In this document: positions 1 through 55,490 of the stretch, piece after piece
Position numbering within the stretch: position 1 is the stretch's first letter
How the letters are laid out: the number at the start of each line of letters is the position of its first letter
Assembly: GCA_027306715.1 (NCBI GenBank)
Contig: DAHUZG010000142.1
Coordinates: 1 to 55,490, forward strand
Source of the DNA: Acidimicrobiaceae bacterium
Lineage (GTDB): Bacteria; Actinomycetota; Acidimicrobiia; Acidimicrobiales; Bog-793
Reading direction: 5' to 3'
Length of the DNA: 55,490 nucleotides
The notes under the pieces: model-generated
The model's database searches: none
What the model was told of the DNA's origin: nothing
What the model saw: the letters and a program-made list of their open reading frames with translations, nothing else
Program-made: the position numbers and the translations under genes

Positions 1-19
1 GCTCGCCGCCGTCGGTACC

Positions 20-1144
20 GTGGCGGGGATGCAGGCATCTCCCTCGGCGCGGACGAGCCGGGGCTCCCGGCGCCGCGCCCGCCGTGGCGCGCTCGCGCTG
101 CTCGGCGGCGTCGCCGCCATCTCCGCGGCGACCGCTGGCCCCGCGGCGGGCGGAGCCGGCACGACGAGCACCTCCGTGCCCGGCGCCGGCCGGGCGGCGC
201 TCGGCTCGGTACAGCTGCCCCGCGACGCCGCTCCGCACCACGATCCGGTCGAGTGGTGGTACTTCAGCGGTCATCTGAGCGGGCACGGGCCGTCCGGCAA
301 GGCCGTCCAGCTCGGGTACGAGTACGTCACCTTCCAGTTCACAGGCGTCGGGCCGAAGCCGGTCTATGTCGCCAACCTGGCGGTGACCGACCTCGGCCGC
401 GGCAGCTTCCGCTACGGGGCGACCGAGGGCAGCTACTCCCTGCCCGCCAGCCCCGGCCGCTTCGCCCTCCACACCGGCGCCTGGTCGATGAGCGGCGGCG
501 GTGCCACCGACTCACTCCGTGCCGCCATCCCCGGCTACGGCATCGACCTGCAGCTGCGCTCGACCGAGCCTCCGGTGCTCGAGGGCGCGCACGGCGTCGT
601 CGACCTCGGCCCGCTCGGGAGGTCGTACTACTACTCGTGGACCTCGCTCGCCACCACCGGGACCGTCGAGGACCAGGGCACCAAGCTGAGCATGGTCGGC
701 ACCTCGTGGATGGACCACGAATGGGGCTCGATCGACGTCTTCGGCGGCTACGGCTGGGACTGGTTCAGCATCCAGCTCTCCGACCATCAGCAGTACATGC
801 TCTACTTCATCCGCGACAAGGCCGGGAAGATCGTGCAGAGCCTCGCCACCCACGCCGGCGCCTCGGGCAGCTCGGTGCTCGCTGCGGGCTCGTTCGGCGA
901 GCGGGCCACCGGCAGCTGGAAGAGCCCGACGACGCACATCACCTACGGGTCGGGGTGGAAGCTCACCGTGCCGGGGGGCGAGCTCACCGTCGTCCCCGAC
1001 CTCGTCGATCAGGAGCTCGACCTGCGCTCGGCGCAGGGCAACGTCTACTGGGAAGGCGACTGCACGATCTCCGGCACGGTCGGCAAGAAACGGGTGACCG
1101 GGCTCGGCTACACCGAGCTGAACCCTCCCGGCCAGGCGCTCTGA
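20..1144 (+). CDS. secreted lipocalin-like / AttH (CrtC-type hydratase-like) domain protein
   Basis: 374-aa ORF. The N-terminus is Arg-rich and signal-like (SRGSRRRARRGALALLGG..AAISAATA). The DPVEWWYFSGHL block is typical of AttH/hydroxyneurosporene-synthase-like lipocalin domains. Confidence 0.7.
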   Translation: MAGMQASPSARTSRGSRRRARRGALALLGGVAAISAATAGPAAGGAGTTSTSVPGAGRAALGSVQLPRDAAPHHDPVEWWYFSGHLSGHGPSGKAVQLGYEYVTFQFTGVGPKPVYVANLAVTDLGRGSFRYGATEGSYSLPASPGRFALHTGAWSMSGGGATDSLRAAIPGYGIDLQLRSTEPPVLEGAHGVVDLGPLGRSYYYSWTSLATTGTVEDQGTKLSMVGTSWMDHEWGSIDVFGGYGWDWFSIQLSDHQQYMLYFIRDKAGKIVQSLATHAGASGSSVLAAGSFGERATGSWKSPTTHITYGSGWKLTVPGGELTVVPDLVDQELDLRSAQGNVYWEGDCTISGTVGKKRVTGLGYTELNPPGQAL

Positions 1145-1146
1145 GC

Positions 1147-1174
1147 CCACGCCCGGCGGGGAGACCGGGCGTGG
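1147..1174. terminator. bidirectional stem-loop between convergent genes
   Basis: Perfect 10-bp inverted repeat CCACGCCCGG-N8-CCGGGCGTGG, lying between the stop at 1144 (+) and the stop at 1196 (-). No clear U-tract. Confidence 0.5.
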
Positions 1175-1195
1175 CGTCCTGGTGGGCGCCGAACC

Positions 1196-1957
1196 TCAGC
1201 TCAGGTACGCCCGGCGCACCTCGGTGTCGGCGGCGATCTCGTCGTAGGTACCCTGGGCGATGACCTGACCGGCCGCCATCACGACCACCCGGTCGCAGAG
1301 CGCGGCGACGACCTCGAGGGCGTGCTCCACGATGAGGATGCCGGTGCCCTGCGCGGCGACCGAGCGGAGCTGGTTCAACAGCCGCGGCACGAGCGACGGG
1401 GCGACGCCGACCATCGGCTCGTCGAGGACCAGCATCTGCGGCTCCTTGATGAGCGCCAGGGTCAGGTCGACGAACCTGCGCTGGCCACCGCTCAGCTCGC
1501 GCCCGAACAGGTCGGCGATGTGGTCGAGGCCCGCCTGGTCGAGCATCCGCCAGGCTCGTTCGCCTGCCTGCTCCTCCTCGAGGCGACGGCCCCGCCCGAT
1601 GATGGTCTGCCAGAGCGACGCACCCGAGGCGCCGCGGACGGCGGTGACCAGGCCCTCGTAGACGGTGAGGCCCTCGAACACCTTGGCGGTCTGGAACGTC
1701 CGGCCGAGCCCGAGGCGCGAGCGCCGGTAGGCCGCCAGCCTTGTCACGTCGCGGCCGTTCAGCACCACGGTTCCGCCGGAGGCTGGGACGTCTCCGGAGA
1801 TGGCGTTCAGCGCCGATGACTTGCCGGCGCCGTTGGGGCCGATGAGGCCGACGATCTCGCCTCGTCCGACGTGAAGGGTGATCCCGCCGACGGCGCGCAC
1901 GCCGCCGTAGTCGACGGTGAGGTCGCGCACCGCTAGCAGGGCGGGCTGCGCCGTCAT
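1196..1957 (-). CDS. branched-chain-amino-acid-type ABC transporter ATP-binding protein (LivG-like)
   Basis: Walker A GPNGAGKSS, LSGGQRR signature, Walker B LVLDEP and LGLGRTFQ are present. The ATG at 1957 is preferred. An alternative TTG at 2038 would overlap the upstream permease stop. Confidence 0.85.
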   Translation of the reverse strand: MTAQPALLAVRDLTVDYGGVRAVGGITLHVGRGEIVGLIGPNGAGKSSALNAISGDVPASGGTVVLNGRDVTRLAAYRRSRLGLGRTFQTAKVFEGLTVYEGLVTAVRGASGASLWQTIIGRGRRLEEEQAGERAWRMLDQAGLDHIADLFGRELSGGQRRFVDLTLALIKEPQMLVLDEPMVGVAPSLVPRLLNQLRSVAAQGTGILIVEHALEVVAALCDRVVVMAAGQVIAQGTYDEIAADTEVRRAYLS

Positions 1958-2030
1958 CGAGGACGGGCGGTCGATGCTCGGCGCGAGCACGGTCGTGGCG
2001 GACGGGCTCGGCTCGCTGGAAGCAGGGTCC

Positions 2031-3035
2031 TCAGGCAACGCTGCCCTGCTTGGCGATCGGAGGCATCACCGGTGCCTGCTCTCTGGCGCGTGTGCGCCTG
2101 GCGATGAAGCGGCCTTCCGGCAGGATGCCGGCAGGCCGTAGGTAGAAGGTCGTCAGCCAGAGCGCGGCGATCACCAGCCACTCGAGGTTGGCGCTCAGTC
2201 CCGGGTAGCCGAATTCCGGTAGGAACGACGGCATCGTGCCGAACACGACGGGGACGAGGAAGGCGCCGATGATGGCCCCCCGGTTGTTGGCGCGGCCACC
2301 GACGTAGACCGAGACGAAGACGACGAAGGACTCGACGAAGCTCCAGGCGTCCGGCGACCAGGTGCCGAGGAACTCGACGAGCAGCGCCCCGCTGAACCCG
2401 GCGATCGCCCCGCCGATGACGAAGACGACGATTCGCAGCGCCTGGACGTTGATCCCGACGTGGCTGGCGAGGATGTCGTCCTCGCGCATCGCCCGTAGCG
2501 CCCGGCCCCACGACGAGCGGCAGATCCACTCGAGCCCGAAGTAGACGATGATGCAGAGGGCAAAGCTGAAGGCGACGAAGAACCACTGGTAGTTGTTGTA
2601 CGAGAGGTGCATCACGCCGTTGAAGGGCTGCGGGACGTTGGACAGCCCGTTGGCGCCGTTGAACAACGCGGTGTTGGTGCTCACGACCTCGGCGGCGATG
2701 ATCGCCACGACGAGCATGATGATCGCCTGGAAGTCCGGGCGGATCCGCCGGGTGAGGATGATCAGGCCGAGGAGGAGCGCCAACGCCGCTCCGGCGAGGG
2801 TGCCCATGATGAGCGGCAGGGGGAAGCCGAGCCGTGCGCCGAAGATGTAGGTCTGGAAGCCCCCCGACGTCGGCGACCCGAGCGCCGTCGTGGCGGCGAC
2901 GTAGGCGCCGATCGACTGGAAGACGATCCAGCCGAAGTTGATGATCCCGGCGTAGCCGTACTGGAGGTTGAGCGACCACGCCGAGAGGGTGTAGATCGCC
3001 AGGTACACGAGCGAGATCGAGACGAAAGCGCTCAC
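2031..3035 (-). CDS. branched-chain-amino-acid-type ABC transporter permease (LivM-like)
   Basis: 334-aa polytopic hydrophobic ORF inside a liv-type operon, with Gly/Ala-rich TM segments. Confidence 0.85.
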   Translation of the reverse strand: MSAFVSISLVYLAIYTLSAWSLNLQYGYAGIINFGWIVFQSIGAYVAATTALGSPTSGGFQTYIFGARLGFPLPLIMGTLAGAALALLLGLIILTRRIRPDFQAIIMLVVAIIAAEVVSTNTALFNGANGLSNVPQPFNGVMHLSYNNYQWFFVAFSFALCIIVYFGLEWICRSSWGRALRAMREDDILASHVGINVQALRIVVFVIGGAIAGFSGALLVEFLGTWSPDAWSFVESFVVFVSVYVGGRANNRGAIIGAFLVPVVFGTMPSFLPEFGYPGLSANLEWLVIAALWLTTFYLRPAGILPEGRFIARRTRAREQAPVMPPIAKQGSVA

Positions 3036-3102
3036 GTTCTCATCCTTCCCTGTCGGCCGCGGCCGGTGCTGGAGCCGGCGGTGCGGGAGCGTGCGCCATC
3101 GC

Positions 3103-3993
3103 CTAGACCGTGATCTGGACCCGGTCGGCGACGAGGCCGCCCTGCACCGACTTCGGTCTGGCGAGCAGCACGACCGCCAGCACCCCGTAGGCGACGGCGG
3201 AGGCGTAGCCGGAGGCCCCGGCGGCGCTGACGAGCTGGGTGGCGATGCCGAGCAGGAGGGCCGCCAGGGCGGCGCCGCGCACCGATCCGGCGGTTCCCAT
3301 CAGGGCAGCGACGATGACGAGCGAGAGCAGCGAGTCGCCGGTGAAGGCGTTCACCGTGAGGATGTCGATCGTGAACACCCCACCGGCCAGTCCGCAGAGG
3401 AAGCCGCTGAGCAGCCAGGCGATGGTGACGATGCGCCCGGTGGCGATTCCCGAGGCGCGGGCGAGGTCCGGGTCGACAGCGGTCGCCCGCAGCGCCGTGC
3501 CGACCTTGGTCAGCCGCAGGAACCCGTCGAGGAGGATGAACACCACCACGGCGAGGATGACGAGCGCCAGCTGGACGTCGGTGAAGCGGATCGGGCCGAG
3601 GGCGTGGGTGTGCTCGATGGCGATGGTGAGGCTGAAGGTGTTGTTCTCGGTGATCGAGGCGATGGCGTACTCGACGATGAGGGCGATGCCGAAGGTGACC
3701 ATCGCCATCTCGAACAGTGCCGCGCCCCGCTTGGCGTAGACCCGCAGCAAGGTCTTCGCCGAGAGCAGCGTGAGGCCGCTCGTGGCGATCCCGCCGCAGA
3801 TGAGCGCCAGCCAGATCGACATGCCCGTCAGGTGGGCGGCGTAGGCGACGATGGCACCGAAGCTCATGGTCGCCCCGTACCCGACGTTCAAGACGTTGGT
3901 GAGGCCGAACTGGAGCGTGAAGCCCATCGCCCCGAGGGCGATGCTCGAGGCCGCGATCACCCCGAAGCCGATCGCCTCTATGTACAGGTTCAC
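3103..3993 (-). CDS. branched-chain-amino-acid-type ABC transporter permease (LivH-like)
   Basis: Polytopic ORF. The GTG at 3993 gives VNLYIEAIGFGV.., a typical LivH N-terminus. The longer ORF to 4083 would overlap the upstream ATPase. Confidence 0.85.
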   Translation of the reverse strand: MNLYIEAIGFGVIAASSIALGAMGFTLQFGLTNVLNVGYGATMSFGAIVAYAAHLTGMSIWLALICGGIATSGLTLLSAKTLLRVYAKRGAALFEMAMVTFGIALIVEYAIASITENNTFSLTIAIEHTHALGPIRFTDVQLALVILAVVVFILLDGFLRLTKVGTALRATAVDPDLARASGIATGRIVTIAWLLSGFLCGLAGGVFTIDILTVNAFTGDSLLSLVIVAALMGTAGSVRGAALAALLLGIATQLVSAAGASGYASAVAYGVLAVVLLARPKSVQGGLVADRVQITV

Positions 3994-4030
3994 CGGAGCT
4001 ACCCCCTGCCCGGTCGCGGTGAGCGGGCGC

Positions 4031-4831
4031 TCATGCGAGCCCCCTGGTGGCAGCCTCCGGGCCGCCGTGAAGGGGGGCCGCACCGCCCGAGAAGAACAAG
4101 CTGGAGAGGTCCTCGGTCTCCTGGAGCTGGGCGGCGTGCCCGTCGAGGCGCATCTGGCCCTGAACGAGGACGTAGCCGTAGGTGGCGACCTGCAGCGCCA
4201 GCTCGACCCGCTGCTCGATCATCAGCACGGCCTGGCCGGCGCCGGCGAGGCTGGCGACGATCTCCTCGAGCACCTTGGCGGCGATGAGCGGGGCGAGGTT
4301 CGACGTCGGCTCGTCGAGGATCAGCACGCTCGGCTTGGCCATCAGCGCCCGGGCGATGGCGAGCATCTTCCGCTCCCCCCCGCTCAGTGTCCCGGCGCGG
4401 CGCCTGCGCAGCCGGTCGAGCGCCGGGAAGTCACCGATGACCTGCTCGGCGCGCTCCTTGATCCCGCTGCGCGCCAGCAGGTAGCCGCCCATGGTGAGGT
4501 TCTCCCACACGCTGAGGGTCGGGAAGACGTCCCGGATCTGGGGCACGTAGCCGAGCCCCTGGCGGACGCGGATCTGCGCCGGCGTGCGGCTGATGTCCGA
4601 GCCGTTCAGGTCGAGGGTCCCCGAGAGCAGCGGCAGCTGCCCGATGATCCCCTTGACGAGGGTGCTCTTGCCGGCGCCGTTCGGCCCGAGCAGCACCACG
4701 GTCTCTCCCGGCCCGACCTGCAGGCTCGCCTCGTGGACGACGCGCAAAGACGCGTAACCGAAGCTCACCTCTGCCGCCCGCAGGCACGGCTCGGGCCTCA
4801 GCATCGAGGCCGGTTCGGTTGTCGTTGCCAT
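4031..4831 (-). CDS. branched-chain-amino-acid-type ABC transporter ATP-binding protein (LivF-like)
   Basis: GPNGAGKST Walker A, LSGGERKML signature, ILDEPT Walker B and a GLGYVPQ block. Confidence 0.85.
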   Translation of the reverse strand: MATTTEPASMLRPEPCLRAAEVSFGYASLRVVHEASLQVGPGETVVLLGPNGAGKSTLVKGIIGQLPLLSGTLDLNGSDISRTPAQIRVRQGLGYVPQIRDVFPTLSVWENLTMGGYLLARSGIKERAEQVIGDFPALDRLRRRRAGTLSGGERKMLAIARALMAKPSVLILDEPTSNLAPLIAAKVLEEIVASLAGAGQAVLMIEQRVELALQVATYGYVLVQGQMRLDGHAAQLQETEDLSSLFFSGGAAPLHGGPEAATRGLA

Positions 4832-4946
4832 GACAGGATGCGCTCCAGGAACTTCGATCTGCCGCCACGAACTCAGCCGGCGGTGGGCGGACGACGGACC
4901 GGCTGGCTGGCCAGGACGGCCAGCCAGCCGGTCGGGTGGAGAGGTG

Positions 4947-6272
4947 CTAGCCGGCGGCTTCCATCGCGCTCGCCGTGATCACCTTCAAGGTGACGGTGTT
5001 GGTGGGGTCGGCGGTCGGGAAGCCCGAGGCCACCTGGTTGCCGTACGAGTTGTGGTACTGGTTGAACTTGATCACCCCGGAGGCTCCGACGTACTCGATC
5101 TTCTTGCCGGCCTTCAGCTCCTTCACGCCCTGGGCGTAGGTGTAGACCTTCACCTTGCCCGGGCCCGGCTCGGTCACCGCCGGGATGTAGGAGTTGTAGA
5201 CCGCCGGGCTGACGTTGTTCGCCGCCGTCGCCGCCAGTGCCTGGATGATGACGCCGTCGTAGTCGGCCATCGCGTACGGCTCGCTGTACCACTGCTTGGC
5301 GGGCTTGACGATGCCCGAGGCGTGGTTGAGCGCCGTCACCCACTCCCGGTTCGCCGCCGTCGGCTTCGGGGACTCGGCCGTCACGCCGCTGTAGATCTTG
5401 GCGAAGTTGGGCTTGCCGATCGCTGTCGCCACGGCGCTCATCCACTGCGTCTCGATCGTCGCCCCGTCACCGATGATGTTCGGCACCGTGCCGAGCTGGG
5501 CGACGTCGCCGAAGAAGGTGCCGGCGGTGGTGGCATCCTCCTCCGTGAAGATCACCTGCGGCTTGGCGCTGAGCAGCGCCGCCGCGTCCGTCTGGTAGGA
5601 CGGCTGGTCCGGGGTGATGTTCAGCGTGCTGACGACGTTCATGTGGAAGTGCTTGATGCCGGCGAGGACGCCGGGAACCACCGTCTGGGCGGTCGTGTCG
5701 CTCCCGAAGACGAGCGCCACGTTCTTGTAGCCGCGGTCGTGGGCCCACACGACCATCGCCAGCCCGTTGGTGGGGTCGGGCGGGATCAACCGCCAGAACC
5801 ACTTCATGGACGTGTGGTCGAACGCCGACGAGCCGACGTCGGAGGTGACGGTGATCTTGTGCCGGTTGTACAGCGGGATCAGCTGGTTGGCCGTCGCTCC
5901 GTCGGGGCCGCAGATGCCGAGGATGTTCGAGGTGGTGCCGAGGAAGCGCTCGACGAGCGGGAGGGCGTCGGCGGGGTCGCCTCGGGTGTCGACGGTCTTC
6001 ACCACGACCTGGTGGCCGTCGACGCCGCCGGCCTTGTTGATCGCCCAGACTGCCGGGTACGTACCCGTGTCGAGCACACCGCCGATGAACGCCTCGGGAC
6101 CGGTGAATGCCGTGATGACGGCCTCGGTCACCGGTGCGCCGGAGAACCCGTGATGGGTCGCCGCACCGGCGAGCGTGCCGGGCAGCACGGCTGCGGCCGT
6201 GCCGGCGGCTAGAGCGCCGGCAGCGACTGCTTGCCAGCGACGGACCTGACGAGTTCCGGACATGAGCATCCC
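4947..6272 (-). CDS. ABC transporter substrate-binding protein (type-1 periplasmic binding fold, Liv family)
   Basis: The start is taken at MLMSGTRQVRRWQAVAAGALAAGTAAAVL, a signal peptide. It is the first gene of the liv-type operon. The ORF extension to 6392 lacks coding features. Confidence 0.8.
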   Translation of the reverse strand, partial: GMLMSGTRQVRRWQAVAAGALAAGTAAAVLPGTLAGAATHHGFSGAPVTEAVITAFTGPEAFIGGVLDTGTYPAVWAINKAGGVDGHQVVVKTVDTRGDPADALPLVERFLGTTSNILGICGPDGATANQLIPLYNRHKITVTSDVGSSAFDHTSMKWFWRLIPPDPTNGLAMVVWAHDRGYKNVALVFGSDTTAQTVVPGVLAGIKHFHMNVVSTLNITPDQPSYQTDAAALLSAKPQVIFTEEDATTAGTFFGDVAQLGTVPNIIGDGATIETQWMSAVATAIGKPNFAKIYSGVTAESPKPTAANREWVTALNHASGIVKPAKQWYSEPYAMADYDGVIIQALAATAANNVSPAVYNSYIPAVTEPGPGKVKVYTYAQGVKELKAGKKIEYVGASGVIKFNQYHNSYGNQVASGFPTADPTNTVTLKVITASAMEAAG

Positions 6273-6552
6273 CCGATCTGGCTGTCCCGGTCTCGACCTC
6301 GAGCCGGCGACAGCTCCACTTCCCCAACCTGCTTCGAGATCAGCCGAGCTGCGCCGATCTCGCCGGAGGAGGACAGCCGACCTCGACGTCACCCCCCCGT
6401 CTAACCACAGTAGTGAACTGCCTACCGCGGGGTCACACTACCGCCCCGAGCCGCCGTTGGCAAGGCGCGACGTCACCAGCAGGCCGCTTTGCAGGGTCTC
6501 GGGCGAGGTCTCCGTCCCTGCCGTGCAAGCAGTCGGCGTCCCGGCACGGTCC

Positions 6553-6585
6553 GTGACGTCATCGTCACTACCTACTCAGGTGACG
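6553..6585. promoter_or_regulatory. candidate operator: GTGACG-N4-CGTCAC plus a third GTGACG
   Basis: The sequence cGTGACGtcatCGTCACtacctactcagGTGACGtgt sits in an AT-richer patch of the divergent intergenic region between the liv operon and the SnoaL-like gene. Confidence 0.3.
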
Positions 6586-6686
6586 TGTATCTGTCGCCTG
6601 CGGGGGGCGCCCTTATCGACACCGTCGATGGGAGCCATCACGAGCCTGTCTCTTGGCGCCAGCGCTGGTGTTCCCTACGCTCCCCG

Positions 6687-6723
6687 CAGCCGAGCAAAGG
6701 CCAGCCGAGCAAAGGCCAGCCGG
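6687..6723. repeat. 15-bp tandem duplication (cagccgagcaaaggc x2 plus a partial third)
   Basis: Read directly; intergenic, upstream of the SnoaL-like gene. Confidence 0.8.
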
Positions 6724-6802
6724 GGGAGGGGGGAGCCGTGACAACCGAGGCTCGACGAGCGTGGCGCTCAGGGAGCGCCGATCGGCCCCCGCGAGCTCGG
6801 CG

Positions 6803-7258
6803 ATGACCCCGGCCATGCGGCCGCCGGCGCCCGACGAGCAGCTTGGGTGGCTGGTGGACCGGGCCCAGATCAGCGACCTGCTCTACCGCTTCGCGCGTGC
6901 GCTCGACGAGAAGGACTTCGAGGGCTATGCCGGGCTCTACGCCGAGGACGGCGAGCTCGTGCTTCCCTGGGGAGGCCATCGCGGCCGCGCCGGGCTTGCC
7001 GAGCACGTCCGTGGCGACCTCGGGGGTTTCGGCGCCACCCATCACATCAGCAGCAACCACCTCATCGAGGTCGACGGAGACAGCGCCGCCTCCCGCTCGT
7101 ACCTGCAGGCCGTCCACGTGCTCGACGCCGCCGACCGCCGTACCCACTGGGACGTCGGCGGCTGGTACGACTGCAGCTACCGACGCACCGCCGAGGGGTG
7201 GCGCTTCACCCGGGTGGCGATCACCGACGTCTGGCACGGCGGTGTCGAGCGTGACTGA
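6803..7258 (+). CDS. SnoaL-like / NTF2-fold protein
   Basis: ATG at 6803. DRAQISDLLYRFARALDEKDFEGYAGLYAEDGEL is typical of SnoaL_4-type NTF2-like proteins (about 151 aa). Confidence 0.7.
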   Translation: MTPAMRPPAPDEQLGWLVDRAQISDLLYRFARALDEKDFEGYAGLYAEDGELVLPWGGHRGRAGLAEHVRGDLGGFGATHHISSNHLIEVDGDSAASRSYLQAVHVLDAADRRTHWDVGGWYDCSYRRTAEGWRFTRVAITDVWHGGVERD

Positions 7259-7358
7259 ACCCCGGCCTGCCGTCAGCACCGCCACGGCTGCTGCCGGCGA
7301 CGCCTGCTCGGCGGGCACGACGAGCAGGAGCGACCGTCCGAACGCCCCGATCCAGCGG

Positions 7359-8150
7359 ATGCCGCTCGGCTACGGAGCCGGGGTCGGGCCGCGCCACAAC
7401 CCCGTCGGACCGCCGTTCTCGACCGACGCCGTCGAGACGCTGACGCTCTCGGTGACCGCTCGCTGTGACCGCCGCGCCTTGCAACGGATCGTCCCTGACG
7501 GCGTGACCGTCACCGGCGACCAGGTCAGCGCCGAGGCGGCGCGGCTGCGGAACATCCCCTGGCTGGCGGGCCGCGGCTACAACATCGTCAGCGTCGTCAT
7601 CCCGGCTCGAGTCAGCGGCGAGCACGAGACCGTCGACGGGGGATACGTCTCGGTGCTGTGGGAGTCCCGGCCGGAGCCGATCCTCACCGGCCGCGAGGAC
7701 CTCGGGTTCGCCAAGATCTACGCCGAGATCGCCGACCTCGACGAGGCGCAGAGCGGGCGTGCCGGAACGGCGGCGGGCTGGGACGGCTTCCCGTTCTTCT
7801 CCATCTCGGCCTGGGACCTCGTCGAGACCGCAGTCGGGGGCGCCGGCCCGGCGCCGGCCGCGAAACCGCCGCGCCTTCACTGGAGGTACTTCCCGGCGAC
7901 CGGGAGCTGGGGGAGGGACGAGGTCAGCTACCCCGTCGTCACCCCTGCCGGCGACCCCGACCGGCGGCTGCTCGCCGCCTGGAGCGGCTCGGGTGAGTTC
8001 GGCTTCCGCGAGGCGAGCTTCGAGCAGCTGCCGACGATGTTCCACATCGTCGACGCCCTCGCCGCACTCCCTCTCGACGGATTCGCCGGCGCCTCGATGA
8101 CGCTCACCCGCGGCGGAAAGGACCTCTCCGACCAGCGCCGGGTGCGCTAG
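7359..8150 (+). CDS. acetoacetate decarboxylase (ADC) family protein
   Basis: In-frame ATG at 7359 (MPLGYGAGVGPRHNPVGPPFS..). The ..NIPWLAGRGYNIVSVVIPA..GYVSVLWESRPEPILTGREDLGFAKIYAEI.. region resembles the ADC family. The upstream part of the 435-aa ORF overlaps the SnoaL gene out of frame. Confidence 0.65.
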   Translation: MPLGYGAGVGPRHNPVGPPFSTDAVETLTLSVTARCDRRALQRIVPDGVTVTGDQVSAEAARLRNIPWLAGRGYNIVSVVIPARVSGEHETVDGGYVSVLWESRPEPILTGREDLGFAKIYAEIADLDEAQSGRAGTAAGWDGFPFFSISAWDLVETAVGGAGPAPAAKPPRLHWRYFPATGSWGRDEVSYPVVTPAGDPDRRLLAAWSGSGEFGFREASFEQLPTMFHIVDALAALPLDGFAGASMTLTRGGKDLSDQRRVR

Positions 8151-8152
8151 CG

Positions 8153-9112
8153 ATGAGCGCCTTCGCCGGGGAGGAGGAACTGGCCGCGGCTGTCGCCGCC
8201 AGCTCGAGCTGGGGTCGCTGGGGCGACGCCGACGAGCTCGGTGCGCTCAACCTCGTCGGGCGCGAGCAGGTGCTTGCCGCAGCAGCCGAGGTGCGTGCCG
8301 GCGAGGTGGTCGGTCTCGGGCTGCCACTCGACTCCGGGGGCCCGCAGCGCGGCGGCCGCCGCCGCAACCCGGAGCTGCTCATGCTCCTCACCGGCACCGA
8401 CCACCTCGCCGGGAGGCAGAGCTCGAGCTCCGGCGCCGCGCTGCCACCCGAGTTCGGCGCCGGTGACGACGTCCTCGTGACCGCCAACCAGGCCGGCACC
8501 CATGTCGACGCCCTGGCCCACATCTTCTGGCGCGGCCAGATGTACAACGGCTACTCCGCCGCCGAGGTCGACGCCACCGGGGCCCACCGCTGCGCGGTGC
8601 AGACGCTGCGAGAGCGGATGGTGCTGCGCGGCGTCCTCGCCGACGTGGCGGCCCATCTCGGCGGCGAGCCCCTCGCGCCGGGCTTCGGCATCGGCCCGGA
8701 GCTGCTCGACGAGGTGCTCGCCGCCGAGGGCGCCGAGCTCCGGCCCGGTGACGCGCTGCTCGTCCGCACCGGCTTCCTCGGTTCCCGCCGTCGGGAATGG
8801 GGGGACTACTCCGGCGGCGACGCGCCCGGCCTGCGCCTCGCCTGCGGCCCTTGGCTGCGCCGCCACGACGTCGCCTTCCTCGCCTCCGACACCTGGGGGG
8901 TCGAGGTGCGGCCGAACGAGATCGAGATGTTCCAGCCGCTGCACGTCGCCTCGCTCGTCCACGGGGGGATCTGCTTCGGCGAGAACTTCGTCCTCGACCA
9001 CCTCGGCGAACGCGCCGCGGAGCTCAGGCGCTGGTCGTTCCTGCTCGTGATCGCCCCCCTCCCGATAACCGGGGCGTGCGGCTCGCCGGTCAACCCGCTG
9101 GCGATCCTGTAG
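8153..9112 (+). CDS. cyclase family protein (kynurenine-formamidase-like fold)
   Basis: WGDADELGALNL and the QAGTHVDALAHIF (HxGTHxDxxxH-type) motif. The ATG lies 2 nt after the preceding stop. Confidence 0.75.
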   Translation: MSAFAGEEELAAAVAASSSWGRWGDADELGALNLVGREQVLAAAAEVRAGEVVGLGLPLDSGGPQRGGRRRNPELLMLLTGTDHLAGRQSSSSGAALPPEFGAGDDVLVTANQAGTHVDALAHIFWRGQMYNGYSAAEVDATGAHRCAVQTLRERMVLRGVLADVAAHLGGEPLAPGFGIGPELLDEVLAAEGAELRPGDALLVRTGFLGSRRREWGDYSGGDAPGLRLACGPWLRRHDVAFLASDTWGVEVRPNEIEMFQPLHVASLVHGGICFGENFVLDHLGERAAELRRWSFLLVIAPLPITGACGSPVNPLAIL

Positions 9113-9145
9113 ACCGCTGCGCAGGCTCGAGGCAGCCGGTGGTCG

Positions 9146-10282
9146 TCAGATCGGCTGAGCGAGTGCGGCCATGCTCTCGTCGGTCAGCCGGGCGTGCTCC
9201 GAAGCCGGCACCGTGGGGTCCTGCTCCCAGTCGCCGAGCTGCTCGGAGTTCCGCACGACGAGCCGGGCGCGCTCGTAGCGGCGCTCCATGAAGCGCTTCA
9301 GCGCCTGCTCGAGGGTCGGCTCCGATTCGATCACCTCGCCGAGCACGACGGCGTCCTCGATGGCGATGCCCGCTCCCATCGCCAGGTGCGGCGTCGTCGA
9401 GTGGGCGGCGTCGCCGATCAAGAGGACCCGGCCGCGATACCACGGGTCGTCGAGAAGGAGGATCTGCGGCGGATGGCAGTCGATCAGCTCCGGGTCGGTC
9501 ATCTGCTGGCGCGCCCAGCCGATGAGGCCCGAGAAGTCCGACAGCGCCTCTTGGATCAGCTCCGGCCACTGCTCCTGCGGGGGCCGCGGGCGGCGCAGGG
9601 CGTTCTCGACGCAGAAGACGTACGCCTGTGAGTCAGAGACGGGGTTCAAACCGGCCTTGAGGCGCGGCCCGTAGTACATCGAGACGTAGTCGATGCCCTC
9701 CGGCGGCAGCGGGACGACCGCCCGCCACACGGTCTGGCCGCTGTAGTAGGGCTCCGGGGCGTCGGGGAAGACGAGGGCCCGCACCTTCGAGTGCAGCCCG
9801 TCGGCGCCGACGACGAGCTCGTAGCGGCGCCGGTCCCCGTTGGTGAGCAGGACCTCGACGCTGTCGTCGTGCTGGGTGATCTCCTCGACGGTCGTCGCCA
9901 GCTCGATGCTCGCTCCGTGGCGCTCGGCGGTCTCGGCGAGCAGTCCCCAGAACAGCGGGCGCATGATGCCGAAGCCGGCCGGCAGGTCGGCGCCGGCGGC
10001 CTTCGGCAGCGTCAGGTCCTCGAGCACGTTGCCCTCGGCGTCGCCGAAGATCATCCGGTCGTGCCCGGCGCCCTGCGCGATGCAAGCGGCGAGCGCCTCC
10101 TCGTCGGCGGTGTGCAACGCCCGTAGCGTCGGGCCCATCATCGTCAGGCCGGACCCGAGCGGGCGGAGGTGGTCGTTGATCTCGACGATGTCGACCTCGA
10201 CACCGCGCTTGCGCAGAGTCGTAGCGGCGACGAGCCCCGCTGCACCGCCCCCGACGACGAGGACCCTCGAGACTGCTGGCAT
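9146..10282 (-). CDS. FAD-dependent aromatic-ring monooxygenase (paralog 1)
   Basis: Dinucleotide fingerprint VLVVGGGAAGL, GADGLHSKVR, and GDAAHSTTPHLAMGAGIAIED. Confidence 0.85.
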   Translation of the reverse strand: MPAVSRVLVVGGGAAGLVAATTLRKRGVEVDIVEINDHLRPLGSGLTMMGPTLRALHTADEEALAACIAQGAGHDRMIFGDAEGNVLEDLTLPKAAGADLPAGFGIMRPLFWGLLAETAERHGASIELATTVEEITQHDDSVEVLLTNGDRRRYELVVGADGLHSKVRALVFPDAPEPYYSGQTVWRAVVPLPPEGIDYVSMYYGPRLKAGLNPVSDSQAYVFCVENALRRPRPPQEQWPELIQEALSDFSGLIGWARQQMTDPELIDCHPPQILLLDDPWYRGRVLLIGDAAHSTTPHLAMGAGIAIEDAVVLGEVIESEPTLEQALKRFMERRYERARLVVRNSEQLGDWEQDPTVPASEHARLTDESMAALAQPI

Positions 10283-10322
10283 GGCGCTGTCCTTCCTCTC
10301 CGTGACAGATTCGGCCCGTGGG

Positions 10323-11456
10323 TCAGATCGGCTGGGCCAGCGCGGCGAAGCTCTCGTCCGACAGCCGGGCGTGCTCCGAGGCCGGCACCGAAGGGTCCTG
10401 CTCCCAGGCGCCGAGCTGGGCCGAGTTCTCGACGACGATGCGGGCGCGCTCGAAGCGACGCTGCATGAACCGCTTCAGCGCCTGCTCGAGCGAGGGCTCC
10501 GACTCGACGACCTCGCCGAGCACGACGCCGTCCTCGACGGCGATGCCTGCACCCATCGCCAGGTGCGGCGTCGTCGAGTGGGCGGCGTCGCCGATCAGGA
10601 GCACCCGGCCGTGATACCACGGGTCCGGCAGGAGCAGGACGAGCGGCGGATGGCAGTCGATCTGCTCGGGATCGGTCATCTGCTCCCGGCACCAGCCGAT
10701 CAGGCCGGTGAAGTCCGAGAGGTTGTCACGGATCAGCTCAGGCCACTGCTCCTGCGGGGGCCGGGGCCGGCGGAGACCGTTCTCGACGCAGAAGACGTAG
10801 GCGTGCGTCGGCGAGACGGGGTTGAAGCCGGCCTTGAGCCGCGGCCCGTAGTGCATCTCGAGGTTCTCGTGACCGGACTCCGGCCTCGGCACGACGGCTC
10901 GCCAGACGGTCTGGCCGTTGTAGCGCGGCTCGGGGGCGTCGGGAAAGACGAGAGCCCGCACCTTCGAGTGCAGCCCGTCCGCGCCGACGACGAGGTCGTA
11001 GCGCCGGCGCTCGCCGCTCGAGTGCGCGACGTCGACCCCGCCCGCGTCCTGCTCGATCGACTCGACCGTCGTCGACAGCTCGATGCGGGTCCCCTCGCGC
11101 TCGGCCATCTCGGCGAGCAGGCCCCAGAAGATCGGGCGCATGATCCCGAACCCGCCGGGAAGGCCCTCCGCGGCCTGCGGCAGCGGCAGCTCGTGCAGCA
11201 CGGTGCCGGCAGCGTCGGCGAAGACGAAGAAGTCGTAGCCGGCGCCCTGGCTGATGCACGCCCTAGCCGCCTGCTCGTCCGCCTGGTGCATGGCACGCAG
11301 CGTCGGGCCCATCATCGTCAGCCCCGATCCCAGCGGGCGGAGATGGTCGTTGACCTCGATGACGTCCACTGAGACGCCGCGCTTGCCGAGGGTCGTCGCC
11401 GCCACCAGCCCCGCCGGCCCCCCGCCGACCACCAGCACCCGCTCGACTACCGCCAT
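10323..11456 (-). CDS. FAD-dependent aromatic-ring monooxygenase (paralog 2)
   Basis: Same motifs and length as 9146-10282. Roughly three quarters of positions are identical by eye, and the C-terminal ..AALAQPI is identical. Confidence 0.85.
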   Translation of the reverse strand: MAVVERVLVVGGGPAGLVAATTLGKRGVSVDVIEVNDHLRPLGSGLTMMGPTLRAMHQADEQAARACISQGAGYDFFVFADAAGTVLHELPLPQAAEGLPGGFGIMRPIFWGLLAEMAEREGTRIELSTTVESIEQDAGGVDVAHSSGERRRYDLVVGADGLHSKVRALVFPDAPEPRYNGQTVWRAVVPRPESGHENLEMHYGPRLKAGFNPVSPTHAYVFCVENGLRRPRPPQEQWPELIRDNLSDFTGLIGWCREQMTDPEQIDCHPPLVLLLPDPWYHGRVLLIGDAAHSTTPHLAMGAGIAVEDGVVLGEVVESEPSLEQALKRFMQRRFERARIVVENSAQLGAWEQDPSVPASEHARLSDESFAALAQPI

Positions 11457-11524
11457 CGCTCAGTCCTCTCTCCCGGCGTGCGCCGGCGCGCACAGTTCTC
11501 GCCGCCATCGCCGCGAGGCGGCGC

Positions 11525-12190
11525 TCACAGCACCACCTCGAGCGTCGCCGGCCGGCGCAGCATTGACGAGCGCGACGGCTTGTAGCGCCAGCCGGGCGCC
11601 AGCCGGCAGCCGGGGAAGCGCTCGAGCAGCTCCTCGACGAGCAGGCGAGCCTCGAGGCGCGCCAACCCGGCGCCGAGGCAGAGATGGATGCCGGCACCGA
11701 ACGACAGCATCGCGCGCTCCGGGCGCCGGTCGAGCCGGAACTCACCGGCGTCGGATCCCCAGGCGGCTTCGTCGCGGTTGGCGGCGAGCAGGCTGACGAC
11801 GACGCGGTCGCCGCGCTCGACGCGCTCCCTGCCGACCTCCGCCGGGCCGGTGGCGGTCCTCAGCACGTACTCGAGCGGGGCGTCGAGGCGCAAGGACTCC
11901 TCGACTGCCCTGCCGACGAGCGAGCGGTCGGCGAGCAGCTCTTCGACGCGCCGGCGGTCCTCGAACAGCCGGTGCACGACGTTGGCGATCAGGCTGGCGG
12001 TCGTGTCGGTGCCGGCGGCGATCAGCTGCACGGCGTGCGTGACGGCCTCAAGCGGGTGGAAGCGGTGGGCGAGCGCGTCGATCACGTCGGCACCGGTTGC
12101 CGGCGCCGCCCCGCGCCGGGCGACGAGTCCGGCGAGGTAGGAGCCGAGCTGGCGCAGCAGCCGACGGTGGCGACACGCGCCATCCCGGCG
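11525..12190 (-). pseudogene. cytochrome P450, 5'-truncated (C-terminal ~220 codons only)
   Basis: I-helix AGTDTT, ExxR (ESLR) and heme loop FGAGIHLCLGAGLA are present. The frame is open only from a TGA at about 12190, and the next gene's stop is at 12216. The N-terminal half of a normal ~400-aa P450 has no room. Confidence 0.7.
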
Positions 12191-12215
12191 GTCACCTCCT
12201 CACCTCCTCACCCCG

Positions 12216-13148
12216 TCACCCGAGCGGTACCACCGGTGGCGCCGGGAGGATCCGTGCCTCGATCGCTCCGAGCCGGTCGGCTTCGAGGCGCACCTCGTCG
12301 CCCGCCTGCAGCCACGGGTAGGCCTCGTCGCCGTGCACGGCCTGCAGCTCGGCGATGCAGCCGGTGCCGACGGTGCCGCTGCCGATGAGGTCACCCGGGC
12401 GCAGCTCGGTCCCCCGCGAGGCGTAGGCGAGCAGCTGGCCGAAGCTCCAGTGCATCGTCGACCAGTTGCCGCGTGTCCACTCCCTGCCGTTGACGGTGGC
12501 GGTCAGCTCGATGTCGTAGGCGTTCCCCGCTCGGAACGGCTCGAGCTCGTCGGCAGTGACGAGGAACGGGCCGAGGCTCGTCGCCCCGTCCTTGCCCTTG
12601 ACCGGGCCGAGATGGACGGTCATCTCCGCTCGTTGCAGGTCGCGTGCGCTCCAGTCGGAGATCAGCAGGTAGCCGGCGATGTGGCTCTCGGCCTCGGCAG
12701 GCGCCAGGTCGCGCCCGCCTTGCCCGACGACGGCGCCGATCTCGAGCTCGTAGTCGAAGGCGGAGCTGCCGGGGGAGATCTCGACCTCGTCACGGGCGCC
12801 GCGCACCGCTGCGGGGTTCGAGAAGTAGAAGACCGGCTGCTCGTACCACACCGGTTCGACGTCGTGGCCGAAACGGCGCCCGGCGTTTCGGACGTGCTCC
12901 TCGAAGGCCATGAAGTCGCGGACCGACGGCGGCACCGGCACCGGCGCACGAAGCCGAGCCTCGGCGAGCGGCACGACCTCGAGCGGCGTCCGGCGCGCCG
13001 TGTCGCCGGCTGCGGCCAGGCGGTCTCCGTCGTCGCCGAGCAGGTCGATCAGCCGCTCGGTCCCGGAAAGGCCGAGCAGGTGGTCGTCCTCGACGAGCGC
13101 GACGTGCTCGTTGCCGTCGGCGGGTGAGAGATAGGTGGCGAAGCGCAT
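12216..13148 (-). CDS. fumarylacetoacetate hydrolase (FAH) family protein
   Basis: 310 aa. The N-terminal MRFATY.. and the C-terminal FAH-domain blocks (..ELEIGAVVG.., ..GDLIGSGTVGTG..) fit the family. Confidence 0.85.
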   Translation of the reverse strand: MRFATYLSPADGNEHVALVEDDHLLGLSGTERLIDLLGDDGDRLAAAGDTARRTPLEVVPLAEARLRAPVPVPPSVRDFMAFEEHVRNAGRRFGHDVEPVWYEQPVFYFSNPAAVRGARDEVEISPGSSAFDYELEIGAVVGQGGRDLAPAEAESHIAGYLLISDWSARDLQRAEMTVHLGPVKGKDGATSLGPFLVTADELEPFRAGNAYDIELTATVNGREWTRGNWSTMHWSFGQLLAYASRGTELRPGDLIGSGTVGTGCIAELQAVHGDEAYPWLQAGDEVRLEADRLGAIEARILPAPPVVPLG

Positions 13149-13188
13149 CGTCGTCGGCTTCCTCGGAGTCCGGTCGGCCTAGGCGGGC

Positions 13189-14130
13189 CTAGGCAAGGCA
13201 GGTGAGGGGCTTGCCGCCGTTGTAGGCGACCATGTCGGCGAGGGCGGCGGCGGTATCGATGCGGGCACCTCGCGCGGTGCCGGTCAGCTCGGCCATCGCC
13301 CGGTGCAGGTTGCCGACGATGCGCTCGGCGTCGTGCAGCCCGGCGTAGCCGCCGAGATCGGTCTCCCGAGCCGTCTCGAGCGGGCTCAGCCCGGCCTCGA
13401 GCCCGCGCCGCGCCGTCTCCTCGACGAAACGCAGGTACCCGAGCACCTCGTCGATCAGCTCCGGACCGGTCACGGGCCCGTGGCCGGGGACGATCGTCTG
13501 CGCCCCGAGCGGGCGGATCACCTGCTCGAGCACCTCGGCCGCCCCCGCCACCGAGCCCATCAGCAGGAACGGCGTGCCCTCGTTGAAGATCAGGTCGCCT
13601 GAGAAGAGGAGCGATCTCTCCGGCAGCCAGACGATCGAGTCGTTGGTCGTGTGCGCCGGCTGGCCGACGTGGCGCACCTCGCACGGCATCTCGTCGAGCC
13701 ACAGGGTGACCTTGTCGGTGTAGGTGAGGAAGGGGGGCGCCAGCTCGAGGGCGCCCCAGTCGACCTCCTCGAAGATCGGGCCGTAGCTCGGCAGGCCGTG
13801 GTCGAGAACCTCGCGGCGCGTCGCCTCGTGGGCGACGATAGCGGCGCCACCGAAGAGGTAGTTGCCGTAGGTGTGGTCGCCGTGGTGGTGGGTGTTGACA
13901 AGGAGGCGCACCGGCTTGTCGGAGACCTCGGCGATCGCCTTCAGGTAGGCCGCGGTCCGGCGCTCGGTCGAGCAGGCGTCGATGCTGGTCACGCCCTGGC
14001 CGCCGACCAGGAAGCCGGTGTTGTTGATGAACCAGCTGCCGTCGGGCTGGATGTAGGCGAAGACGCCGTCGGCCACCTCCTCCACCCGCGGCGGGCCGAG
14101 CTTCTGATGGTCGTGGTGGCTCGAGCTCAC
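13189..14130 (-). CDS. MBL-fold metallo-hydrolase
   Basis: HHHGDHTYGN metal-binding motif; 313 aa. Confidence 0.85.
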   Translation of the reverse strand: MSSSHHDHQKLGPPRVEEVADGVFAYIQPDGSWFINNTGFLVGGQGVTSIDACSTERRTAAYLKAIAEVSDKPVRLLVNTHHHGDHTYGNYLFGGAAIVAHEATRREVLDHGLPSYGPIFEEVDWGALELAPPFLTYTDKVTLWLDEMPCEVRHVGQPAHTTNDSIVWLPERSLLFSGDLIFNEGTPFLLMGSVAGAAEVLEQVIRPLGAQTIVPGHGPVTGPELIDEVLGYLRFVEETARRGLEAGLSPLETARETDLGGYAGLHDAERIVGNLHRAMAELTGTARGARIDTAAALADMVAYNGGKPLTCLA

Positions 14131-14165
14131 AGCGTGCCTCCGGTGTCGTCGACGGTGTCGCCTGG

Positions 14166-14195
14166 GCCGCCCGGGTGGGTGCCGCCCGGGTGGGT
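14166..14195. repeat. 15-bp tandem duplication (gccgcccgggtgggt x2), followed by a 9-bp x2 repeat
   Basis: Read directly; intergenic between the FAH stop (14306) and the MBL start (14130). Confidence 0.8.
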
Positions 14196-14305
14196 GCCGC
14201 GGGTGCTGCGGGTGCCGCCGCCCCCGCAGCTCAAGAGGTCACCGTGCGTCGCGCCCGTCCTCTCGCGCCGCATCCTCACGCCGCCGCCCGACGGGCCGGG
14301 GAGGT

Positions 14306-15325
14306 TCATCCGGTGGCGGCGGCGCAGCGGTTGCGCTGCGTGCCGAGCCCGGTGATCGTCCCCTCCACCACGTCGCCGTCGGTGAGGAAGCGGCCGTAGT
14401 GGGCGCCGTTGCCCCGTGGCGAGCCGGTGAGAAGCACGTCGCCGGGCAGCATCCGGGCGATCGAGGAGGTGTGCTCGATGAGCCGGGCGAGATCGAAGAT
14501 CATGTCGGCCGTCGACTCGTCCTGCATTGTCTCGCCGTTCAGCCGCAACGTCACCTGGAGCTTCTGCGGATCGGCGACGAAGGCGGCCGGCACGACGAAC
14601 GGGCCCGCCGGAAGGAACGTCGGGGCGTTCTTGGCGGCCAGCCAGTCCGAGCCGATTCCCGGCAGGTCGGGCCGGTAGACCCGGTCCCGGGTCGTCACGT
14701 CGTTGACGATCAGGTAGCCGGCGACACGCGTGAGCGCCTCGTCACGGCCGGCGCGGTAGGTCTCGGTGGCGATCACCGCAGCCAGCTCGAGCTCCCAGTC
14801 GTGCTGGCTCCCCGTCGGCGGCAGGAGGACGTCGTCGAACGGCCCGCAGAGCGCCCCCGGCAGGCCGATGAACACGTAGGGCTGGTCGTTTCGAGCCCGA
14901 GCGTCCATCATCTCCGCCGCCCGCCGCCGAGCGTCCTCGAGGTCCTCGTCGCCGCTCTGGCGTGCCTGGGCGACGATCAGGTCGATGACATGGCTGCGGT
15001 AGTTCGCCCCGCTCTGGAAGATCTGGCGCGGCGCCACCGGTGCCAGCACCGAGAGGCTGTCCCAGCGCGGGAGCTCCTCGTCGCCGCCCGGGTCCGGGCG
15101 GAGCGCGTCGGCGACCTCGCCGAGGCGCTCGATATGGACGTCCCAGTCCGGGAGGAGGTCGTCGAGGCGGCCCGTCCCCGGCACGAAGCGGTCGACCCGG
15201 GCGACGCGCTCGCCGACGACGAGGCCGCAGAACTGCTCGCGCGGGCTGCCGCTGCTGAATTGGCCGATGGCGAACGGCGGCGCGGAGGTCCCCGCCTCCT
15301 CAGTCGACGCGCGCTCAGCCGGCAC
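14306..15325 (-). CDS. fumarylacetoacetate hydrolase (FAH) family protein (second copy)
   Basis: FAH-domain blocks (..HDWELELAAVI.., ..GDVLLTGSPRG..). A GTG at 15325 is preceded by a G-rich SD. The ORF extension to 15739 overlaps the LysR gene and is Arg/Pro-rich. Confidence 0.8.
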   Translation of the reverse strand: MPAERASTEEAGTSAPPFAIGQFSSGSPREQFCGLVVGERVARVDRFVPGTGRLDDLLPDWDVHIERLGEVADALRPDPGGDEELPRWDSLSVLAPVAPRQIFQSGANYRSHVIDLIVAQARQSGDEDLEDARRRAAEMMDARARNDQPYVFIGLPGALCGPFDDVLLPPTGSQHDWELELAAVIATETYRAGRDEALTRVAGYLIVNDVTTRDRVYRPDLPGIGSDWLAAKNAPTFLPAGPFVVPAAFVADPQKLQVTLRLNGETMQDESTADMIFDLARLIEHTSSIARMLPGDVLLTGSPRGNGAHYGRFLTDGDVVEGTITGLGTQRNRCAAATG

Positions 15326-15462
15326 GATGGACCCCCCCAGGCGGGTGCTCGAGTCGCCGCCGGCTGGCGCCTGCGGCAGCGTGCAGAGTAGGCGCCGCGC
15401 CGCCGGCCGAAAAACCCACGAGCCTCGATGACAGCCATCGACGCCAGCGATGGCCGGAATCG

Positions 15463-16422
15463 CTAGGCGAGGCGCTGGGCGATGGTGGCGATGCGTTCGC
15501 GCAGCCAGCGGTGGGCGAGGTCGGAGTCGAAACGGGGATGCCAGAACAGGGTCTCGTGGATCGGTGGCAGCGTGAAGGGCAGCGGGAGGATCTTGATGTC
15601 GGCGATCGGCTCGAACTCGATCGCTACCCGCCGGTGCACGACGGAGATCATCCGGCTGCCGCGGATGAGCAGGGGGGCGAGCACGAAGGTCTGCGTCGTC
15701 GCCTCGGTGTGACGGACGACTCCGAGGTCGTCGAGCCACAGGTCGGCGAGCGAGTGCATCATGCGCCCGCTGTAGGACAGGTGCGGGAGCCGACCGAACA
15801 GCTCGCGGGTGATGTGGTCGCCGACCTCGGGGTGCTGCTGCCAGGCCACGCAGACGAACTCGTCCTCGAACAGCGGCCGTTGCGGCTGCTCGCTCAGCTC
15901 GGCGACGAGCTCGCGCGGCAGGAAGAGGAGGTCGACCTCGGCCCGCTGCAGCAGCTCGACGAAGTTCGTCGACAACGGGGCGACCGTGAGGCGCACGTTC
16001 GGCGCCTCGGCGTTGAGCGACTCGAAGACGTCGCGCAGCAGCACGAGCGTCGCGTAGTCGCTCGCCATCAGCGTGAAGCTGCGCTCGTCCCGGCGCGGGT
16101 CGAAAGCGGCGCGCGTGCTGAGCACCTGCTCCACCCCGATGAGCACGTCGTGCACCGGCGCGACGAGCGACTCGGCGAGCGGCGTCAGGCTCATCGCCCG
16201 GCCGGTGCGCACGAGCAACGGGTCGTCGAAGACGCGACGCAGCCGCGCCAGCGAAGCGCTCATCGCCGGCTGGCCGAGGTAGAGGCGCTCGGCGGCACGG
16301 GTGACGTTGCGCTCGGTGAGCAGCGCGTCGAGGGCGACGAGGAGGTTGAGGTCGACATCGTTGACGCGCACCTGTGAGCCTCCTACGGCGACCCGATCAT
16401 CGACAGCAGTGATGCTAGCCAT
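15463..16422 (-). CDS. LysR family transcriptional regulator
   Basis: ATG at 16422. The HTH region is VDLNLLVALDALLTERNVTRAAERLYLGQPAMSASLARLR. It is divergent from the monooxygenase/dioxygenase pair. Confidence 0.85.
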   Translation of the reverse strand: MASITAVDDRVAVGGSQVRVNDVDLNLLVALDALLTERNVTRAAERLYLGQPAMSASLARLRRVFDDPLLVRTGRAMSLTPLAESLVAPVHDVLIGVEQVLSTRAAFDPRRDERSFTLMASDYATLVLLRDVFESLNAEAPNVRLTVAPLSTNFVELLQRAEVDLLFLPRELVAELSEQPQRPLFEDEFVCVAWQQHPEVGDHITRELFGRLPHLSYSGRMMHSLADLWLDDLGVVRHTEATTQTFVLAPLLIRGSRMISVVHRRVAIEFEPIADIKILPLPFTLPPIHETLFWHPRFDSDLAHRWLRERIATIAQRLA

Positions 16423-16531
16423 CGCCGATCCCTGCTTGCACCGGAAGGGGGGGCTCCTTACCCTCACGACCAGGGACCCTGGGGGGATTCGTCGTGCCTG
16501 TCGCCATGAGCACCGTGTGCTGCGCAGCTGT

Positions 16532-16558
16532 GCCGCTGCCGCTGCCGCTGCCGCTGCC
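16532..16558. repeat. hexanucleotide microsatellite (GCCGCT) x about 4.5
   Basis: Read directly in the LysR/monooxygenase divergent intergenic region. Confidence 0.8.
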
Positions 16559-16666
16559 GGCGCGGGCACCGGCGCGTCGCCCAGGCGCCGGCAGCGGGGC
16601 GGTCACCGGCACCTGCCGCGACGCCTCGAACGGTGATGTGGCTCGAGGCCGGGCCCGGGGCTGAGG

Positions 16667-17806
16667 GTGCGTGTCCTTGTCGCCGGGGGAGGGATCGGGG
16701 GACTCACCGCGGCCGCGGCGCTCGCCCGGCGCGGCCATGCCGTCGAGGTGGCAGAGCCGGCCGCGGCGGCAGCGGCGTCAGGTGTCGGCATCGCCCAGCC
16801 GGCCAACGCGCTGCGGGTGATGCGGTCGCTCGGGTTGCTCGAGCGCTGCCTCGAGGCGGGTTTCGCCTACGACCGGACGATCTTCTGCGACGCCGCCGGC
16901 CGGCACGTCGTCGAGGTGCCGTCCCGGCTCGGCGGTGACGGCGTGCCGCCGGCGAGCGCCCTCTCGCGCCACGAGCTGCACGAGATCCTCACCGAGGCGG
17001 CGACCTCCGCAGGCGCCGAGCTGCGGCTCGGTCTCGCCGTGGTCGACGTGCACTCCGAGCCCGCAGCGGCGACCGTGGCCTTCTCGAACGGGAGCGAGGC
17101 CGCCTACGACCTCGTGGTCGGTTTCGACGGGATCTACTCGACGGTCCGCTCGGCGACCCATCCTGCGGCCGCCGAGCCGGCGCACACCGGTCACTCGGTC
17201 TGGCGGCTGACCGTGCCGAGGGCGGCGGGCGTGGCCTGCCCGCTGCAGTTCCAGGGCGCCCGGGCCAAGGCCGGGGTGATCCCGCTCGGTCACGATCTGA
17301 TGTACCTGCTGGCGGTGACGGCCGAGGACCGGGTGCGGCGCTTCGAACGGGCCGAGTTCCCCGAGCTGTTGCGGGAGCGGCTCGAGGAGTTCGGCGGCCT
17401 CATCGGGGAGATCCGCGACGGGCCGATCGCCTCCGACGACGTCGTCTACAGCCCGATCCAAGAGGTGATGCTGGCCGAGCCGTGGTGGTCGGGGACGGTG
17501 GCCGTCGCCGGCGACGCCGCCCACGCCTCGGCGCCCCACATCACCCAAGGGGCGGCGATGGCGATGGAGGACGCGCTCGTGCTCGCCGAGCTGCTCGACG
17601 ACCGCACCGCTGTCGCCGTCACCTTGAAGGAGTGGTGCACCCGGCGTTACCCCCGGTGCCGCCTCGTGCAGGACGTGTCCCATGCCATCCTCGCGGCCGA
17701 GATGCTCGAGGGGAGCGCCGAGCTGTCGGCTCGGCTCGAGAGGATGCCGGCGGAGGTACCGCAGCGCCTGCATGCTGTGCAGGAGATCCTCAACCAGCCG
17801 GCATGA
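16667..17806 (+). CDS. FAD-dependent aromatic-ring monooxygenase (third copy, distinct lineage)
   Basis: MRVLVAGGGIGGLTAA fingerprint, GFDGIYSTVR, and GDAAHASAPHITQGAAMAMED. Confidence 0.85.
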   Translation: MRVLVAGGGIGGLTAAAALARRGHAVEVAEPAAAAAASGVGIAQPANALRVMRSLGLLERCLEAGFAYDRTIFCDAAGRHVVEVPSRLGGDGVPPASALSRHELHEILTEAATSAGAELRLGLAVVDVHSEPAAATVAFSNGSEAAYDLVVGFDGIYSTVRSATHPAAAEPAHTGHSVWRLTVPRAAGVACPLQFQGARAKAGVIPLGHDLMYLLAVTAEDRVRRFERAEFPELLRERLEEFGGLIGEIRDGPIASDDVVYSPIQEVMLAEPWWSGTVAVAGDAAHASAPHITQGAAMAMEDALVLAELLDDRTAVAVTLKEWCTRRYPRCRLVQDVSHAILAAEMLEGSAELSARLERMPAEVPQRLHAVQEILNQPA

Positions 17807-17866
17807 GAGCCGACCAGCGCCTGGCGGGTGCCGGGGCCACACTGGCGTCCGGCGAGGCGCCGGCAG

Positions 17867-17917
17867 CCGGGCACGCAGGCAACCCCGGCACGCAGGTAAC
17901 CCCGGCACGCAGGTAAC
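17867..17917. repeat. 17-bp direct repeat x3 (ccsggcacgcaggyaac)
   Basis: Three contiguous units ending about 8 nt before the GAAGGAG SD of the dioxygenase gene. Confidence 0.85.
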
Positions 17918-17938
17918 CCAGTGGAAGAAGGAGACCAG

Positions 17939-18862
17939 ATGGGATCAGTGACACACCTCCGCTACGTCGGGATGGCCGTCCCCGACTACGACACCGCGGT
18001 CAACTTCTATCGCGGCGTCTGGGGCCTGTCGGTCGCCGAGACGGACTCCGGGCTCGCCTTCCTCGCCGCCGAGGCCTCGCCGGAGCCCTACGTCTACCGG
18101 ATCCGCCAGGCCGAGGACGGCCAGCGCCGCCTCGACGTCGTCGGATTCAGTGCTTCTGACCGCACGTCGGTCGACGAGCTGGCGGCGGAGCTCGGATCAG
18201 CCGGCATCCGGCTCGTGAGCGAGCCCGACAGCCTGACGACCCCGGGGGGCGGCTACGGCTTCCGCTTCTTCGACCCCGACGGGCGCGTCGTCGAGGTCGC
18301 CGCCGAGGTCGCCGAGCGCCCGTGCCGCCAGCTCGAGGAGCGCGAGGCGATTCCCCTCGGGCTGAGCCACGTCGTGTTCAACACCACCCAGCGCCAGGTC
18401 CTCGAGTCCTTCGACCGGGACCGGCTCGGCTTCAGGCTCTCGGACTGGCTCGGCGACGGGTTCATGAGCTTCTGGCGCTGCGACGCGGCCCACCACAGCG
18501 TCGCCATGATGCAGATGCCGTTCACCTCGGTCAACCACGTCGCCTTCGAGGTCGCCTCGATCGACGACATGCTGCGTGCCTCAGGGCGCGTTCTCGGCGA
18601 TGGCCGGGCGAAGCCGCAGTGGGGCCCCGGCCGGCACTCGGCGGGCGACAACACCTTCTACTACTTCTTCGACCCGGTCGGGAACGTCTCGGAGTACACC
18701 TCCGATGTGCAGCGCGTCCCCGAGGACTGGCAGCCCCGCCAGCACACGACACCCGACGTCTGGCAGGTCGTGCCGATCCCGGACTTCCGCGGGCAGCCGG
18801 ATGCGCCGCCCGAGCAGTTGCCGCAGAGCGATCCGGGCCTGTTCGTCGCCCCGCCGGTGTGA
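17939..18862 (+). CDS. two-domain VOC-family extradiol ring-cleavage dioxygenase (catechol 2,3-dioxygenase-like)
   Basis: ATG at 17939 lies 6 nt after GAAGGAG. There are two glyoxalase/VOC modules (HLRYVGMAVPD.. and GLSHVVFNT..). Length is about 307 aa. Confidence 0.8.
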   Translation: MGSVTHLRYVGMAVPDYDTAVNFYRGVWGLSVAETDSGLAFLAAEASPEPYVYRIRQAEDGQRRLDVVGFSASDRTSVDELAAELGSAGIRLVSEPDSLTTPGGGYGFRFFDPDGRVVEVAAEVAERPCRQLEEREAIPLGLSHVVFNTTQRQVLESFDRDRLGFRLSDWLGDGFMSFWRCDAAHHSVAMMQMPFTSVNHVAFEVASIDDMLRASGRVLGDGRAKPQWGPGRHSAGDNTFYYFFDPVGNVSEYTSDVQRVPEDWQPRQHTTPDVWQVVPIPDFRGQPDAPPEQLPQSDPGLFVAPPV

Positions 18863-18917
18863 GCCGGCTGGTGCCGCCGAGGCCCCGGGGCGGGAGCCGC
18901 CCGGGCTCGCACGGGCC

Positions 18918-19279
18918 GGCAAGGTCGGCGACGAGCCGTTGCTGTTCGCGTCTCGGATGCGTGAGGGTCTGCTCGCAGCCTCGGTAACGATCGGCCTTCA
19001 GGCGATGGCCGAGGTGATGAACGCCGAGGTCACCGAGCTGGCCGGCCCGAAAACAAGGCGCGACAGCGTTGCGCGCCGCCTGCCGCGGCCTTGATGTCTC
19101 AGCGGGCATCTCGTTCGTGCTCGACGGCGGCGAGGCTCTGAAGGATCTGCGCTCGCTCGCCACGAGCCTCGAGAAGCTCAACCCCGACGTGGGGGCAGCC
19201 TTGCGCGAGGGGCTCGACGAGATGTTCACCGTCACCCGGCTCGAGGTGACCGGCACGCTGTTGATGACGCTCGCTGCGC
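18918..19279 (+). mobile_element. decayed IS transposase relic (frameshifted, internally deleted; family uncertain)
   Basis: Two frames carry transposase-like blocks: FASRMREGLLAASVTIGLQAMAEVMNAEVTELAGPK, and GISFVLDGGEALK...PDVGAALREGLDEMFTVTRLEV. The catalytic middle part is absent. Confidence 0.5.
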
Positions 19280-19435
19280 CCGAAGAAGAAGAAAGAGAGT
19301 CGGTCGGAATTCCCCGCAGTAGGCGCGCCAACTGCGCAGCTGGTGAACTCTGCCTAACAAGTATGAACTTGCTACACGTTTACTCCTCTGCTAAAGTGAG
19401 CAACGCCTCTCGATCTATCGAGCAGGAGGGGAAGC

Positions 19436-20515
19436 GTGGATTTCGGTCTGGTTATGACGTTCTCGAATCCAGTCGGCGACATTCCGTGTACCTACCTAGC
19501 CGGCAGCCAGATCGAGCAGGCGGTCCTCGCCGAGGAGCTCGGCTACCAACACGTGTGGACGGCTGGGCACCCTGGGACGAGGATGTATTTTCCGGCCCAG
19601 TTCCCGCTGCTCGGTGCAATGGCGGTGAAGACGAGTCGGATCCGCCTCGGCACCTACATCGTCGCGCTTCCACTCTTCCACCCGCTCCAGGTCGCTGAGG
19701 AGGCGGTAACGATCGACGTAATTTCGAACGGTCGCTTCGATCTTGGCATCGGTGCCGGGAATTTCCTCAATGATTTCGAAGCCTACGGAACAAGACGAGA
19801 ACAGCGTCCTGGCCGGATGGAAGACGGCCTCACGATCATCAGGGGGCTGTGGGGCGACGAAGAATTCTCCTACGAGGGCAAGTACTTTCGCATTCCTCGG
19901 GGATTCAAGCTCCATCCGAGGCCTGTTCAGAAGGAGCTGCCGTTGTGGGTGGCTGGGACGTCGGAGAAGGCGATCGATCGAGCAGCCCGGTTCGGAGCGC
20001 ACTTTGCTGCCACAGGGACCGGCTTCGGCTATTACGAATCGCGGCTGCGCGAGTACGGCTACGACCCGACCACCTTCTCCAAGGCGATCCTGCAGTTCGT
20101 CCATCTGGCGGAGACGACGGAGAAGGCATGGCAAGAGGTGGGAGACGCGGTGATTCGCTGGCTGGAGTACTACAAAGCGGAATTGGTCGAGAAGCATGAG
20201 GACTTCGAGAGCTTCACGCAACTTCCCGGTGGTGCTTTCGGTGTTGACCCGCTACCAGACCCGAGCGACATCGAGAACATGAAGAAGCTCAACTTCCTCG
20301 GCTCACCCTTCATCATCGGCGACCCGCAGACCGCTATCAACTGGGTCAGCAATGCAAGAGATATGGGTGTCACGCACGCCGCGATGTCAATGCAGTTCGG
20401 TGGCCTCCACCCGAAGCTGAGCGAATCGTCGATGCGCCTATTCGCGCACGAGGTGATCCCGGCATTTGCGGGTGAGCAGAGCAATCCCCGATCCGAGGGG
20501 TCGACCGACGCGTGA
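19436..20515 (+). CDS. LLM-class (luciferase-like) flavin-dependent oxidoreductase, paralog 1
   Basis: GTG start after a GGAGGGG SD. AEELGYQHVWTAGH.. and ..GRFDLGIGAGN.. blocks are typical of bacterial luciferase-like monooxygenases. Confidence 0.85.
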   Translation: MDFGLVMTFSNPVGDIPCTYLAGSQIEQAVLAEELGYQHVWTAGHPGTRMYFPAQFPLLGAMAVKTSRIRLGTYIVALPLFHPLQVAEEAVTIDVISNGRFDLGIGAGNFLNDFEAYGTRREQRPGRMEDGLTIIRGLWGDEEFSYEGKYFRIPRGFKLHPRPVQKELPLWVAGTSEKAIDRAARFGAHFAATGTGFGYYESRLREYGYDPTTFSKAILQFVHLAETTEKAWQEVGDAVIRWLEYYKAELVEKHEDFESFTQLPGGAFGVDPLPDPSDIENMKKLNFLGSPFIIGDPQTAINWVSNARDMGVTHAAMSMQFGGLHPKLSESSMRLFAHEVIPAFAGEQSNPRSEGSTDA

Positions 20516-20752
20516 AAAAGATCTTCTCTCGAAAAGACGACCGGGGGTGATCTGGCGAACGGCGATCCCCAGCAGTGGCGGGAGAGGATCCTCACGAAGG
20601 TCTACGGACACGCGGATCGTTCTCTCCGGACGTGTCATCGGACGGAACATGCCCTGGCTCCTCGACTCCCCACCGAGCCGCGGAAGCGATCCAAACATGG
20701 GTTCGTCGTGGGACCGCCCGGACAGCTCTTCTGACGCCTGAGGAGGCACAGC

Positions 20753-21865
20753 GTGAATTTCGGGGTCACATTCGGATTCGCCAACCTCAAGCCTGGCCAG
20801 ATCCCCAGCGCGCGTCTGTTTAAGAGCCAAATCGATCTTGCCGTTCTTGCGGAGGAGCTCGGCTTCGACCACATTTGGACTGCCGGACATCCTGCAACCG
20901 ATATGTACTGCCCTGCGCAGTTTCCACCCCTCGCAGCGATTGCCGCTCGTACCAACAGGATCCGGCTCGGCACATACATCGTGGCGCTACCGCTGTACCA
21001 TCCGCTCCAGGTGACCGAGGAAGCGGTCACGCTGGACGTACTCTCCGACGGGCGATTCGATCTCGGAGTCGGTGCTGGCAACTTCCTCCATGAGTTCGAG
21101 GCGTATGGAGTATCGCGGCGCGAACGTGCTGGGCGCATGGAGGAGGCGCTGACGATCATCCGCGGCTTGTGGACCGAAGAGTCCTTCTCCTTCGAGGGGA
21201 AGTATTGGCGAATTCCTCCCTTCTCGTTAAACCTGCGACCGGTTCAGGCGAACCCTCCGCTGTGGTGTGCAGCAACGGCCGAGGCTGCGTTCGACCGGGC
21301 CGCTCGCCACGGGTGTCACCTCGCTGGTACCGCAACTGGCTTCGACTACTACGAATCGCGACTGCGGGAGCATGGGCACGATCCCGCCGATTTCTTCAAG
21401 GGGATGCTCCAGGTCGTTCACCTCGCCGAGAAGACCGACGAGGCTTGGGAGCGGGCAGCGCCATCGATCCTCGCCCGAGTCCACCGCTACAAGCGCGAAT
21501 TCGACGCACACGACGACTTCGAAGTCTTCCGCCGTCAGCCGGGTGGTTACTTCGGTGTCGACCCCCTGCCCGACTCGGTCGACGACATCGACAAGATCCG
21601 CAGACTTCACTTCCTCGGCGCCCCGTTCGTCGTTGGCAGCCCCGAGGATGTTCGCCGAGCAGTAGAGAGTGCCCAGGACAAAGGCGTTACCCACCTCATC
21701 ATGAACATGGCGCCTCCGAGGCTCGACCCGCGCCTGACCGAGCACTCGATGCGCCTGTTCGCTCGTGAGGTCATGCCGGCGTTCCGGAAGCCCAGGACCG
21801 ATTCTGCGTTGCGACACGAGGCGGACAGAGGCACCCCCGACGCGGCAGTTCCCTTGAGGCGCTAA
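20753..21865 (+). CDS. LLM-class (luciferase-like) flavin-dependent oxidoreductase, paralog 2
   Basis: GTG start after a GAGGAGG SD. It is collinear with 19436-20515, with more than half of positions identical by eye. Confidence 0.85.
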   Translation: MNFGVTFGFANLKPGQIPSARLFKSQIDLAVLAEELGFDHIWTAGHPATDMYCPAQFPPLAAIAARTNRIRLGTYIVALPLYHPLQVTEEAVTLDVLSDGRFDLGVGAGNFLHEFEAYGVSRRERAGRMEEALTIIRGLWTEESFSFEGKYWRIPPFSLNLRPVQANPPLWCAATAEAAFDRAARHGCHLAGTATGFDYYESRLREHGHDPADFFKGMLQVVHLAEKTDEAWERAAPSILARVHRYKREFDAHDDFEVFRRQPGGYFGVDPLPDSVDDIDKIRRLHFLGAPFVVGSPEDVRRAVESAQDKGVTHLIMNMAPPRLDPRLTEHSMRLFAREVMPAFRKPRTDSALRHEADRGTPDAAVPLRR

Positions 21866-22039
21866 TGCGCGAGCCTAGAAAGTGTCTCATGGAGCAGTAC
21901 GGAGCATCTCCACATGCGGCTTGGGGCGCTGGCCCAGTTCGGAGCGGATTCACGCCACGTTTGATCAGGGGCGTGGTCCTGCAGTGGTTGGTCGCCCCGA
22001 TCGTCGCCCGGTCGCTCGAGAGGCGGGGGAGGTGATGCT

Positions 22040-22843
22040 ATGAGCCGCCTCGTCGAGTACGAGCGTACCGACGGAATCGTGACCATCACGCTCAACCGAC
22101 CGGAGAAGTTGAATGCCCTGAGTCCCGAGATGCTGCGCGAGCTGTGTGATGCGTGGACCCGGTACCGGGACGATGGGGAGGCGAAGGTTGCCATCTTCAC
22201 CGGTGCTGGCCGGGCGTTCACCGCCGGTGCTGATCTGAGCTGGTTCGAGCGCTCCCTCGAGGGTGAGGATCACCTCGGTCCGTTTCTCGACGTGGTCCAG
22301 AGCAACCCTTACTGGTCGGGCCGACTCGACAAGCCGACGATCGTGGCCGTAAAAGGTTGGGTGATCGGCGCCGGCTTCGATCTCGCTCTCCGTGCCGATC
22401 TGAGGGTCGCCGCCGAGAGCGCCACCTTCTGGATGCCCGAGGTGGGGCGCGGGAACATCGTCCCCATCTGGGACAACGTCCCCTACGCGATCGCTGCGGA
22501 GATCATGAGCGGCTTCCCGATTCCAGCACGTCGCGCCTACGAGGTCGGCCTCGTCAACCGGCTCGTCGGGGACGACGCCCTGCTGGACACGGCGGGGGAA
22601 TTGGCAGAGGAGCTGGCCTCCCGCCCTGTGCCCGTGCTTCGCCACGCCTTGAGAACGATCCGGGAGTTGAAGAACTCCCCCTTCGGCGTCTCTCTCGAGT
22701 CGATGCGACTCTACACGAACGAGCTGTCGAAGAACCTGATGACGACAGAGCAGCGGAAGCAGGCAGTCGACGCCTTGCTGGCTGCGAAGCGAACTGATTC
22801 TCAAAGATCTGAGCGACAAAGTGTTGATCCCAAAGGAGCATGA
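22040..22843 (+). CDS. enoyl-CoA hydratase/isomerase (crotonase) family protein
   Basis: ITLNRPEKLNAL..FTGAGRAFTAGADL oxyanion-hole region. The stop abuts the hyuA-like start. Confidence 0.85.
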   Translation: MSRLVEYERTDGIVTITLNRPEKLNALSPEMLRELCDAWTRYRDDGEAKVAIFTGAGRAFTAGADLSWFERSLEGEDHLGPFLDVVQSNPYWSGRLDKPTIVAVKGWVIGAGFDLALRADLRVAAESATFWMPEVGRGNIVPIWDNVPYAIAAEIMSGFPIPARRAYEVGLVNRLVGDDALLDTAGELAEELASRPVPVLRHALRTIRELKNSPFGVSLESMRLYTNELSKNLMTTEQRKQAVDALLAAKRTDSQRSERQSVDPKGA

Positions 22844-24946
22844 GTGATGAGCTTGCGAGTCTCGGTCGACAGTGGTGGCACGTTCACCGACGGGATCTTG
22901 ATCGACGAGCACGGCAGCGTCGCGACTGCGAAGGCGCACACGACGCCGAAAGACCTCACGCTGGGCACGATGGAGTGCCTCTCGCGCCTCGCTTCGGCCT
23001 ACGGCATCACTCGCGGTGACTTGCTGGCAAAGACGAGCACCATCGTCCACGGCACGACGCTTGCCACCAATATCGTAGCGACGAGCTCGGGTGCACGCTT
23101 AGGAACAATCGCTACGAGAGGCTACCGGGACCGCTTGAGCTTTCTGCACGTCGCCAAGGCAGATTTGAAAGGTGACATCCGAGAGGCCGAAGCCGACCTG
23201 TTCGACTTCCGGAGGAAGTACCCGGAGCCGCTCACCCCTCGCCGGCTGACGACCGAGGCGGACGAGCGGCTGAATTACAAGGGTGAGGTGCTCATACCCC
23301 TCGATGAGGAGAGCGTCCGGAAGGCAGTCGCTTACCTCAAGGAGCGAGAGGTTGAGGCGATCGCGGTACTCTTCCTCTTCTCGCACCTGAATCCGGCACA
23401 CGAGCTGCGCACGGGAGAGGTCATCAAAAAAGAGTGGCCCGAGGTGCACGTCTCACTCTCGCACCAGGTGCTGCCCGTATGGGGCGAGGTCGGGCGCTGG
23501 AGCACGACGAGCTTCAGTGCGTACGTCGCGCCGAAGGTGATCGACTACGTGTCGCGGATCGAGAAGCTGCTCCAGCAGAAGGGCTTCGCTGGAGAGCTTC
23601 TCTTCATGCAGTCGAACGGTGGCGTCGCGACGCCGGAGATCATCTGCGAAAATCCCGCTACTCTGCTCGCCTCGGGACCGGCCGCGGGCCCTTCGTTGGG
23701 GTTAGCCCTGGCCCGATCCCACGGTGCCGAGGACCTACTTTCGGTCGACATGGGCGGAACCAGCTTTGACGTGGCCGTCGTTCCCGAGGGGAGGGTCAAT
23801 GTGACCCAAAAGATGGTGGTCGAGGGAAAGCGTTACGCCCTGCCTTCGGTAGACGTGAACGCGGTAGGTGCGGGTGGTGGCTCGATCGCCTGGCTCGACC
23901 CGAGCGGCCGTCTCCAGGTTGGTCCGCAAAGCGCCGGCGCCTACCCAGGTCCCGCCTGCTATGGATTCGGGGGAACCGAGCCTACTGTCACCGACGCCGA
24001 CGTCGTGCTCGGTTACATCGATCCGGACTTCTTTATGGGCGGCGAGACGCGTCTGCACAAGGACCTGGCCGAACGGGCGATAGAGCAGCAAATTGCAGAA
24101 CCGCTGGGACTGTCGCTCGAAAAGGCAGCTGCAGCGATTTACGACGTAGTGAACGCGAAGATGGCTGGAGCGATCGGCGTCGTGTTCACGCGGCGGGGCT
24201 ACGACCCGCGCGACTTCGTGATCTGTTGCGGTGGAGGCGCTGGCGCTGTGCACGGGGCGCGGTTGATGCAGGAGCTCGGGATCAAGGACCTGCTCGTGCC
24301 AAAAGTGGCTCCGGTCTACTGCGCCTTCGGGATGATGTACGCCGATCTCCGTCACAACTTCACTCGCCCGTATCTCGCCGAGTCGACGAAGGTGGATCTC
24401 ACGAGGATCAACGATCTTTACCAGGTGATGGAGCAAGAAGTCGTCGAGATCCTCGAGCGAGAAGGTGTCGCTCGCGAGGACATGGTGATCGAGAAGACGA
24501 TCGACATGCGCTACTACGGGCAGGTTCGAGAGCAGACAGCAGACATGCCTCCGGGTATGGTCACAGAAGAGACGTTCGGAGTAGCTCAGTCGAACTTCCA
24601 CCAGAAGCACCGTACGGTGATCGGCTATGCCGACCAGAGCTACCCCACCGAAGTGGTCCGGCTCCATCTGGCCGGAACGGCAAAGGTCAAGCCGCCGGAA
24701 CCGCAGAAGGTATCGATAGATGGCGCCAACGCGGCGCGGACCCTGAAAGGCATACGGCCGGCATTCTTCAGCGAGTTCGACGACTTCGTCGATACGAGGA
24801 TCTACGACGGGAACCTTCTCAGTGCTGGCACCTCGCTCGAAGGGCCCTGCATCGTAGAAGAGCCGATGACCACCGTGGTGATCCCGCCGACGCTGATCCT
24901 GAGCGTGGACGAGTTCGGCAATTACACGACGATGACGAAAGGGTGA
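22844..24946 (+). CDS. hydantoinase/oxoprolinase A-type subunit (acetone/acetophenone carboxylase beta-like)
   Basis: 700 aa. The N-terminal VSVDSGGTFTDG ATPase motif and VDMGGTSFDV are present. Confidence 0.9.
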   Translation: MMSLRVSVDSGGTFTDGILIDEHGSVATAKAHTTPKDLTLGTMECLSRLASAYGITRGDLLAKTSTIVHGTTLATNIVATSSGARLGTIATRGYRDRLSFLHVAKADLKGDIREAEADLFDFRRKYPEPLTPRRLTTEADERLNYKGEVLIPLDEESVRKAVAYLKEREVEAIAVLFLFSHLNPAHELRTGEVIKKEWPEVHVSLSHQVLPVWGEVGRWSTTSFSAYVAPKVIDYVSRIEKLLQQKGFAGELLFMQSNGGVATPEIICENPATLLASGPAAGPSLGLALARSHGAEDLLSVDMGGTSFDVAVVPEGRVNVTQKMVVEGKRYALPSVDVNAVGAGGGSIAWLDPSGRLQVGPQSAGAYPGPACYGFGGTEPTVTDADVVLGYIDPDFFMGGETRLHKDLAERAIEQQIAEPLGLSLEKAAAAIYDVVNAKMAGAIGVVFTRRGYDPRDFVICCGGGAGAVHGARLMQELGIKDLLVPKVAPVYCAFGMMYADLRHNFTRPYLAESTKVDLTRINDLYQVMEQEVVEILEREGVAREDMVIEKTIDMRYYGQVREQTADMPPGMVTEETFGVAQSNFHQKHRTVIGYADQSYPTEVVRLHLAGTAKVKPPEPQKVSIDGANAARTLKGIRPAFFSEFDDFVDTRIYDGNLLSAGTSLEGPCIVEEPMTTVVIPPTLILSVDEFGNYTTMTKG

Positions 24947-24951
24947 GGGAA

Positions 24952-26781
24952 ATGGCGGCCGCGCAGATGCAAGCACCGACGGCGACCAGGGCGGCTGTCG
25001 TCGACCCGACCACGTTGTCTGTAGTCTGGAACCGCTTCGAGCACATCCTGGCTGAGATCGGAGACAAGGCACTCTACGCGACGCAGTCCTTCGTGATGGC
25101 GAACGTTCGCGACCTCGGCCAGAGCCTGCTCGATCCACGAGGCGACATCGTGGCTGTCGCCGCATATGTGCCGATACATGTCTTCACGGCAGAGGTATCG
25201 GTGAAGTCCTTCCTGCAGAAGTTCGAGGGCGACTTTCACCCTGGTGACTTCTTTCTCGGGAATGATGCTTACATCATCCGAAGCGGCCACCTCCCGGACT
25301 GGACGCTCCTGCGGCCGATCTTCTACGAAGACGAGCTATTCGGGTTCTTCCAGTTCCGGGGCCACATGGCCGACACGGGTGGTTTCCTGCCGGGAGGCTA
25401 TGCGCCGGGCGCCTACGACATCATCGCGGAGGGCTTGAACATCCCGCCGATCCGGATCATCAAGGAGGGCGTGCTCGACGAGGAGCTGTGGGGCCTGGTC
25501 AAGCGGAACATCCGCAACTCGGACGTGGTCGAGATGGACGTCTTCAACGTGAACGGTGCCATGGCTCAGGGCGAGGCCGAGCTGAGCCGCCTACTTGACA
25601 AATATGGCATCGAGACCGTGAAGCAGTGCATGGAGGAGATGCTGGCATCTGGCGAACGGGCTGCACGGGCCCAGATCGCAACAATGCGGGATGGTGTCTA
25701 CTACGGAGAGTCAGGGACAGACTGGGACGGCCAGACGGACAAACCGGTCAACGTGCAGGTCAAGCTCACTATCGAAGGGGACGAGATGACATTCGACCTC
25801 TCCGAGAGCGATCCTCAGTGCTCGTTCATCAACCTCCCATGGGGGACGACCGTCTACTCGTGCATGGAGGCCGTCTATTCGATGCTCGACCCGCATGTCC
25901 CGAAGAACAGCGGCAGCATGCGCCCGGTTCACGTGGTGGCAAAGGAGGGTACGGTGGTGAACCCCACCTACCCGGCCACGGTGGGCGCTTCGCAGATCAC
26001 GATCAGCGTGCCGCTGGTCGACGCATGCTGGGAGGCCCTCGCGCAGCTGCTACCCGAGCGAGCAATGGGTGGCTATTGTCGACACCACTGCCCGATCAAT
26101 ATCGGCATGGACCCTCGCGTGATCGACCCGCGTACCGGGACTGTGAAGCAGTACTTCGGAGAGACGTTCGCGAGCGACGGCAGTGGCGGTGCTATGAGTG
26201 GCTTCGACGGCTGGCAGGGCGTCGGGAACTACCGCTTCGTTGGCTGCATGGTAAGGCCGGACATGGAGGTCTTTGAGACGCAGATCCCCTATCGCGTGAT
26301 GCGCTACGAGCTCCTCCAGGACTGGGAGGGAGCGGGGGAGTACCGCGGGGGGCCCGGCGTATACCTCGAGATGGTCTGCAATGAAGACTTGCCGCCGGAC
26401 GCAGCGACCCTCCTTCAGACCGGTAACAGCGATGGAATGCGCTTCGCGCCAAAGGGCGTCGCGGGCGGCGGAGACGGGCGCCTGAACGAGATGTGGATCG
26501 GGAACCCTCTGTCCGGGGAGCGGCGGCGGCTCCCGACGATGAGCCTCGAGCACGTCGCGCCGGGTGAGATCGTCTATCACTGGTCCTCGGGAGGAGGTGG
26601 CTGGGGAGATCCGCTGAGCCGTGCGCTGGCGAGCGTGCGGGAAGATGTCATCGAGGGCTTGGTCTCGCTCACGCGCGCTCGCGATGTCTACGGCGTTGTC
26701 GTCGACGAGGCGACGATGGAGGTCGACGAGCAGGCGACCGAAGTGCTGCGCAAAGACATCAAGGCAAAGAGAACTTTGTAG
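24952..26781 (+). CDS. hydantoinase B/oxoprolinase-type subunit, paralog 1
   Basis: ATG at 24952, 5 nt after the hyuA-like stop. DPTTLSVVWNRFEHI.., ..FQFRGHMADTGG.. and C-terminal GGGGWGDPL. The ORF-track extension back to 24226 overlaps hyuA out of frame. Confidence 0.9.
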   Translation: MAAAQMQAPTATRAAVVDPTTLSVVWNRFEHILAEIGDKALYATQSFVMANVRDLGQSLLDPRGDIVAVAAYVPIHVFTAEVSVKSFLQKFEGDFHPGDFFLGNDAYIIRSGHLPDWTLLRPIFYEDELFGFFQFRGHMADTGGFLPGGYAPGAYDIIAEGLNIPPIRIIKEGVLDEELWGLVKRNIRNSDVVEMDVFNVNGAMAQGEAELSRLLDKYGIETVKQCMEEMLASGERAARAQIATMRDGVYYGESGTDWDGQTDKPVNVQVKLTIEGDEMTFDLSESDPQCSFINLPWGTTVYSCMEAVYSMLDPHVPKNSGSMRPVHVVAKEGTVVNPTYPATVGASQITISVPLVDACWEALAQLLPERAMGGYCRHHCPINIGMDPRVIDPRTGTVKQYFGETFASDGSGGAMSGFDGWQGVGNYRFVGCMVRPDMEVFETQIPYRVMRYELLQDWEGAGEYRGGPGVYLEMVCNEDLPPDAATLLQTGNSDGMRFAPKGVAGGGDGRLNEMWIGNPLSGERRRLPTMSLEHVAPGEIVYHWSSGGGGWGDPLSRALASVREDVIEGLVSLTRARDVYGVVVDEATMEVDEQATEVLRKDIKAKRTL

Positions 26782-26839
26782 GGGCTGGACTCGATGCAGA
26801 CGCGCCCGACGGTGGGCGGGACGGGAAAGGGAGCGTGAG

Positions 26840-27091
26840 TTGCGTACGGTGAGTGTGACGCGGAGCGCGCCAGAAAAGGTCGTCTACCCTCCTGGCCCGA
26901 GTGGTGACAGGTGGGCCGACTCGCTGGACCGTGCCCCTGAGCGGGTGCGGGCTGATGTCCTGGAGGGCCTCGTTTCGCTCGGTCGGGCGCAGGAGGTTCG
27001 CAGCGTGGTCCTCAGCGACGCCACTCTCGCTGTAGGTGTCGGCGTGCCCGTCCTCCGGCCGGTCGCGCTCGGAGCGGGACCGGACGTATGA
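26840..27091 (+). pseudogene. relic of a hydantoinase-B C-terminus (possibly still a small coupled ORF)
   Basis: The 83 codons EKVVYPPGPSGDRWADSLDRAPERVRADVLEGLVSLGRAQEVRSVVLSDATL align with the last ~55 residues of both HyuB paralogs (..GGGGWGDPLSRALASVREDVIEGLVSLTRARDVYGVVVDEATM). The GGGGWG motif is degraded. There is a TTG start with an upstream GGGAAAGGGAG, and the stop overlaps the next start (ATGA). Confidence 0.55.
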
Positions 27092-28881
27092 CGGGCATCG
27101 GCACCACCAGCACAGTCGATCCCACGACATTGTCAGTCGTGTGGAACCGGCTCGATCAGATCCTTACCGAGATCGGGGAGAAGGTGCTCCATGCGACGCA
27201 GTCGTTCGTGATGGCGAACGTCCGCGACCTTGGCCAGTCGTTCCTCAACCGCGATGGCGAACTTGTCGCTGTCGCCGCGTTTCTTCCCAGTCACATGTTC
27301 ATCTCCGAGGTCGCGATCAAAGGGTTCCTCGAGAAGTTCGGAGACGACCTGCATCCCGGCGACTTGATGATCGGAAACGACCCTTACATCGTCCGAAGCG
27401 GACACCTCCCTGACTGGACATTCATCCGGCCAATCTTCTACGGACGAGAGTTGCTCGGCTTCTTCCAGTTCCGCGGTCACATGGCCGACACCGGCGGGTT
27501 CCTGCCTGGCGGATATGCTCCGGGGGCCTACGACATCATTGCCGAAGGCTTGAACATCCCACCTATCCGAATCATCAAGGCAGGCGTGGTCGACGAGGAG
27601 CTGTGGGGCCTCGTCCTCCGGAACGTCAGGAACCCCGACGTCGTCCGGATGGACGCCATGTTGATCAACGGTGCGATGGAGCAAGGCGACCAGGATCTGA
27701 TCAGATTGGTCGAACGGTACGGATCTGGAGCGGTCCTGGCCTGCATGGACGAGATGATCGCTGCCGGCGAGCGCGCGGCTCGAGCCGAGATCGCCAAGAT
27801 CCCCGACGGCGACTACTACGGCGAGTCGGCCACCGACTGGGACGGCCAAACGGACCGCCCGGTCTGGGTTCGGGCGAAGTTGACGGTTGAGGGCGAGAGC
27901 CTGACCTTCGATCTTTCTGAGAGCGACCCCCAGGCGACGTTCGTCAACACTCCGTGGGGAACGACGCTCTACGCCGCGACCCGAACGGTGTTCGCGATGA
28001 TCGACCCTCACGTTCCAAAGAACCACGGCAGCATGAAGCAGGTCAGCGTCGTGACCAAACCGGGGACGGTGGTGCATCCGATCTACCCTGCCACAGTCGG
28101 TGCCAGCGGGATCAGCGTCGGCGGGATCATCACCGAGGCCTGTCAGCTGGCACTCGCGCAGGCGCTGCCGGATGCCTCATTCGGGATGTTCGCCAGGCAC
28201 CTGTGCCCGATCAACGTCGGCATGGACCCCGACACGATCGACCCACGGACCGGGACCATCCGGCAGTACTTCGCCGAGCACTTCGCCAGCGACGGCAGCG
28301 CAGGTGCCTTCAAAGGGTACGACGGGTGGCCTGGAATCGGCTACTTCGGCTTCGTTGGCTGCCTTGTCCGCGCCGATATCGAAGTGTTCGAGACCCAAGT
28401 CCCCTTCTGGGTCCGCCGGTACGAGCTGCTCACCGACTGGGAAGGGGCAGGTGAGTTCCGCGGCGGCCCCGGCGTCTACGTCGAGATGATAGCGAGCGAT
28501 CGCCCACCGGAGGCGCCCGCCCTTCTGACGACTGGAAACAGCGACGGGAGCCGATTCCCGCCACGCGGCGCCGCCGGCGGGCTCGACGGCCCGAAGGCTG
28601 AGATGTGGATAGAGAACCCAGAGACAGGTGGTACGCGGATCCTGCCAACGATGGCGAACATGTTCATCGCGCCCGGGGAGATCTGCCACACGCGTGCACC
28701 TGGCGGAGGCGGGTGGGGCAACCCGCTGCACCGCAATTCCGAGCGGGTGCTCGCAGACGTGGTGGACGGGCTCGTCTCGGCCGACCGAGCGAAGCAGATC
28801 TATGGCGTAGTGGTGGACCCCGCGACCCTCACTCTCGACCTGGTTGAGACTGCGCGACTGCGACAAGATCGGATGGCTTGA
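27088..28881 (+). CDS. hydantoinase B/oxoprolinase-type subunit, paralog 2
   Basis: 597 aa, collinear with 24952-26781. About two thirds or more of positions are identical by eye, including FQFRGHMADTGGFLPGGYAPGAYDIIAEGLNIPPIRIIK. Confidence 0.9.
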   Translation: MTGIGTTSTVDPTTLSVVWNRLDQILTEIGEKVLHATQSFVMANVRDLGQSFLNRDGELVAVAAFLPSHMFISEVAIKGFLEKFGDDLHPGDLMIGNDPYIVRSGHLPDWTFIRPIFYGRELLGFFQFRGHMADTGGFLPGGYAPGAYDIIAEGLNIPPIRIIKAGVVDEELWGLVLRNVRNPDVVRMDAMLINGAMEQGDQDLIRLVERYGSGAVLACMDEMIAAGERAARAEIAKIPDGDYYGESATDWDGQTDRPVWVRAKLTVEGESLTFDLSESDPQATFVNTPWGTTLYAATRTVFAMIDPHVPKNHGSMKQVSVVTKPGTVVHPIYPATVGASGISVGGIITEACQLALAQALPDASFGMFARHLCPINVGMDPDTIDPRTGTIRQYFAEHFASDGSAGAFKGYDGWPGIGYFGFVGCLVRADIEVFETQVPFWVRRYELLTDWEGAGEFRGGPGVYVEMIASDRPPEAPALLTTGNSDGSRFPPRGAAGGLDGPKAEMWIENPETGGTRILPTMANMFIAPGEICHTRAPGGGGWGNPLHRNSERVLADVVDGLVSADRAKQIYGVVVDPATLTLDLVETARLRQDRMA

Positions 28882-29057
28882 GCGTGGTCGCTTTCCCGGC
28901 GGACGGTTGAGGTGACCTGCTGGACTCGGCGCAGCCTCGTCCCAACACTGGTGGAGACCCGGGAAGAAGGCGCTTGTCGGAGACAGGCAACGAGCGCAGA
29001 CAGGATCCGCCGTCACCCGGGCGATCATGCCAGCGGAATTCGAGTCAGAGGTAACGA

Positions 29058-31442
29058 ATGCCCGCCGACCTGAGCTTTCTACGCGTACTGGACGCATCCG
29101 ACTCCGTTGCAGGCCAGTTCTGCGGTCGCTTGTTCGCAGATCACGGGGCAGAGGTCGTACTCCTCGAACCCATGTCCGGCACGACGACGAGGCGCTCAGA
29201 GGACCTCTTTTGGCATCTCAATTGTGGTAAGCGATCGCTTGTCGTCGATGAGCGGGCCCGCGACACGCGCGACCGTCCCCTGCTGTCCGCGACCGACCTG
29301 TTGATCGTTGATCATGGCAAGTCCGCCTTCGCCGGAGACCTCAGCGCGTACCCGCAGCTCGTCGTGTGCTGGCTCTCGGCGTTCGGCGAGCAGGGCCCGT
29401 ACCGGCAGTGGCAAGGGACAGAGATCGTCTACCAAGCGTATTCAGGAGCCGCCTACTGCACGGGCGCTCCCGGCCACGAGCCGCTCTACGGTTTTGGGGA
29501 GCGCGCGTCTTACTCGGCCGGTATGGCTGCATATGTCACAGCGCTGGCGGCGCTCTACGAGCGAGACCAATCCGGCCTCGGTCAGGCTACGCACGTCTCA
29601 GTCGCTGAGACGGCCGTGTCGATATCTCAGAACCTCGTCTCGCAATACTCTTACAACGGAACCTACCCAGACCGTGAACGCTACGACGGACCGCTAGGTC
29701 GGTATCGGTGCTCGGATGGATGGATCGCCCTCTTCGTCAAGCCCGGCTTCTGGTCAGATGCATGTGACGCCTTCGGATTGAAGACGTTGCGCGACGATCC
29801 TCGGTTCAGCGATGGCGAAGCGCTCATCCGGAACTGGCCGCTCGCGTCAGACTTGATCGCGGATAGCGTCCGCAGTCGCCGCTCTCAGGAGGTCGTCGAG
29901 GCCGGCCAGGCACTGCGGATGCCCGTGGAGCTCGTCACAGACGTCGCTGACGTGTATTGCTGTCCTGATCTCGCGGCTCATGACTACTGGATCGAGGTCT
30001 CCACCCCTGTCGGTACGCGAAGGCGTCTCGGCTCGATATCCCGTACTAGCTCGCAGATATCACCGCCAGATACGAGGCCACCAGAGCTCGGTGCCGATAC
30101 CGACGCCATCGTCGCTACGTGGTCGAAGCGGGAGCCAGTCGCTTCACGTGCCGCACGAGTAGGTGACGCGCGCACGAGGCCGCTCGATGGAATCCGGGTG
30201 GTCGAGCTGACAACGGCTTGGGCTGGGCCGATGGCTGGCCGTACGCTCGCTTATCTCGGCGCGGAGGTGATCAAGGTCGAATGGCGTGGTCGTCTGGACG
30301 TGTGGCGCGGACAGCGCGGTTCACGCCGCTACCCAGGCGGCGAACCAGGAGAACGTCCGTATAACCGCAACAACATGTTCAACACGCAAAATCATGACAA
30401 GCTGTCTGTCGAGCTCGACCTGAAGACGTGTATCGGCCAAGAGGCAGTGCGCAACCTGATTGCAAAGAGTGATGTCGTTATAGGCAATCTGGGTCCTGGC
30501 GTGCTGAAGCGACTTAGGCTCGGCTATGGTGACCTCACCGCTCTACGGCCTGACGTCATACTTCTTGAGATCACGGGCTTCGGTGAACATAGTGGCTTTT
30601 CATCCCACGCTGCTGTGGGTCCCACCATCGAGGCCACTACGGGCGGCATGAAGCTGATCAGCTACGCGGACGGGCAGCCGCAGTTCACGGGCTTTGCGTT
30701 ACTCGACCCGATCGGCGGTATCACCGGCGCCGGCATGGTGCTCACCGCCCTCTTGGCACGAGGGAGAACGGTAGGAGGATCCCACGTCGACCTGAGCCTT
30801 CGCGAGGTGGCGCTTCAATGGCTCGGCGAGTACCTGATCAGGTACGGACGGACGGGCTCGAGTCCCGAGCCGCTCGGAAACGCTTCTCCTGAGGCAGTCC
30901 CGCATGGCATTTATCCAGCTGCCGGTGCAGATGAGTGGATCGCCTTGGCGGTGGAGACCGCGCCGCAGTGGGCCGCGTTGTGTGAGCTGATTGGAAGATC
31001 CCACTGGGCAGACGATCCAACGTTCACCACGATCGAGAACCGCAGGCAGCATACGGCGGAGATCACCTCTGCGATCGTCGGTTGGTCCTGCCAGCATTCG
31101 AAACGTGAGGCTGCCGAGTCGCTGCAGGCGCGTGGCGTGCCGGCGTCCCCGGTCAATAGTGGACGTGACCTACACGATGACCCACACCTTTTCGCTACGG
31201 AGTTTCTTAACACGATGAACCATCCCGACGCTGGAATCCACCGCTACCCGGGCCTCCCGTTCCGCCTTGACACGACTCCGGGGAAAATATCTCGGCCGGC
31301 GCCACTATTGGGAGCTGACACCGAGGATGTGCTCCACAGGATACTTGGCTGGACAGACGAGCAGATTGCGGCGCTGCAAGACGAGCAGATCGCTGCGGCG
31401 GAGAATCCTAGGCGGCAACGTGAGAGCAATCCCGTGCGCTGA
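29058..31442 (+). CDS. fused tandem family-III (CaiB/BaiF) CoA-transferase
   Basis: 794 aa, about twice the normal length. There are two N-terminal-type CoA-binding openings: LRVLDASDSVAGQFCGRLFADHGAEVVLLEP at residue ~8, and IRVVELTTAWAGPMAGRTLAYLGAEVIKVE at residue ~378. Confidence 0.85.
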   Translation: MPADLSFLRVLDASDSVAGQFCGRLFADHGAEVVLLEPMSGTTTRRSEDLFWHLNCGKRSLVVDERARDTRDRPLLSATDLLIVDHGKSAFAGDLSAYPQLVVCWLSAFGEQGPYRQWQGTEIVYQAYSGAAYCTGAPGHEPLYGFGERASYSAGMAAYVTALAALYERDQSGLGQATHVSVAETAVSISQNLVSQYSYNGTYPDRERYDGPLGRYRCSDGWIALFVKPGFWSDACDAFGLKTLRDDPRFSDGEALIRNWPLASDLIADSVRSRRSQEVVEAGQALRMPVELVTDVADVYCCPDLAAHDYWIEVSTPVGTRRRLGSISRTSSQISPPDTRPPELGADTDAIVATWSKREPVASRAARVGDARTRPLDGIRVVELTTAWAGPMAGRTLAYLGAEVIKVEWRGRLDVWRGQRGSRRYPGGEPGERPYNRNNMFNTQNHDKLSVELDLKTCIGQEAVRNLIAKSDVVIGNLGPGVLKRLRLGYGDLTALRPDVILLEITGFGEHSGFSSHAAVGPTIEATTGGMKLISYADGQPQFTGFALLDPIGGITGAGMVLTALLARGRTVGGSHVDLSLREVALQWLGEYLIRYGRTGSSPEPLGNASPEAVPHGIYPAAGADEWIALAVETAPQWAALCELIGRSHWADDPTFTTIENRRQHTAEITSAIVGWSCQHSKREAAESLQARGVPASPVNSGRDLHDDPHLFATEFLNTMNHPDAGIHRYPGLPFRLDTTPGKISRPAPLLGADTEDVLHRILGWTDEQIAALQDEQIAAAENPRRQRESNPVR

Positions 31443-31479
31443 AGTGTTCAGACCCCCGGTAGTTGATCAACGAGACAGG

Positions 31480-31561
31480 TGCGGGTTATTTGAAGGCGAG
31501 GATAGTCCGCTCCATGGGCGCCACCGGGAGCTGCTTCGACCATGCGAGCGCCGAGAGCTTC
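31480..31561 (+). mobile_element. IS3-family transposase (rve C-terminal) fragment
   Basis: RIVRSMGATGSCFDHASAESF matches the conserved IS3 OrfB block SMG..G.C[YF]DNA.AESFF. There is no further similarity on either side. Confidence 0.4.
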
Positions 31562-31671
31562 CCCATCTGCTACGAGCTATCGCTGGCCCGAATCAAGCAA
31601 GCTGCTGAACATCGTGTCCACTGTCTCTGGAAAAGCTCAGCGGCGCTGGATCTGATGCGGAAGGAACAAAT

Positions 31672-33294
31672 TTGAGTCTGGCCGAATCCGCCCAGCCGCT
31701 GGAGACCGAGGAGCAGGAGGACCGAGTCGTCGTCCGCCTGATGCGGCCCGACGTGAAGAACGCCATTGGTCTCGCTACCGTGGAAATGCTCCACGAGGTC
31801 TGCGCGGGGCTGGAACGCCGACCGCGAATGCTCGTCCTCACGGGACACGAGGGCGTGTTCGCCTCGGGTGCCGATGTTCGTGAATTGCGAGACCCGAATC
31901 GCCACGACGCGCTCGCCGGAATCAACAGCTCGCTGTTCGAGCGCATTCGGCGGCTGCCACTACCCACGGTAGCCGCTATCGATGGCCTCGCGTTCGGAGC
32001 GGGGGCTGAGCTCGCCTACGCGTGTGACTTTCGGGTCGCCACCGAACGCGCTCGCTTCGGCAACCCGGAAGTCTCGCTGGGAATCCTGGCTACGGCGGGC
32101 GCCTGCTGGAGGCTGCGCGAGCTCGTCGGTGAGGCGCTCGCGTACGAGATGTTGTTCGCCGGACGAACGCTCGACGCCCAAGCTGCGGTCGAGTCCCACC
32201 TCGTGACCGAGGTCGCGGGGCAGCGTGATCTCCTCGCGGCGGCCCACGCCCTCCTCGACAAGATCGGGAGGGGTACGCCGCTCGCACTCCGCCTGACGAA
32301 ACTCGCGCTGCAAATTCCAGCCAGCGCGCACCCGGCGTTCGACAACGTCGCACAAGCGGTGTTCTTCGAGACCGAGGAGAAGCACGCTCGGATGACGACC
32401 TTTCTGGAGCGGCATGATCGATCGCCTGATCCTTCGGAAGAATCGTCGACAGCGCCGCCGCGAGCAGCAGGCGTGCTCGGTGGTGGCCGGATGGGGGCAG
32501 GCATCGCCCATGCGCTGTTGTCTGCGGGCTGCCGAGTGCAACTGGTCGAGATCACGGTAGACGCCGGCGAGTCCGCTCGCGCACGAATAGAGGCGTCTCT
32601 GCGCGAGAGCGACCGGCGCGGCTCGCTGCCCGTGGCCGTCACGACCGCAATGGCGCGACTCTCGATCAGCAGCGAACCCAGCTCGCTCGTCGGCTCGGAG
32701 ATCGTCGTCGAGGCCCTGCCGGAAGACCCGGCCCTGAAGGCGCGACTTCTCGTCGCGGTCGAGGCCGTGCTCGACCCCGGCGCGCTGCTGGCTACGAACA
32801 CGAGCTCGTTGTCGATCGACGAGCTGAGCGCGGCACTCGAGCGCCCGCGCAACTTCATAGGGCTGCATTTCTTCAACCCCGTGCCAGCGAGCGAGCTGGT
32901 CGAGGTGGTCGTCGGCTCACGCACGAGCGACGACACGGTGGAGCGCGCCCGGCGATGGGTGGAGGAGCTAGGCAAGACTTCGGTGACGATCCACGACTCG
33001 CCGGGATTCGCCACGAGCCGCTTGGGGGTCGCGCTGGGGCTGGAAGCGATCCGTATGCTCGAAGAGGGGGTGGGTTCTGCCGAGGACATCGACACGGCCA
33101 TGGTCCTTGGCTACCGACACCTCGTCGGGCCGCTGCGGCTCACCGACCTCGTCGGCCTCGACGTACGCCTCGCGATCGCAGAGCACCTCGCGAGCCGCCT
33201 CGGTCCGCGCTTCGAGCCACCCGAGGTTCTACGCCGCAAGGTTGAGGCCGGCGAGCTCGGTCGCAAATCCGGGCAGGGCTTCTACAGCTGGTGA
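31672..33294 (+). CDS. bifunctional enoyl-CoA hydratase / 3-hydroxyacyl-CoA dehydrogenase (FadB-like fusion)
   Basis: N-terminal crotonase region (..NAIGLATVEML..GVFASGADVREL..) plus a C-terminal NAD fingerprint VLGGGRMGAGIAHAL and 3-hydroxyacyl-CoA dehydrogenase blocks (..GLHFFNP..). TTG start as in the ORF track. Confidence 0.85.
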   Translation: MSLAESAQPLETEEQEDRVVVRLMRPDVKNAIGLATVEMLHEVCAGLERRPRMLVLTGHEGVFASGADVRELRDPNRHDALAGINSSLFERIRRLPLPTVAAIDGLAFGAGAELAYACDFRVATERARFGNPEVSLGILATAGACWRLRELVGEALAYEMLFAGRTLDAQAAVESHLVTEVAGQRDLLAAAHALLDKIGRGTPLALRLTKLALQIPASAHPAFDNVAQAVFFETEEKHARMTTFLERHDRSPDPSEESSTAPPRAAGVLGGGRMGAGIAHALLSAGCRVQLVEITVDAGESARARIEASLRESDRRGSLPVAVTTAMARLSISSEPSSLVGSEIVVEALPEDPALKARLLVAVEAVLDPGALLATNTSSLSIDELSAALERPRNFIGLHFFNPVPASELVEVVVGSRTSDDTVERARRWVEELGKTSVTIHDSPGFATSRLGVALGLEAIRMLEEGVGSAEDIDTAMVLGYRHLVGPLRLTDLVGLDVRLAIAEHLASRLGPRFEPPEVLRRKVEAGELGRKSGQGFYSW

Positions 33295-33394
33295 CACGTC
33301 CCCGATCTAGTTCGAGGTGGGAGACCCGACGCACTACGGGAAGCGACCGCCAAAGCCGCCGGGACTGCCACCCCAAGCTCGGAGCCGGCCTGTC

Positions 33395-33963
33395 CAAAGG
33401 GGATAGGCGCTACCGCGCGCGGATGGCCGAGGTGGGTGCGGTCTACGAACTGGCGCCCTTGGCCGAAGTTGAGAGCCACAGCCTGGAGGTTGCGGCCGTA
33501 GTCGACCTGATCGATGTTATGGAGCACATCTGGTCTGCCGCGTGGTGCTTCTCCGCCCACAACGACCAGGCCGTAGAGGACTGGGTGCGCGCCAAGACGC
33601 TCGCCGTGCTGGAGGGCAATGCCCGTGACGCCGCTGCGGGGATCCACCGGCGAGCCACGGTCGCCCGACTCACCAAGAAGAAGCGCAAGGAGGCTGATGC
33701 CTGTGCCACCTACCGGACCAACAAGGCTCTCTACCTCGATCACCCGACGGCGTTGGCGGCCGGGTAGCCCATCGCCACCGGCATCATCGAGGGGACCTGC
33801 CGATACCTTGTTGCCGACCGGATGGTCTTATGCAGTCCCCAAGCTACGCGCGGTCCGCTCCAACGGCGATCTCGACGACTACTGGGCCTTTCACCTCGAC
33901 CACGAACGGCAGCGAGCCCACGAATCCCGCTACGCGGACGGCGCGATCCCCCTTGCCGCGTAG
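33395..33963 (+). mobile_element. ISKra4-like transposase pseudogene (5'-truncated, internally deleted, at least 2 frameshifts)
   Basis: Blocks spread over three frames: RMAEVGAVYE; [40 protein letters not shown]; [19 protein letters not shown]; and [31 protein letters not shown]. Confidence 0.6.
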
Positions 33964-34484
33964 TCGCTCCTACAGCGCCGCACCCGATACAGATGGTGGG
34001 CGACCTGATTGGAAAGGAGCGGATCGACAGGCCGACGTTCGCCCGCAACACACTGCCGTAGCTCAGGCGCCGGACGCTCGCCAGGTACTCCCTGAACAGC
34101 GGCTATTCGGTGCGCCTGAGTGAATGCGCAGGTCAGGGTGCCATGCGGGGACCTTCAATGTAGCTGCCCGACTTCTGGCGCAAGCGGTGGTTGTGGTGCA
34201 AAGCCGCGCCTGAGCTGCGAGGCTCGCTACCTCGAGCAGCGCTGCCCGGACTCCAACATGTTTCTGCCGGCGGTTGGGCGCCGTTGGCTCGCGTCCGCAC
34301 TGCTCTGAGCTCGTCGTCATCTCGGACATCCCCGCCGCCGAGCAGCTCGCCCGGACGCCCGGCGCTCGCACGATGACCGTGACAACCTGAGCGTATGATC
34401 ACCGCGGAGGGCACTAGAAAATTCTGCGACTGGCGGGATCTTTTCGGCCCCGCCGGCGTCGGGCAATCAGGGAGGGGAGAGAAC

Positions 34485-35693
34485 GTGGACAGATCAACGA
34501 CGACCCGCGCTCGCCGGGTGGCGGTGGCGGCGGCGCTGTGCACAGTGCCGGGCATGGTCGCAGCCGGCTCGCTGGCGGCAGCCGCCTCGGTGCCGCACCG
34601 CGGCGCCGTCCATCACGCTTCGGCAAAGAGCCCCGCTGCCGGGGTGAAGGCGGCCGAGGCGAACATCGCCCGCTATACGCGGGCCTTAGCGAGGTACCCG
34701 TCGCCGGGGCCGGCGCTGAACGCCAAGGCGGTGGCCAAGCTGAAGGGCAAGACGGTCCTCTTCGTGCCCTACAGCACCTCGATCCAGTACTTCACCGAGA
34801 TGGCGTCGGCGATGCAGACGGCCTTCTCCCATGTCGGGATCAAGGTGACCACCTGCGACGCCCACTTCGTCCCCTCCGCCGCTGCCAGCTGCGTGCTCTC
34901 GGCGAAGGCGGCGGGAGCCTCGGCGGTCGTCACCGGGGCGATCTCCTACAACCTCATCTCGACCGCGTACCAGCAGCTCAAGTCCGAGGGCGTGCCGGTG
35001 CTGCTCGCTGACGCGCCGGCCGCCGACGGGATCAAGAACAGCGACAAGTTCGCCTTCCAGGACAGCGACCACACCCTCGGGCAGGTCGGCACGCTGGCGG
35101 CTGACGAGATCATCGCCAAGTCCGACGGCAAGGCGCACGTGCTGTTCATCGAGATCATGGACACGGCGTCGATCGTCCACGAGGGCCAGTCGATGCTGTC
35201 GGAGTTCTCCAAGAACTGCCCGGACTGCAAGGTCACGACGCTCCAGTTCAACACCGCCAACCTCGCGCAGCTGGCATCGGCGGTCTCGAGCAAGCTGATC
35301 GCCGACCCGTCGATCGACTACATCCTGCCGCAGACCGACGCCGACGTCGCCGAGGCGCTCTCCGGCGCCCAGAGCGCCAATGCCAGCTCGCGGGTGCAGG
35401 GGGTCTCGACCGATGGCACGCTCGGGGCACTGCAGGACATCTCGAGCCACCAGTTCCTGTTCGCCGACGTCGGCTACAGCGCCGCCTACGACGGCTGGAC
35501 CTCGGCTGACGGGGTGCTGCGGATGCTGACCGGAGCGCCGGTCCCGCTCTTCCCCTACGACCCGATCCGTGTCTTCGACGCCTCCAACGTGAAGGGCCTG
35601 CAGCTCACGACGGCGGCGTCGAACTCGAACATCTGGTACGGGACGAACGCCTTCTACCACCTGTTCTGGAAGCTCTGGACGGGCAAGCCGTAG
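34485..35693 (+). CDS. sugar-type ABC transporter substrate-binding protein (periplasmic binding protein family)
   Basis: GTG at 34485 follows a GGGAGGGGAGAG SD. There is a signal peptide (RRVAVAAALCTVPGMVAAGSLAAAAS). It is followed by a double-ATPase and an RbsC-type permease. Confidence 0.75.
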   Translation: MDRSTTTRARRVAVAAALCTVPGMVAAGSLAAAASVPHRGAVHHASAKSPAAGVKAAEANIARYTRALARYPSPGPALNAKAVAKLKGKTVLFVPYSTSIQYFTEMASAMQTAFSHVGIKVTTCDAHFVPSAAASCVLSAKAAGASAVVTGAISYNLISTAYQQLKSEGVPVLLADAPAADGIKNSDKFAFQDSDHTLGQVGTLAADEIIAKSDGKAHVLFIEIMDTASIVHEGQSMLSEFSKNCPDCKVTTLQFNTANLAQLASAVSSKLIADPSIDYILPQTDADVAEALSGAQSANASSRVQGVSTDGTLGALQDISSHQFLFADVGYSAAYDGWTSADGVLRMLTGAPVPLFPYDPIRVFDASNVKGLQLTTAASNSNIWYGTNAFYHLFWKLWTGKP

Positions 35694-35724
35694 CAGGGCG
35701 CCAGGCGGCGACGGCAGCGGCGTC

Positions 35725-37275
35725 GTGACGGCTCGTCTCGAGATCCGGCACCTGTCGAAGACCTTCGGGTCGACCCGGGCGCTCTCAGACGTCGAGCTCG
35801 AGGTCGAGCCGGGGGAGATCCACGCCCTCGTCGGCCAGAACGGCTCGGGCAAGTCGACGCTTGTCAAGATCGTCGCCGGCTATCACCTGCCGGACCGGGG
35901 AGCGGAGCTTCGCGTCGACGGGCGCCCGCTCCACTTCCCGGTCCAGCCGCACGACCTGCGAGCCGCCGGGATCGCCGTCGTGCACCAGGACCTCGGGCTC
36001 GTCGATCACCTCTCGGTGGTCGACAACATCGGAGTCGGGCAATATCATCGCACCCGCTTCGGCCGGGTCGACAAGCACCGCGAGCGTGCCGAGGCGGAGC
36101 AGGCGCTGAGCCGCCTGAAGGTCAGCCTCCCGTTGCTCGCCCCGGTGCGGTCCCTCGCCCCAGCCGACCGCTTCCGCGTGGCGATCGCCCGGGCGCTTCG
36201 CAACCTTCACGACGGCGAGGGGCTCGTGATCCTCGACGAGGCGACGCGTGCGCTCTCCAAGGACTCTCTCGCCTCGTTCTACGAGATGCTCCGCCATGCC
36301 GTCGGCGCCGGGTCGAGCGTGCTCGTCGTCGCCCACAGCCTGCCCGAGGTGATGGCGTACTCCGACCGCGTGACGGTGCTGCGCGACGGTCGCCTCGCCG
36401 GCGCCGGACTGTGCACGGGTGACCTCTCCGAGCAGGAGATCGCCCGCCTGATGGTCGGCCGCGATGTCGCCACCGTCGGCCGGCCGTCCGCCCCGCCGGG
36501 ATCCGCGGGGGACGCCGGGATCGTCGTGCGCGGGCTCGATCTCGGTGAGGGCGATGTCGGTGAGATCGCCATCGCCCGCGGCGAGATCGTCGGGGTGGCC
36601 GGCAAGCCCGGCTCGGGCGTCGACGAGCTGCCTTACGCCCTCACCGGGGCCCACCGCCCCGCCGCGGGCACGCTCGTGGTCGACGGCGCCGCCATCGACC
36701 TCGCCAGCACCGACCCCCGCCGGGCGCTGCTCGCCGGAGTCGTGCTCGTCCCCGAGAGGCGCGACGTGCAGGGTCTGGCCCTCGGGCTGCGGGTGGCGGA
36801 GAACGTCACGCTTCCCCGCGTCCATCTGCGTGGACGCCGCCATTTCACCGGCATCGACTGGCAGCGCCGCGAGGCGGCCCAGGTCGTCGAGACTCTCGGG
36901 GTCCGCCCTTCGGACCCGTCGATGGTCGCCGGCAAGCTGAGCGGCGGCAACCAGCAGAAGGTGCTGCTCGGCAAGTGGCTCGTCGGGGGGCCGAAGCTGC
37001 TCGTGCTCCACGAGCCGACCCAGGGCGTCGACGTCGCCGCCCGCCAGGATCTGCTCGCTGCGCTCACCGCCGCAGCAGCAGGAGGGTGCTCGGTGGTCCT
37101 CGCCTCGTCGGACCCGTCGGAGCTGAGCGCGGTCTGCCACCGTGTCATCGTGCTCGTCGACGGGAGGATCGCCGGCGAGCTGCTCGAACCGGACGCCGAC
37201 GCCGTCGTCGACGCCGTCTATGCCGACGAACCGCAGATGCCGGAGCCGGAGCCAAGGAGCGTGGCGACACCGTGA
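35725..37275 (+). CDS. sugar ABC transporter ATP-binding protein (duplicated ATPase, RbsA/MglA-like)
   Basis: GQNGSGKST Walker A in the first half and LSGGNQQKV signature in the second half; 516 aa. Confidence 0.9.
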   Translation: MTARLEIRHLSKTFGSTRALSDVELEVEPGEIHALVGQNGSGKSTLVKIVAGYHLPDRGAELRVDGRPLHFPVQPHDLRAAGIAVVHQDLGLVDHLSVVDNIGVGQYHRTRFGRVDKHRERAEAEQALSRLKVSLPLLAPVRSLAPADRFRVAIARALRNLHDGEGLVILDEATRALSKDSLASFYEMLRHAVGAGSSVLVVAHSLPEVMAYSDRVTVLRDGRLAGAGLCTGDLSEQEIARLMVGRDVATVGRPSAPPGSAGDAGIVVRGLDLGEGDVGEIAIARGEIVGVAGKPGSGVDELPYALTGAHRPAAGTLVVDGAAIDLASTDPRRALLAGVVLVPERRDVQGLALGLRVAENVTLPRVHLRGRRHFTGIDWQRREAAQVVETLGVRPSDPSMVAGKLSGGNQQKVLLGKWLVGGPKLLVLHEPTQGVDVAARQDLLAALTAAAAGGCSVVLASSDPSELSAVCHRVIVLVDGRIAGELLEPDADAVVDAVYADEPQMPEPEPRSVATP

Positions 37276-38354
37276 GCCAGTCGATGCACGAGCTCGGAAG
37301 CGGCGCCGGCGCCACTGCGGCGCCCGACGTGGTCGCCGACAGCCCTCTCGCCGGCAGCCCGTCACCGCCTGTTGAGCCGCCGGCAACCAACCGGGTGCTC
37401 GGCTTCGTCGCCCGCAACGAGATCGCGCACCGCTACGCCGTCATCGGCGTATGGGTGCTGATGCTGCTCGTCTACATCGCCATCGAGCCGAGCAAGATGC
37501 TGCAGGCGGCGACGTTCCAGAGCATCTTCGGCTCGCAGGAGGATCTCGTCTTTCCTGCCCTTGCCGCGGTGGCGACCTTCATCGTCGGGGAGTTCGACCT
37601 CTCGGTCGCCTTCATCATGGGTCTCTGCGCCACCGCTCTGCCGGTGCTCGTGGTTCTGCACGGGGTGAACGTCGTCGCCGCCTGCTTCATCGTCGTCGGC
37701 ATCGGCATCGCCTGCGGGCTCGTGAACGGCTTCTTTGCCGTCGTCGTCGGGGTCAACGGCCTCATCGTCACGCTCGGCTCCGGCAGCCTGATGCTTGGCG
37801 TCTCGCTGCTCATCTCCGACTCGCAGACGGTCTCCGGGCTGAGCGTCAATTTCGGCAAGATCGACCTCTACAGCATCGGCGGGCTGCCGATCTCGTTCTT
37901 CTACGGCATCGTGCTGGCGGCGATCTTTGCCTACATCGTCTCGTTCACCCCCCTCGGCAGGCACATGACCTTCGTCGGCGCCAGCCGCGAGGTGGCCCGC
38001 CTGGCCGGAGTGCGCGTCAACCGGATCCGCTTCTTGTCCTATGTCGCCAGCGGTCTGCTCTGCTCGCTCGGCGGGATCCTGCTCGCCGCCTCTCTCGGCG
38101 GCTTCGACTCCTCTGCCTCGTCGACGTACCTCCTGCCCGCCCTCTCGGCCGTCTTCCTCGGCACCGCTGTCATCCAGCCCGGTCGCTTCAACCCGATCGG
38201 CACGATGGTCGGCATCTACTTCCTCGCCACCGGGATCATGGGTCTCGAGCTGCTCGGCCTGGGAGGCTGGATCGAGGACGCCTTCTACGGGGCGGCGCTC
38301 GTCATCGCCGTCTCCCTCGCCGAGGTCGTCCGGCGGCGGCGGGGAGCCTCGTGA
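37272..38354 (+). CDS. ABC transporter permease (RbsC/AraH-like)
   Basis: GTG at 37272 overlaps the preceding stop (GTGA). It is a polytopic hydrophobic ORF. The ORF-track extension to 36975 is out of frame with the ATPase. Confidence 0.85.
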   Translation: MSQSMHELGSGAGATAAPDVVADSPLAGSPSPPVEPPATNRVLGFVARNEIAHRYAVIGVWVLMLLVYIAIEPSKMLQAATFQSIFGSQEDLVFPALAAVATFIVGEFDLSVAFIMGLCATALPVLVVLHGVNVVAACFIVVGIGIACGLVNGFFAVVVGVNGLIVTLGSGSLMLGVSLLISDSQTVSGLSVNFGKIDLYSIGGLPISFFYGIVLAAIFAYIVSFTPLGRHMTFVGASREVARLAGVRVNRIRFLSYVASGLLCSLGGILLAASLGGFDSSASSTYLLPALSAVFLGTAVIQPGRFNPIGTMVGIYFLATGIMGLELLGLGGWIEDAFYGAALVIAVSLAEVVRRRRGAS

Positions 38355-38394
38355 GCGCGCCGTCCCAAAGCTCCGCCTGCCGGGGGGCACAGCA

Positions 38395-39516
38395 GTGAGC
38401 GCCGTCGGCTCGGCGCTCGTCGTCGGTGGCGGTCCGGCGGGGATGACCGCCGCCATCGCCCTCGCACGCGCCGGCGTCGAGGTCGAGCTCGCCGAGATCG
38501 AGAAGGACTGGCGACCGGCCGGCATCGGCCTTTTGCTGCAGCCGTCGCCGCTGCGGGCGCTGCGCCGGCTGGGGCTCTACGACGAGTGCCGTGCCGTCGG
38601 GTTCGTCCACCCGGTGATCCGCTTCTGCGACGCCGCCGGCGCCCTGCTCTATGCCGCCGAGACGCCCGAGCTCGACGGGGAGCTCCTCCACCCGCTCGGC
38701 ATCGGCCGCCCGGCGCTGCACGCCATCTTGGAGCGGGCGCTGCGCGACGCCGGCGTGTCGGTCCGGCTCGGGACGACCGTCGCCGCTCTAAAGGACGACG
38801 GCGCCGGGATCGACGTCGAGCTCACCGACGGCGGTCGCGGCCGCTACGGGCTCGTCGTCGGCGCCGACGGTGTCCACTCGGCGATCAGGCGGCGAATCTT
38901 CCCGGCCGCTCCGGAGCCGATCCGCGCTGGGCAGAAGATCTGGCGCGCCAAGGCGCCGCGGCCCCCGCGCCTCGACCACTACCCGATCTTCTTCGGTGCC
39001 AGCGGCAAGGTCGGCCTCGTCCCGATCGCCGAGGACCACATCTACCTCTTCGTCCTCCAGCCGGGCGAGGCCGAGACGCCGCGCCCGGCCCAGCCGCTGC
39101 TCGCCGGGCAGCTCGCCGAGCAGCTCACGGGCTACAACGACGTCGTCGACGAGGTCCGCGACAGCTTCGACCCCGACACGGTCGAGTGCCGCTCGCTCGT
39201 CGCTCTCCTCCTCCCGCCTCCGTGGCACCGTGGACGAGTGCTGCTCGTCGGCGACGCCGCCCACGCCACCACCCCGCACCTCGCCTACGGCGTGGGCATC
39301 GCCATCGAGGACGCCCTCGTCCTCGCCGAGCTCGTGGCCGGCGGTGGCCCGGTGCCCGAGCTGCTCGACCATTTCGCCGACCGCCGCTACGAGCGTGCCC
39401 GGCTCATCGTCGAGGGGTCGCTCCAGCTCTCCCGTTGGGAGACCAGCCACGTCCCCGGAGCCGACCCCGGCACGCTGCTCAACACGACCTTCCAGAAGAT
39501 GGCCGAGCCGTTCTGA
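38395..39516 (+). CDS. FAD-dependent monooxygenase (fourth copy in window)
   Basis: GTG at 38395. ALVVGGGPAGMTAA fingerprint, GADGVHSAIRR, and GDAAHATTPHLAYGVGIAIED. Confidence 0.85.
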   Translation: MSAVGSALVVGGGPAGMTAAIALARAGVEVELAEIEKDWRPAGIGLLLQPSPLRALRRLGLYDECRAVGFVHPVIRFCDAAGALLYAAETPELDGELLHPLGIGRPALHAILERALRDAGVSVRLGTTVAALKDDGAGIDVELTDGGRGRYGLVVGADGVHSAIRRRIFPAAPEPIRAGQKIWRAKAPRPPRLDHYPIFFGASGKVGLVPIAEDHIYLFVLQPGEAETPRPAQPLLAGQLAEQLTGYNDVVDEVRDSFDPDTVECRSLVALLLPPPWHRGRVLLVGDAAHATTPHLAYGVGIAIEDALVLAELVAGGGPVPELLDHFADRRYERARLIVEGSLQLSRWETSHVPGADPGTLLNTTFQKMAEPF

Positions 39517-39539
39517 GCGGCTGGCTGGAGCTGGAGCTG

Positions 39540-39908
39540 GACTGATCCCGGAGGAGGTCGGGGCCGATCTCGGCGAGCTACACCCCTGGCGAGGCGCGCG
39601 ACGCCGACGCCATCGAGGCCCTCCGCATCGCCGAGGAGACGGGTGCCGAGCTCGTGCTGCTGCGCCGGCTCGTCGACGACTGCCCGAACGTCGTCGCCAT
39701 CAAGGCCGAAGGCGCAAAGAGTGCCGCCGCCGCCCAGCTGCACGGCGGTACCTTCGTCAATCGCCAGGCGTGGAAGTTCCCGGCGTGGCTGCAGGGCTAC
39801 AACGGCGGCCCGTTGCGCCAGCCGACCCAGCGAGTCCACGACGTCCAGATGCAGATGCTGCGCCAGGGGCTGATCGACTCCGGGCTCGCGCCGTGCCGAC
39901 CGACTTGA
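39540..39908 (+). pseudogene. dihydrodipicolinate-synthase (DapA/NAL) family relic
   Basis: An in-frame stretch DADAIEALRIAEETGAELVLL-RRLVDDCPNVVAIKAEG...GYNGGPLRQPTQRVHDVQMQMLRQGLIDSGL resembles dispersed C-terminal blocks of the family. It has no N-terminal barrel and no catalytic Lys region. Confidence 0.4.
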
Positions 39909-40107
39909 AGACGCTCAGCCCGGCCGGTCGTCGCCAGGTGGAGCCTGATCCGGCGAGCTCGACGAGGGACTCGAGGCGCCGCGGAGGCCACATCCCCGCT
40001 GCCTCGGCGGCGATGATGTCGCCGCACTCGCCGCCGGCGATCGCCTCGACGAGCTCGGGCAAAGACACCGAGCGGCGGACGTCGGCGTCGGAGAGGACGA
40101 GCGTCAT
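39890..40107 (-). pseudogene. ornithine cyclodeaminase/mu-crystallin family relic (N-terminus joined to C-terminal FKSVG block)
   Basis: The ATG at 40107 overlaps the SDR stop (ATGA). MTLVLSDADVRRSVSLPELVEAIAG.. is a typical OCD N-terminus. About 60 codons later ..GLSVFKSVGTA, the family's C-terminal motif, appears. About 250 internal codons are missing. Confidence 0.4.
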
Positions 40108-40991
40108 CCTTCGGGGCGGCACACGCCGGTCGGGGCGACCGCCGGGGAGGCCGGCTGCGCGGCCGCCGAGGATACCGGCGGGGCGGCCGGCGGCGCAGCC
40201 GCGAGCAGCGCGTCCGAGACCGCCTTGGCGCCGGCGTGTGCCCCTTGGCCCCCGTCGACGGGGATCTCGGCGCCCGAGATGAAGCCCGACGCCTCCGAGA
40301 GCAGGAACAGCACGAGCGGGACGACGTCGTCCACCCTGCCGAGGCGTCCGAGCGGGGTGTTGGCGAGGTTGGCGGCGACGAAGGACTCCGGCGCCGAGGC
40401 GGTCATCTCGGTCTCGATGTAACCGGGGTTGACGAGGTTGACACGGATCTGGCGGCGCCCGAGCTCGAGGCTGGCGACCCGGCTCAGGCCGCGCAGAGCC
40501 CACTTGCTCGCCGTGTACGCCGCCGTGTAATGGGCGTTAACTGCCGCCAGAGAGCCGACGTTGACGACCGAGGACCCCGGCGGCATCAACGGCGCCAGCG
40601 CCTGGATGGCGAGCATCGCCCCGGTGACGTTGACGGCGAAGACCCGGTCCCAGGCGGCGCGTGACACCGAGCCGAGCCGGCTGCGGTCGGTGACGCCGGC
40701 GGTGTTGACCAGCCCGTGCACCGGACCGAGTCTCGCTGCGAGCTCGCCGGCGAGCTCGCTCCAGGCGGCCTCGTCGCTCACGTCGAGCGACCGCCGCACG
40801 AGCCGCTCCTCAGCACCGGGCACGCCTGCGGCGAGGGACTCCCCCGGCGTCTCGAGGTCGAGGGCGACGACACGCCCGCCGGCGCGCAGCACCGCAGACG
40901 CCTCCGCCGCCCCCTGGCCGCGCCCGGCGCCGGTGACGACGACGAGCTTGCCCTCGAGCAAGCCGGCCGCAGGCCTCCTGCCGCTCACCAC
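40104..40991 (-). CDS. SDR family oxidoreductase
   Basis: The GTG at 40991 overlaps the SMP-30 stop. TGAGRGQG cofactor motif and YTASK catalytic motif are present. There is a ~45-aa Ala/Pro-rich tail after VDGGQ. Confidence 0.8.
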   Translation of the reverse strand: MVSGRRPAAGLLEGKLVVVTGAGRGQGAAEASAVLRAGGRVVALDLETPGESLAAGVPGAEERLVRRSLDVSDEAAWSELAGELAARLGPVHGLVNTAGVTDRSRLGSVSRAAWDRVFAVNVTGAMLAIQALAPLMPPGSSVVNVGSLAAVNAHYTAAYTASKWALRGLSRVASLELGRRQIRVNLVNPGYIETEMTASAPESFVAANLANTPLGRLGRVDDVVPLVLFLLSEASGFISGAEIPVDGGQGAHAGAKAVSDALLAAAPPAAPPVSSAAAQPASPAVAPTGVCRPEG

Positions 40992-42016
40992 GACCAGTGC
41001 GCCGGCGGGAGGCCCGGCACCGGTGAGCGGAAGGCCGGCAGGCGCGTCCCCATCAGGCTGCCGAGGTAGACCGTACGCAGATCCGGGCCGCCGAAGGTGA
41101 CGCTCGCCATCAGCGGCGCCACCGTGCCGCGGGCGATCCCGAGCAGCTCGGGCGTGACCGTCCCGGCAGAGAAGTGGCGATCGAGCTCTAAAGCCTTGGT
41201 GGCGTCGCCGGCATCGAGCAGGGTGAGAACCTCGCCGTTCGGTGTGAGCGCCACCAGCCGGTCGGCGCTCACGAGGGTGATCCAGAGGTTCCCCGCCTCG
41301 TCGAAGGCGAAGCCGTCCGGGATGCCCCCGAGGTCGGGCGGCCCGTAGAGCTGCCGGTCGACGAGGCTTCCGTCGTCGAGCAGGCGCAATCGGGAGATCC
41401 TGCGGCCGTTCGACTCGACGACGTACATCCACTCCTCGGCGGCGTCGAGGCGGATCTCGGTGGTGCCGGCGAAGCCGTCGGCGGCGAGGCGGATCTCACC
41501 ACCCTCGACGCACGCGATGTAACCGTCGGCGACGCGCTCGTTGATCGAGCGCGTCCACGGCTCGAGCCGCGTCGTCACGGTCAGCCAGATCCGCCGGCGT
41601 GAGTCGACGAGCACGAAGTTGGTGCTGCCGAGGCGCTCGCCGCCGATCTCGGCGGCGAGCAGCGTCGCTACCCCGTCGCGGCGCATCCGTCGCAGCGAGC
41701 CGTCGCCGAAGTCGGCGACGACGAGGTCGCCGCCGGGGAGGAAGGCGAGGCCGTTCGGGAGCGAGCCCCCGAGGATCGACGCCGCGACATCCCCGGGCGG
41801 CCCCGCCGTGGCGGCCTCGACGGCCCCGCCGGCCGGGCGCATGAGGACGAGCTGCTGGCTGCCATCGGAAGCGATCCGTGTCACGCCGCCGCGCGCGTCA
41901 GCGGCCCAGAGCGTGCCGTCGCGCTCGGCGAGCACGCACTCGGGCCGGGCGAGGTCGTGCCCGACGAAGGAGACCTCCGAGGGCTCGATGCGGAACCCGG
42001 CGAGCGGGTTGACCAT
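40985..42016 (-). CDS. SMP-30/gluconolactonase/LRE family protein
   Basis: 343 aa. The beta-propeller-type repeats and the N-terminal block (..ARPECVLAERDGTLWAAD.., ..PNGLAF.., ..PDGFAFDEAGNLWI..) fit the family. Confidence 0.8.
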   Translation of the reverse strand: MVNPLAGFRIEPSEVSFVGHDLARPECVLAERDGTLWAADARGGVTRIASDGSQQLVLMRPAGGAVEAATAGPPGDVAASILGGSLPNGLAFLPGGDLVVADFGDGSLRRMRRDGVATLLAAEIGGERLGSTNFVLVDSRRRIWLTVTTRLEPWTRSINERVADGYIACVEGGEIRLAADGFAGTTEIRLDAAEEWMYVVESNGRRISRLRLLDDGSLVDRQLYGPPDLGGIPDGFAFDEAGNLWITLVSADRLVALTPNGEVLTLLDAGDATKALELDRHFSAGTVTPELLGIARGTVAPLMASVTFGGPDLRTVYLGSLMGTRLPAFRSPVPGLPPAHWSW

Positions 42017-42093
42017 CGACGGAGGTTACCGGGCGCCTCCTCGCCGGCGCCAGCGAGGCGAGGTCGAGGCGGCGTCGCTCTAACATCGCCGCG

Positions 42094-43758
42094 ATGCGAG
42101 TCGCCGTTCTCGCCGACGAGCTGCTGGCAGCGGCGTGCCAGCAGAGCCCTCTCGACGCCTCGCTGCAGGGACTGGCGGGCTTCGACGCCCTCCTCCCTGA
42201 CCTCTCGGTCGACGGCGAGGAACGCCTCGCCGGCCGGTTCGAGCGCATCGCCGAGGCGGCCAGAGCCCTCTCGACGGCGCCGGAGGCCGAGCGCCTCGGC
42301 GAGGTGGACCGCCAGACCGTGGAGCTGGTGGCCCATGCGGCATCGGTGAGCGCCGCCTCGTTGCGCCTCGGGGCGGTCGAGTGGACGGTGACCAACCGCT
42401 TTGTCGCCCCCGCCGGCGAGCTGGTCGTCTCCCTCCCGCAGCTGGCGCTCGGCGACGAGGCGCGCCGGCAGGCCTATCGCATGCGCCTGGCGCAGGGGCC
42501 CGACTACCTGGAGCGGGCGGCCGAGCGACACCGGCGGGGCGCCGGCTCCGGGCGGCTCCCGGTGCGGCGGCTGGTCTACTCCGCCGTCGCCCAGCTCGAG
42601 GGCGTGCTCGCCGACCCGTCGCTCGCCGGCATCGGCCGTGCCGGCGCCGAGGAGATGGCCGCCGGCGTCGTCGCGCCGGCGTTGGCGGCCTACCGCGACG
42701 AGCTCGAGCGGCTGCTCGAGGCGGCGCGCGACGACGATCACCCGGGACTGGTCCACCTGCCGGGCGGCGAGGAGGCCTATGCCACCTGTGTGCGCCGGCA
42801 CACCGGCTTCGAACGGGCGCCGGCGGAGCTGCACGAGCTCGGGATCGAGCTGACCGAGCGACTTGTCGAGGAGTACGCCGAGGTCGGGCGGCGCGCTCTC
42901 GGCACGGGGGAGCGGGGCGCGGTGTTCGAGCGGCTGCGCAGCGATCGGGCCCTGCGCTACGCCTCGGCCGAGGAGATGCTCGCCGAGGCGGTCGCCGCTG
43001 TCCGCCGTGCCGAGGCCGCAGCCCCGGAGTGGTTCCTCACCGTGGCGCCCACGCCGTGCGCCGTCGAGCCCGTTCCGTCAGCCGACGAGGCGGGCTCGTC
43101 TCCGGCCTACTACCTCCCGCCCGCGGTGGACGGCTCGAGGCTCGGCACCTACTTCCTCAACACCTCGCGGCCGACCGAGCGCTCGCGCCATACGGCCGAG
43201 GCGACAGCCTTCCATGAGGCGGTGCCAGGGCACCACTTCCAGCTCTCGATCGCCCAGCGGGCCGAGGGTCTGCCGCTGGCACGCCGCGTCCTGCACGACA
43301 CCGCCGCCGCCGAGGGGTGGGGGCTCTACGCCGAGCGGCTCGCCGACGAGATGGGCCTCTACAGCGACGACGTGAGCCGGCTCGGGATGCTCAGCACGGA
43401 CTCGTGGCGGGCGGGTCGGCTCGTCGTCGACACCGGGCTGCACGCCTTCGGCTGGAGCCGGGCGAAGGCCGTGCAGTGGTTGCGGGACAACACCCCGATC
43501 GCCGAGACCACGATCGAGAGCGAGGTCGATCGCTATATCGCCGGCCCCGGCCAGGCGCTCTCCTACATGGTCGGGCGGATCGAGCTGCAGCGGCTGCGCT
43601 CGACCGCGCAGGCACGGCTCGGCAAGGACTTCGACCTCCGATGGTTCCACGACCTCGTGCTGCAGGCCGGGCCGCTCCCGCTGCCGGTGCTGGCAGCCTC
43701 GGTCTCGCGCGTCCTCGATGCCGCCGAGGCGGCGCCGACCGGCGACCCCCGGACGTAG
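42094..43758 (+). CDS. DUF885 family protein (putative metallopeptidase-like)
   Basis: HEAVPGHHFQ motif and overall DUF885-like layout; 554 aa. Confidence 0.8.
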   Translation: MRVAVLADELLAAACQQSPLDASLQGLAGFDALLPDLSVDGEERLAGRFERIAEAARALSTAPEAERLGEVDRQTVELVAHAASVSAASLRLGAVEWTVTNRFVAPAGELVVSLPQLALGDEARRQAYRMRLAQGPDYLERAAERHRRGAGSGRLPVRRLVYSAVAQLEGVLADPSLAGIGRAGAEEMAAGVVAPALAAYRDELERLLEAARDDDHPGLVHLPGGEEAYATCVRRHTGFERAPAELHELGIELTERLVEEYAEVGRRALGTGERGAVFERLRSDRALRYASAEEMLAEAVAAVRRAEAAAPEWFLTVAPTPCAVEPVPSADEAGSSPAYYLPPAVDGSRLGTYFLNTSRPTERSRHTAEATAFHEAVPGHHFQLSIAQRAEGLPLARRVLHDTAAAEGWGLYAERLADEMGLYSDDVSRLGMLSTDSWRAGRLVVDTGLHAFGWSRAKAVQWLRDNTPIAETTIESEVDRYIAGPGQALSYMVGRIELQRLRSTAQARLGKDFDLRWFHDLVLQAGPLPLPVLAASVSRVLDAAEAAPTGDPRT

Positions 43759-43787
43759 CGTCGGCTGCCCCCGGTGTCCGCGAGCTG

Positions 43788-43851
43788 GTCAGCCGCTCAG
43801 CCGGTCAGCCGCTCAGCTGGTCAGCCGCTCAGCTGGTCAGCCGGTCAGCTG
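43788..43851. repeat. 16-bp tandem repeat x4 (gtcagccgctcagcyg)
   Basis: Read directly, 30 nt after the DUF885 stop. It contains four CAGCTG palindromes. Confidence 0.85.
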
Positions 43852-44260
43852 GTGGCCGGGAAACGGGCCCCGGCGCCGGGGAGCGTTCCGAGGGCCGGTA
43901 GCGGAGCACGCAGGCGCCGATCACGGCGTGCGGGAGGATCGCCAGCCCGCAGACGATGCGCAGTGATGTCGAGCCTGCGACGATGGCCCCGAGCAGGTCC
44001 AGCGCCGCCAGGGCCAAGAAGGACGTCCCGACTGCCTGCTGCAGCCCGGGCAACCGCAGCGTCGCCGCAGCGCCTGCGGGGGCAGCGCCTGCGGGGGCAG
44101 CGCCTGCGGGGGCAGCGCCTGCGGTGGTGCCGGCGACCCGCCCGGCAGGCCGCGCCGCGCCGGGCTGCACGTCCCCACGAGGCGCCGTCCGACCGAGGTC
44201 GACATCGTCGATCGTGCGCCACCGCCGGGCTACCTCGCCGAGCACCTCCCGCAACCCCAA
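43829..44260 (-). CDS. hypothetical small membrane protein with (AGAAP)x3-4 repeat
   Basis: 143-aa ORF (TTG start) with high GC3. There are two predicted TM helices (SFLALAALDLLGAIVAG, LRIVCGLAILPHAVIGACVL). I recognise no family. Confidence 0.35.
   Translation of the reverse strand: MGLREVLGEVARRWRTIDDVDLGRTAPRGDVQPGAARPAGRVAGTTAGAAPAGAAPAGAAPAGAAATLRLPGLQQAVGTSFLALAALDLLGAIVAGSTSLRIVCGLAILPHAVIGACVLRYRPSERSPAPGPVSRPPADRLTS
44067..44126. repeat. 15-bp tandem repeat x4 (gcagcgcctgcgggg)
   Basis: Read directly. It encodes the AGAAP repeats if the minus-strand ORF is real. Confidence 0.85.
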
Positions 44261-44368
44261 GCTGCCCCCTTGCTCCTTCCGCCGCGGACCTTACCTCGCC
44301 GGGAGTCTGGCACCCAAGATCCGCCTCGGCGTGCTCCGCCGGTGTCGCCGAGCTGGTAGGCAGAAGGG

Positions 44369-44911
44369 ATGGCCACGATCCACGTCTCGGCCGAGCGACA
44401 GGTCGGCGCGCCGGCCGAGCTCGTCTACGGCTACCTGGCGGACTTGCGCGAGCACCACCCGAGGTTCCTGCCTCCGGCGTTCTCCGGGTTCACCGTCGAG
44501 TCCGGCGGCGCCGGCGCCGGCAGCGTCGTCCGCTTCGACGTCACTGCCGGCGGCCGCACCCGCTCCTATCGGATGGCGGTCTCCGAGCCGGAGCCGGGCC
44601 GGGTCCTGAGAGAGACCGACACCGGCTCGAGCCTCGTCACGACCTTCACCGTGTCGCCCGAAGGCGACACCAGCCGGGTGCGGATCGAGACGACCTGGCA
44701 AGGTGCCGGGGGCGTCAGCGGCTTCTTCGAGCGGATGTTCGCCCCGCCGGCGATGCGCAAGCTCTACCTCGACGAGCTAGCCCGCCTCGACAGCTACGCC
44801 CGCAGCAACGCGGGCCGCCCCGGCGGAAGCAGCCCCGGCGGAAGCAGCCCCGGCGGAAGCAGCCCCGGCGGAAGCAGCCCCGGCGGAGACAGCCCCGGCG
44901 GAAGCAGCTGA
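44369..44911 (+). CDS. SRPBCC (polyketide cyclase/dehydrase-like) family protein with C-terminal (PGGSS)6 tail
   Basis: MATIHVSAERQVGAPAELVYGYLADLREHHPRF.. is typical of the SRPBCC fold. The last 30 residues are pentapeptide repeats. Confidence 0.75.
   Translation: MATIHVSAERQVGAPAELVYGYLADLREHHPRFLPPAFSGFTVESGGAGAGSVVRFDVTAGGRTRSYRMAVSEPEPGRVLRETDTGSSLVTTFTVSPEGDTSRVRIETTWQGAGGVSGFFERMFAPPAMRKLYLDELARLDSYARSNAGRPGGSSPGGSSPGGSSPGGSSPGGDSPGGSS
44818..44907. repeat. 15-bp tandem repeat x6 (ccccggcggaagcag; unit 5 has one change)
   Basis: Read directly; in frame at the 3' end of the SRPBCC gene. Confidence 0.9.
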
Positions 44912-44918
44912 GCCCGGC

Positions 44919-46619
44919 TCAGGCGCCCGGGGCCGCTTGCCAACTCGGGAGGAAAGCGCTCGCGCTGCCCGCAGGGCCGGAAGCGGCGTAGCACCCGGCG
45001 TCGACGGGCGCCGTCCCGGCGCGCTGCTCAGGCGGCGCCGCGCCGACGGCCTGCACCCGGCCGCCTCCGCCGGCCTTGGCGCGGTAGAGCGCTGCGTCGG
45101 CCCCGGCCCAGAGGTCGGGCACGCACGCCGGCGGTCCCGCCGAGACGCCGGCGCTGAGCGTCACCCGCAAGCCCGTGCTGAGCTCGTCGAAGCCTGACTC
45201 GGCGAGCGCGCCGACGAGGTCGGCGGCGCGGCGCCGGGTGTCGTCGAGACCGGCGCCGGCGAGGATCACGACGAATTCGTCTCCTCCGAGACGTGCCGCG
45301 AGGTCTCCCGCCCGCAAGCCGGCATGCAAGGTGCGTGCGATCTCGACCAGCACGGCATCGCCGGCGAGATGACCGTGAAGGTCGTTCACCGACTTGAAGT
45401 CATCGACGTCGAGCAGCACGAGCCCGATCGAGGTCACCTCGTCACGCTTGATCTCGGTGAGGTACTCGCCGAGCGCGCGCCGGTTGCCGATCCCGGTGAG
45501 GTCGTCGAGATGGGCATGGCGGTTCAGCCGCTCGATCTGCTCGGCGACCCGCTCGGACTGGATCAGCGACTGCATCGCGGCGAGCGAGGACAGCCGCCTC
45601 ACCCAGCGCTGCTCGACCTGGCGCCGCCCGTAGCGGAGCCCGGCCGACTCCCCGCCGCCGGCCTCGACCTCGGCGTCGACGAGCAGCGCGAGGTCGTAGA
45701 GGTGGTTCTGAAGGCTCGTGTCGAGAAGGGCAGCTGCCGACTGCGCCGATTGAGCGGCGCCGCCGTCGCCAGCGCCGGCGTGTCCGAGCGCGATGGCGAG
45801 CTGCAGCAAGGCGGCGGTCCGGCGGTTCGGCGGCCGCCCCGCTGCCTCGAGCAGCTCCCTGGCAGGTGCGACGGTGTCGTGCCCGGCGACGGCCTCGAGC
45901 ACGAGGCCGAGAGCCGTGAGCTCGGCACGCACGCCGGGTGACATCTCGAAGCCCGCCATCGCCTCGGCACGGGCGCTCCACGAGCGCCACCGCTCCCCGA
46001 CGCCGCATCGATCGCCGAGCTGGCGGAGCATCGCCGCCCAGCAGACCTGCGTCTCGACCATGTTGCAGGCAATCTGGGCGAGCACTGTGTCGAGGGTGCC
46101 GGGGGGCTCCTCGCGGCCGGCGGCGAGGGCGGCGCGGTACTGCTCGTCGCCGAGCTCGAACAAAGAGCGGGTCGAGAAGGCCACTCCGCACACCTTGTGC
46201 GCCGCCATCCTCTCGATCGGATGACCCTCGGCACGCTCGAGCAGCACGACGCCACGCGCCAGGTCGGCGTCCCTGCTCATCGCCGAATTCGGGTCGCTTC
46301 CCGAGAACGCCTCCGTCGAGCGCAGGCCGAGCCCGATCGCCAGCATCACCTGGTCGTCGGCAGCGACGCTCGAGTCGATCAGAGCGGCGACGTCTGCCGA
46401 CGCCTCGGCGTCGTCGCCGTCGACGCGGGCCACGATCGCCCTGCTGAACAGGCACGCACGGCGGATGTCGTCCCAGCCCGAGCGGTGGGCCTCACGGGCG
46501 ATGGCTTCGATCGCTGCCGGCGCGTGGGGCGTGCCACCGTCCTGGGCCTCGTAGGCGAGCTGGAAGGCTCGCCGACGGGCGTCGTCACGCGCTGTGCTCC
46601 GAAGCTCGATGATCGGCAA
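44919..46619 (-). CDS. diguanylate cyclase (GGDEF) with a ~390-aa uncharacterised N-terminal region
   Basis: C-terminal DDLTGIGNRRAL...RAGDLAARLGGDEFVV shows an intact GGDEF motif with RxxD five residues upstream. The start is uncertain: TTG at 46619 after GAAGGCAGG, or GTG at 46661. The ORF-track extension to 46994 overlaps gcvP. Confidence 0.75.
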   Translation of the reverse strand: MPIIELRSTARDDARRRAFQLAYEAQDGGTPHAPAAIEAIAREAHRSGWDDIRRACLFSRAIVARVDGDDAEASADVAALIDSSVAADDQVMLAIGLGLRSTEAFSGSDPNSAMSRDADLARGVVLLERAEGHPIERMAAHKVCGVAFSTRSLFELGDEQYRAALAAGREEPPGTLDTVLAQIACNMVETQVCWAAMLRQLGDRCGVGERWRSWSARAEAMAGFEMSPGVRAELTALGLVLEAVAGHDTVAPARELLEAAGRPPNRRTAALLQLAIALGHAGAGDGGAAQSAQSAAALLDTSLQNHLYDLALLVDAEVEAGGGESAGLRYGRRQVEQRWVRRLSSLAAMQSLIQSERVAEQIERLNRHAHLDDLTGIGNRRALGEYLTEIKRDEVTSIGLVLLDVDDFKSVNDLHGHLAGDAVLVEIARTLHAGLRAGDLAARLGGDEFVVILAGAGLDDTRRRAADLVGALAESGFDELSTGLRVTLSAGVSAGPPACVPDLWAGADAALYRAKAGGGGRVQAVGAAPPEQRAGTAPVDAGCYAASGPAGSASAFLPSWQAAPGA

Positions 46620-46686
46620 CTCGCGCCTGCCTTCGGGTGGTCTTGCAACGACTAACGGCACGCCGACGGCCCAAAACAGAGGGTGG

Positions 46687-49662
46687 TCAAGCCACCACTC
46701 CTGGCGAGATCTCAGCTGCTCTCGGCGAGCTCCTCGAGCGGGGGGCAGGCGCAGACAAGGTGGCGATCCCCGTAGGCGTTGTCGATCCGGGCGACCGGCG
46801 GCCAGTACTTGCGGGCATGGCGCTCGGCCCGCCGGCGGGAAAGGCGGCCTGGCGGGCCGAGTAGTGGCGGTCCCATGACGGGTCGGTGACGGCGACGGCG
46901 GTGTGCGGGGCGCCGCGCAGCACGCTCGCCGGCGCAGCCACGAGACCCTCCTCGACCTCGGCGATCTCGTCTCTGATGGCGAGCATGGCCTCACAGAAGC
47001 GGTCGAGCTCGGCGAGGGACTCGGACTCCGTCGGCTCGATCATCAGCGTGCCCGGGACCGGGAAGGACATCGTCGGAGCGTGGAAGCCGTAGTCGACGAG
47101 GCGCTTGGCGACGTCCTCGGCAGTTACCCCGCAGGCCTCGGCGATCGGCCGCAGGTCGAGGATGCACTCGTGGGCGACGAGGCCTCCGGCGCCGCGGTAG
47201 AGGACCGGATAGGCCTGCCCGAGCCGATGAGCCAGGTAGTTCGCGGCGAGCACGGCCGCCTTGGTCGCCTCGGCGAGGCCGGCCGCACCCATCAGGCGGA
47301 TGTAGGCCCAGGACACCGGCAGCACGCCGGGCGACCCGAAGGGGGCGGCGGCGACGGCGCCGGAGTCCGGCACGCCGCCCGCGCCCGAGCCGCCCTGTGC
47401 CTCGCCTGCGGCGGGACGCCGCAGCACGCCAGGCAGGAACGGGGCGAGGTGCGAGCGGACGCCGACCGGACCGACACCGGGGCCGCCACCACCGTGGGGA
47501 ATGCAGAAGGTCTTGTGCAGGTTGAAGTGCGAGACGTCGCCGCCCAGCTCGGCGAGGCGGACGATGCCGACGAGGGCGTTGAGGTTCGCTCCGTCGATGT
47601 AGACCTGACCCCCCGCCTCGTGCACGACGTCGCACACCTCGAGCACCGACTCCTCGTAGACGCCGTGGGTGGACGGGTAGGTGAGCATGATCGCCGCCAC
47701 CCGCCCGGCATGCGCCCCGATCTTGGCCCGCAGGTCGTCGAGGTCGACGTTGCCCTGCTCGTCGCAGGCAACGGCGACGACCCGAAGGCCCGCCATGACG
47801 GCGCTGGCGGCGTTCGTACCGTGCGCCGACGCCGGGATGAGGCAGATGTCGCGCGCCTGCTGGCCGCGGCTTTGGTGGAAGCGGCGGATCGCCAGCAGTC
47901 CGGCCAGCTCGCCCTGGGAGCCGGCGTTCGGCTGCAGCGACACGGCGTCGTAGCCCGAGAGCTCGGCGAGGAAGCTCTCGAGGTCGCCGATCAGGCGGAG
48001 GTAGCCGGCGTTCTGCTCGAGCGGGGCGTAGGGATGCGGCGAGGTCAGCTCCGGCCAGGAGATCGCCGCCAGCTCGACTGCCGAGTTGGCCTTCATCGTG
48101 CACGATCCGAGCGGGATCATCGTCCTGTCGAGGGCGAGATCCTGATCGGCGAGCGATCGCAGGTAGCGCACCATCTCGGTCTCCGAGCGGTAGCGGTGGA
48201 AGACCGGGTGGGTGAGGTAGGCGCTCGTCCGCAGCTGCGAAGGGGCGAGCGGGCTCTCGGCTGCCGCGTCGAGCTCGGCAAGCCCCGAGCCGGCCGGAAT
48301 GGCGGACCCGAAGGCCCTCAGCACGGCCTCGACGACCGCCGGGGTCGTCGTCTCGTCGAGGCTGATCCCGATCGTCGACGCATCGACACGGCGCAGGTTG
48401 ACCCCGGCGGCGTCGGCTGCGGCGAGGACCGAGCCGGTCGACGTGCCGGAGCCGGCGCGCACGGCGACGGTGTCGAAGAACCGGCTCGTCACCACTTCGT
48501 GCCCTGCCCTGCGCAGCCCTTCGGCGAGGACGACGGTGAGGCGGTGGACCCGCTCGGCGATGGCGCGCAAGCCTTCGGGCCCGTGCCACGCGGCGTAGAA
48601 GCCGGCGACGCAGGCGAGCAGCGCCTGCGCCGTGCAGATGTTGCTCGTGGCGCGCTCGCGACGGATGTGCTGCTCGCGGGTCTGTAGCGCGAGGCGCAAC
48701 GCCGGCCGCCCCTCGGCGTCGACCGACACGCCCACCAGCCTCCCCGGCAGCGAGCGCCCGAGCTCGGCGCGCACGGAGATGAAACCGGCATGGGGGCCGC
48801 CGAACCACATCGGCACGCCGAAGCGTTGGCTGCTGCCGACGGCGACGTCGGCGCCGAGCTCGCCCGGCGGCACGAGCACGGTGAGCGCGAGCAGGTCGGT
48901 GGCGACGACGACCATCGCCCCGGCACCGTGGGCGATCTCGGCGATCGCCGCCAGCGCTCCCGGCTCGCCGATCTCTCCGTCGGTCCCGGGATACTGAACG
49001 AGCACGGCGAAGGCGTCGTCGTCGGCGACGCCGGGAGGGTCGCCGACGACGACCTCGATGCCGAGCGGCTCGGCGCGGGTGCGGACGACCTCGATCGTCT
49101 GCGGGTGGCACCTCCGGTCGACGAGGAAGCGACCCCCTCTGCCGCCGCCGACCGCCCGCCGGCAGAGCGTCATCGCCTCGGCCGCCGCCGTCGCCTCGTC
49201 GAGGAGGGAGGCGTTCGCCACCTCGAGCGCCGTCAGGTCGCAGACCATCGTCTGGAAGTTGAGCAGGGCCTGCAGGCGCCCCTGGCTGATCTCCGGCTGG
49301 TACGGGGTGTAGGCGGTGTACCAGGCGGGGTTCTCGAGCACGTTGCGCTGGATCACCTGCGGGGTGACGGTGCCGTGGTAGCCGCGGCCGACGAGGGAGG
49401 TGGCGGGGCGGTTGGAGGCGGCGACGGCGCGCAGCTCGGCGAGCAGCTCGGCCTCGCCGACCGGCTCGGGAAGCTCGAAGCTCCGCTTGGAGACGAGCGG
49501 CGCCGGAATGGCCGTGGCGACGAGGGCGTCGAGGCTGTCGTAGCCGAGCGTCTCGAGCATCCGCCCGACCTCGACCGCCGACGGACCGATGTGGCGGGGC
49601 ACGAAGGGGTCGCCGGGGATCTCGCCAAGGCGGCGGCAGAGCGCCGGTGCTTCTCGGGTCAT
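46687..49662 (-). CDS. gcvP: glycine dehydrogenase (aminomethyl-transferring), single-chain P protein
   Basis: 991 aa, with FVPRHIGPS.., ..[13 protein letters not shown].. and ..[16 protein letters not shown].. (PLP-Lys region). Confidence 0.95.
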
Positions 49663-49754
49663 CAGTTCTCCGCACGGTCGTCGACAGGCGCCCCGGGGCG
49701 TGCTGCCGGCAGCGGGCGAGCGGCCCGCCGGGTGGTCGGGCGCTTCGGGCGCCC

Positions 49755-49940
49755 TCCGTCCCCCTCTGTCCGTGCACCTGAGAGCTTCGCCGGCACGCTG
49801 CCGGCTTCCCCCTTCGGTGAGCCGGCGATTGTCGCCGCCGACCTCTCTTCAGAGACAGCCGTGCCGCTGCGGTCCGTTGGCCTGAGAGATTCCGGGGAGG
49901 TTGCTCCTTCGGCGTCCCGCTCGGGGACTCTCCCGCAGTG
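49755..49940 (-). promoter_or_regulatory. tandem glycine riboswitch (two aptamers)
   Basis: The minus strand reads CGGGAGAGTCCCC..GCCGAAGGAGCAACC..CTCTCAGGCCAACGGACCGC, then CTCTGAAGAGAGG..CACCGAAGGGGGAAGCC..GCTCTCAGGTGCACGGACAGAGG. Both match the GGAGAG / CCGAAGGRGCAA / CTCAGG..GGAC consensus. It ends about 95 nt upstream of gcvP. Confidence 0.85.
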
Positions 49941-49992
49941 GTCGGTGGCTGCAGACGCCATCCTACCGCCTGGCGGTGCGCGGCCCGTGAGG

Positions 49993-50913
49993 TCAGCTCC
50001 GGCCAGGAGATCGCCGCAAGGGCGGCCGGGCGCGGTACAAAGAGATGGCCGAGGCGAGGTCGCCGTCGCCGAGCCCGGCTCGTGACGCCTCGTCGAGCTG
50101 GCCGCGGGTGGCAGCGGTGACCGGGAGGCGGCAGCCGGTTCGTTCGGCCATCTCGACGGCGAGGCGGGCGTCCTTGCGGCCGAGGTCGACCGTCCACCAG
50201 TTCGGTCCCGACCCGGTGAGGATCGGCTCGAGGCGGTACTGCAGCGCCGGCGCCACGGTCGGGCTGGCGCCGAAGAGCTGCCGGAGCTGGTCGTCGCCGA
50301 GCCCGGCGCCCCGCCCCGCCGTCACCGCCTCGCAGAGGGCGAGGACGCTGTCCAACAGCAGCAGGTTCGAGGCGAGCTTGGCGGCGCTGGCGAGGCGCGC
50401 CTCGGGAAGCCGCAGCACGTTGCGGGCAGGGCCCGGCTCGTGGCCGCTGTCCCCGGCGCTGTCCCCGCTGAGCGAGCGCAGCACCGGCTCGAGACGGGCG
50501 AGGTCGGCATCGGGACCGCCGGCGAGGTAGGTGGCCGAGCCGTCTCGCACGACGTCGGGCCGGCCGAGCACCGGCATCGCCACGAAATGCCCGAAGCGAC
50601 CGGCGAGCTCCTCGCTCAGCTCGGGCGAGATCGTCGACGCCTCGACGTAGAGGCCGTCGTCGAGGTGTGCCCGGATCCCGTCCTCGCCGAGCGCGACCTG
50701 CCTCACGGCACCGTCGTCGGCGAGGCTCGTTATCACCACCTCGACCCCGCCCACCGCTTCGGCGATCGTCGCCGTCTCGCTGGCGCCGGCACGCAGCGGC
50801 TCGTCCGCTTTTCCCGGCGAGCGGTTCCACACCCTGACGTCGTGGCCGTCGCCGGCAAGCCGCGCCGCCAGCGCTGCGCCCATTCGACCCATTCCGAGAA
50901 CCGCCACCCGCAC
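49993..50913 (-). CDS. NAD(P)-dependent beta-hydroxyacid dehydrogenase-like oxidoreductase (HIBADH/6PGDH NAD-binding family)
   Basis: The GTG at 50913 gives VRVAVLGMGRMGAALAARL, a Rossmann fingerprint. The longer ORF to 51015 runs through a simple repeat. Confidence 0.8.
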   Translation of the reverse strand: MRVAVLGMGRMGAALAARLAGDGHDVRVWNRSPGKADEPLRAGASETATIAEAVGGVEVVITSLADDGAVRQVALGEDGIRAHLDDGLYVEASTISPELSEELAGRFGHFVAMPVLGRPDVVRDGSATYLAGGPDADLARLEPVLRSLSGDSAGDSGHEPGPARNVLRLPEARLASAAKLASNLLLLDSVLALCEAVTAGRGAGLGDDQLRQLFGASPTVAPALQYRLEPILTGSGPNWWTVDLGRKDARLAVEMAERTGCRLPVTAATRGQLDEASRAGLGDGDLASAISLYRARPPLRRSPGRS

Positions 50914-50960
50914 GACCCCGCCTACCCTAGACCGAGCGTCGGCGGAACGGCTCGGGCCCC

Positions 50961-51010
50961 GGCCGGCCGCCAGGCCGCCAGGCCGCCGGGCCGGGCCGGG
51001 CCGGGCCGGG
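50961..51010. repeat. simple repeats (ggccgccag x2-3, then gggccg x5)
   Basis: Read directly; intergenic between the MoaD-like stop and the oxidoreductase start. Confidence 0.8.
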
Positions 51011-51063
51011 CGCACCGAGCTCGCTCCGGTGCGGGGACGGCGGCAGCGATCGGCCGCGGCGGC

Positions 51064-51378
51064 CTACCCTCCGGCGATCGCCCCGATGACGACGAGCGGC
51101 TCGCGCCCTGCGGCAACCGCCGCCGGCAGCGGGGCGTCGAGCAGCTCGAGCGAGAGGTCTTCCTGGCAGGCGAAGAAGCGAATGAAAGGCCGCCGCGACC
51201 CGCTCTGCTGCTCGCGCAAGGTCCAGCGGAGGACCGGGTAGCAACGGTCGAGGGCGTCGAGCACGGCGGCCGTGGTCACCTCGCCGTCGCCGTCGACGTC
51301 GACATCGATGACGGCCTCGCCCGAGATCCCGGCGAGCGAGCGCAGCGTCGCCGGCAGCACGACCCGCACCGGCGTCAC
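51064..51378 (-). CDS. MoaD/ThiS family ubiquitin-like small protein (C-terminal GG)
   Basis: 104 aa ending ..VIGAIAGG-stop. The start overlaps the upstream propeller gene's stop by 4 nt. Confidence 0.75.
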
Positions 51379-52490
51379 GGGAGCGTCTGCACCTCCACCG
51401 ACATCACCGCCGGCAGGTCGTGGCAGATCGCCCTCCAGCTGTCCCCGCTGTCAGGCGAGGCGTAGAGCTGGCCCCCCGTCGTGCCGAAGTAGACGCCGCA
51501 GGGCTCGAGGAGGTCCACAGCCATGGCGTCGCGTAGGACGTTCACGTAGCAGTGCCTCTGTGGCAGCCCCTCGGTGAGCGGCTGCCACTCGTTGCCGCCG
51601 CTCCTGCTGCGGTAGACGCGCAGCTGGCCGCCCGGCGGAAAGTGCTCGGAGTCGCTCGTTATCGGCACGACGTAGACGGTCTCGGGCTCGTGGGCATGGA
51701 CGTCGATGGCGAAGCCGAAGTCGGTCGGGAGGTCACCGCTCACCTCGGTCCAGCTGCCGCCGCCGTCGTCAGATCGCATGACGTCCCAGTGCTTCTGCAT
51801 GTAGAGAACCTCCGGGCGGTCGCGGTGCGCCGCCAGGCGGTGCACGCAGTGCCCGGCATCTGCGTCGGGAACCGGGAGGAACTCCGAGCGCAGGCCCCGG
51901 TTGGCGAGACTCCAGCTCTCGCCGCCGTCGCCGCTGCGCAGGACCCCGGCCGCCGAGATCGCCACGTGCATCCGGGCGGGATCGGTCGGGTCGATGAGGA
52001 TCGTGTGCAGGCACATCCCTCCGGCGCCGGGAGCCCAGCTCGGGGCGGTCTCGTGCCGGCGCAGGCCGGGCAGCTCCTGCCAGGAGGTGCCGCCGTCGCT
52101 CGAGCGGAAGAGCCCTGCATCCTCGACGCCCGCCCAGACCGTGTCCGGGTCGTCGAGGGACGGCTCGAGGTGCCAGGTTCTGAGGAAGCTCCACGGCTTC
52201 GACGTGCCGTCGTAGTGCTGGTGGGTACCCGTCTCGCCCTCGTACGCGAACTCATTGCTCACGGGCTGCCAGCTCTTTCCGCCGTCGTCGGAACGCTGGA
52301 CGAGCTGGCCGAACCAGCCCCGCGACGGCGCCGCCCACAGCCGGTCGGGGTCCGCGGGAGATCCGTTCAGGTGGTAGACCTCCCAGCCGGGGAAGAACGG
52401 CCCCTCGACGGAGAAGTCGTCTCGCGTGCCGTCGGCGGTGAGCACGAAGGCTCCCTTGCGAGTGCCGACGAGGACCCGGACACCGCTCAT
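51375..52490 (-). CDS. BNR/Asp-box repeat beta-propeller protein (sialidase-like fold, function unknown)
   Basis: Six SxDxGxxW-type Asp boxes: [48 protein letters not shown]. No signal peptide. Confidence 0.8.
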
Positions 52491-52573
52491 GCTCGCTCCT
52501 CCCTTGCCGCCGCGAGAGCGCCGGCGAGAGGCAGGCTATGCGCTCGGTCGCCGCCGCGCTCAGCCGCCCACGG

Positions 52574-52650
52574 CGCGCCGTCGCGCCCCGCGCCGTCGCG
52601 CCCCGCGCCGCTGGCCCAGTCGCCGCTGGCCCAGTCGTCGCTGCGCTCAG
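52574..52650. repeat. two adjacent 15-bp tandem duplications (gcgccgtcgcgcccc x2; gccgctggcccagtc x2)
   Basis: Read directly; intergenic between the DinB stop and the propeller gene start. Confidence 0.8.
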
Positions 52651-53159
52651 TCGCCGCTGCGCTCGAGAAGCCCCCGGAGGTATGCGGCCTGCCCGGCGTG
52701 CTGGAGGTCGTCGGCGACGACGCTGACGAGGCGCACTCCGAGGGTGACGGGCGGGTCGAAGCGCTCGTCGACGACGCGATCGAGATCGGCGCCGCCGAGC
52801 CTATGAAGGTAGGCCACCGTCGCCGCATGGACGGCGTCGTGGTACTCGAGCAGCAGCCCGCCGCCGACCGCGACGGCGCCGACCTCCTCGCTCGACTGTC
52901 CGTAGCCCGTCGCCTCCGGGCCGAAAGGAAGGCCGAAGCGCTGCTCGAAGCCCTCGGCCGTGTACACCTGCTCGCTGCCGGCGACTTCGGCGACATGGTC
53001 GTCCTGCACCCGGCTCAGGTGCCAGACCAGCCAGGCGATCGAATTGGCGCCGGGATCGGGTCGTGCCGCGAGCTTCTTCTCGGGGAAGTCCTCGACGGTG
53101 CGGTGCACGGATTGCCGCACGCGGTCGAAGGCGTCGGTGAGCACCTCGATGACGTCCAA
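52647..53159 (-). CDS. DinB-family protein (mycothiol-transferase-like, DUF664 type)
   Basis: TTG at 53159 lies 5 nt after GAAAGGGG. The N-terminal pattern (..ANSIAWLVWHLSRVQDDH..) and the C-terminal HAGQAAYLRG are typical of the four-helix DinB fold. The 469-aa ORF extension is antisense to 53367-54386. Confidence 0.75.
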   Translation of the reverse strand: MDVIEVLTDAFDRVRQSVHRTVEDFPEKKLAARPDPGANSIAWLVWHLSRVQDDHVAEVAGSEQVYTAEGFEQRFGLPFGPEATGYGQSSEEVGAVAVGGGLLLEYHDAVHAATVAYLHRLGGADLDRVVDERFDPPVTLGVRLVSVVADDLQHAGQAAYLRGLLERSGD

Positions 53160-53366
53160 TGCGCCCCTTTCGTCCCTGGCGCCGGCCGCTGGCAGCGGCT
53201 CAGCTTCCCGGCCACCGTAGCCGGCGAGTCGAAAAGGGGTTTCCCCGCCAGAGGCTCGACGACCCCGCTCAGATCCCTGAAGACCTGGCGCAGGCTCGCG
53301 GGTGGCGCCGCCGGCGCGCTCGGGCAGACCCGCGTCGACGCGGGGTAGTCGGTACCGTGAGGGGTT

Positions 53367-54386
53367 GTGCAGCGACGCGACGACGCCGACGAGGCCTACC
53401 TCGAGCACCTGAGCGACACCGACCTGTCCCTGCTGCTCGCCGACGCGGCAGGTGCCGGCGGGTCGTGGAGGGCGCGCGCCCGCGAGCACGGAGTCGAGCC
53501 ACTGCTGGCGGCGCCGTCCGCGGCCGAGAGGGTGCTCGGCCCGGGAGGCGGGGAGGAGCTGGCACTGGTCTCGCCGTTCCTCGTCTTCGCCGTTGCGGTG
53601 CAGCGCACCGCCGCCCGCCTCGAGGCGGCGACGCACGTCCTCGAGTGGGTCGGCCCGGGGCGCCGTGCGCCGGTGTTCGACGCCCCTCGCCTTCGCGAGT
53701 TCGTCGCCGACCCGTGGCGTCGACTTTCCCTGGCCGAGCTGCTCGCCTCCTACAGCCGTGTCACCAGCGGGTCGTTCCTCGTCGCCACCCGCCGTGGCTG
53801 GCGGCGCCAGCGGTTCTCCGAGCTCGATCCCGTCCGCCTCGCCGGCCTCCTCGACGTCGTTCCTGCTGCCGAGCGCCCTGGAGTGCTGCGCCGCCTCGGC
53901 GACCTGGCGCTGTTCCTCACCGGCGTCTTCCCCGACCATGTGGCGCGCCGCGGCTTCGGAGCGGTCGAGGAAGGCCGTCTCCGCCGCTCGGTGGCGGGGC
54001 CGGCTCCAAGGCAGGGCCAGGGGCAGTGGCAGGGGCAGTGGCAGGGCCAGGGGCACGGGCAGTGGCAGGGGCCGGGGCCGGTTCCGGGCCGGCAGCCGGC
54101 GCCGCGTACCGGGCCGGCAGCCCCGACGCCGCCCCTGCCGGCCGCCCCACTCCTGCCGGGGGGCTCAGCGGCGGCGCTTGTCGGCGACGGGGGTCCGGTC
54201 GGGATGCTCGCCGATCTCGGGAGGCGCTGGTACAGAGCCGCCTACGAGCTGATGGGGCGGCCGGCGGGTGGGAGGCCGGCGGTCGTGGGCGAGCTGGGGC
54301 ACCGTTTCGACGAGGCGCGCCGGGTGCTCGAGGACCTCACCGCGCATCACCTGTTCGGCGAGCGCGAGCGCTACTTCGGCGCCTGA
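53367..54386 (+). CDS. hypothetical protein with internal (QGQW)n / Pro-rich low-complexity insert
   Basis: 339-aa ORF with good GC3 and structured-looking N- and C-terminal parts. I recognise no family. The repeat at 54010-54080 encodes RQGQGQWQGQWQGQGHGQWQGPGP. Confidence 0.5.
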   Translation: MQRRDDADEAYLEHLSDTDLSLLLADAAGAGGSWRARAREHGVEPLLAAPSAAERVLGPGGGEELALVSPFLVFAVAVQRTAARLEAATHVLEWVGPGRRAPVFDAPRLREFVADPWRRLSLAELLASYSRVTSGSFLVATRRGWRRQRFSELDPVRLAGLLDVVPAAERPGVLRRLGDLALFLTGVFPDHVARRGFGAVEEGRLRRSVAGPAPRQGQGQWQGQWQGQGHGQWQGPGPVPGRQPAPRTGPAAPTPPLPAAPLLPGGSAAALVGDGGPVGMLADLGRRWYRAAYELMGRPAGGRPAVVGELGHRFDEARRVLEDLTAHHLFGERERYFGA

Positions 54387-54699
54387 TCCGGGGCGACGCC
54401 GAGCCGGCGGCTTGCGGCGCGATCGGGGCGCTCGCCTCCGGGCTCCCGATCGCTCAGGCGGCTGCCTCGCCGAGTCGCTGTGAGCCGGACGGCTCGTGGC
54501 GAATGGTCGAGTGTGCCCAGTTCAGCTGCCAGCTTGACATTTGTGTGGTGCGACCGAGCCTGTAATGCTCTGGGGCTGAATGGTAGCCCGTCCTGCCAGC
54601 TCGTCGGGTGGGCGGGTGCCGGGCGCCCCGGCCCACCTGCGGCGGAGCGGGGGGCTCGGTGGAGCCGCGGCGGTGGGGTCCCGGGCGGAGCCGGCACCC

Positions 54700-55266
54700 G
54701 TGGGCGCTTCAGCGCGGCTCGCGCTGGGACTGTCCTTGACGCAATGGGCGGTCCTCGGCCTCCTCGTCGGTCGCCCGGCTCACGGGTTCGCGCTCGCCGG
54801 CGCCCTGGCGCCAGACAGCCCGCTCGGCCAGGCGTGGAGGGTGCCCCGCCCGCTCGTCTACCGGGCGCTCGCAGGCCTCGAGGCTAACGGGCTGGTCGAG
54901 CGAGCCGGCGTCGAGCCGGCCCGGCTCGGACCTCGGCGCACCGTGCTGCGGGCGACGGGTCGAGGTGAAACAGAGCTGCGAGGCTGGCTCGAGGTTCCGA
55001 GCTCGCACCTTCGCGACCTGCGCTCGGAGCTGCTCGTGAAGCTCTACTTCCACGAGCGGCTCGGGAGCGACCCCCGCCCGCTGCTCAGAGCTCAGCGGGC
55101 CCGCGTCGGCGAGCTCGCAGCGGCGCTCGAGAACGAGCGCCAGGGGGCGAACGGCTTCGAAGCCGTGCTCGCCGCCTGGCGGCGCTCGACGGCTCGGGCA
55201 GCCGCCGAGTTCCTCGACGAGCAGCTGGCAGCGGCGGGGCCCGCCCTCCCGCCTGCCGGCGGGTGA
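54700..55266 (+). CDS. PadR family transcriptional regulator
   Basis: The GTG at 54700 gives ..LSLTQWAVLGLLVGRPAHGFALAGAL..VYRALAGLEANGLVE, a PadR winged helix. There is a C-terminal coiled region. Confidence 0.75.
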   Translation: MGASARLALGLSLTQWAVLGLLVGRPAHGFALAGALAPDSPLGQAWRVPRPLVYRALAGLEANGLVERAGVEPARLGPRRTVLRATGRGETELRGWLEVPSSHLRDLRSELLVKLYFHERLGSDPRPLLRAQRARVGELAAALENERQGANGFEAVLAAWRRSTARAAAEFLDEQLAAAGPALPPAGG

Positions 55267-55299
55267 CATCGGTCGCCTTGCGTGTCCCCAGGTGGCACC

Positions 55300-55320
55300 A
55301 CTAGTCTCAAAGTTACTAGT
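55300..55320. promoter_or_regulatory. AT-rich inverted repeat ACTAGT-N9-ACTAGT (candidate operator)
   Basis: ccACTAGTctcaaagttACTAGTtgg is a conspicuous low-GC patch 34 nt after the PadR stop. Confidence 0.35.
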
Positions 55321-55334
55321 TGGCCCTCGCACAT

Positions 55335-55374
55335 GACGGGGACGACGTTGACAGGACGGGGACGACGTTGACAG
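55335..55374. repeat. 20-bp perfect tandem duplication (gacggggacgacgttgacag x2)
   Basis: Read directly. Each unit carries a TTGACA hexamer. Confidence 0.9.
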
Positions 55375-55490
55375 GTGGGAGAGACGAAGGCAGCCCCCGA
55401 CGCGGCCCGAGGACCGGCCGTGCCCACACCCGGCGGGCGCCCGCCGCGCTCATGGCGCTCGCTGTCACGGCGGGCCTGGCCGGCTCGGCG

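Follow-up and report, generated by a model that had tools for sequence, protein, structure and literature searches.

This locus raises the question of whether a run of catabolic genes between two unrelated host operons was inherited with its surroundings or is of foreign origin, and, if foreign, whether it arrived as one mobile unit or in several steps. The window analysed here is a complete metagenome-assembled contig of 55,490 bp from an uncultured Acidimicrobiales-like actinobacterium. An earlier note on this DNA had described the block as a horizontally acquired, low-GC catabolic island on a single strand that was later immobilised by the decay of insertion sequences (IS). Upstream lies an aromatic-catabolism cluster and downstream a sugar ABC transporter, and annotation bears out that the content of the block is distinct from both. 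The flanks include the housekeeping gene gcvP with a tandem glycine riboswitch, and the nearest relatives of GcvP are Acidimicrobiales MAGs (73% identity at best).

Base composition of the block and its flanks

GC is about 0.62 across 19.3-31.7 kb and about 0.67 from there to 34.4 kb, compared to about 0.72 in both flanks. In 1-kb windows, values of 0.70-0.75 hold until 18.5 kb, fall to 0.60-0.66 for 19-31.5 kb, rise to 0.655-0.69 for 31.5-36 kb and reach 0.70-0.77 beyond 36 kb. The G+C drop noted earlier from hand counts is thus confirmed, and the counts themselves (33/60, 35/60 and 44/60) were all exact on recount. GC3 per gene amounted to 0.922±0.022 in the flanks (n=29, minimum 0.866) and 0.768±0.041 in the block (n=8, maximum 0.81), i.e. 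about 15 points lower with non-overlapping distributions (p=5e-8, Mann-Whitney), and GC1 and GC2 were shifted as well. A synonymous-codon model with leave-one-out assigned 37/37 genes to their own side, block or flank. GC3 and codon usage, which would be indistinguishable from the flanks if the island reading were wrong, therefore clearly set the block apart. Tetranucleotide frequencies deviate even after GC correction, with size-matched correlations of 0.85-0.92 between flanks, which are alike in composition, and of 0.79-0.84 between block and flank (p=7e-5 for the difference in 4-kb chunks). The block thus displays the deviating composition and codon usage of a genomic island. However, with r at about 0.8 the tetranucleotide deviation is only modest and gives no clear sign of a donor in a distant lineage.

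The modest shift would also fit a native region that was inherited vertically and owes its lower GC3 to weak expression or relaxed codon selection, and the named relatives of the encoded CoA-transferase, which belong to Actinomycetota, point in the same direction. Yet the GC3 drop and the accompanying GC1 and GC2 shifts are limited to one contiguous block whose edge forms a step at an IS relic, while all 29 flank genes keep a GC3 of at least 0.87, among them accessory genes for catabolism and transport whose expression is presumably weak. Moreover, three IS fragments cluster in or at the block and none was found among the remaining annotated genes of the window. We consider a native origin highly improbable.

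Gene content and insertion sequence relics

The block and its edges comprise the following features (positions in the window, strand, description).

18915..19284, plus: IS256/Mutator-family transposase relic (tblastn to annotated IS256-family or "mutator type" genes, E=1e-5 and 2e-6)
19285..19435, plus: AT-richer leader and left boundary (GC about 0.54-0.58 in 200-bp windows), with a GGAGG ribosome-binding site before LLM1
19436..20515, plus: LLM1, luciferase-like (LLM class) oxidoreductase (PF00296, E=5e-58; GC3 0.75)
20753..21865, plus: LLM2, tandem paralogue of LLM1 (58% amino acid identity; GC3 0.73)
22040..22843, plus: crotonase-family enoyl-CoA hydratase/isomerase, ECH (PF00378, E=3e-34)
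22847..24946, plus: HyuA-type subunit (hydantoinase/oxoprolinase A) of the ATP-dependent lactamase/hydantoinase family (Hydant_A_N, Hydantoinase_A, Hydant_A_C)
24952..26781, plus: HyuB1, hydantoinase B/oxoprolinase subunit (PF02538, E=9e-131)
26783..27034, plus: decayed C-terminal remnant of a third HyuB copy (residues about 507-593, 41-43% identical)
27088..28881, plus: HyuB2, paralogue of HyuB1 (65% amino acid and about 73% nucleotide identity)
29058..31442, plus: two-domain family-III (CaiB/BaiF) CoA-transferase of 794 aa (PF02515 twice, E=1e-155)
31478..31564, plus: IS3-family-like transposase C-terminal scrap of ~29 codons (tblastn E=0.05, marginal)
31672..33294, plus: FadB-like fusion of ECH and 3-hydroxyacyl-CoA dehydrogenase, 540 aa (ECH_1, 3HCDH_N, 3HCDH)
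33390..33963, plus: ISKra4-family transposase pseudogene (NF033572, E=8.5e-10, profile positions 282-375 of 422)
33964..34484, no strand: ORF-free spacer of ~520 bp (GC about 0.66), comprising the right boundary and the leader of the sugar-binding-protein gene

The intact genes, with start codons matched to catalogued proteins, number eight rather than the ten counted earlier, although all do lie on the plus strand. Their families, by Pfam domains, are those listed before: two LLM oxidoreductases, a crotonase, HyuA, two HyuB, a double family-III CoA-transferase and an ECH/3HCDH fusion. The crotonase stop codon overlaps the start region of HyuA. HyuB1, start/stop-coupled to HyuA, begins 6 nt past the HyuA stop codon. 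With Pfam matches that span whole profiles and genes that are adjacent and coupled, membership in the HyuA/HyuB family is clear. The third HyuB fragment was rejected as a functional small ORF given its lack of coding-type GC3 bias. Among NCBIfam models LLM1 comes closest to TIGR03619 (F420-dependent LLM), with a score under the cutoff; likewise, the nearest models for the CoA-transferase, whose GC3 of 0.69 is the lowest in the block, are dicarboxylate and formyl-CoA transferases, all under cutoff. The FadB-like fusion, with its start confirmed, has a GC of 0.68 and a GC3 of 0.80.

Remnants of mobility, as expected for a genomic island, occur at both borders (IS256 and ISKra4) and inside the block (IS3-like). 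The IS256 and IS3 fragments were not recognised by NCBIfam and were found via tblastn against annotated plasmids. The left relic is frameshifted and deleted as previously described: its N-terminal part (18915-19091) is read in another frame than its C-terminal part (19099-19284), and the two are 58 bp apart here vs. about 700 bp in an intact copy (CP003180.1), so that ~650 bp of the catalytic core have been lost. Its frame-specific GC3 of 0.83-0.90 is closer to that of the host. The ISKra4-like element at the right end also proved to be a pseudogene fragment and not an intact member of its family (38 bits vs. the NF033572 cutoff of 205), with the N-terminal two thirds absent and the reading frame interrupted by a stop codon at 33765 and shifted near 33830. 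The IS3-type fragment matches within annotated IS3 transposase genes, and while its position at a compositional seam holds, its identity is marginal.

Boundaries and origin of the block

The left compositional edge is sharp, at ~19.2-19.3 kb (change point 19214), and coincides with the end of the IS256 relic. Segment A, with a GC of 0.62, extends over 19.3-31.7 kb and is separated by a second, internal seam at 31688, at the IS3-like scrap, from segment B (31.7 to about 34.4 kb, GC 0.67), which holds the FadB-like fusion. Since the block is not uniform, a mosaic or an assembly in steps is no less likely than acquisition in one event. To the right, the stretch of ~500 bp without a convincing ORF reported after the ISKra4 relic was recovered as the spacer at 33964-34484, where we found no coding-type ORF; it ends at the GTG start (34485, matched to catalogued proteins) of the sugar-binding protein, a host gene of the right flank. 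No Rfam match occurred across the block even at E<=0.1, and promoter- and terminator-like sites showed no enrichment in our scan. An integrative island was rejected: the tRNA scan gave 0 tRNAs in the window, domain searches of the window found no integrase, and no direct repeats were detected at the block boundaries, i.e. the tRNA/tmRNA target, integrase and direct repeats of the classical type are lacking.

The relics at both edges and the shared direction of all genes might suggest an IS-bounded mobile unit, e.g. a composite transposon, that transposed in as a whole and lost its mobility when its bounding IS copies decayed. A composite transposon, however, needs two copies of one IS, and was rejected here since the bounding families differ (IS256 on the left, ISKra4 on the right) and neither matching arms nor duplications are present. 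Terminal inverted repeats or a target-site duplication are not detectable at the block edges, the GC3 of the IS256 relic is host-like, and the internal seam, where a third IS family occurs, implies that the block was assembled in steps. An IS-bounded arrival thus appears unlikely, and the claim of immobilisation by IS decay is not supported: the relics belong to three families without paired ends, nothing shows that they ever formed a transposable unit, and they rather mark a recombination-prone spot.

As the window derives from a metagenome, the block could also belong to another organism in the sample and have been joined in silico at IS-related sequence. Both boundaries fall on IS-derived sequence, and independent assemblies yield only contigs of 2-3 kb, none of which crosses either junction; L081, L110, L111 and L112 all stop short, and L110 begins at 34425, inside the right-hand spacer. 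On the other hand, two false joins within one contig would be needed, the boundary relics are unique degenerate fragments of different IS families and not high-copy identical repeats of the kind by which assemblers are misled, and no within-region repeat links the junctions. The sequence of the block is itself real: a second MAG and an independent assembly of SRR13766253 both contain it at 99.7-100% identity, and an identical HyuB2 protein is found on L081, a contig of a second assembly. Run SRR13766253 also yields right-flank sequence. Contigs of the block and of the flank thus come from one run, each is recorded in the same number of samples (two), and the block tetranucleotides are still fairly near those of the flanks. 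An assembly chimera is therefore very unlikely.

The reading we favour is that the region from 19.3 to ~34.4 kb is foreign-origin DNA, probably inserted stepwise and now fixed as an island, and we hold this with good though not full confidence. The data support a compositionally foreign, coherent single-strand module between unrelated host operons, accompanied by dead IS fragments, and beyond the observed composition break, relics and paralogy we infer horizontal origin and stepwise assembly. The donor would most likely have been another high-GC bacterium, and its DNA would have entered an Acidimicrobiales-like actinobacterium, probably in more than one step, at a recombination-prone gap between the aromatic-catabolism and sugar-ABC operons. 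This history would have left its scars in the compositional seam, the remnant of a third HyuB and the three IS fragments, and the block, being without movement machinery of its own, is presumably a fixed, non-mobile genomic island at present. Catabolic islands and IS-associated modules are known from soil bacteria, e.g. IS1071-bounded catabolic transposons and the integrase-type clc element. The block resembles these in its co-directional catabolic genes of atypical composition between unrelated host operons and in its IS sequences, but differs in lacking an integrase, a tRNA target, direct repeats and paired IS copies, in its IS fragments being of three families and all dead, and in its uncultured Acidimicrobiales-like host.

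Relatives, predicted function and implications

Comparison of protein relatives with the flanks, proposed earlier as a check for a different phylum of origin, gave a mixed taxonomic signal and no more than a hint: the named HyuA relatives are non-actinobacterial (Deltaproteobacteria, Deferrisomatales and Burkholderiaceae MAGs, 56-62%), while those of the CoA-transferase are Actinomycetota (42-44%, with homologues overall reaching at most 49%). The collections searched contained no close relative of the host. In a scan of genome contigs, the best relative of the dioxygenase adjoining the block had 57% identity; the flank arrangement of the window was not found among these relatives (<=57% identity), and block genes occurred at 0/80 loci with homologues of the dioxygenase, loci too remote to count as empty sites. 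Of the loci around the closest HyuA homologues, L107 alone has the ECH-HyuA-HyuB order, with the same ECH-HyuA abutment (59% and 71% amino acid identity), while L108 and L109 differ. Annotated plasmids held no HyuA relative closer than 42%. A metagenome scan with the CoA-transferase protein gave no match, and an alignment-based scan gave 23 distant loci (36-48%), frequently with a crotonase neighbour and occasionally with an LLM neighbour, none of them with Hyu genes. The closest CoA-transferase homologues (47-49%) adjoin MaoC hydratases and IclR regulators and not the island cluster. The whole eight-gene arrangement was found nowhere else in our homologue-context searches.

Judged from its gene families, the block likely represents one co-directional catabolic module for ATP-dependent ring opening of the lactamase/hydantoinase type, with CoA-dependent steps to follow; both the reaction order and the class of substrate given here are predictions. 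The HyuA/HyuB enzyme would open a ring of the lactam or cyclic-amide type, ketone carboxylation being less likely, and the two-domain CoA-transferase would activate the resulting acid. The crotonase and the hydratase/3-hydroxyacyl-CoA dehydrogenase fusion may then process the CoA ester, with the two LLM oxidoreductases supplying flanking redox steps. The prediction draws on the domain content, on the HyuA-HyuB start/stop coupling, on the ECH-HyuA-HyuB order shared with L107 and on caprolactamase, which among characterised families and structures lies nearest to HyuA and HyuB, N-methylhydantoinase also being close. The best PDB match of HyuA is 6YRA_A (E=8e-147), HyuB1 is related to 6YRA_B, and 6YRA and 7HK5 are the PDB relatives of the Hyu proteins. 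Scores against the caprolactamase CapA/CapB equivalogs (NF050156/NF050157, alpha and beta) are 634 bits for HyuA, whose best NCBIfam model is the alpha one, and 304/296 bits for HyuB1 and HyuB2, vs. cutoffs of 1000. Such values, far under the cutoffs, speak against the proposed function, and so do the components missing from the module (an aminotransferase, aldehyde dehydrogenase, acyl-CoA dehydrogenase, thiolase, regulator and transporter) and the lack of a second locus with all eight genes in our searches.

Pseudomonas jessenii carries CapA/CapB with a neighbouring adipate beta-oxidation cluster for caprolactam degradation (PMC6061476; structure 6YRA, PMC8453981), and joins a HyuAB-type caprolactamase with a family-III CoA-transferase, ECH and 3-hydroxyacyl-CoA dehydrogenase (PMC6061476; PMC8453981). 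The block shares these partners, and this two-subunit lactamase is its nearest characterised relative. Unlike the P. jessenii system, it contains two HyuB paralogues plus a remnant, a CoA-transferase fusion and two LLM genes, scores well below the CapA/CapB cutoffs, and lacks an omega-aminotransferase, aldehyde dehydrogenase, acyl-CoA dehydrogenase, thiolase and IclR regulator; no regulator of any kind and no transporter occur in the module. Acetone and acetophenone carboxylases (PDB 5M45/5SVB, 5L9W) belong to the same HyuA/HyuB superfamily, and among them heteromers with paralogous large subunits are known whose products enter CoA-dependent metabolism. However, the block has no gene for a small gamma subunit, its duplicated subunit is of the HyuB and not the HyuA type, and the similarity is much weaker than to caprolactamase (HyuB ~57 bits vs. 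acetone carboxylase alpha and 246 bits vs. caprolactamase beta in the PDB comparison).

A bolder and rather doubtful idea concerns the core ECH-HyuA-HyuB1-HyuB2, in which one HyuA and two diverged HyuB subunits are translationally coupled to the crotonase and after which the fused double CoA-transferase follows. This core could be an ATP-dependent system, so far uncharacterised, for ring opening or carboxylation, working on CoA thioesters or handing over to them directly. If true, this would add a new reaction type to the hydantoinase/acetone-carboxylase superfamily, carried by a mosaic island of an uncultured Acidimicrobiia lineage.

Soil actinobacteria commonly carry compositional islands with degraded IS fragments, and as a genomic phenomenon the block is routine, an ordinary island that leaves present understanding unchallenged. 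Its HyuA/HyuB-type set may interest those who look for ATP-dependent lactamases to use in the biocatalysis of polyamides and lactams. Given its probable foreign origin, the block would document the flow of catabolic modules into a poorly sampled, uncultured Acidimicrobiales-like lineage.

Composition and coding content of the block

The G+C content in 1-kb windows was 0.70-0.75 up to 18.5 kb, 0.60-0.66 at 19-31.5 kb, 0.655-0.69 from there to 36 kb, and 0.70-0.77 beyond. The three hand-made counts over 60-nt lines by which the earlier note had set off this lower-GC catabolic block were exact, and its coordinates and numbers hold. Genes were called by their GC3 bias, which is strong in this genome, and ten called starts agreed exactly with catalogued proteins. 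The block had been described as ten intact genes on the plus strand; the strand is right but the number is eight, as no additional ORF of coding-type composition was found on either strand.

Features of the block and its edges (coordinates; strand for genes; description)
18915-19284; IS256/Mutator-type transposase relic (left), two pieces matching annotated transposase genes (E=1e-5 and 2e-6)
19436-20515; +; luciferase-like oxidoreductase LLM1
20753-21865; +; luciferase-like oxidoreductase LLM2
22040-22843; +; crotonase (enoyl-CoA hydratase, ECH)
22847-24946; +; HyuA (hydantoinase/oxoprolinase subunit)
24952-26781; +; HyuB1 (hydantoinase/oxoprolinase subunit)
27088-28881; +; HyuB2 (hydantoinase/oxoprolinase subunit)
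29058-31442; +; two-domain family-III CoA-transferase
~31478-31564; IS3-like scrap, matches within annotated IS3 transposase genes (E=0.05, marginal)
31672-33294; +; ECH/3-hydroxyacyl-CoA dehydrogenase fusion (FadB-like)
~33390-33963; ISKra4 relic (right), matching model positions 282-375 of 422 only (E=8.5e-10)
33964-34484; ORF-less spacer, right-hand edge of the block

GC3 averaged 0.922±0.022 (minimum 0.866) in 29 flank genes versus 0.768±0.041 (maximum 0.81) in the eight block genes (Mann-Whitney p=5e-8), and GC1 and GC2 were lowered in the block too. A synonymous-codon model assigned 37 of 37 genes to their own side in leave-one-out tests. GC-corrected tetranucleotide profiles of size-matched pieces correlated at 0.85-0.92 when one flank was compared with the other and at 0.79-0.84 when the block was compared with a flank, a difference that was also evident in 4-kb chunks (p=7e-5). 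Because GC3, the codon model and tetranucleotides all separate the block from the flanks, the flank-like codon usage that would have spoken against the earlier note was not found. This break in composition is best explained by a foreign origin, with another high-GC bacterium as the most likely donor.

Boundaries, IS relics and the internal seam

A two-segment likelihood analysis placed the left change point at ~19.2 kb, where the IS256 relic ends, and a second one at 31688, within the block and beside the IS3-like scrap. This seam divides the block into a left segment of seven genes with a GC content of 0.62 and a right segment of 0.67, comprising the FadB-like gene, the ISKra4 relic and the spacer. 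The spacer ends at 34484 because a sugar-binding protein starts with GTG at 34485, preceded by GGAGG.

Both outer transposase relics named in the earlier note were recovered and both are degenerate. The pieces of the IS256 relic lie in different reading frames and 58 bp apart versus ~700 bp in an intact copy, so ~650 bp of its core have been deleted; its GC3 (0.83-0.90) is nearer the host value. The ISKra4 relic contains an in-frame stop and a frameshift. The matches of the proposed IS3-type fragment do fall within IS3 transposase genes, but their support is marginal. Neither tRNA nor integrase genes nor flanking direct or inverted repeats of the block were found, an Rfam search of its non-coding parts gave zero matches, and promoter- or terminator-like sites were not in excess.

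LLM1/LLM2 and HyuB1/HyuB2 are tandem paralogues (58% and 65% protein identity, respectively). A third HyuB copy survives as a decayed C-terminal piece (26783-27034; 41-43% identity across ~85 aa) in the 306 bp that separate HyuB1 from HyuB2; this remnant lacks the coding GC3 bias and was missed in the earlier note. Since the block combines an internal seam, three unrelated IS families, a host-like IS256 relic and this remnant, it was probably assembled stepwise by recombination at an IS-rich spot. The same features do not point to one mobile unit whose IS ends decayed afterwards. The observation of the earlier note is confirmed and its interpretation partly supported: a foreign origin is the best explanation, but the proposed immobilisation by IS decay lacks support.

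Genomic context and contig integrity

The window covers one contig of an NCBI assembly from end to end (55,490 bp), and its proteins form singleton 90% clusters; the organism therefore has no close sequenced relative. The upstream flank carries an aromatic-catabolism cluster (LysR regulator, FAD monooxygenases, extradiol dioxygenase, FAA-family hydrolases), the downstream flank a sugar ABC transporter and, farther on, gcvP (46687-49662, minus strand). Directly upstream of gcvP lie tandem glycine riboswitch aptamers (49756-49945, minus strand; RF00504, 64.8 and 43.8 bits), a classic arrangement that supports host core DNA in the right flank. No entry of the protein collection exceeds 73% identity to GcvP, and the top taxon-labelled matches are Acidimicrobiales/Acidimicrobiia MAGs.

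Four FAD_binding_3 aromatic-ring monooxygenase paralogues occur in the window, two at 16667-17806 and 38401-39516 and a tandem pair with 76% protein identity at 9146-10282 and 10323-11456 (minus strand). In the upstream flank, an ORF at 11525-12085 (minus strand) looks like a 5'-truncated P450 pseudogene, as it matches only positions 266-432 of 462 of the cytochrome P450 profile and lies only ~130 bp from the next gene. In distantly homologous Streptomyces loci (L014-L076), an FAA-family hydrolase mostly comes immediately after the extradiol dioxygenase and shares its strand. In the window (16667-18862), the dioxygenase is succeeded by the IS256 relic and then the block, and the homologues of that hydrolase are encoded upstream, on the other strand. 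The host operon may thus have undergone a rearrangement here.

Closest relatives of this dioxygenase reach at most 57% identity, and none of 80 fetched loci, which are too distant to serve as empty sites, contained block genes or the flank arrangement of the window. CoA-transferase homologues reached 49% at most (taxon-labelled: Actinomycetota 42-44%, Alphaproteobacteria 39-41%), those of HyuA 66-72%, with taxon-labelled ones at 56-62% in Deltaproteobacteria, Deferrisomatales and Burkholderiaceae MAGs. The complete eight-gene arrangement was found nowhere else among the contexts of CoA-transferase and HyuA homologues and annotated plasmids.

In a metagenome-type contig such as this one, two misjoins between block and flanks are a possibility to be weighed. 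A second assembly (GCA_027315075.1) contains a 3.2-kb contig, L081, that is 99.7% identical to 25877-29130; the ten differences are all silent or intergenic. An independent assembly (run SRR13766253) yielded a contig with 100% identity across 19930-22350 (L111), one covering ~31.5-33.5 kb by gene coordinates (L112), and one from the right flank at 34425-37130 (L110). L111 deviates only by lacking 60 bp between LLM1 and LLM2 (20588-20647), either a population indel polymorphism or an assembly difference. None of these four contigs crosses a block/flank junction. A chimera would need two false joins, the boundary relics are unique, degenerate and of different families rather than identical repeats, and the tetranucleotide signature of the block is still fairly host-like. 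We regard a chimera as very improbable.

Predicted function

The nearest family of HyuA/HyuB is caprolactamase, with PDB 6YRA as the best structure match of the pair, followed by N-methylhydantoinase and, far more distantly, acetone carboxylase. The pair stays below the NCBIfam cutoffs for membership in the caprolactamase family (634 and 304 bits versus 1000). The partners of such a lactamase in P. jessenii are a CoA-transferase of family III, an enoyl-CoA hydratase and a 3-hydroxyacyl-CoA dehydrogenase (PMC6061476), and the block likewise combines HyuA/HyuB-type genes with genes of these three families. By analogy, the same pathway logic would fit the block: the HyuA/HyuB-type enzyme might open a ring in an ATP-dependent manner, followed by CoA transfer by the CoA-transferase. 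Hydration and dehydrogenation would come next, and the two LLM oxidoreductases may perform flanking redox steps. Among the contexts of the closest HyuA homologues, the order ECH-HyuA-HyuB, with the ECH stop abutting the HyuA start, was found again only in L107 (GCA_037444965.1, contig JBBILK010000107.1, 5316-8400; 59% and 71% aa identity for ECH and HyuA), which hints at a functional tie between the crotonase and the HyuAB enzyme. The eight genes include no aminotransferase, aldehyde dehydrogenase, acyl-CoA dehydrogenase, thiolase, regulator or transporter.

The lineage is under-sampled; the block itself is a compositional genomic island of an ordinary kind. Its modest upside is that the core of HyuA, two HyuB, ECH and double CoA-transferase might encode new chemistry.

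Follow-up and report, generated by a model that had tools for sequence, protein, structure and literature searches.

Layout of the locus and its boundaries

The window (the whole stretch of DNA analysed, 55,490 nt from an uncultured high-GC bacterium) carries on its + strand a run of genes in the order crotonase, HyuA, HyuB, a HyuB relic, HyuB', a double CoA-transferase and a fused enoyl-CoA hydratase/3-hydroxyacyl-CoA dehydrogenase (ECH+HADH), preceded by two luciferase-like (LLM) oxidoreductase genes (Table 1). All gene assignments match Pfam, with E-values ranging from 1e-34 to 1e-155. The crotonase and HyuA abut with a gap of 0 nt, 5 nt separate HyuA from HyuB, and the stop of the 83-codon ORF inside the relic overlaps the HyuB' start as ATGA. 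Congruently, an initial annotation made from the sequence had described this gene order with its tight or overlapping junctions and the sizes of HyuA and HyuB', although it gave 610 instead of 609 residues for HyuB. It had also reported that a gamma subunit is absent, and indeed no gamma-like ORF fits the remaining island gaps of 174-306 nt. A promoter and terminator scan gave no signal above the shuffled expectation. The B-relic-B' junctions are also present in two other independent assemblies, L013 (GCA_027315075.1, with 10 SNPs in 3254 nt compared to the window) and L021 (the Logan assembly of SRR13766253). The layout is thus no assembly artefact, and a chimera was ruled out by the junctions common to the three assemblies.

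Table 1. Features of the island and its edges, in window coordinates.
Feature	Coordinates	Strand	Length (aa)	Match
IS256-family transposase remnant, frame-broken (island left edge)	18960..19410 (approximate)	+		tblastn, E down to 1e-5
Luciferase-like (LLM) flavin/F420 oxidoreductase 1	19436..20515	+		Pfam Bac_luciferase, E=5e-58
Luciferase-like (LLM) oxidoreductase 2	20753..21865	+		Pfam, E=2.6e-60
Head crotonase (ECH)	22040..22843	+		Pfam ECH_1, E=3e-34
HyuA, ATP-binding (ASKHA) subunit	22844..24946	+	700	Pfam Hydant_A_N + Hydantoinase_A + Hydant_A_C
HyuB, metal-containing catalytic subunit, paralog 1	24952..26781	+	609	Pfam Hydantoinase_B, full profile length, E=9e-131
Degenerate HyuB C-terminal remnant (last ~100 codons of a third HyuB-type gene), containing the 83-codon ORF 26840-27091	26783..27091	+		
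HyuB', metal-containing catalytic subunit, paralog 2	27088..28881	+	597	Pfam Hydantoinase_B, full profile length, E=2.6e-121
Fused double family-III (CaiB/BaiF) CoA-transferase	29058..31442	+		Pfam CoA_transf_3 in two stretches, E=1e-155
FadB-like bifunctional enoyl-CoA hydratase/3-hydroxyacyl-CoA dehydrogenase	31672..33294	+		Pfam ECH_1 + 3HCDH_N + 3HCDH
ISKra4-family transposase fragment (island right edge)	33291..33767	+		NCBIfam NF033572, E=8.5e-10

The GC content drops from 72% to 61-66% at the left edge of the island and is back to 68-74% downstream of the ISKra4 fragment, which covers positions 282-375 of the 422 in its profile. The fragments of the IS256 remnant have no Pfam or NCBIfam match, but in tblastn they match annotated IS256/mutator-type transposases on Mycobacterium, Rhodococcus and Sulfobacillus plasmids.

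The two LLM proteins are 58% identical to each other; the first scores below every NCBIfam cutoff and the second is 59-60% identical to LLM genes lying within two related loci, L012 (B-LLM-A-ligase) and L016 (A-B-LLM-ligase). In the head crotonase an Asp replaces the first catalytic Glu (GAGFDLAL...PEVGRG), a trait of a conserved subfamily whose members at L019, L024 and L035 (57-59% identical) immediately precede HyuA or CaiB-HyuA; the L029 ortholog is 51% identical. The FadB-like protein has the canonical hydratase motif GAGAELA...PEV. The halves of the double CoA-transferase are 23% identical to each other, with the conserved Asp in the C-half and a Ser at the equivalent site of the N-half. 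Its nearest homologs (46-49%) adjoin MaoC dehydratase and IclR genes and not HyuAB, which ruled it out as a conserved HyuAB partner. Given these contexts, and since the exact gene combination of the window was seen in this species only, we regard the island as a mosaic in which the co-function of all genes is an assumption. No thiolase gene was found in the island.

One ATP-binding subunit and two diverged catalytic subunits

HyuA stands alone as an A-type gene across the 55 kb window (a single tblastn match), and its translation contains the ATP motifs DSGGTFTD, DMGGTS and GAYPGP, as in the ASKHA definitions DxGGTxTD, DxGGT and GxxPGP (PMC8453981). HyuB and HyuB' (B and B') share 65% identity across 588 aa. 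The metal tetrad is D54/H113/D116/H138 in B and D47/H106/D109/H131 in B', both aligned to D41/H99/D102/H124 of CapB, the catalytic subunit of caprolactamase, in which the four tetrad mutants tested were all inactive (PMC8453981). Moreover, each copy keeps 102 of the 103 family-invariant columns, Tajima tests detected no asymmetry or rate acceleration in either, and when compared with the sister strain the B genes show six synonymous and no nonsynonymous SNPs. Both copies are under purifying selection and look functional. The possibility raised at the outset that one of them lacks active-site residues did not hold, and the same observations ruled out that B' is a pseudogene.

In bootstrap trees, HyuB is sister to P0003/L014 (78-80% identity, bootstrap 100), HyuB' groups with the B genes of L012, L015 and L016 (bootstrap 78), and the two window copies are sisters in 0 of 100 replicates. 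Their identity at third codon positions of conserved residues is 54%, against 65% for amino acids, and no tracts of high identity indicative of gene conversion were detected. A recent local duplication or gene conversion was thereby ruled out; judged from their sequences B and B' are old paralogs, in concordance with the initial view that they are not a fresh duplication. A sequence alignment to CapB at 35% identity, not a structure, places 15 positions in the pocket, of which eight differ between B and B'; in the same alignment most of the pocket positions of both copies also differ from CapB.

Between the two copies, the 306-nt spacer (26783-27091) consists over its full length of a HyuB C-terminus that has degenerated: it shares 41% identity with HyuB residues 505-591 and aligns to positions 499-564 of the CapB model (E=1.6e-4). 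The GGGGWG motif has been destroyed, the corresponding residues being GPSGDRWA, and the identity of the spacer to all the candidate source lineages is 40-49%. The 83-codon ORF, already suspected to be a relic, is part of this remnant. The destroyed Gly motif, the origin as a HyuB C-terminus and the lack of a gene call on the L013 and L021 contigs ruled out a real small gene or a gamma-like subunit.

On sequence criteria the window proteins fall in the hydrolase (Hyd) branch of the superfamily. The top solved relative is the caprolactamase CapAB (6yra; 494 bits for A, 246 for B and 254 for B'), followed in the structure-match ranking by N-methylhydantoinase and then, far lower, by Apc and Acx; HyuB is 34.6% identical to CapB. 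NCBIfam likewise ranks CapA/CapB first, but the scores against the equivalogs NF050156/NF050157 (A 633.8, B 304.2 and B' 296.0 bits) lie far below the cutoff of 1000, which makes these proteins homologs and not orthologs of CapAB. The Apc models of NCBIfam gave 111-391 bits against cutoffs of 1250-1500, and B' reached 115 bits with Apc-beta and 35 bits with Acx-alpha, the latter over residues 40-158 only.

The Hyd branch has been defined by two gene types, subunit lengths and the absence of a gamma subunit (PMC5214803). The window shows adjacent hydA and hydB genes without a gamma gene, deviating by the extra hydB' and the hydB relic, and its subunit lengths (700, 609 and 597 aa) are those of the branch; the counterparts of B measure 581 aa in CapB, 684 aa in Apc-beta and 776 aa in Acx-alpha. 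The ASKHA motifs in A and the Asp-His-Asp-His site in B complete the Hyd set. By comparison, Apc comprises two A-type and one B-type subunit with a Cys4 gamma and an epsilon, and the locus has one A, two B and neither gamma nor epsilon; it also lacks the acxABC arrangement with gamma and a ~776 aa alpha bearing terminal extensions. The initial annotation had likened the two B genes to Apc alpha and alpha', an analogy that turned out to be inverted: alpha and alpha' are of the ATP-binding HyuA type and beta is the single HyuB type (PMC5214803, PMC8453981). Our HyuA query matched both 5l9w_B and 5l9w_b and HyuB' matched 5l9w_A only, and the NCBIfam ApcA and ApcC models both match HyuA. The ketone carboxylation offered as an option in the same annotation is disfavoured by the best match to caprolactamase, by the lengths and by the gamma-less layout. 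Membership in the hydrolase branch makes the missing gamma expected and carboxylation unlikely; the dependence of CapAB activity on bicarbonate (PMC8453981) leaves some room for carboxylation-type chemistry.

Related loci and the possible role of the second catalytic subunit

A neighbourhood survey returned about 30 related loci. Orthologs of the crotonase, an acyl-CoA ligase or a family-III CoA-transferase adjoin related HyuAB pairs in about 10 loci other than the window, which bears out the link to CoA thioesters suggested initially. Within the clade an orthologous AMP-ligase is found in eight loci, an ECH ortholog in four and CaiB in two, and an LLM or FMN reductase in six; Peptidase_S15, SDR and flavin enzymes accompany L012, L014 and L035. 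The gene order is highly rearranged (B-LLM-A, A-B-LLM, A-B-ligase) and decaying HyuA/HyuB genes occur in L015/L032 and L011. About 25 of the about 30 loci have a single B, including L014, the closest to B, and L012 and L016, the closest to B'. No relative of B' above 35% identity was present in the plasmid collection, and our search of the literature on hydantoinase with CoA enzymes and LLM, or on oxindole with hydantoinase, found no description of the arrangement.

As to the co-occurrence of this gene order in other genomes, which the initial annotation had proposed to survey, the crotonase-A-B-B core recurs but the full combination was seen in this species only. The recurrence is L035, a distant contig from one unrelated metagenome that reads ECH (59%)-HyuA-HyuB-HyuB followed by an FMN reductase and an AMP-ligase, with no second HyuA within 10 kb on either side of the pair. 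Its B genes are 91% identical (dS 0.54, dN/dS 0.09), and the duplicate is kept under purifying selection. Since this pair is sister in 100 of 100 bootstraps and the window pair in none, the two duplications are independent. L025 was downgraded as a clean case of one A and two B, because in its close relative L026 another, divergent HyuA (48%) follows a few kb further on, just past the point at which the L025 contig ends. A sister group of about nine loci, 58-62% identical to B', combines an Asp/Glu/hydantoin-racemase-family gene with HyuA and HyuB. Among the surveyed loci those linked to a racemase never have two B genes, and those with two B genes never have a racemase.

The reading we favour, to which we give an even chance, is that the locus encodes an ATP- and metal-dependent ring-opening amidohydrolase of the Hyd branch within a horizontally acquired CoA-thioester catabolic island, and that a single A is shared by two B paralogs, both functional and not redundant. 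If the mechanism parallels that of CapAB, HyuA would bind ATP and phosphorylate the carbonyl of a cyclic amide of the lactam, imide or hydantoin type, and the activated intermediate would then move to a HyuB-type subunit and be hydrolysed at its Asp-His-Asp-His metal site. The subunits could assemble as A2B2, A2B'2 and/or a mixed A-B-B'-A complex, the latter being possible because the family core is a B-B dimer. Given that the predicted pocket linings of B and B' differ, the enzyme may offer two differently shaped hydrolytic sites and could in that case accept a pair of related substrates or of isomers. A carboxylate, present either on the substrate or on the product of ring opening, would be handled as a CoA thioester by the head crotonase together with the double CaiB transferase and the FadB-like enzyme, with the two LLM oxidoreductases presumably acting upstream.

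Three other readings concern the second B gene. The initial idea of a heterocomplex, once corrected, becomes an obligate heteromer with a fixed B-B' core (A-B-B'-A) in which neither B would be active alone, and we consider it unlikely, if worth keeping in sight. Such a core would be sterically natural in a branch built on a B-B dimer, and it would fit the placement of both conserved B genes in one tight operon behind a single A, as well as the purifying selection on the tandem pair of L035; the ATGA overlap of the relic further implies that B' ancestrally lay directly behind another B-type gene. On the other hand, the single-B majority includes the closest relatives of both copies, so that each B lineage is evidently competent as a homodimer, and independent origins of B pairs fit added specificity at least equally well. 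We find it improbable that two clusters fused to form the island and left B', along with the relic ahead of it, as a redundant passenger that does nothing distinct in the operon. The IS remnants at both edges, the low GC content, the rearranged gene orders and the decay of HyuA/HyuB genes in some relatives could be accounted for in this way, with the relic as a recombination or deletion scar; nevertheless, B' is an intact 597-codon ORF with all its metal ligands and invariant residues in place (102/103), no rate acceleration and synonymous-only SNPs, and it is free of the local decay displayed by the adjacent relic. We give an equally slim chance to B' pairing with a second HyuA elsewhere in the genome to form two separate A-B enzymes. 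L026 would be a precedent for this and the genome data span 55 kb, but no second A gene appears in the window or around the L035 pair, and B' starts, overlapping, inside the same operon.

Regarding the chemistry, an ATP-dependent ketone carboxylase would convert a methyl ketone into a beta-keto acid to be activated by the CoA-transferase and processed by the FadB-like enzyme. Such an acid would be a fitting substrate for the CoA-transferase and HADH encoded downstream, the fold and metal site are common to Acx, Apc and Hyd (PMC8453981), and CapAB itself is bicarbonate-dependent. Yet B' scores far better with CapB (254 bits) than with Apc-beta or Acx-alpha, the NCBIfam Apc cutoffs are missed by a wide margin, B is devoid of the N- and C-terminal extensions of Acx-alpha and Apc-beta, and the island has neither a gamma subunit nor a thiolase, so that we deem carboxylation very improbable here.

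Going beyond the favoured reading, these loci could represent an unrecognised class of Hyd-type lactamases for CoA-linked cyclic amides, with an asymmetric A-B-B'-A core whose second B would have been recruited several times in separate events (the window, L035 and possibly L025) to provide a stereo- or regio-complementary pocket. This is speculative, and we think it rather unlikely. The mutual exclusion of racemase genes and second B genes suggests that the complementary pocket might fulfil a task which, in the sister clusters with one B, may fall to the neighbouring racemase-family gene.

Significance and comparison with known systems

Hyd-branch systems have so far been described as strictly two-gene hydA-hydB. 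Together with its relatives, the locus delineates a widespread clade that has yet to be characterised and is represented mainly by metagenome-assembled genomes (MAGs); in it, the enzyme is tied to CoA activation, to flavin enzymes and to a dedicated crotonase. This linkage implies a catabolic pathway for a carboxylated N-heterocycle as the putative substrate. A second catalytic subunit was gained and kept by selection at least twice in the clade, which makes the locus a testable case for the evolution of substrate range or subunit asymmetry in ATP-driven hydrolases. The ability of the Hyd branch to cleave highly stable lactams under mild conditions accounts for the biocatalytic interest in caprolactamase and valerolactamase, and the clade supplies candidate enzymes for new lactam substrates.

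CapAB of Pseudomonas jessenii (6YRA, PMC8453981) and the valerolactamase OplBA of P. putida also consist of A (~700 aa, ASKHA) and B (~580-610 aa) without gamma, and CapAB has the same ATP motifs and Asp-His-Asp-His metal site as the window proteins in an A-B-B-A architecture with a CapB-CapB core (PMC8453981). However, CapAB has a single B gene where the window has two, and the caprolactam pathway continues via an aminotransferase, which the island lacks. Apc belongs to the same superfamily and sets an example of two paralogous subunits within one complex, but its alpha/alpha' pair is A-type (30% identical) and not B-type, and it is a carboxylase that needs gamma and epsilon, to which the similarity of B' amounts to only 115 bits.

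The iaa operon of Aromatoleum aromaticum encodes the hydantoinase-like IaaCE, a predicted 2-oxoindoleacetyl-CoA gamma-lactamase (PMC5214803, PMC8360864, PMC8453981). By gene description, IaaCE resembles the window as a Hyd-branch pair within a CoA-thioester pathway. That pathway has the CoA ligase IaaB, the family-III CoA-transferase IaaL and beta-oxidation-like steps, and the window operon correspondingly co-locates a family-III CoA-transferase, ECH and ECH+HADH. The initial statement that no characterised pathway with this combination was known therefore needs softening, as the predicted lactamase, a CoA ligase and a family-III CoA-transferase occur together in iaa. This operon differs in having one IaaC and one IaaE (564 aa), and in its B12 mutase, acyl-CoA dehydrogenase and other genes lacking in the window.

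Classical hydantoin clusters, in which hyuA-hyuB occurs with a racemase (e.g., in Pseudomonas sp. NS671), share racemase, HyuA and HyuB with our sister-group loci. Those racemase-linked loci have a single B and no CoA genes, whereas in the clade of the window a racemase is missing and the accompanying genes encode CoA-activating enzymes, flavin enzymes and crotonase. Finally, the skt (skatole) cluster of Rhodococcus ruber R1 encodes the caprolactamase-like pair SktIJ, 34%/42% identical to CapB/CapA, alongside an SDR, a flavin monooxygenase and a member of the Xaa-Pro-peptidase family, and skatole induces it ~1000-fold (bioRxiv 10.1101/2024.12.29.630347). By description rather than by sequence it resembles L012, L014 and L035 in gene content, but it has a single B and no CoA enzymes are described in it.

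Gene row of the island

The HyuAB operon, which comprises an ATP-binding subunit (A) and two catalytic-subunit paralogs (B and B'), lies in a compact plus-strand gene row spanning 19.4 to 33.3 kb of the window. The GC profile of window positions 18-34 kb gave 61-66% for this row vs 72-74% for the surrounding DNA, and the row is flanked by an IS256-family remnant on one side and an ISKra4-family fragment on the other. A low-GC stretch bracketed by two transposase remnants suggests that the row is a rearranged catabolic island acquired horizontally. The tight operon junctions (0 nt, 5 nt and an ATGA overlap) are those reported in the initial annotation.

Features of the island and its borders
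Feature	Position	Strand	Remarks
FAD-dependent aromatic-type monooxygenase and extradiol-dioxygenase-like protein	16667-18862		host-GC DNA just outside the island; monooxygenase PRK06847 at 370.5 bits (cutoff 372)
IS256-family transposase remnant	~18.96-19.4 kb (18960-19410)
LLM1	19436-20515	+	luciferase-like oxidoreductase
LLM2	20753-21865	+	luciferase-like oxidoreductase
Head crotonase	22040-22843	+
HyuA	22844-24946	+	700 aa
HyuB	24952-26781	+	609 aa
HyuB' 	27088-28881	+	597 aa; 306-nt spacer from HyuB
Double family-III CoA-transferase	29058-31442	+	794 aa, two domains
ECH (crotonase) and 3-hydroxyacyl-CoA-dehydrogenase fusion	31672-33294	+
ISKra4-family transposase fragment	33291-33767

The spacer between the B genes represents the last ~100 codons of another, decayed HyuB-type gene. 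This relic aligns with HyuB residues 505-591 at 41% identity and matches positions 499-564 of the model for CapB, the B subunit of caprolactamase (CapAB), and its GGGGWG motif has decayed to GPSGDRWA. The same B-relic-B' junction is present in two independent assemblies, L013 (GCA_027315075.1; 10 SNPs over 3254 nt relative to the window) and L021 (the Logan assembly of SRR13766253), so the arrangement is real. The gene callers of both contigs left the relic uncalled. The relic shows that B' was formerly placed directly behind another B-type gene.

Among the accessory enzymes, LLM1 and LLM2 are tandem paralogs (58% identical), neither of which reached any NCBIfam cutoff, so that their cofactor may be either FMN or F420; orthologs of LLM2 (59-60%) are embedded within the related HyuAB clusters L012 and L016, and no flavin reductase was found in the island. 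The head crotonase belongs to a conserved subfamily (L019 5705-6475, L024 1698-2468, L035 7031-7801; 57-58% identity between distant loci) with the motif GAG[FL]DL in all four aligned sequences, where Asp replaces the first catalytic Glu and the second Glu (PEV) is retained; the ECH domain of the downstream FadB-like fusion has the canonical Glu/Glu pair. The two family-III domains of the CoA-transferase are only 23% identical, and where the C-terminal half has its conserved Asp the N-terminal half has Ser. Judged from this alignment, the protein may therefore be a built-in pseudo-dimer with a single active site. Such ~800-aa double proteins occur widely, including in Amycolatopsis, Actinomadura and rhizobia. 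The nearest homologs of the window protein (46-49%) adjoin MaoC dehydratase and IclR genes, and it is not a conserved HyuAB partner.

Placement in the amidohydrolase branch

When compared with characterized members of the superfamily, A, B and B' all scored highest against CapAB (6yra; 494, 246 and 254 bits, respectively), followed by N-methylhydantoinase (7hk5), acetophenone carboxylase (Apc) and acetone carboxylase (Acx); for B' the scores fell to 115 bits with Apc-beta and 35 bits with Acx-alpha. Congruently, CapA and CapB ranked first in NCBIfam (634 bits for A, 304 for B and 296 for B'), yet far under the equivalog cutoff of 1000, and B is 34.6% identical to CapB. HyuA contains the ATP motifs DxGGTxTD, DxGGT and GxxPGP as defined for the family (PMC8453981), while both B and B' keep the Asp-His-Asp-His metal tetrad whose mutation abolishes CapAB activity (PMC8453981). 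Moreover, the subunit sizes and the lack of a gamma gene agree with what Weidenweber et al. (PMC5214803) set out for Hyd (amidohydrolase) enzymes. Taken together, these properties of the sequences place the locus as a predicted Hyd-branch enzyme and not a carboxylase; members of this branch ordinarily lack a gamma subunit.

The initial annotation had invoked acetophenone carboxylase as a precedent for two B subunits, but structure matches, NCBIfam and two papers show this premise to be inverted. The duplicated subunits of Apc, alpha and alpha', are of the ATP-binding type and its beta subunit is of the HyuB type (PMC5214803, PMC8453981). Accordingly, HyuA matched 5l9w_B (ApcC) as well as 5l9w_b (ApcA), and both the ApcA and ApcC models of NCBIfam, while HyuB' matched only 5l9w_A among the 5l9w chains. 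Apc thus offers no precedent for a second B. A duplication of the A type, as known from Apc, was observed in L026, where an A-B-ligase-FMN-reductase cluster is followed, after a few kb, by a divergent second HyuA (7276-9273; 48% identical to the window A).

Origin and distribution of the second B subunit

B and B' are 65% identical across 588 residues, and they were sisters in none of 100 bootstraps. The sister of B is P0003/L014 (78-80% identity, bootstrap 100), B' clusters with proteins of L012, L015 and L016 (bootstrap 78), and these six sequences form a single clade (bootstrap 95). The nearest relatives of either paralog carry a lone B gene, in the orders A-B-ligase (L014), B-LLM-A-ligase (L012) and A-B-LLM-ligase (L016), which indicates that the window unites two old lineages. 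At the conserved residues of B and B' third-position identity is only 54% and no high-identity tract is present, which means that the split is old, that gene conversion has not occurred and that purifying selection has kept both proteins. Each retains 102 of the 103 columns invariant in all other members of a 38-sequence family alignment, and Tajima relative-rate tests detected no acceleration of B'. Between the sister strain (L013) and the window we found 4 synonymous SNPs in B (of which L013 covers only the last ~900 nt) and 2 in B', no nonsynonymous change in the covered B segment or in B', and 3 SNPs in the 176-nt intergenic stretch 3' of B'. In an alignment at 35% identity, B and B' differ at 8 of the 15 positions corresponding to the CapB substrate pocket, which suggests different pockets.

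Drawing on JGI metagenomes, GTDB species genomes and further assemblies, we then surveyed ~30 non-redundant loci, which split into two context types. In ~9 loci (L001, L003, L005, L006, L009, L010, L020, L027 and L034) HyuA and HyuB directly follow an Asp/Glu/hydantoin-racemase-family gene, except in L020, where this gene is downstream. These racemase-linked loci are the sister clade of the window's HyuAB subfamily, and none of them contains CoA genes or a second B. Across the surveyed loci, racemase and second B are complementary in distribution. The CoA-linked type has AMP-dependent ligase orthologs (mutually 63-92% identical; L012, L014, L016, L025, L026, L029, L031 and L035), head-crotonase orthologs (57-59% in L019, L024 and L035, 51% in L029), a family-III CoA-transferase (L019 and L024), LLM or FMN-reductase partners (six loci) and Peptidase_S15 (three loci). 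The window is a member of this type, so its CoA association is a property of the clade and not an accident of the island. Gene flux in the family seems high. In L015 (4679-5750, equivalent to L032 4865-5930) a decaying HyuA is cut into separate N- and C-terminal fragments, whose neighbours are a molybdopterin oxidoreductase and a HyuB that is still intact, and in L011 (7780-11732) both HyuA and HyuB are apparently split.

The crotonase-A-B-B order recurs in L035, a 131-kb JGI contig with ECH, HyuA, two HyuB, FMN reductase and AMP-ligase, preceded upstream by HADH, SDR, a cyclase-family gene and Peptidase_S15. Its B genes are 91% identical sisters (bootstrap 100) with a dS of 0.54 and a dN/dS of 0.09, which makes this an independent tandem duplication kept under selection. 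The 53 differences between these copies (10001-13719) are enriched ~two-fold at residues ~285-360, where dN peaks at 0.10-0.12; the CapB counterpart is a mixed beta-sheet domain that faces the partner B and supplies pocket residues. L025 (HyuB, HyuA, HyuB, ligase, FMN reductase) has B genes 62% identical from two different clades, but it may really encode two A-B enzymes, since in the close relative L026 a second, divergent HyuA lies just past the point where the L025 contig ends. In L015/L032 the two B genes are accompanied by the decayed HyuA fragments. Only the window and L035 are thus clean one-A/two-B cases, and each of them falls within the CoA-linked clade.

Proposed function and relation to known systems

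We commit to a model, read from the sequences, in which the window enzyme would be an ATP-dependent ring-opening amidohydrolase whose single kinase-type A is shared by two hydrolytic B subunits, neither of them redundant. This enzyme would feed, or receive from, CoA-thioester chemistry carried out by the FadB-like enzyme, the transferase and the dedicated crotonase, and preparing the substrate is probably the task of the LLM oxidoreductases. In the CapAB heterotetramer, arranged A-B-B-A, CapB pairs with CapB to form the core (PMC8453981), which makes BB, B'B' and BB' cores each conceivable; the subunits could thus assemble as isoenzymes A2B2 and A2B'2 or as a mixed A-B-B'-A. We weight non-obligate sharing of A higher than an obligate mixed assembly, because in other organisms each of the two paralog lineages functions with only one B.

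By analogy, the context hints at an oxindole-type or other carboxylated N-heterocyclic lactam as candidate substrate. The cyclase-family gene of L035 belongs to PF04199, a family that takes in kynurenine formamidase and isatin hydrolase. IaaCE, a predicted 2-oxoindoleacetyl-CoA lactamase, belongs to a CoA pathway (PMC5214803, PMC8360864, PMC8453981), and in Rhodococcus ruber the sktH-I-J-K genes, which skatole induces, comprise a caprolactamase-like pair, an Xaa-Pro-peptidase-family gene and an SDR (bioRxiv 10.1101/2024.12.29.630347).

Our literature search found no description of a hydA-hydB-hydB' cluster or of the CoA-linked clade, a plasmid collection held no B' relative above 35% identity, and a search of 5.8 billion proteins returned no protein above 69% identity. 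The recurrent second catalytic subunit is undescribed, as is the conserved crotonase/ligase/flavin context; the enzyme family itself is already known, its hydrolase-branch placement is clear, and CoA-linked Hyd enzymes have a predicted precedent.
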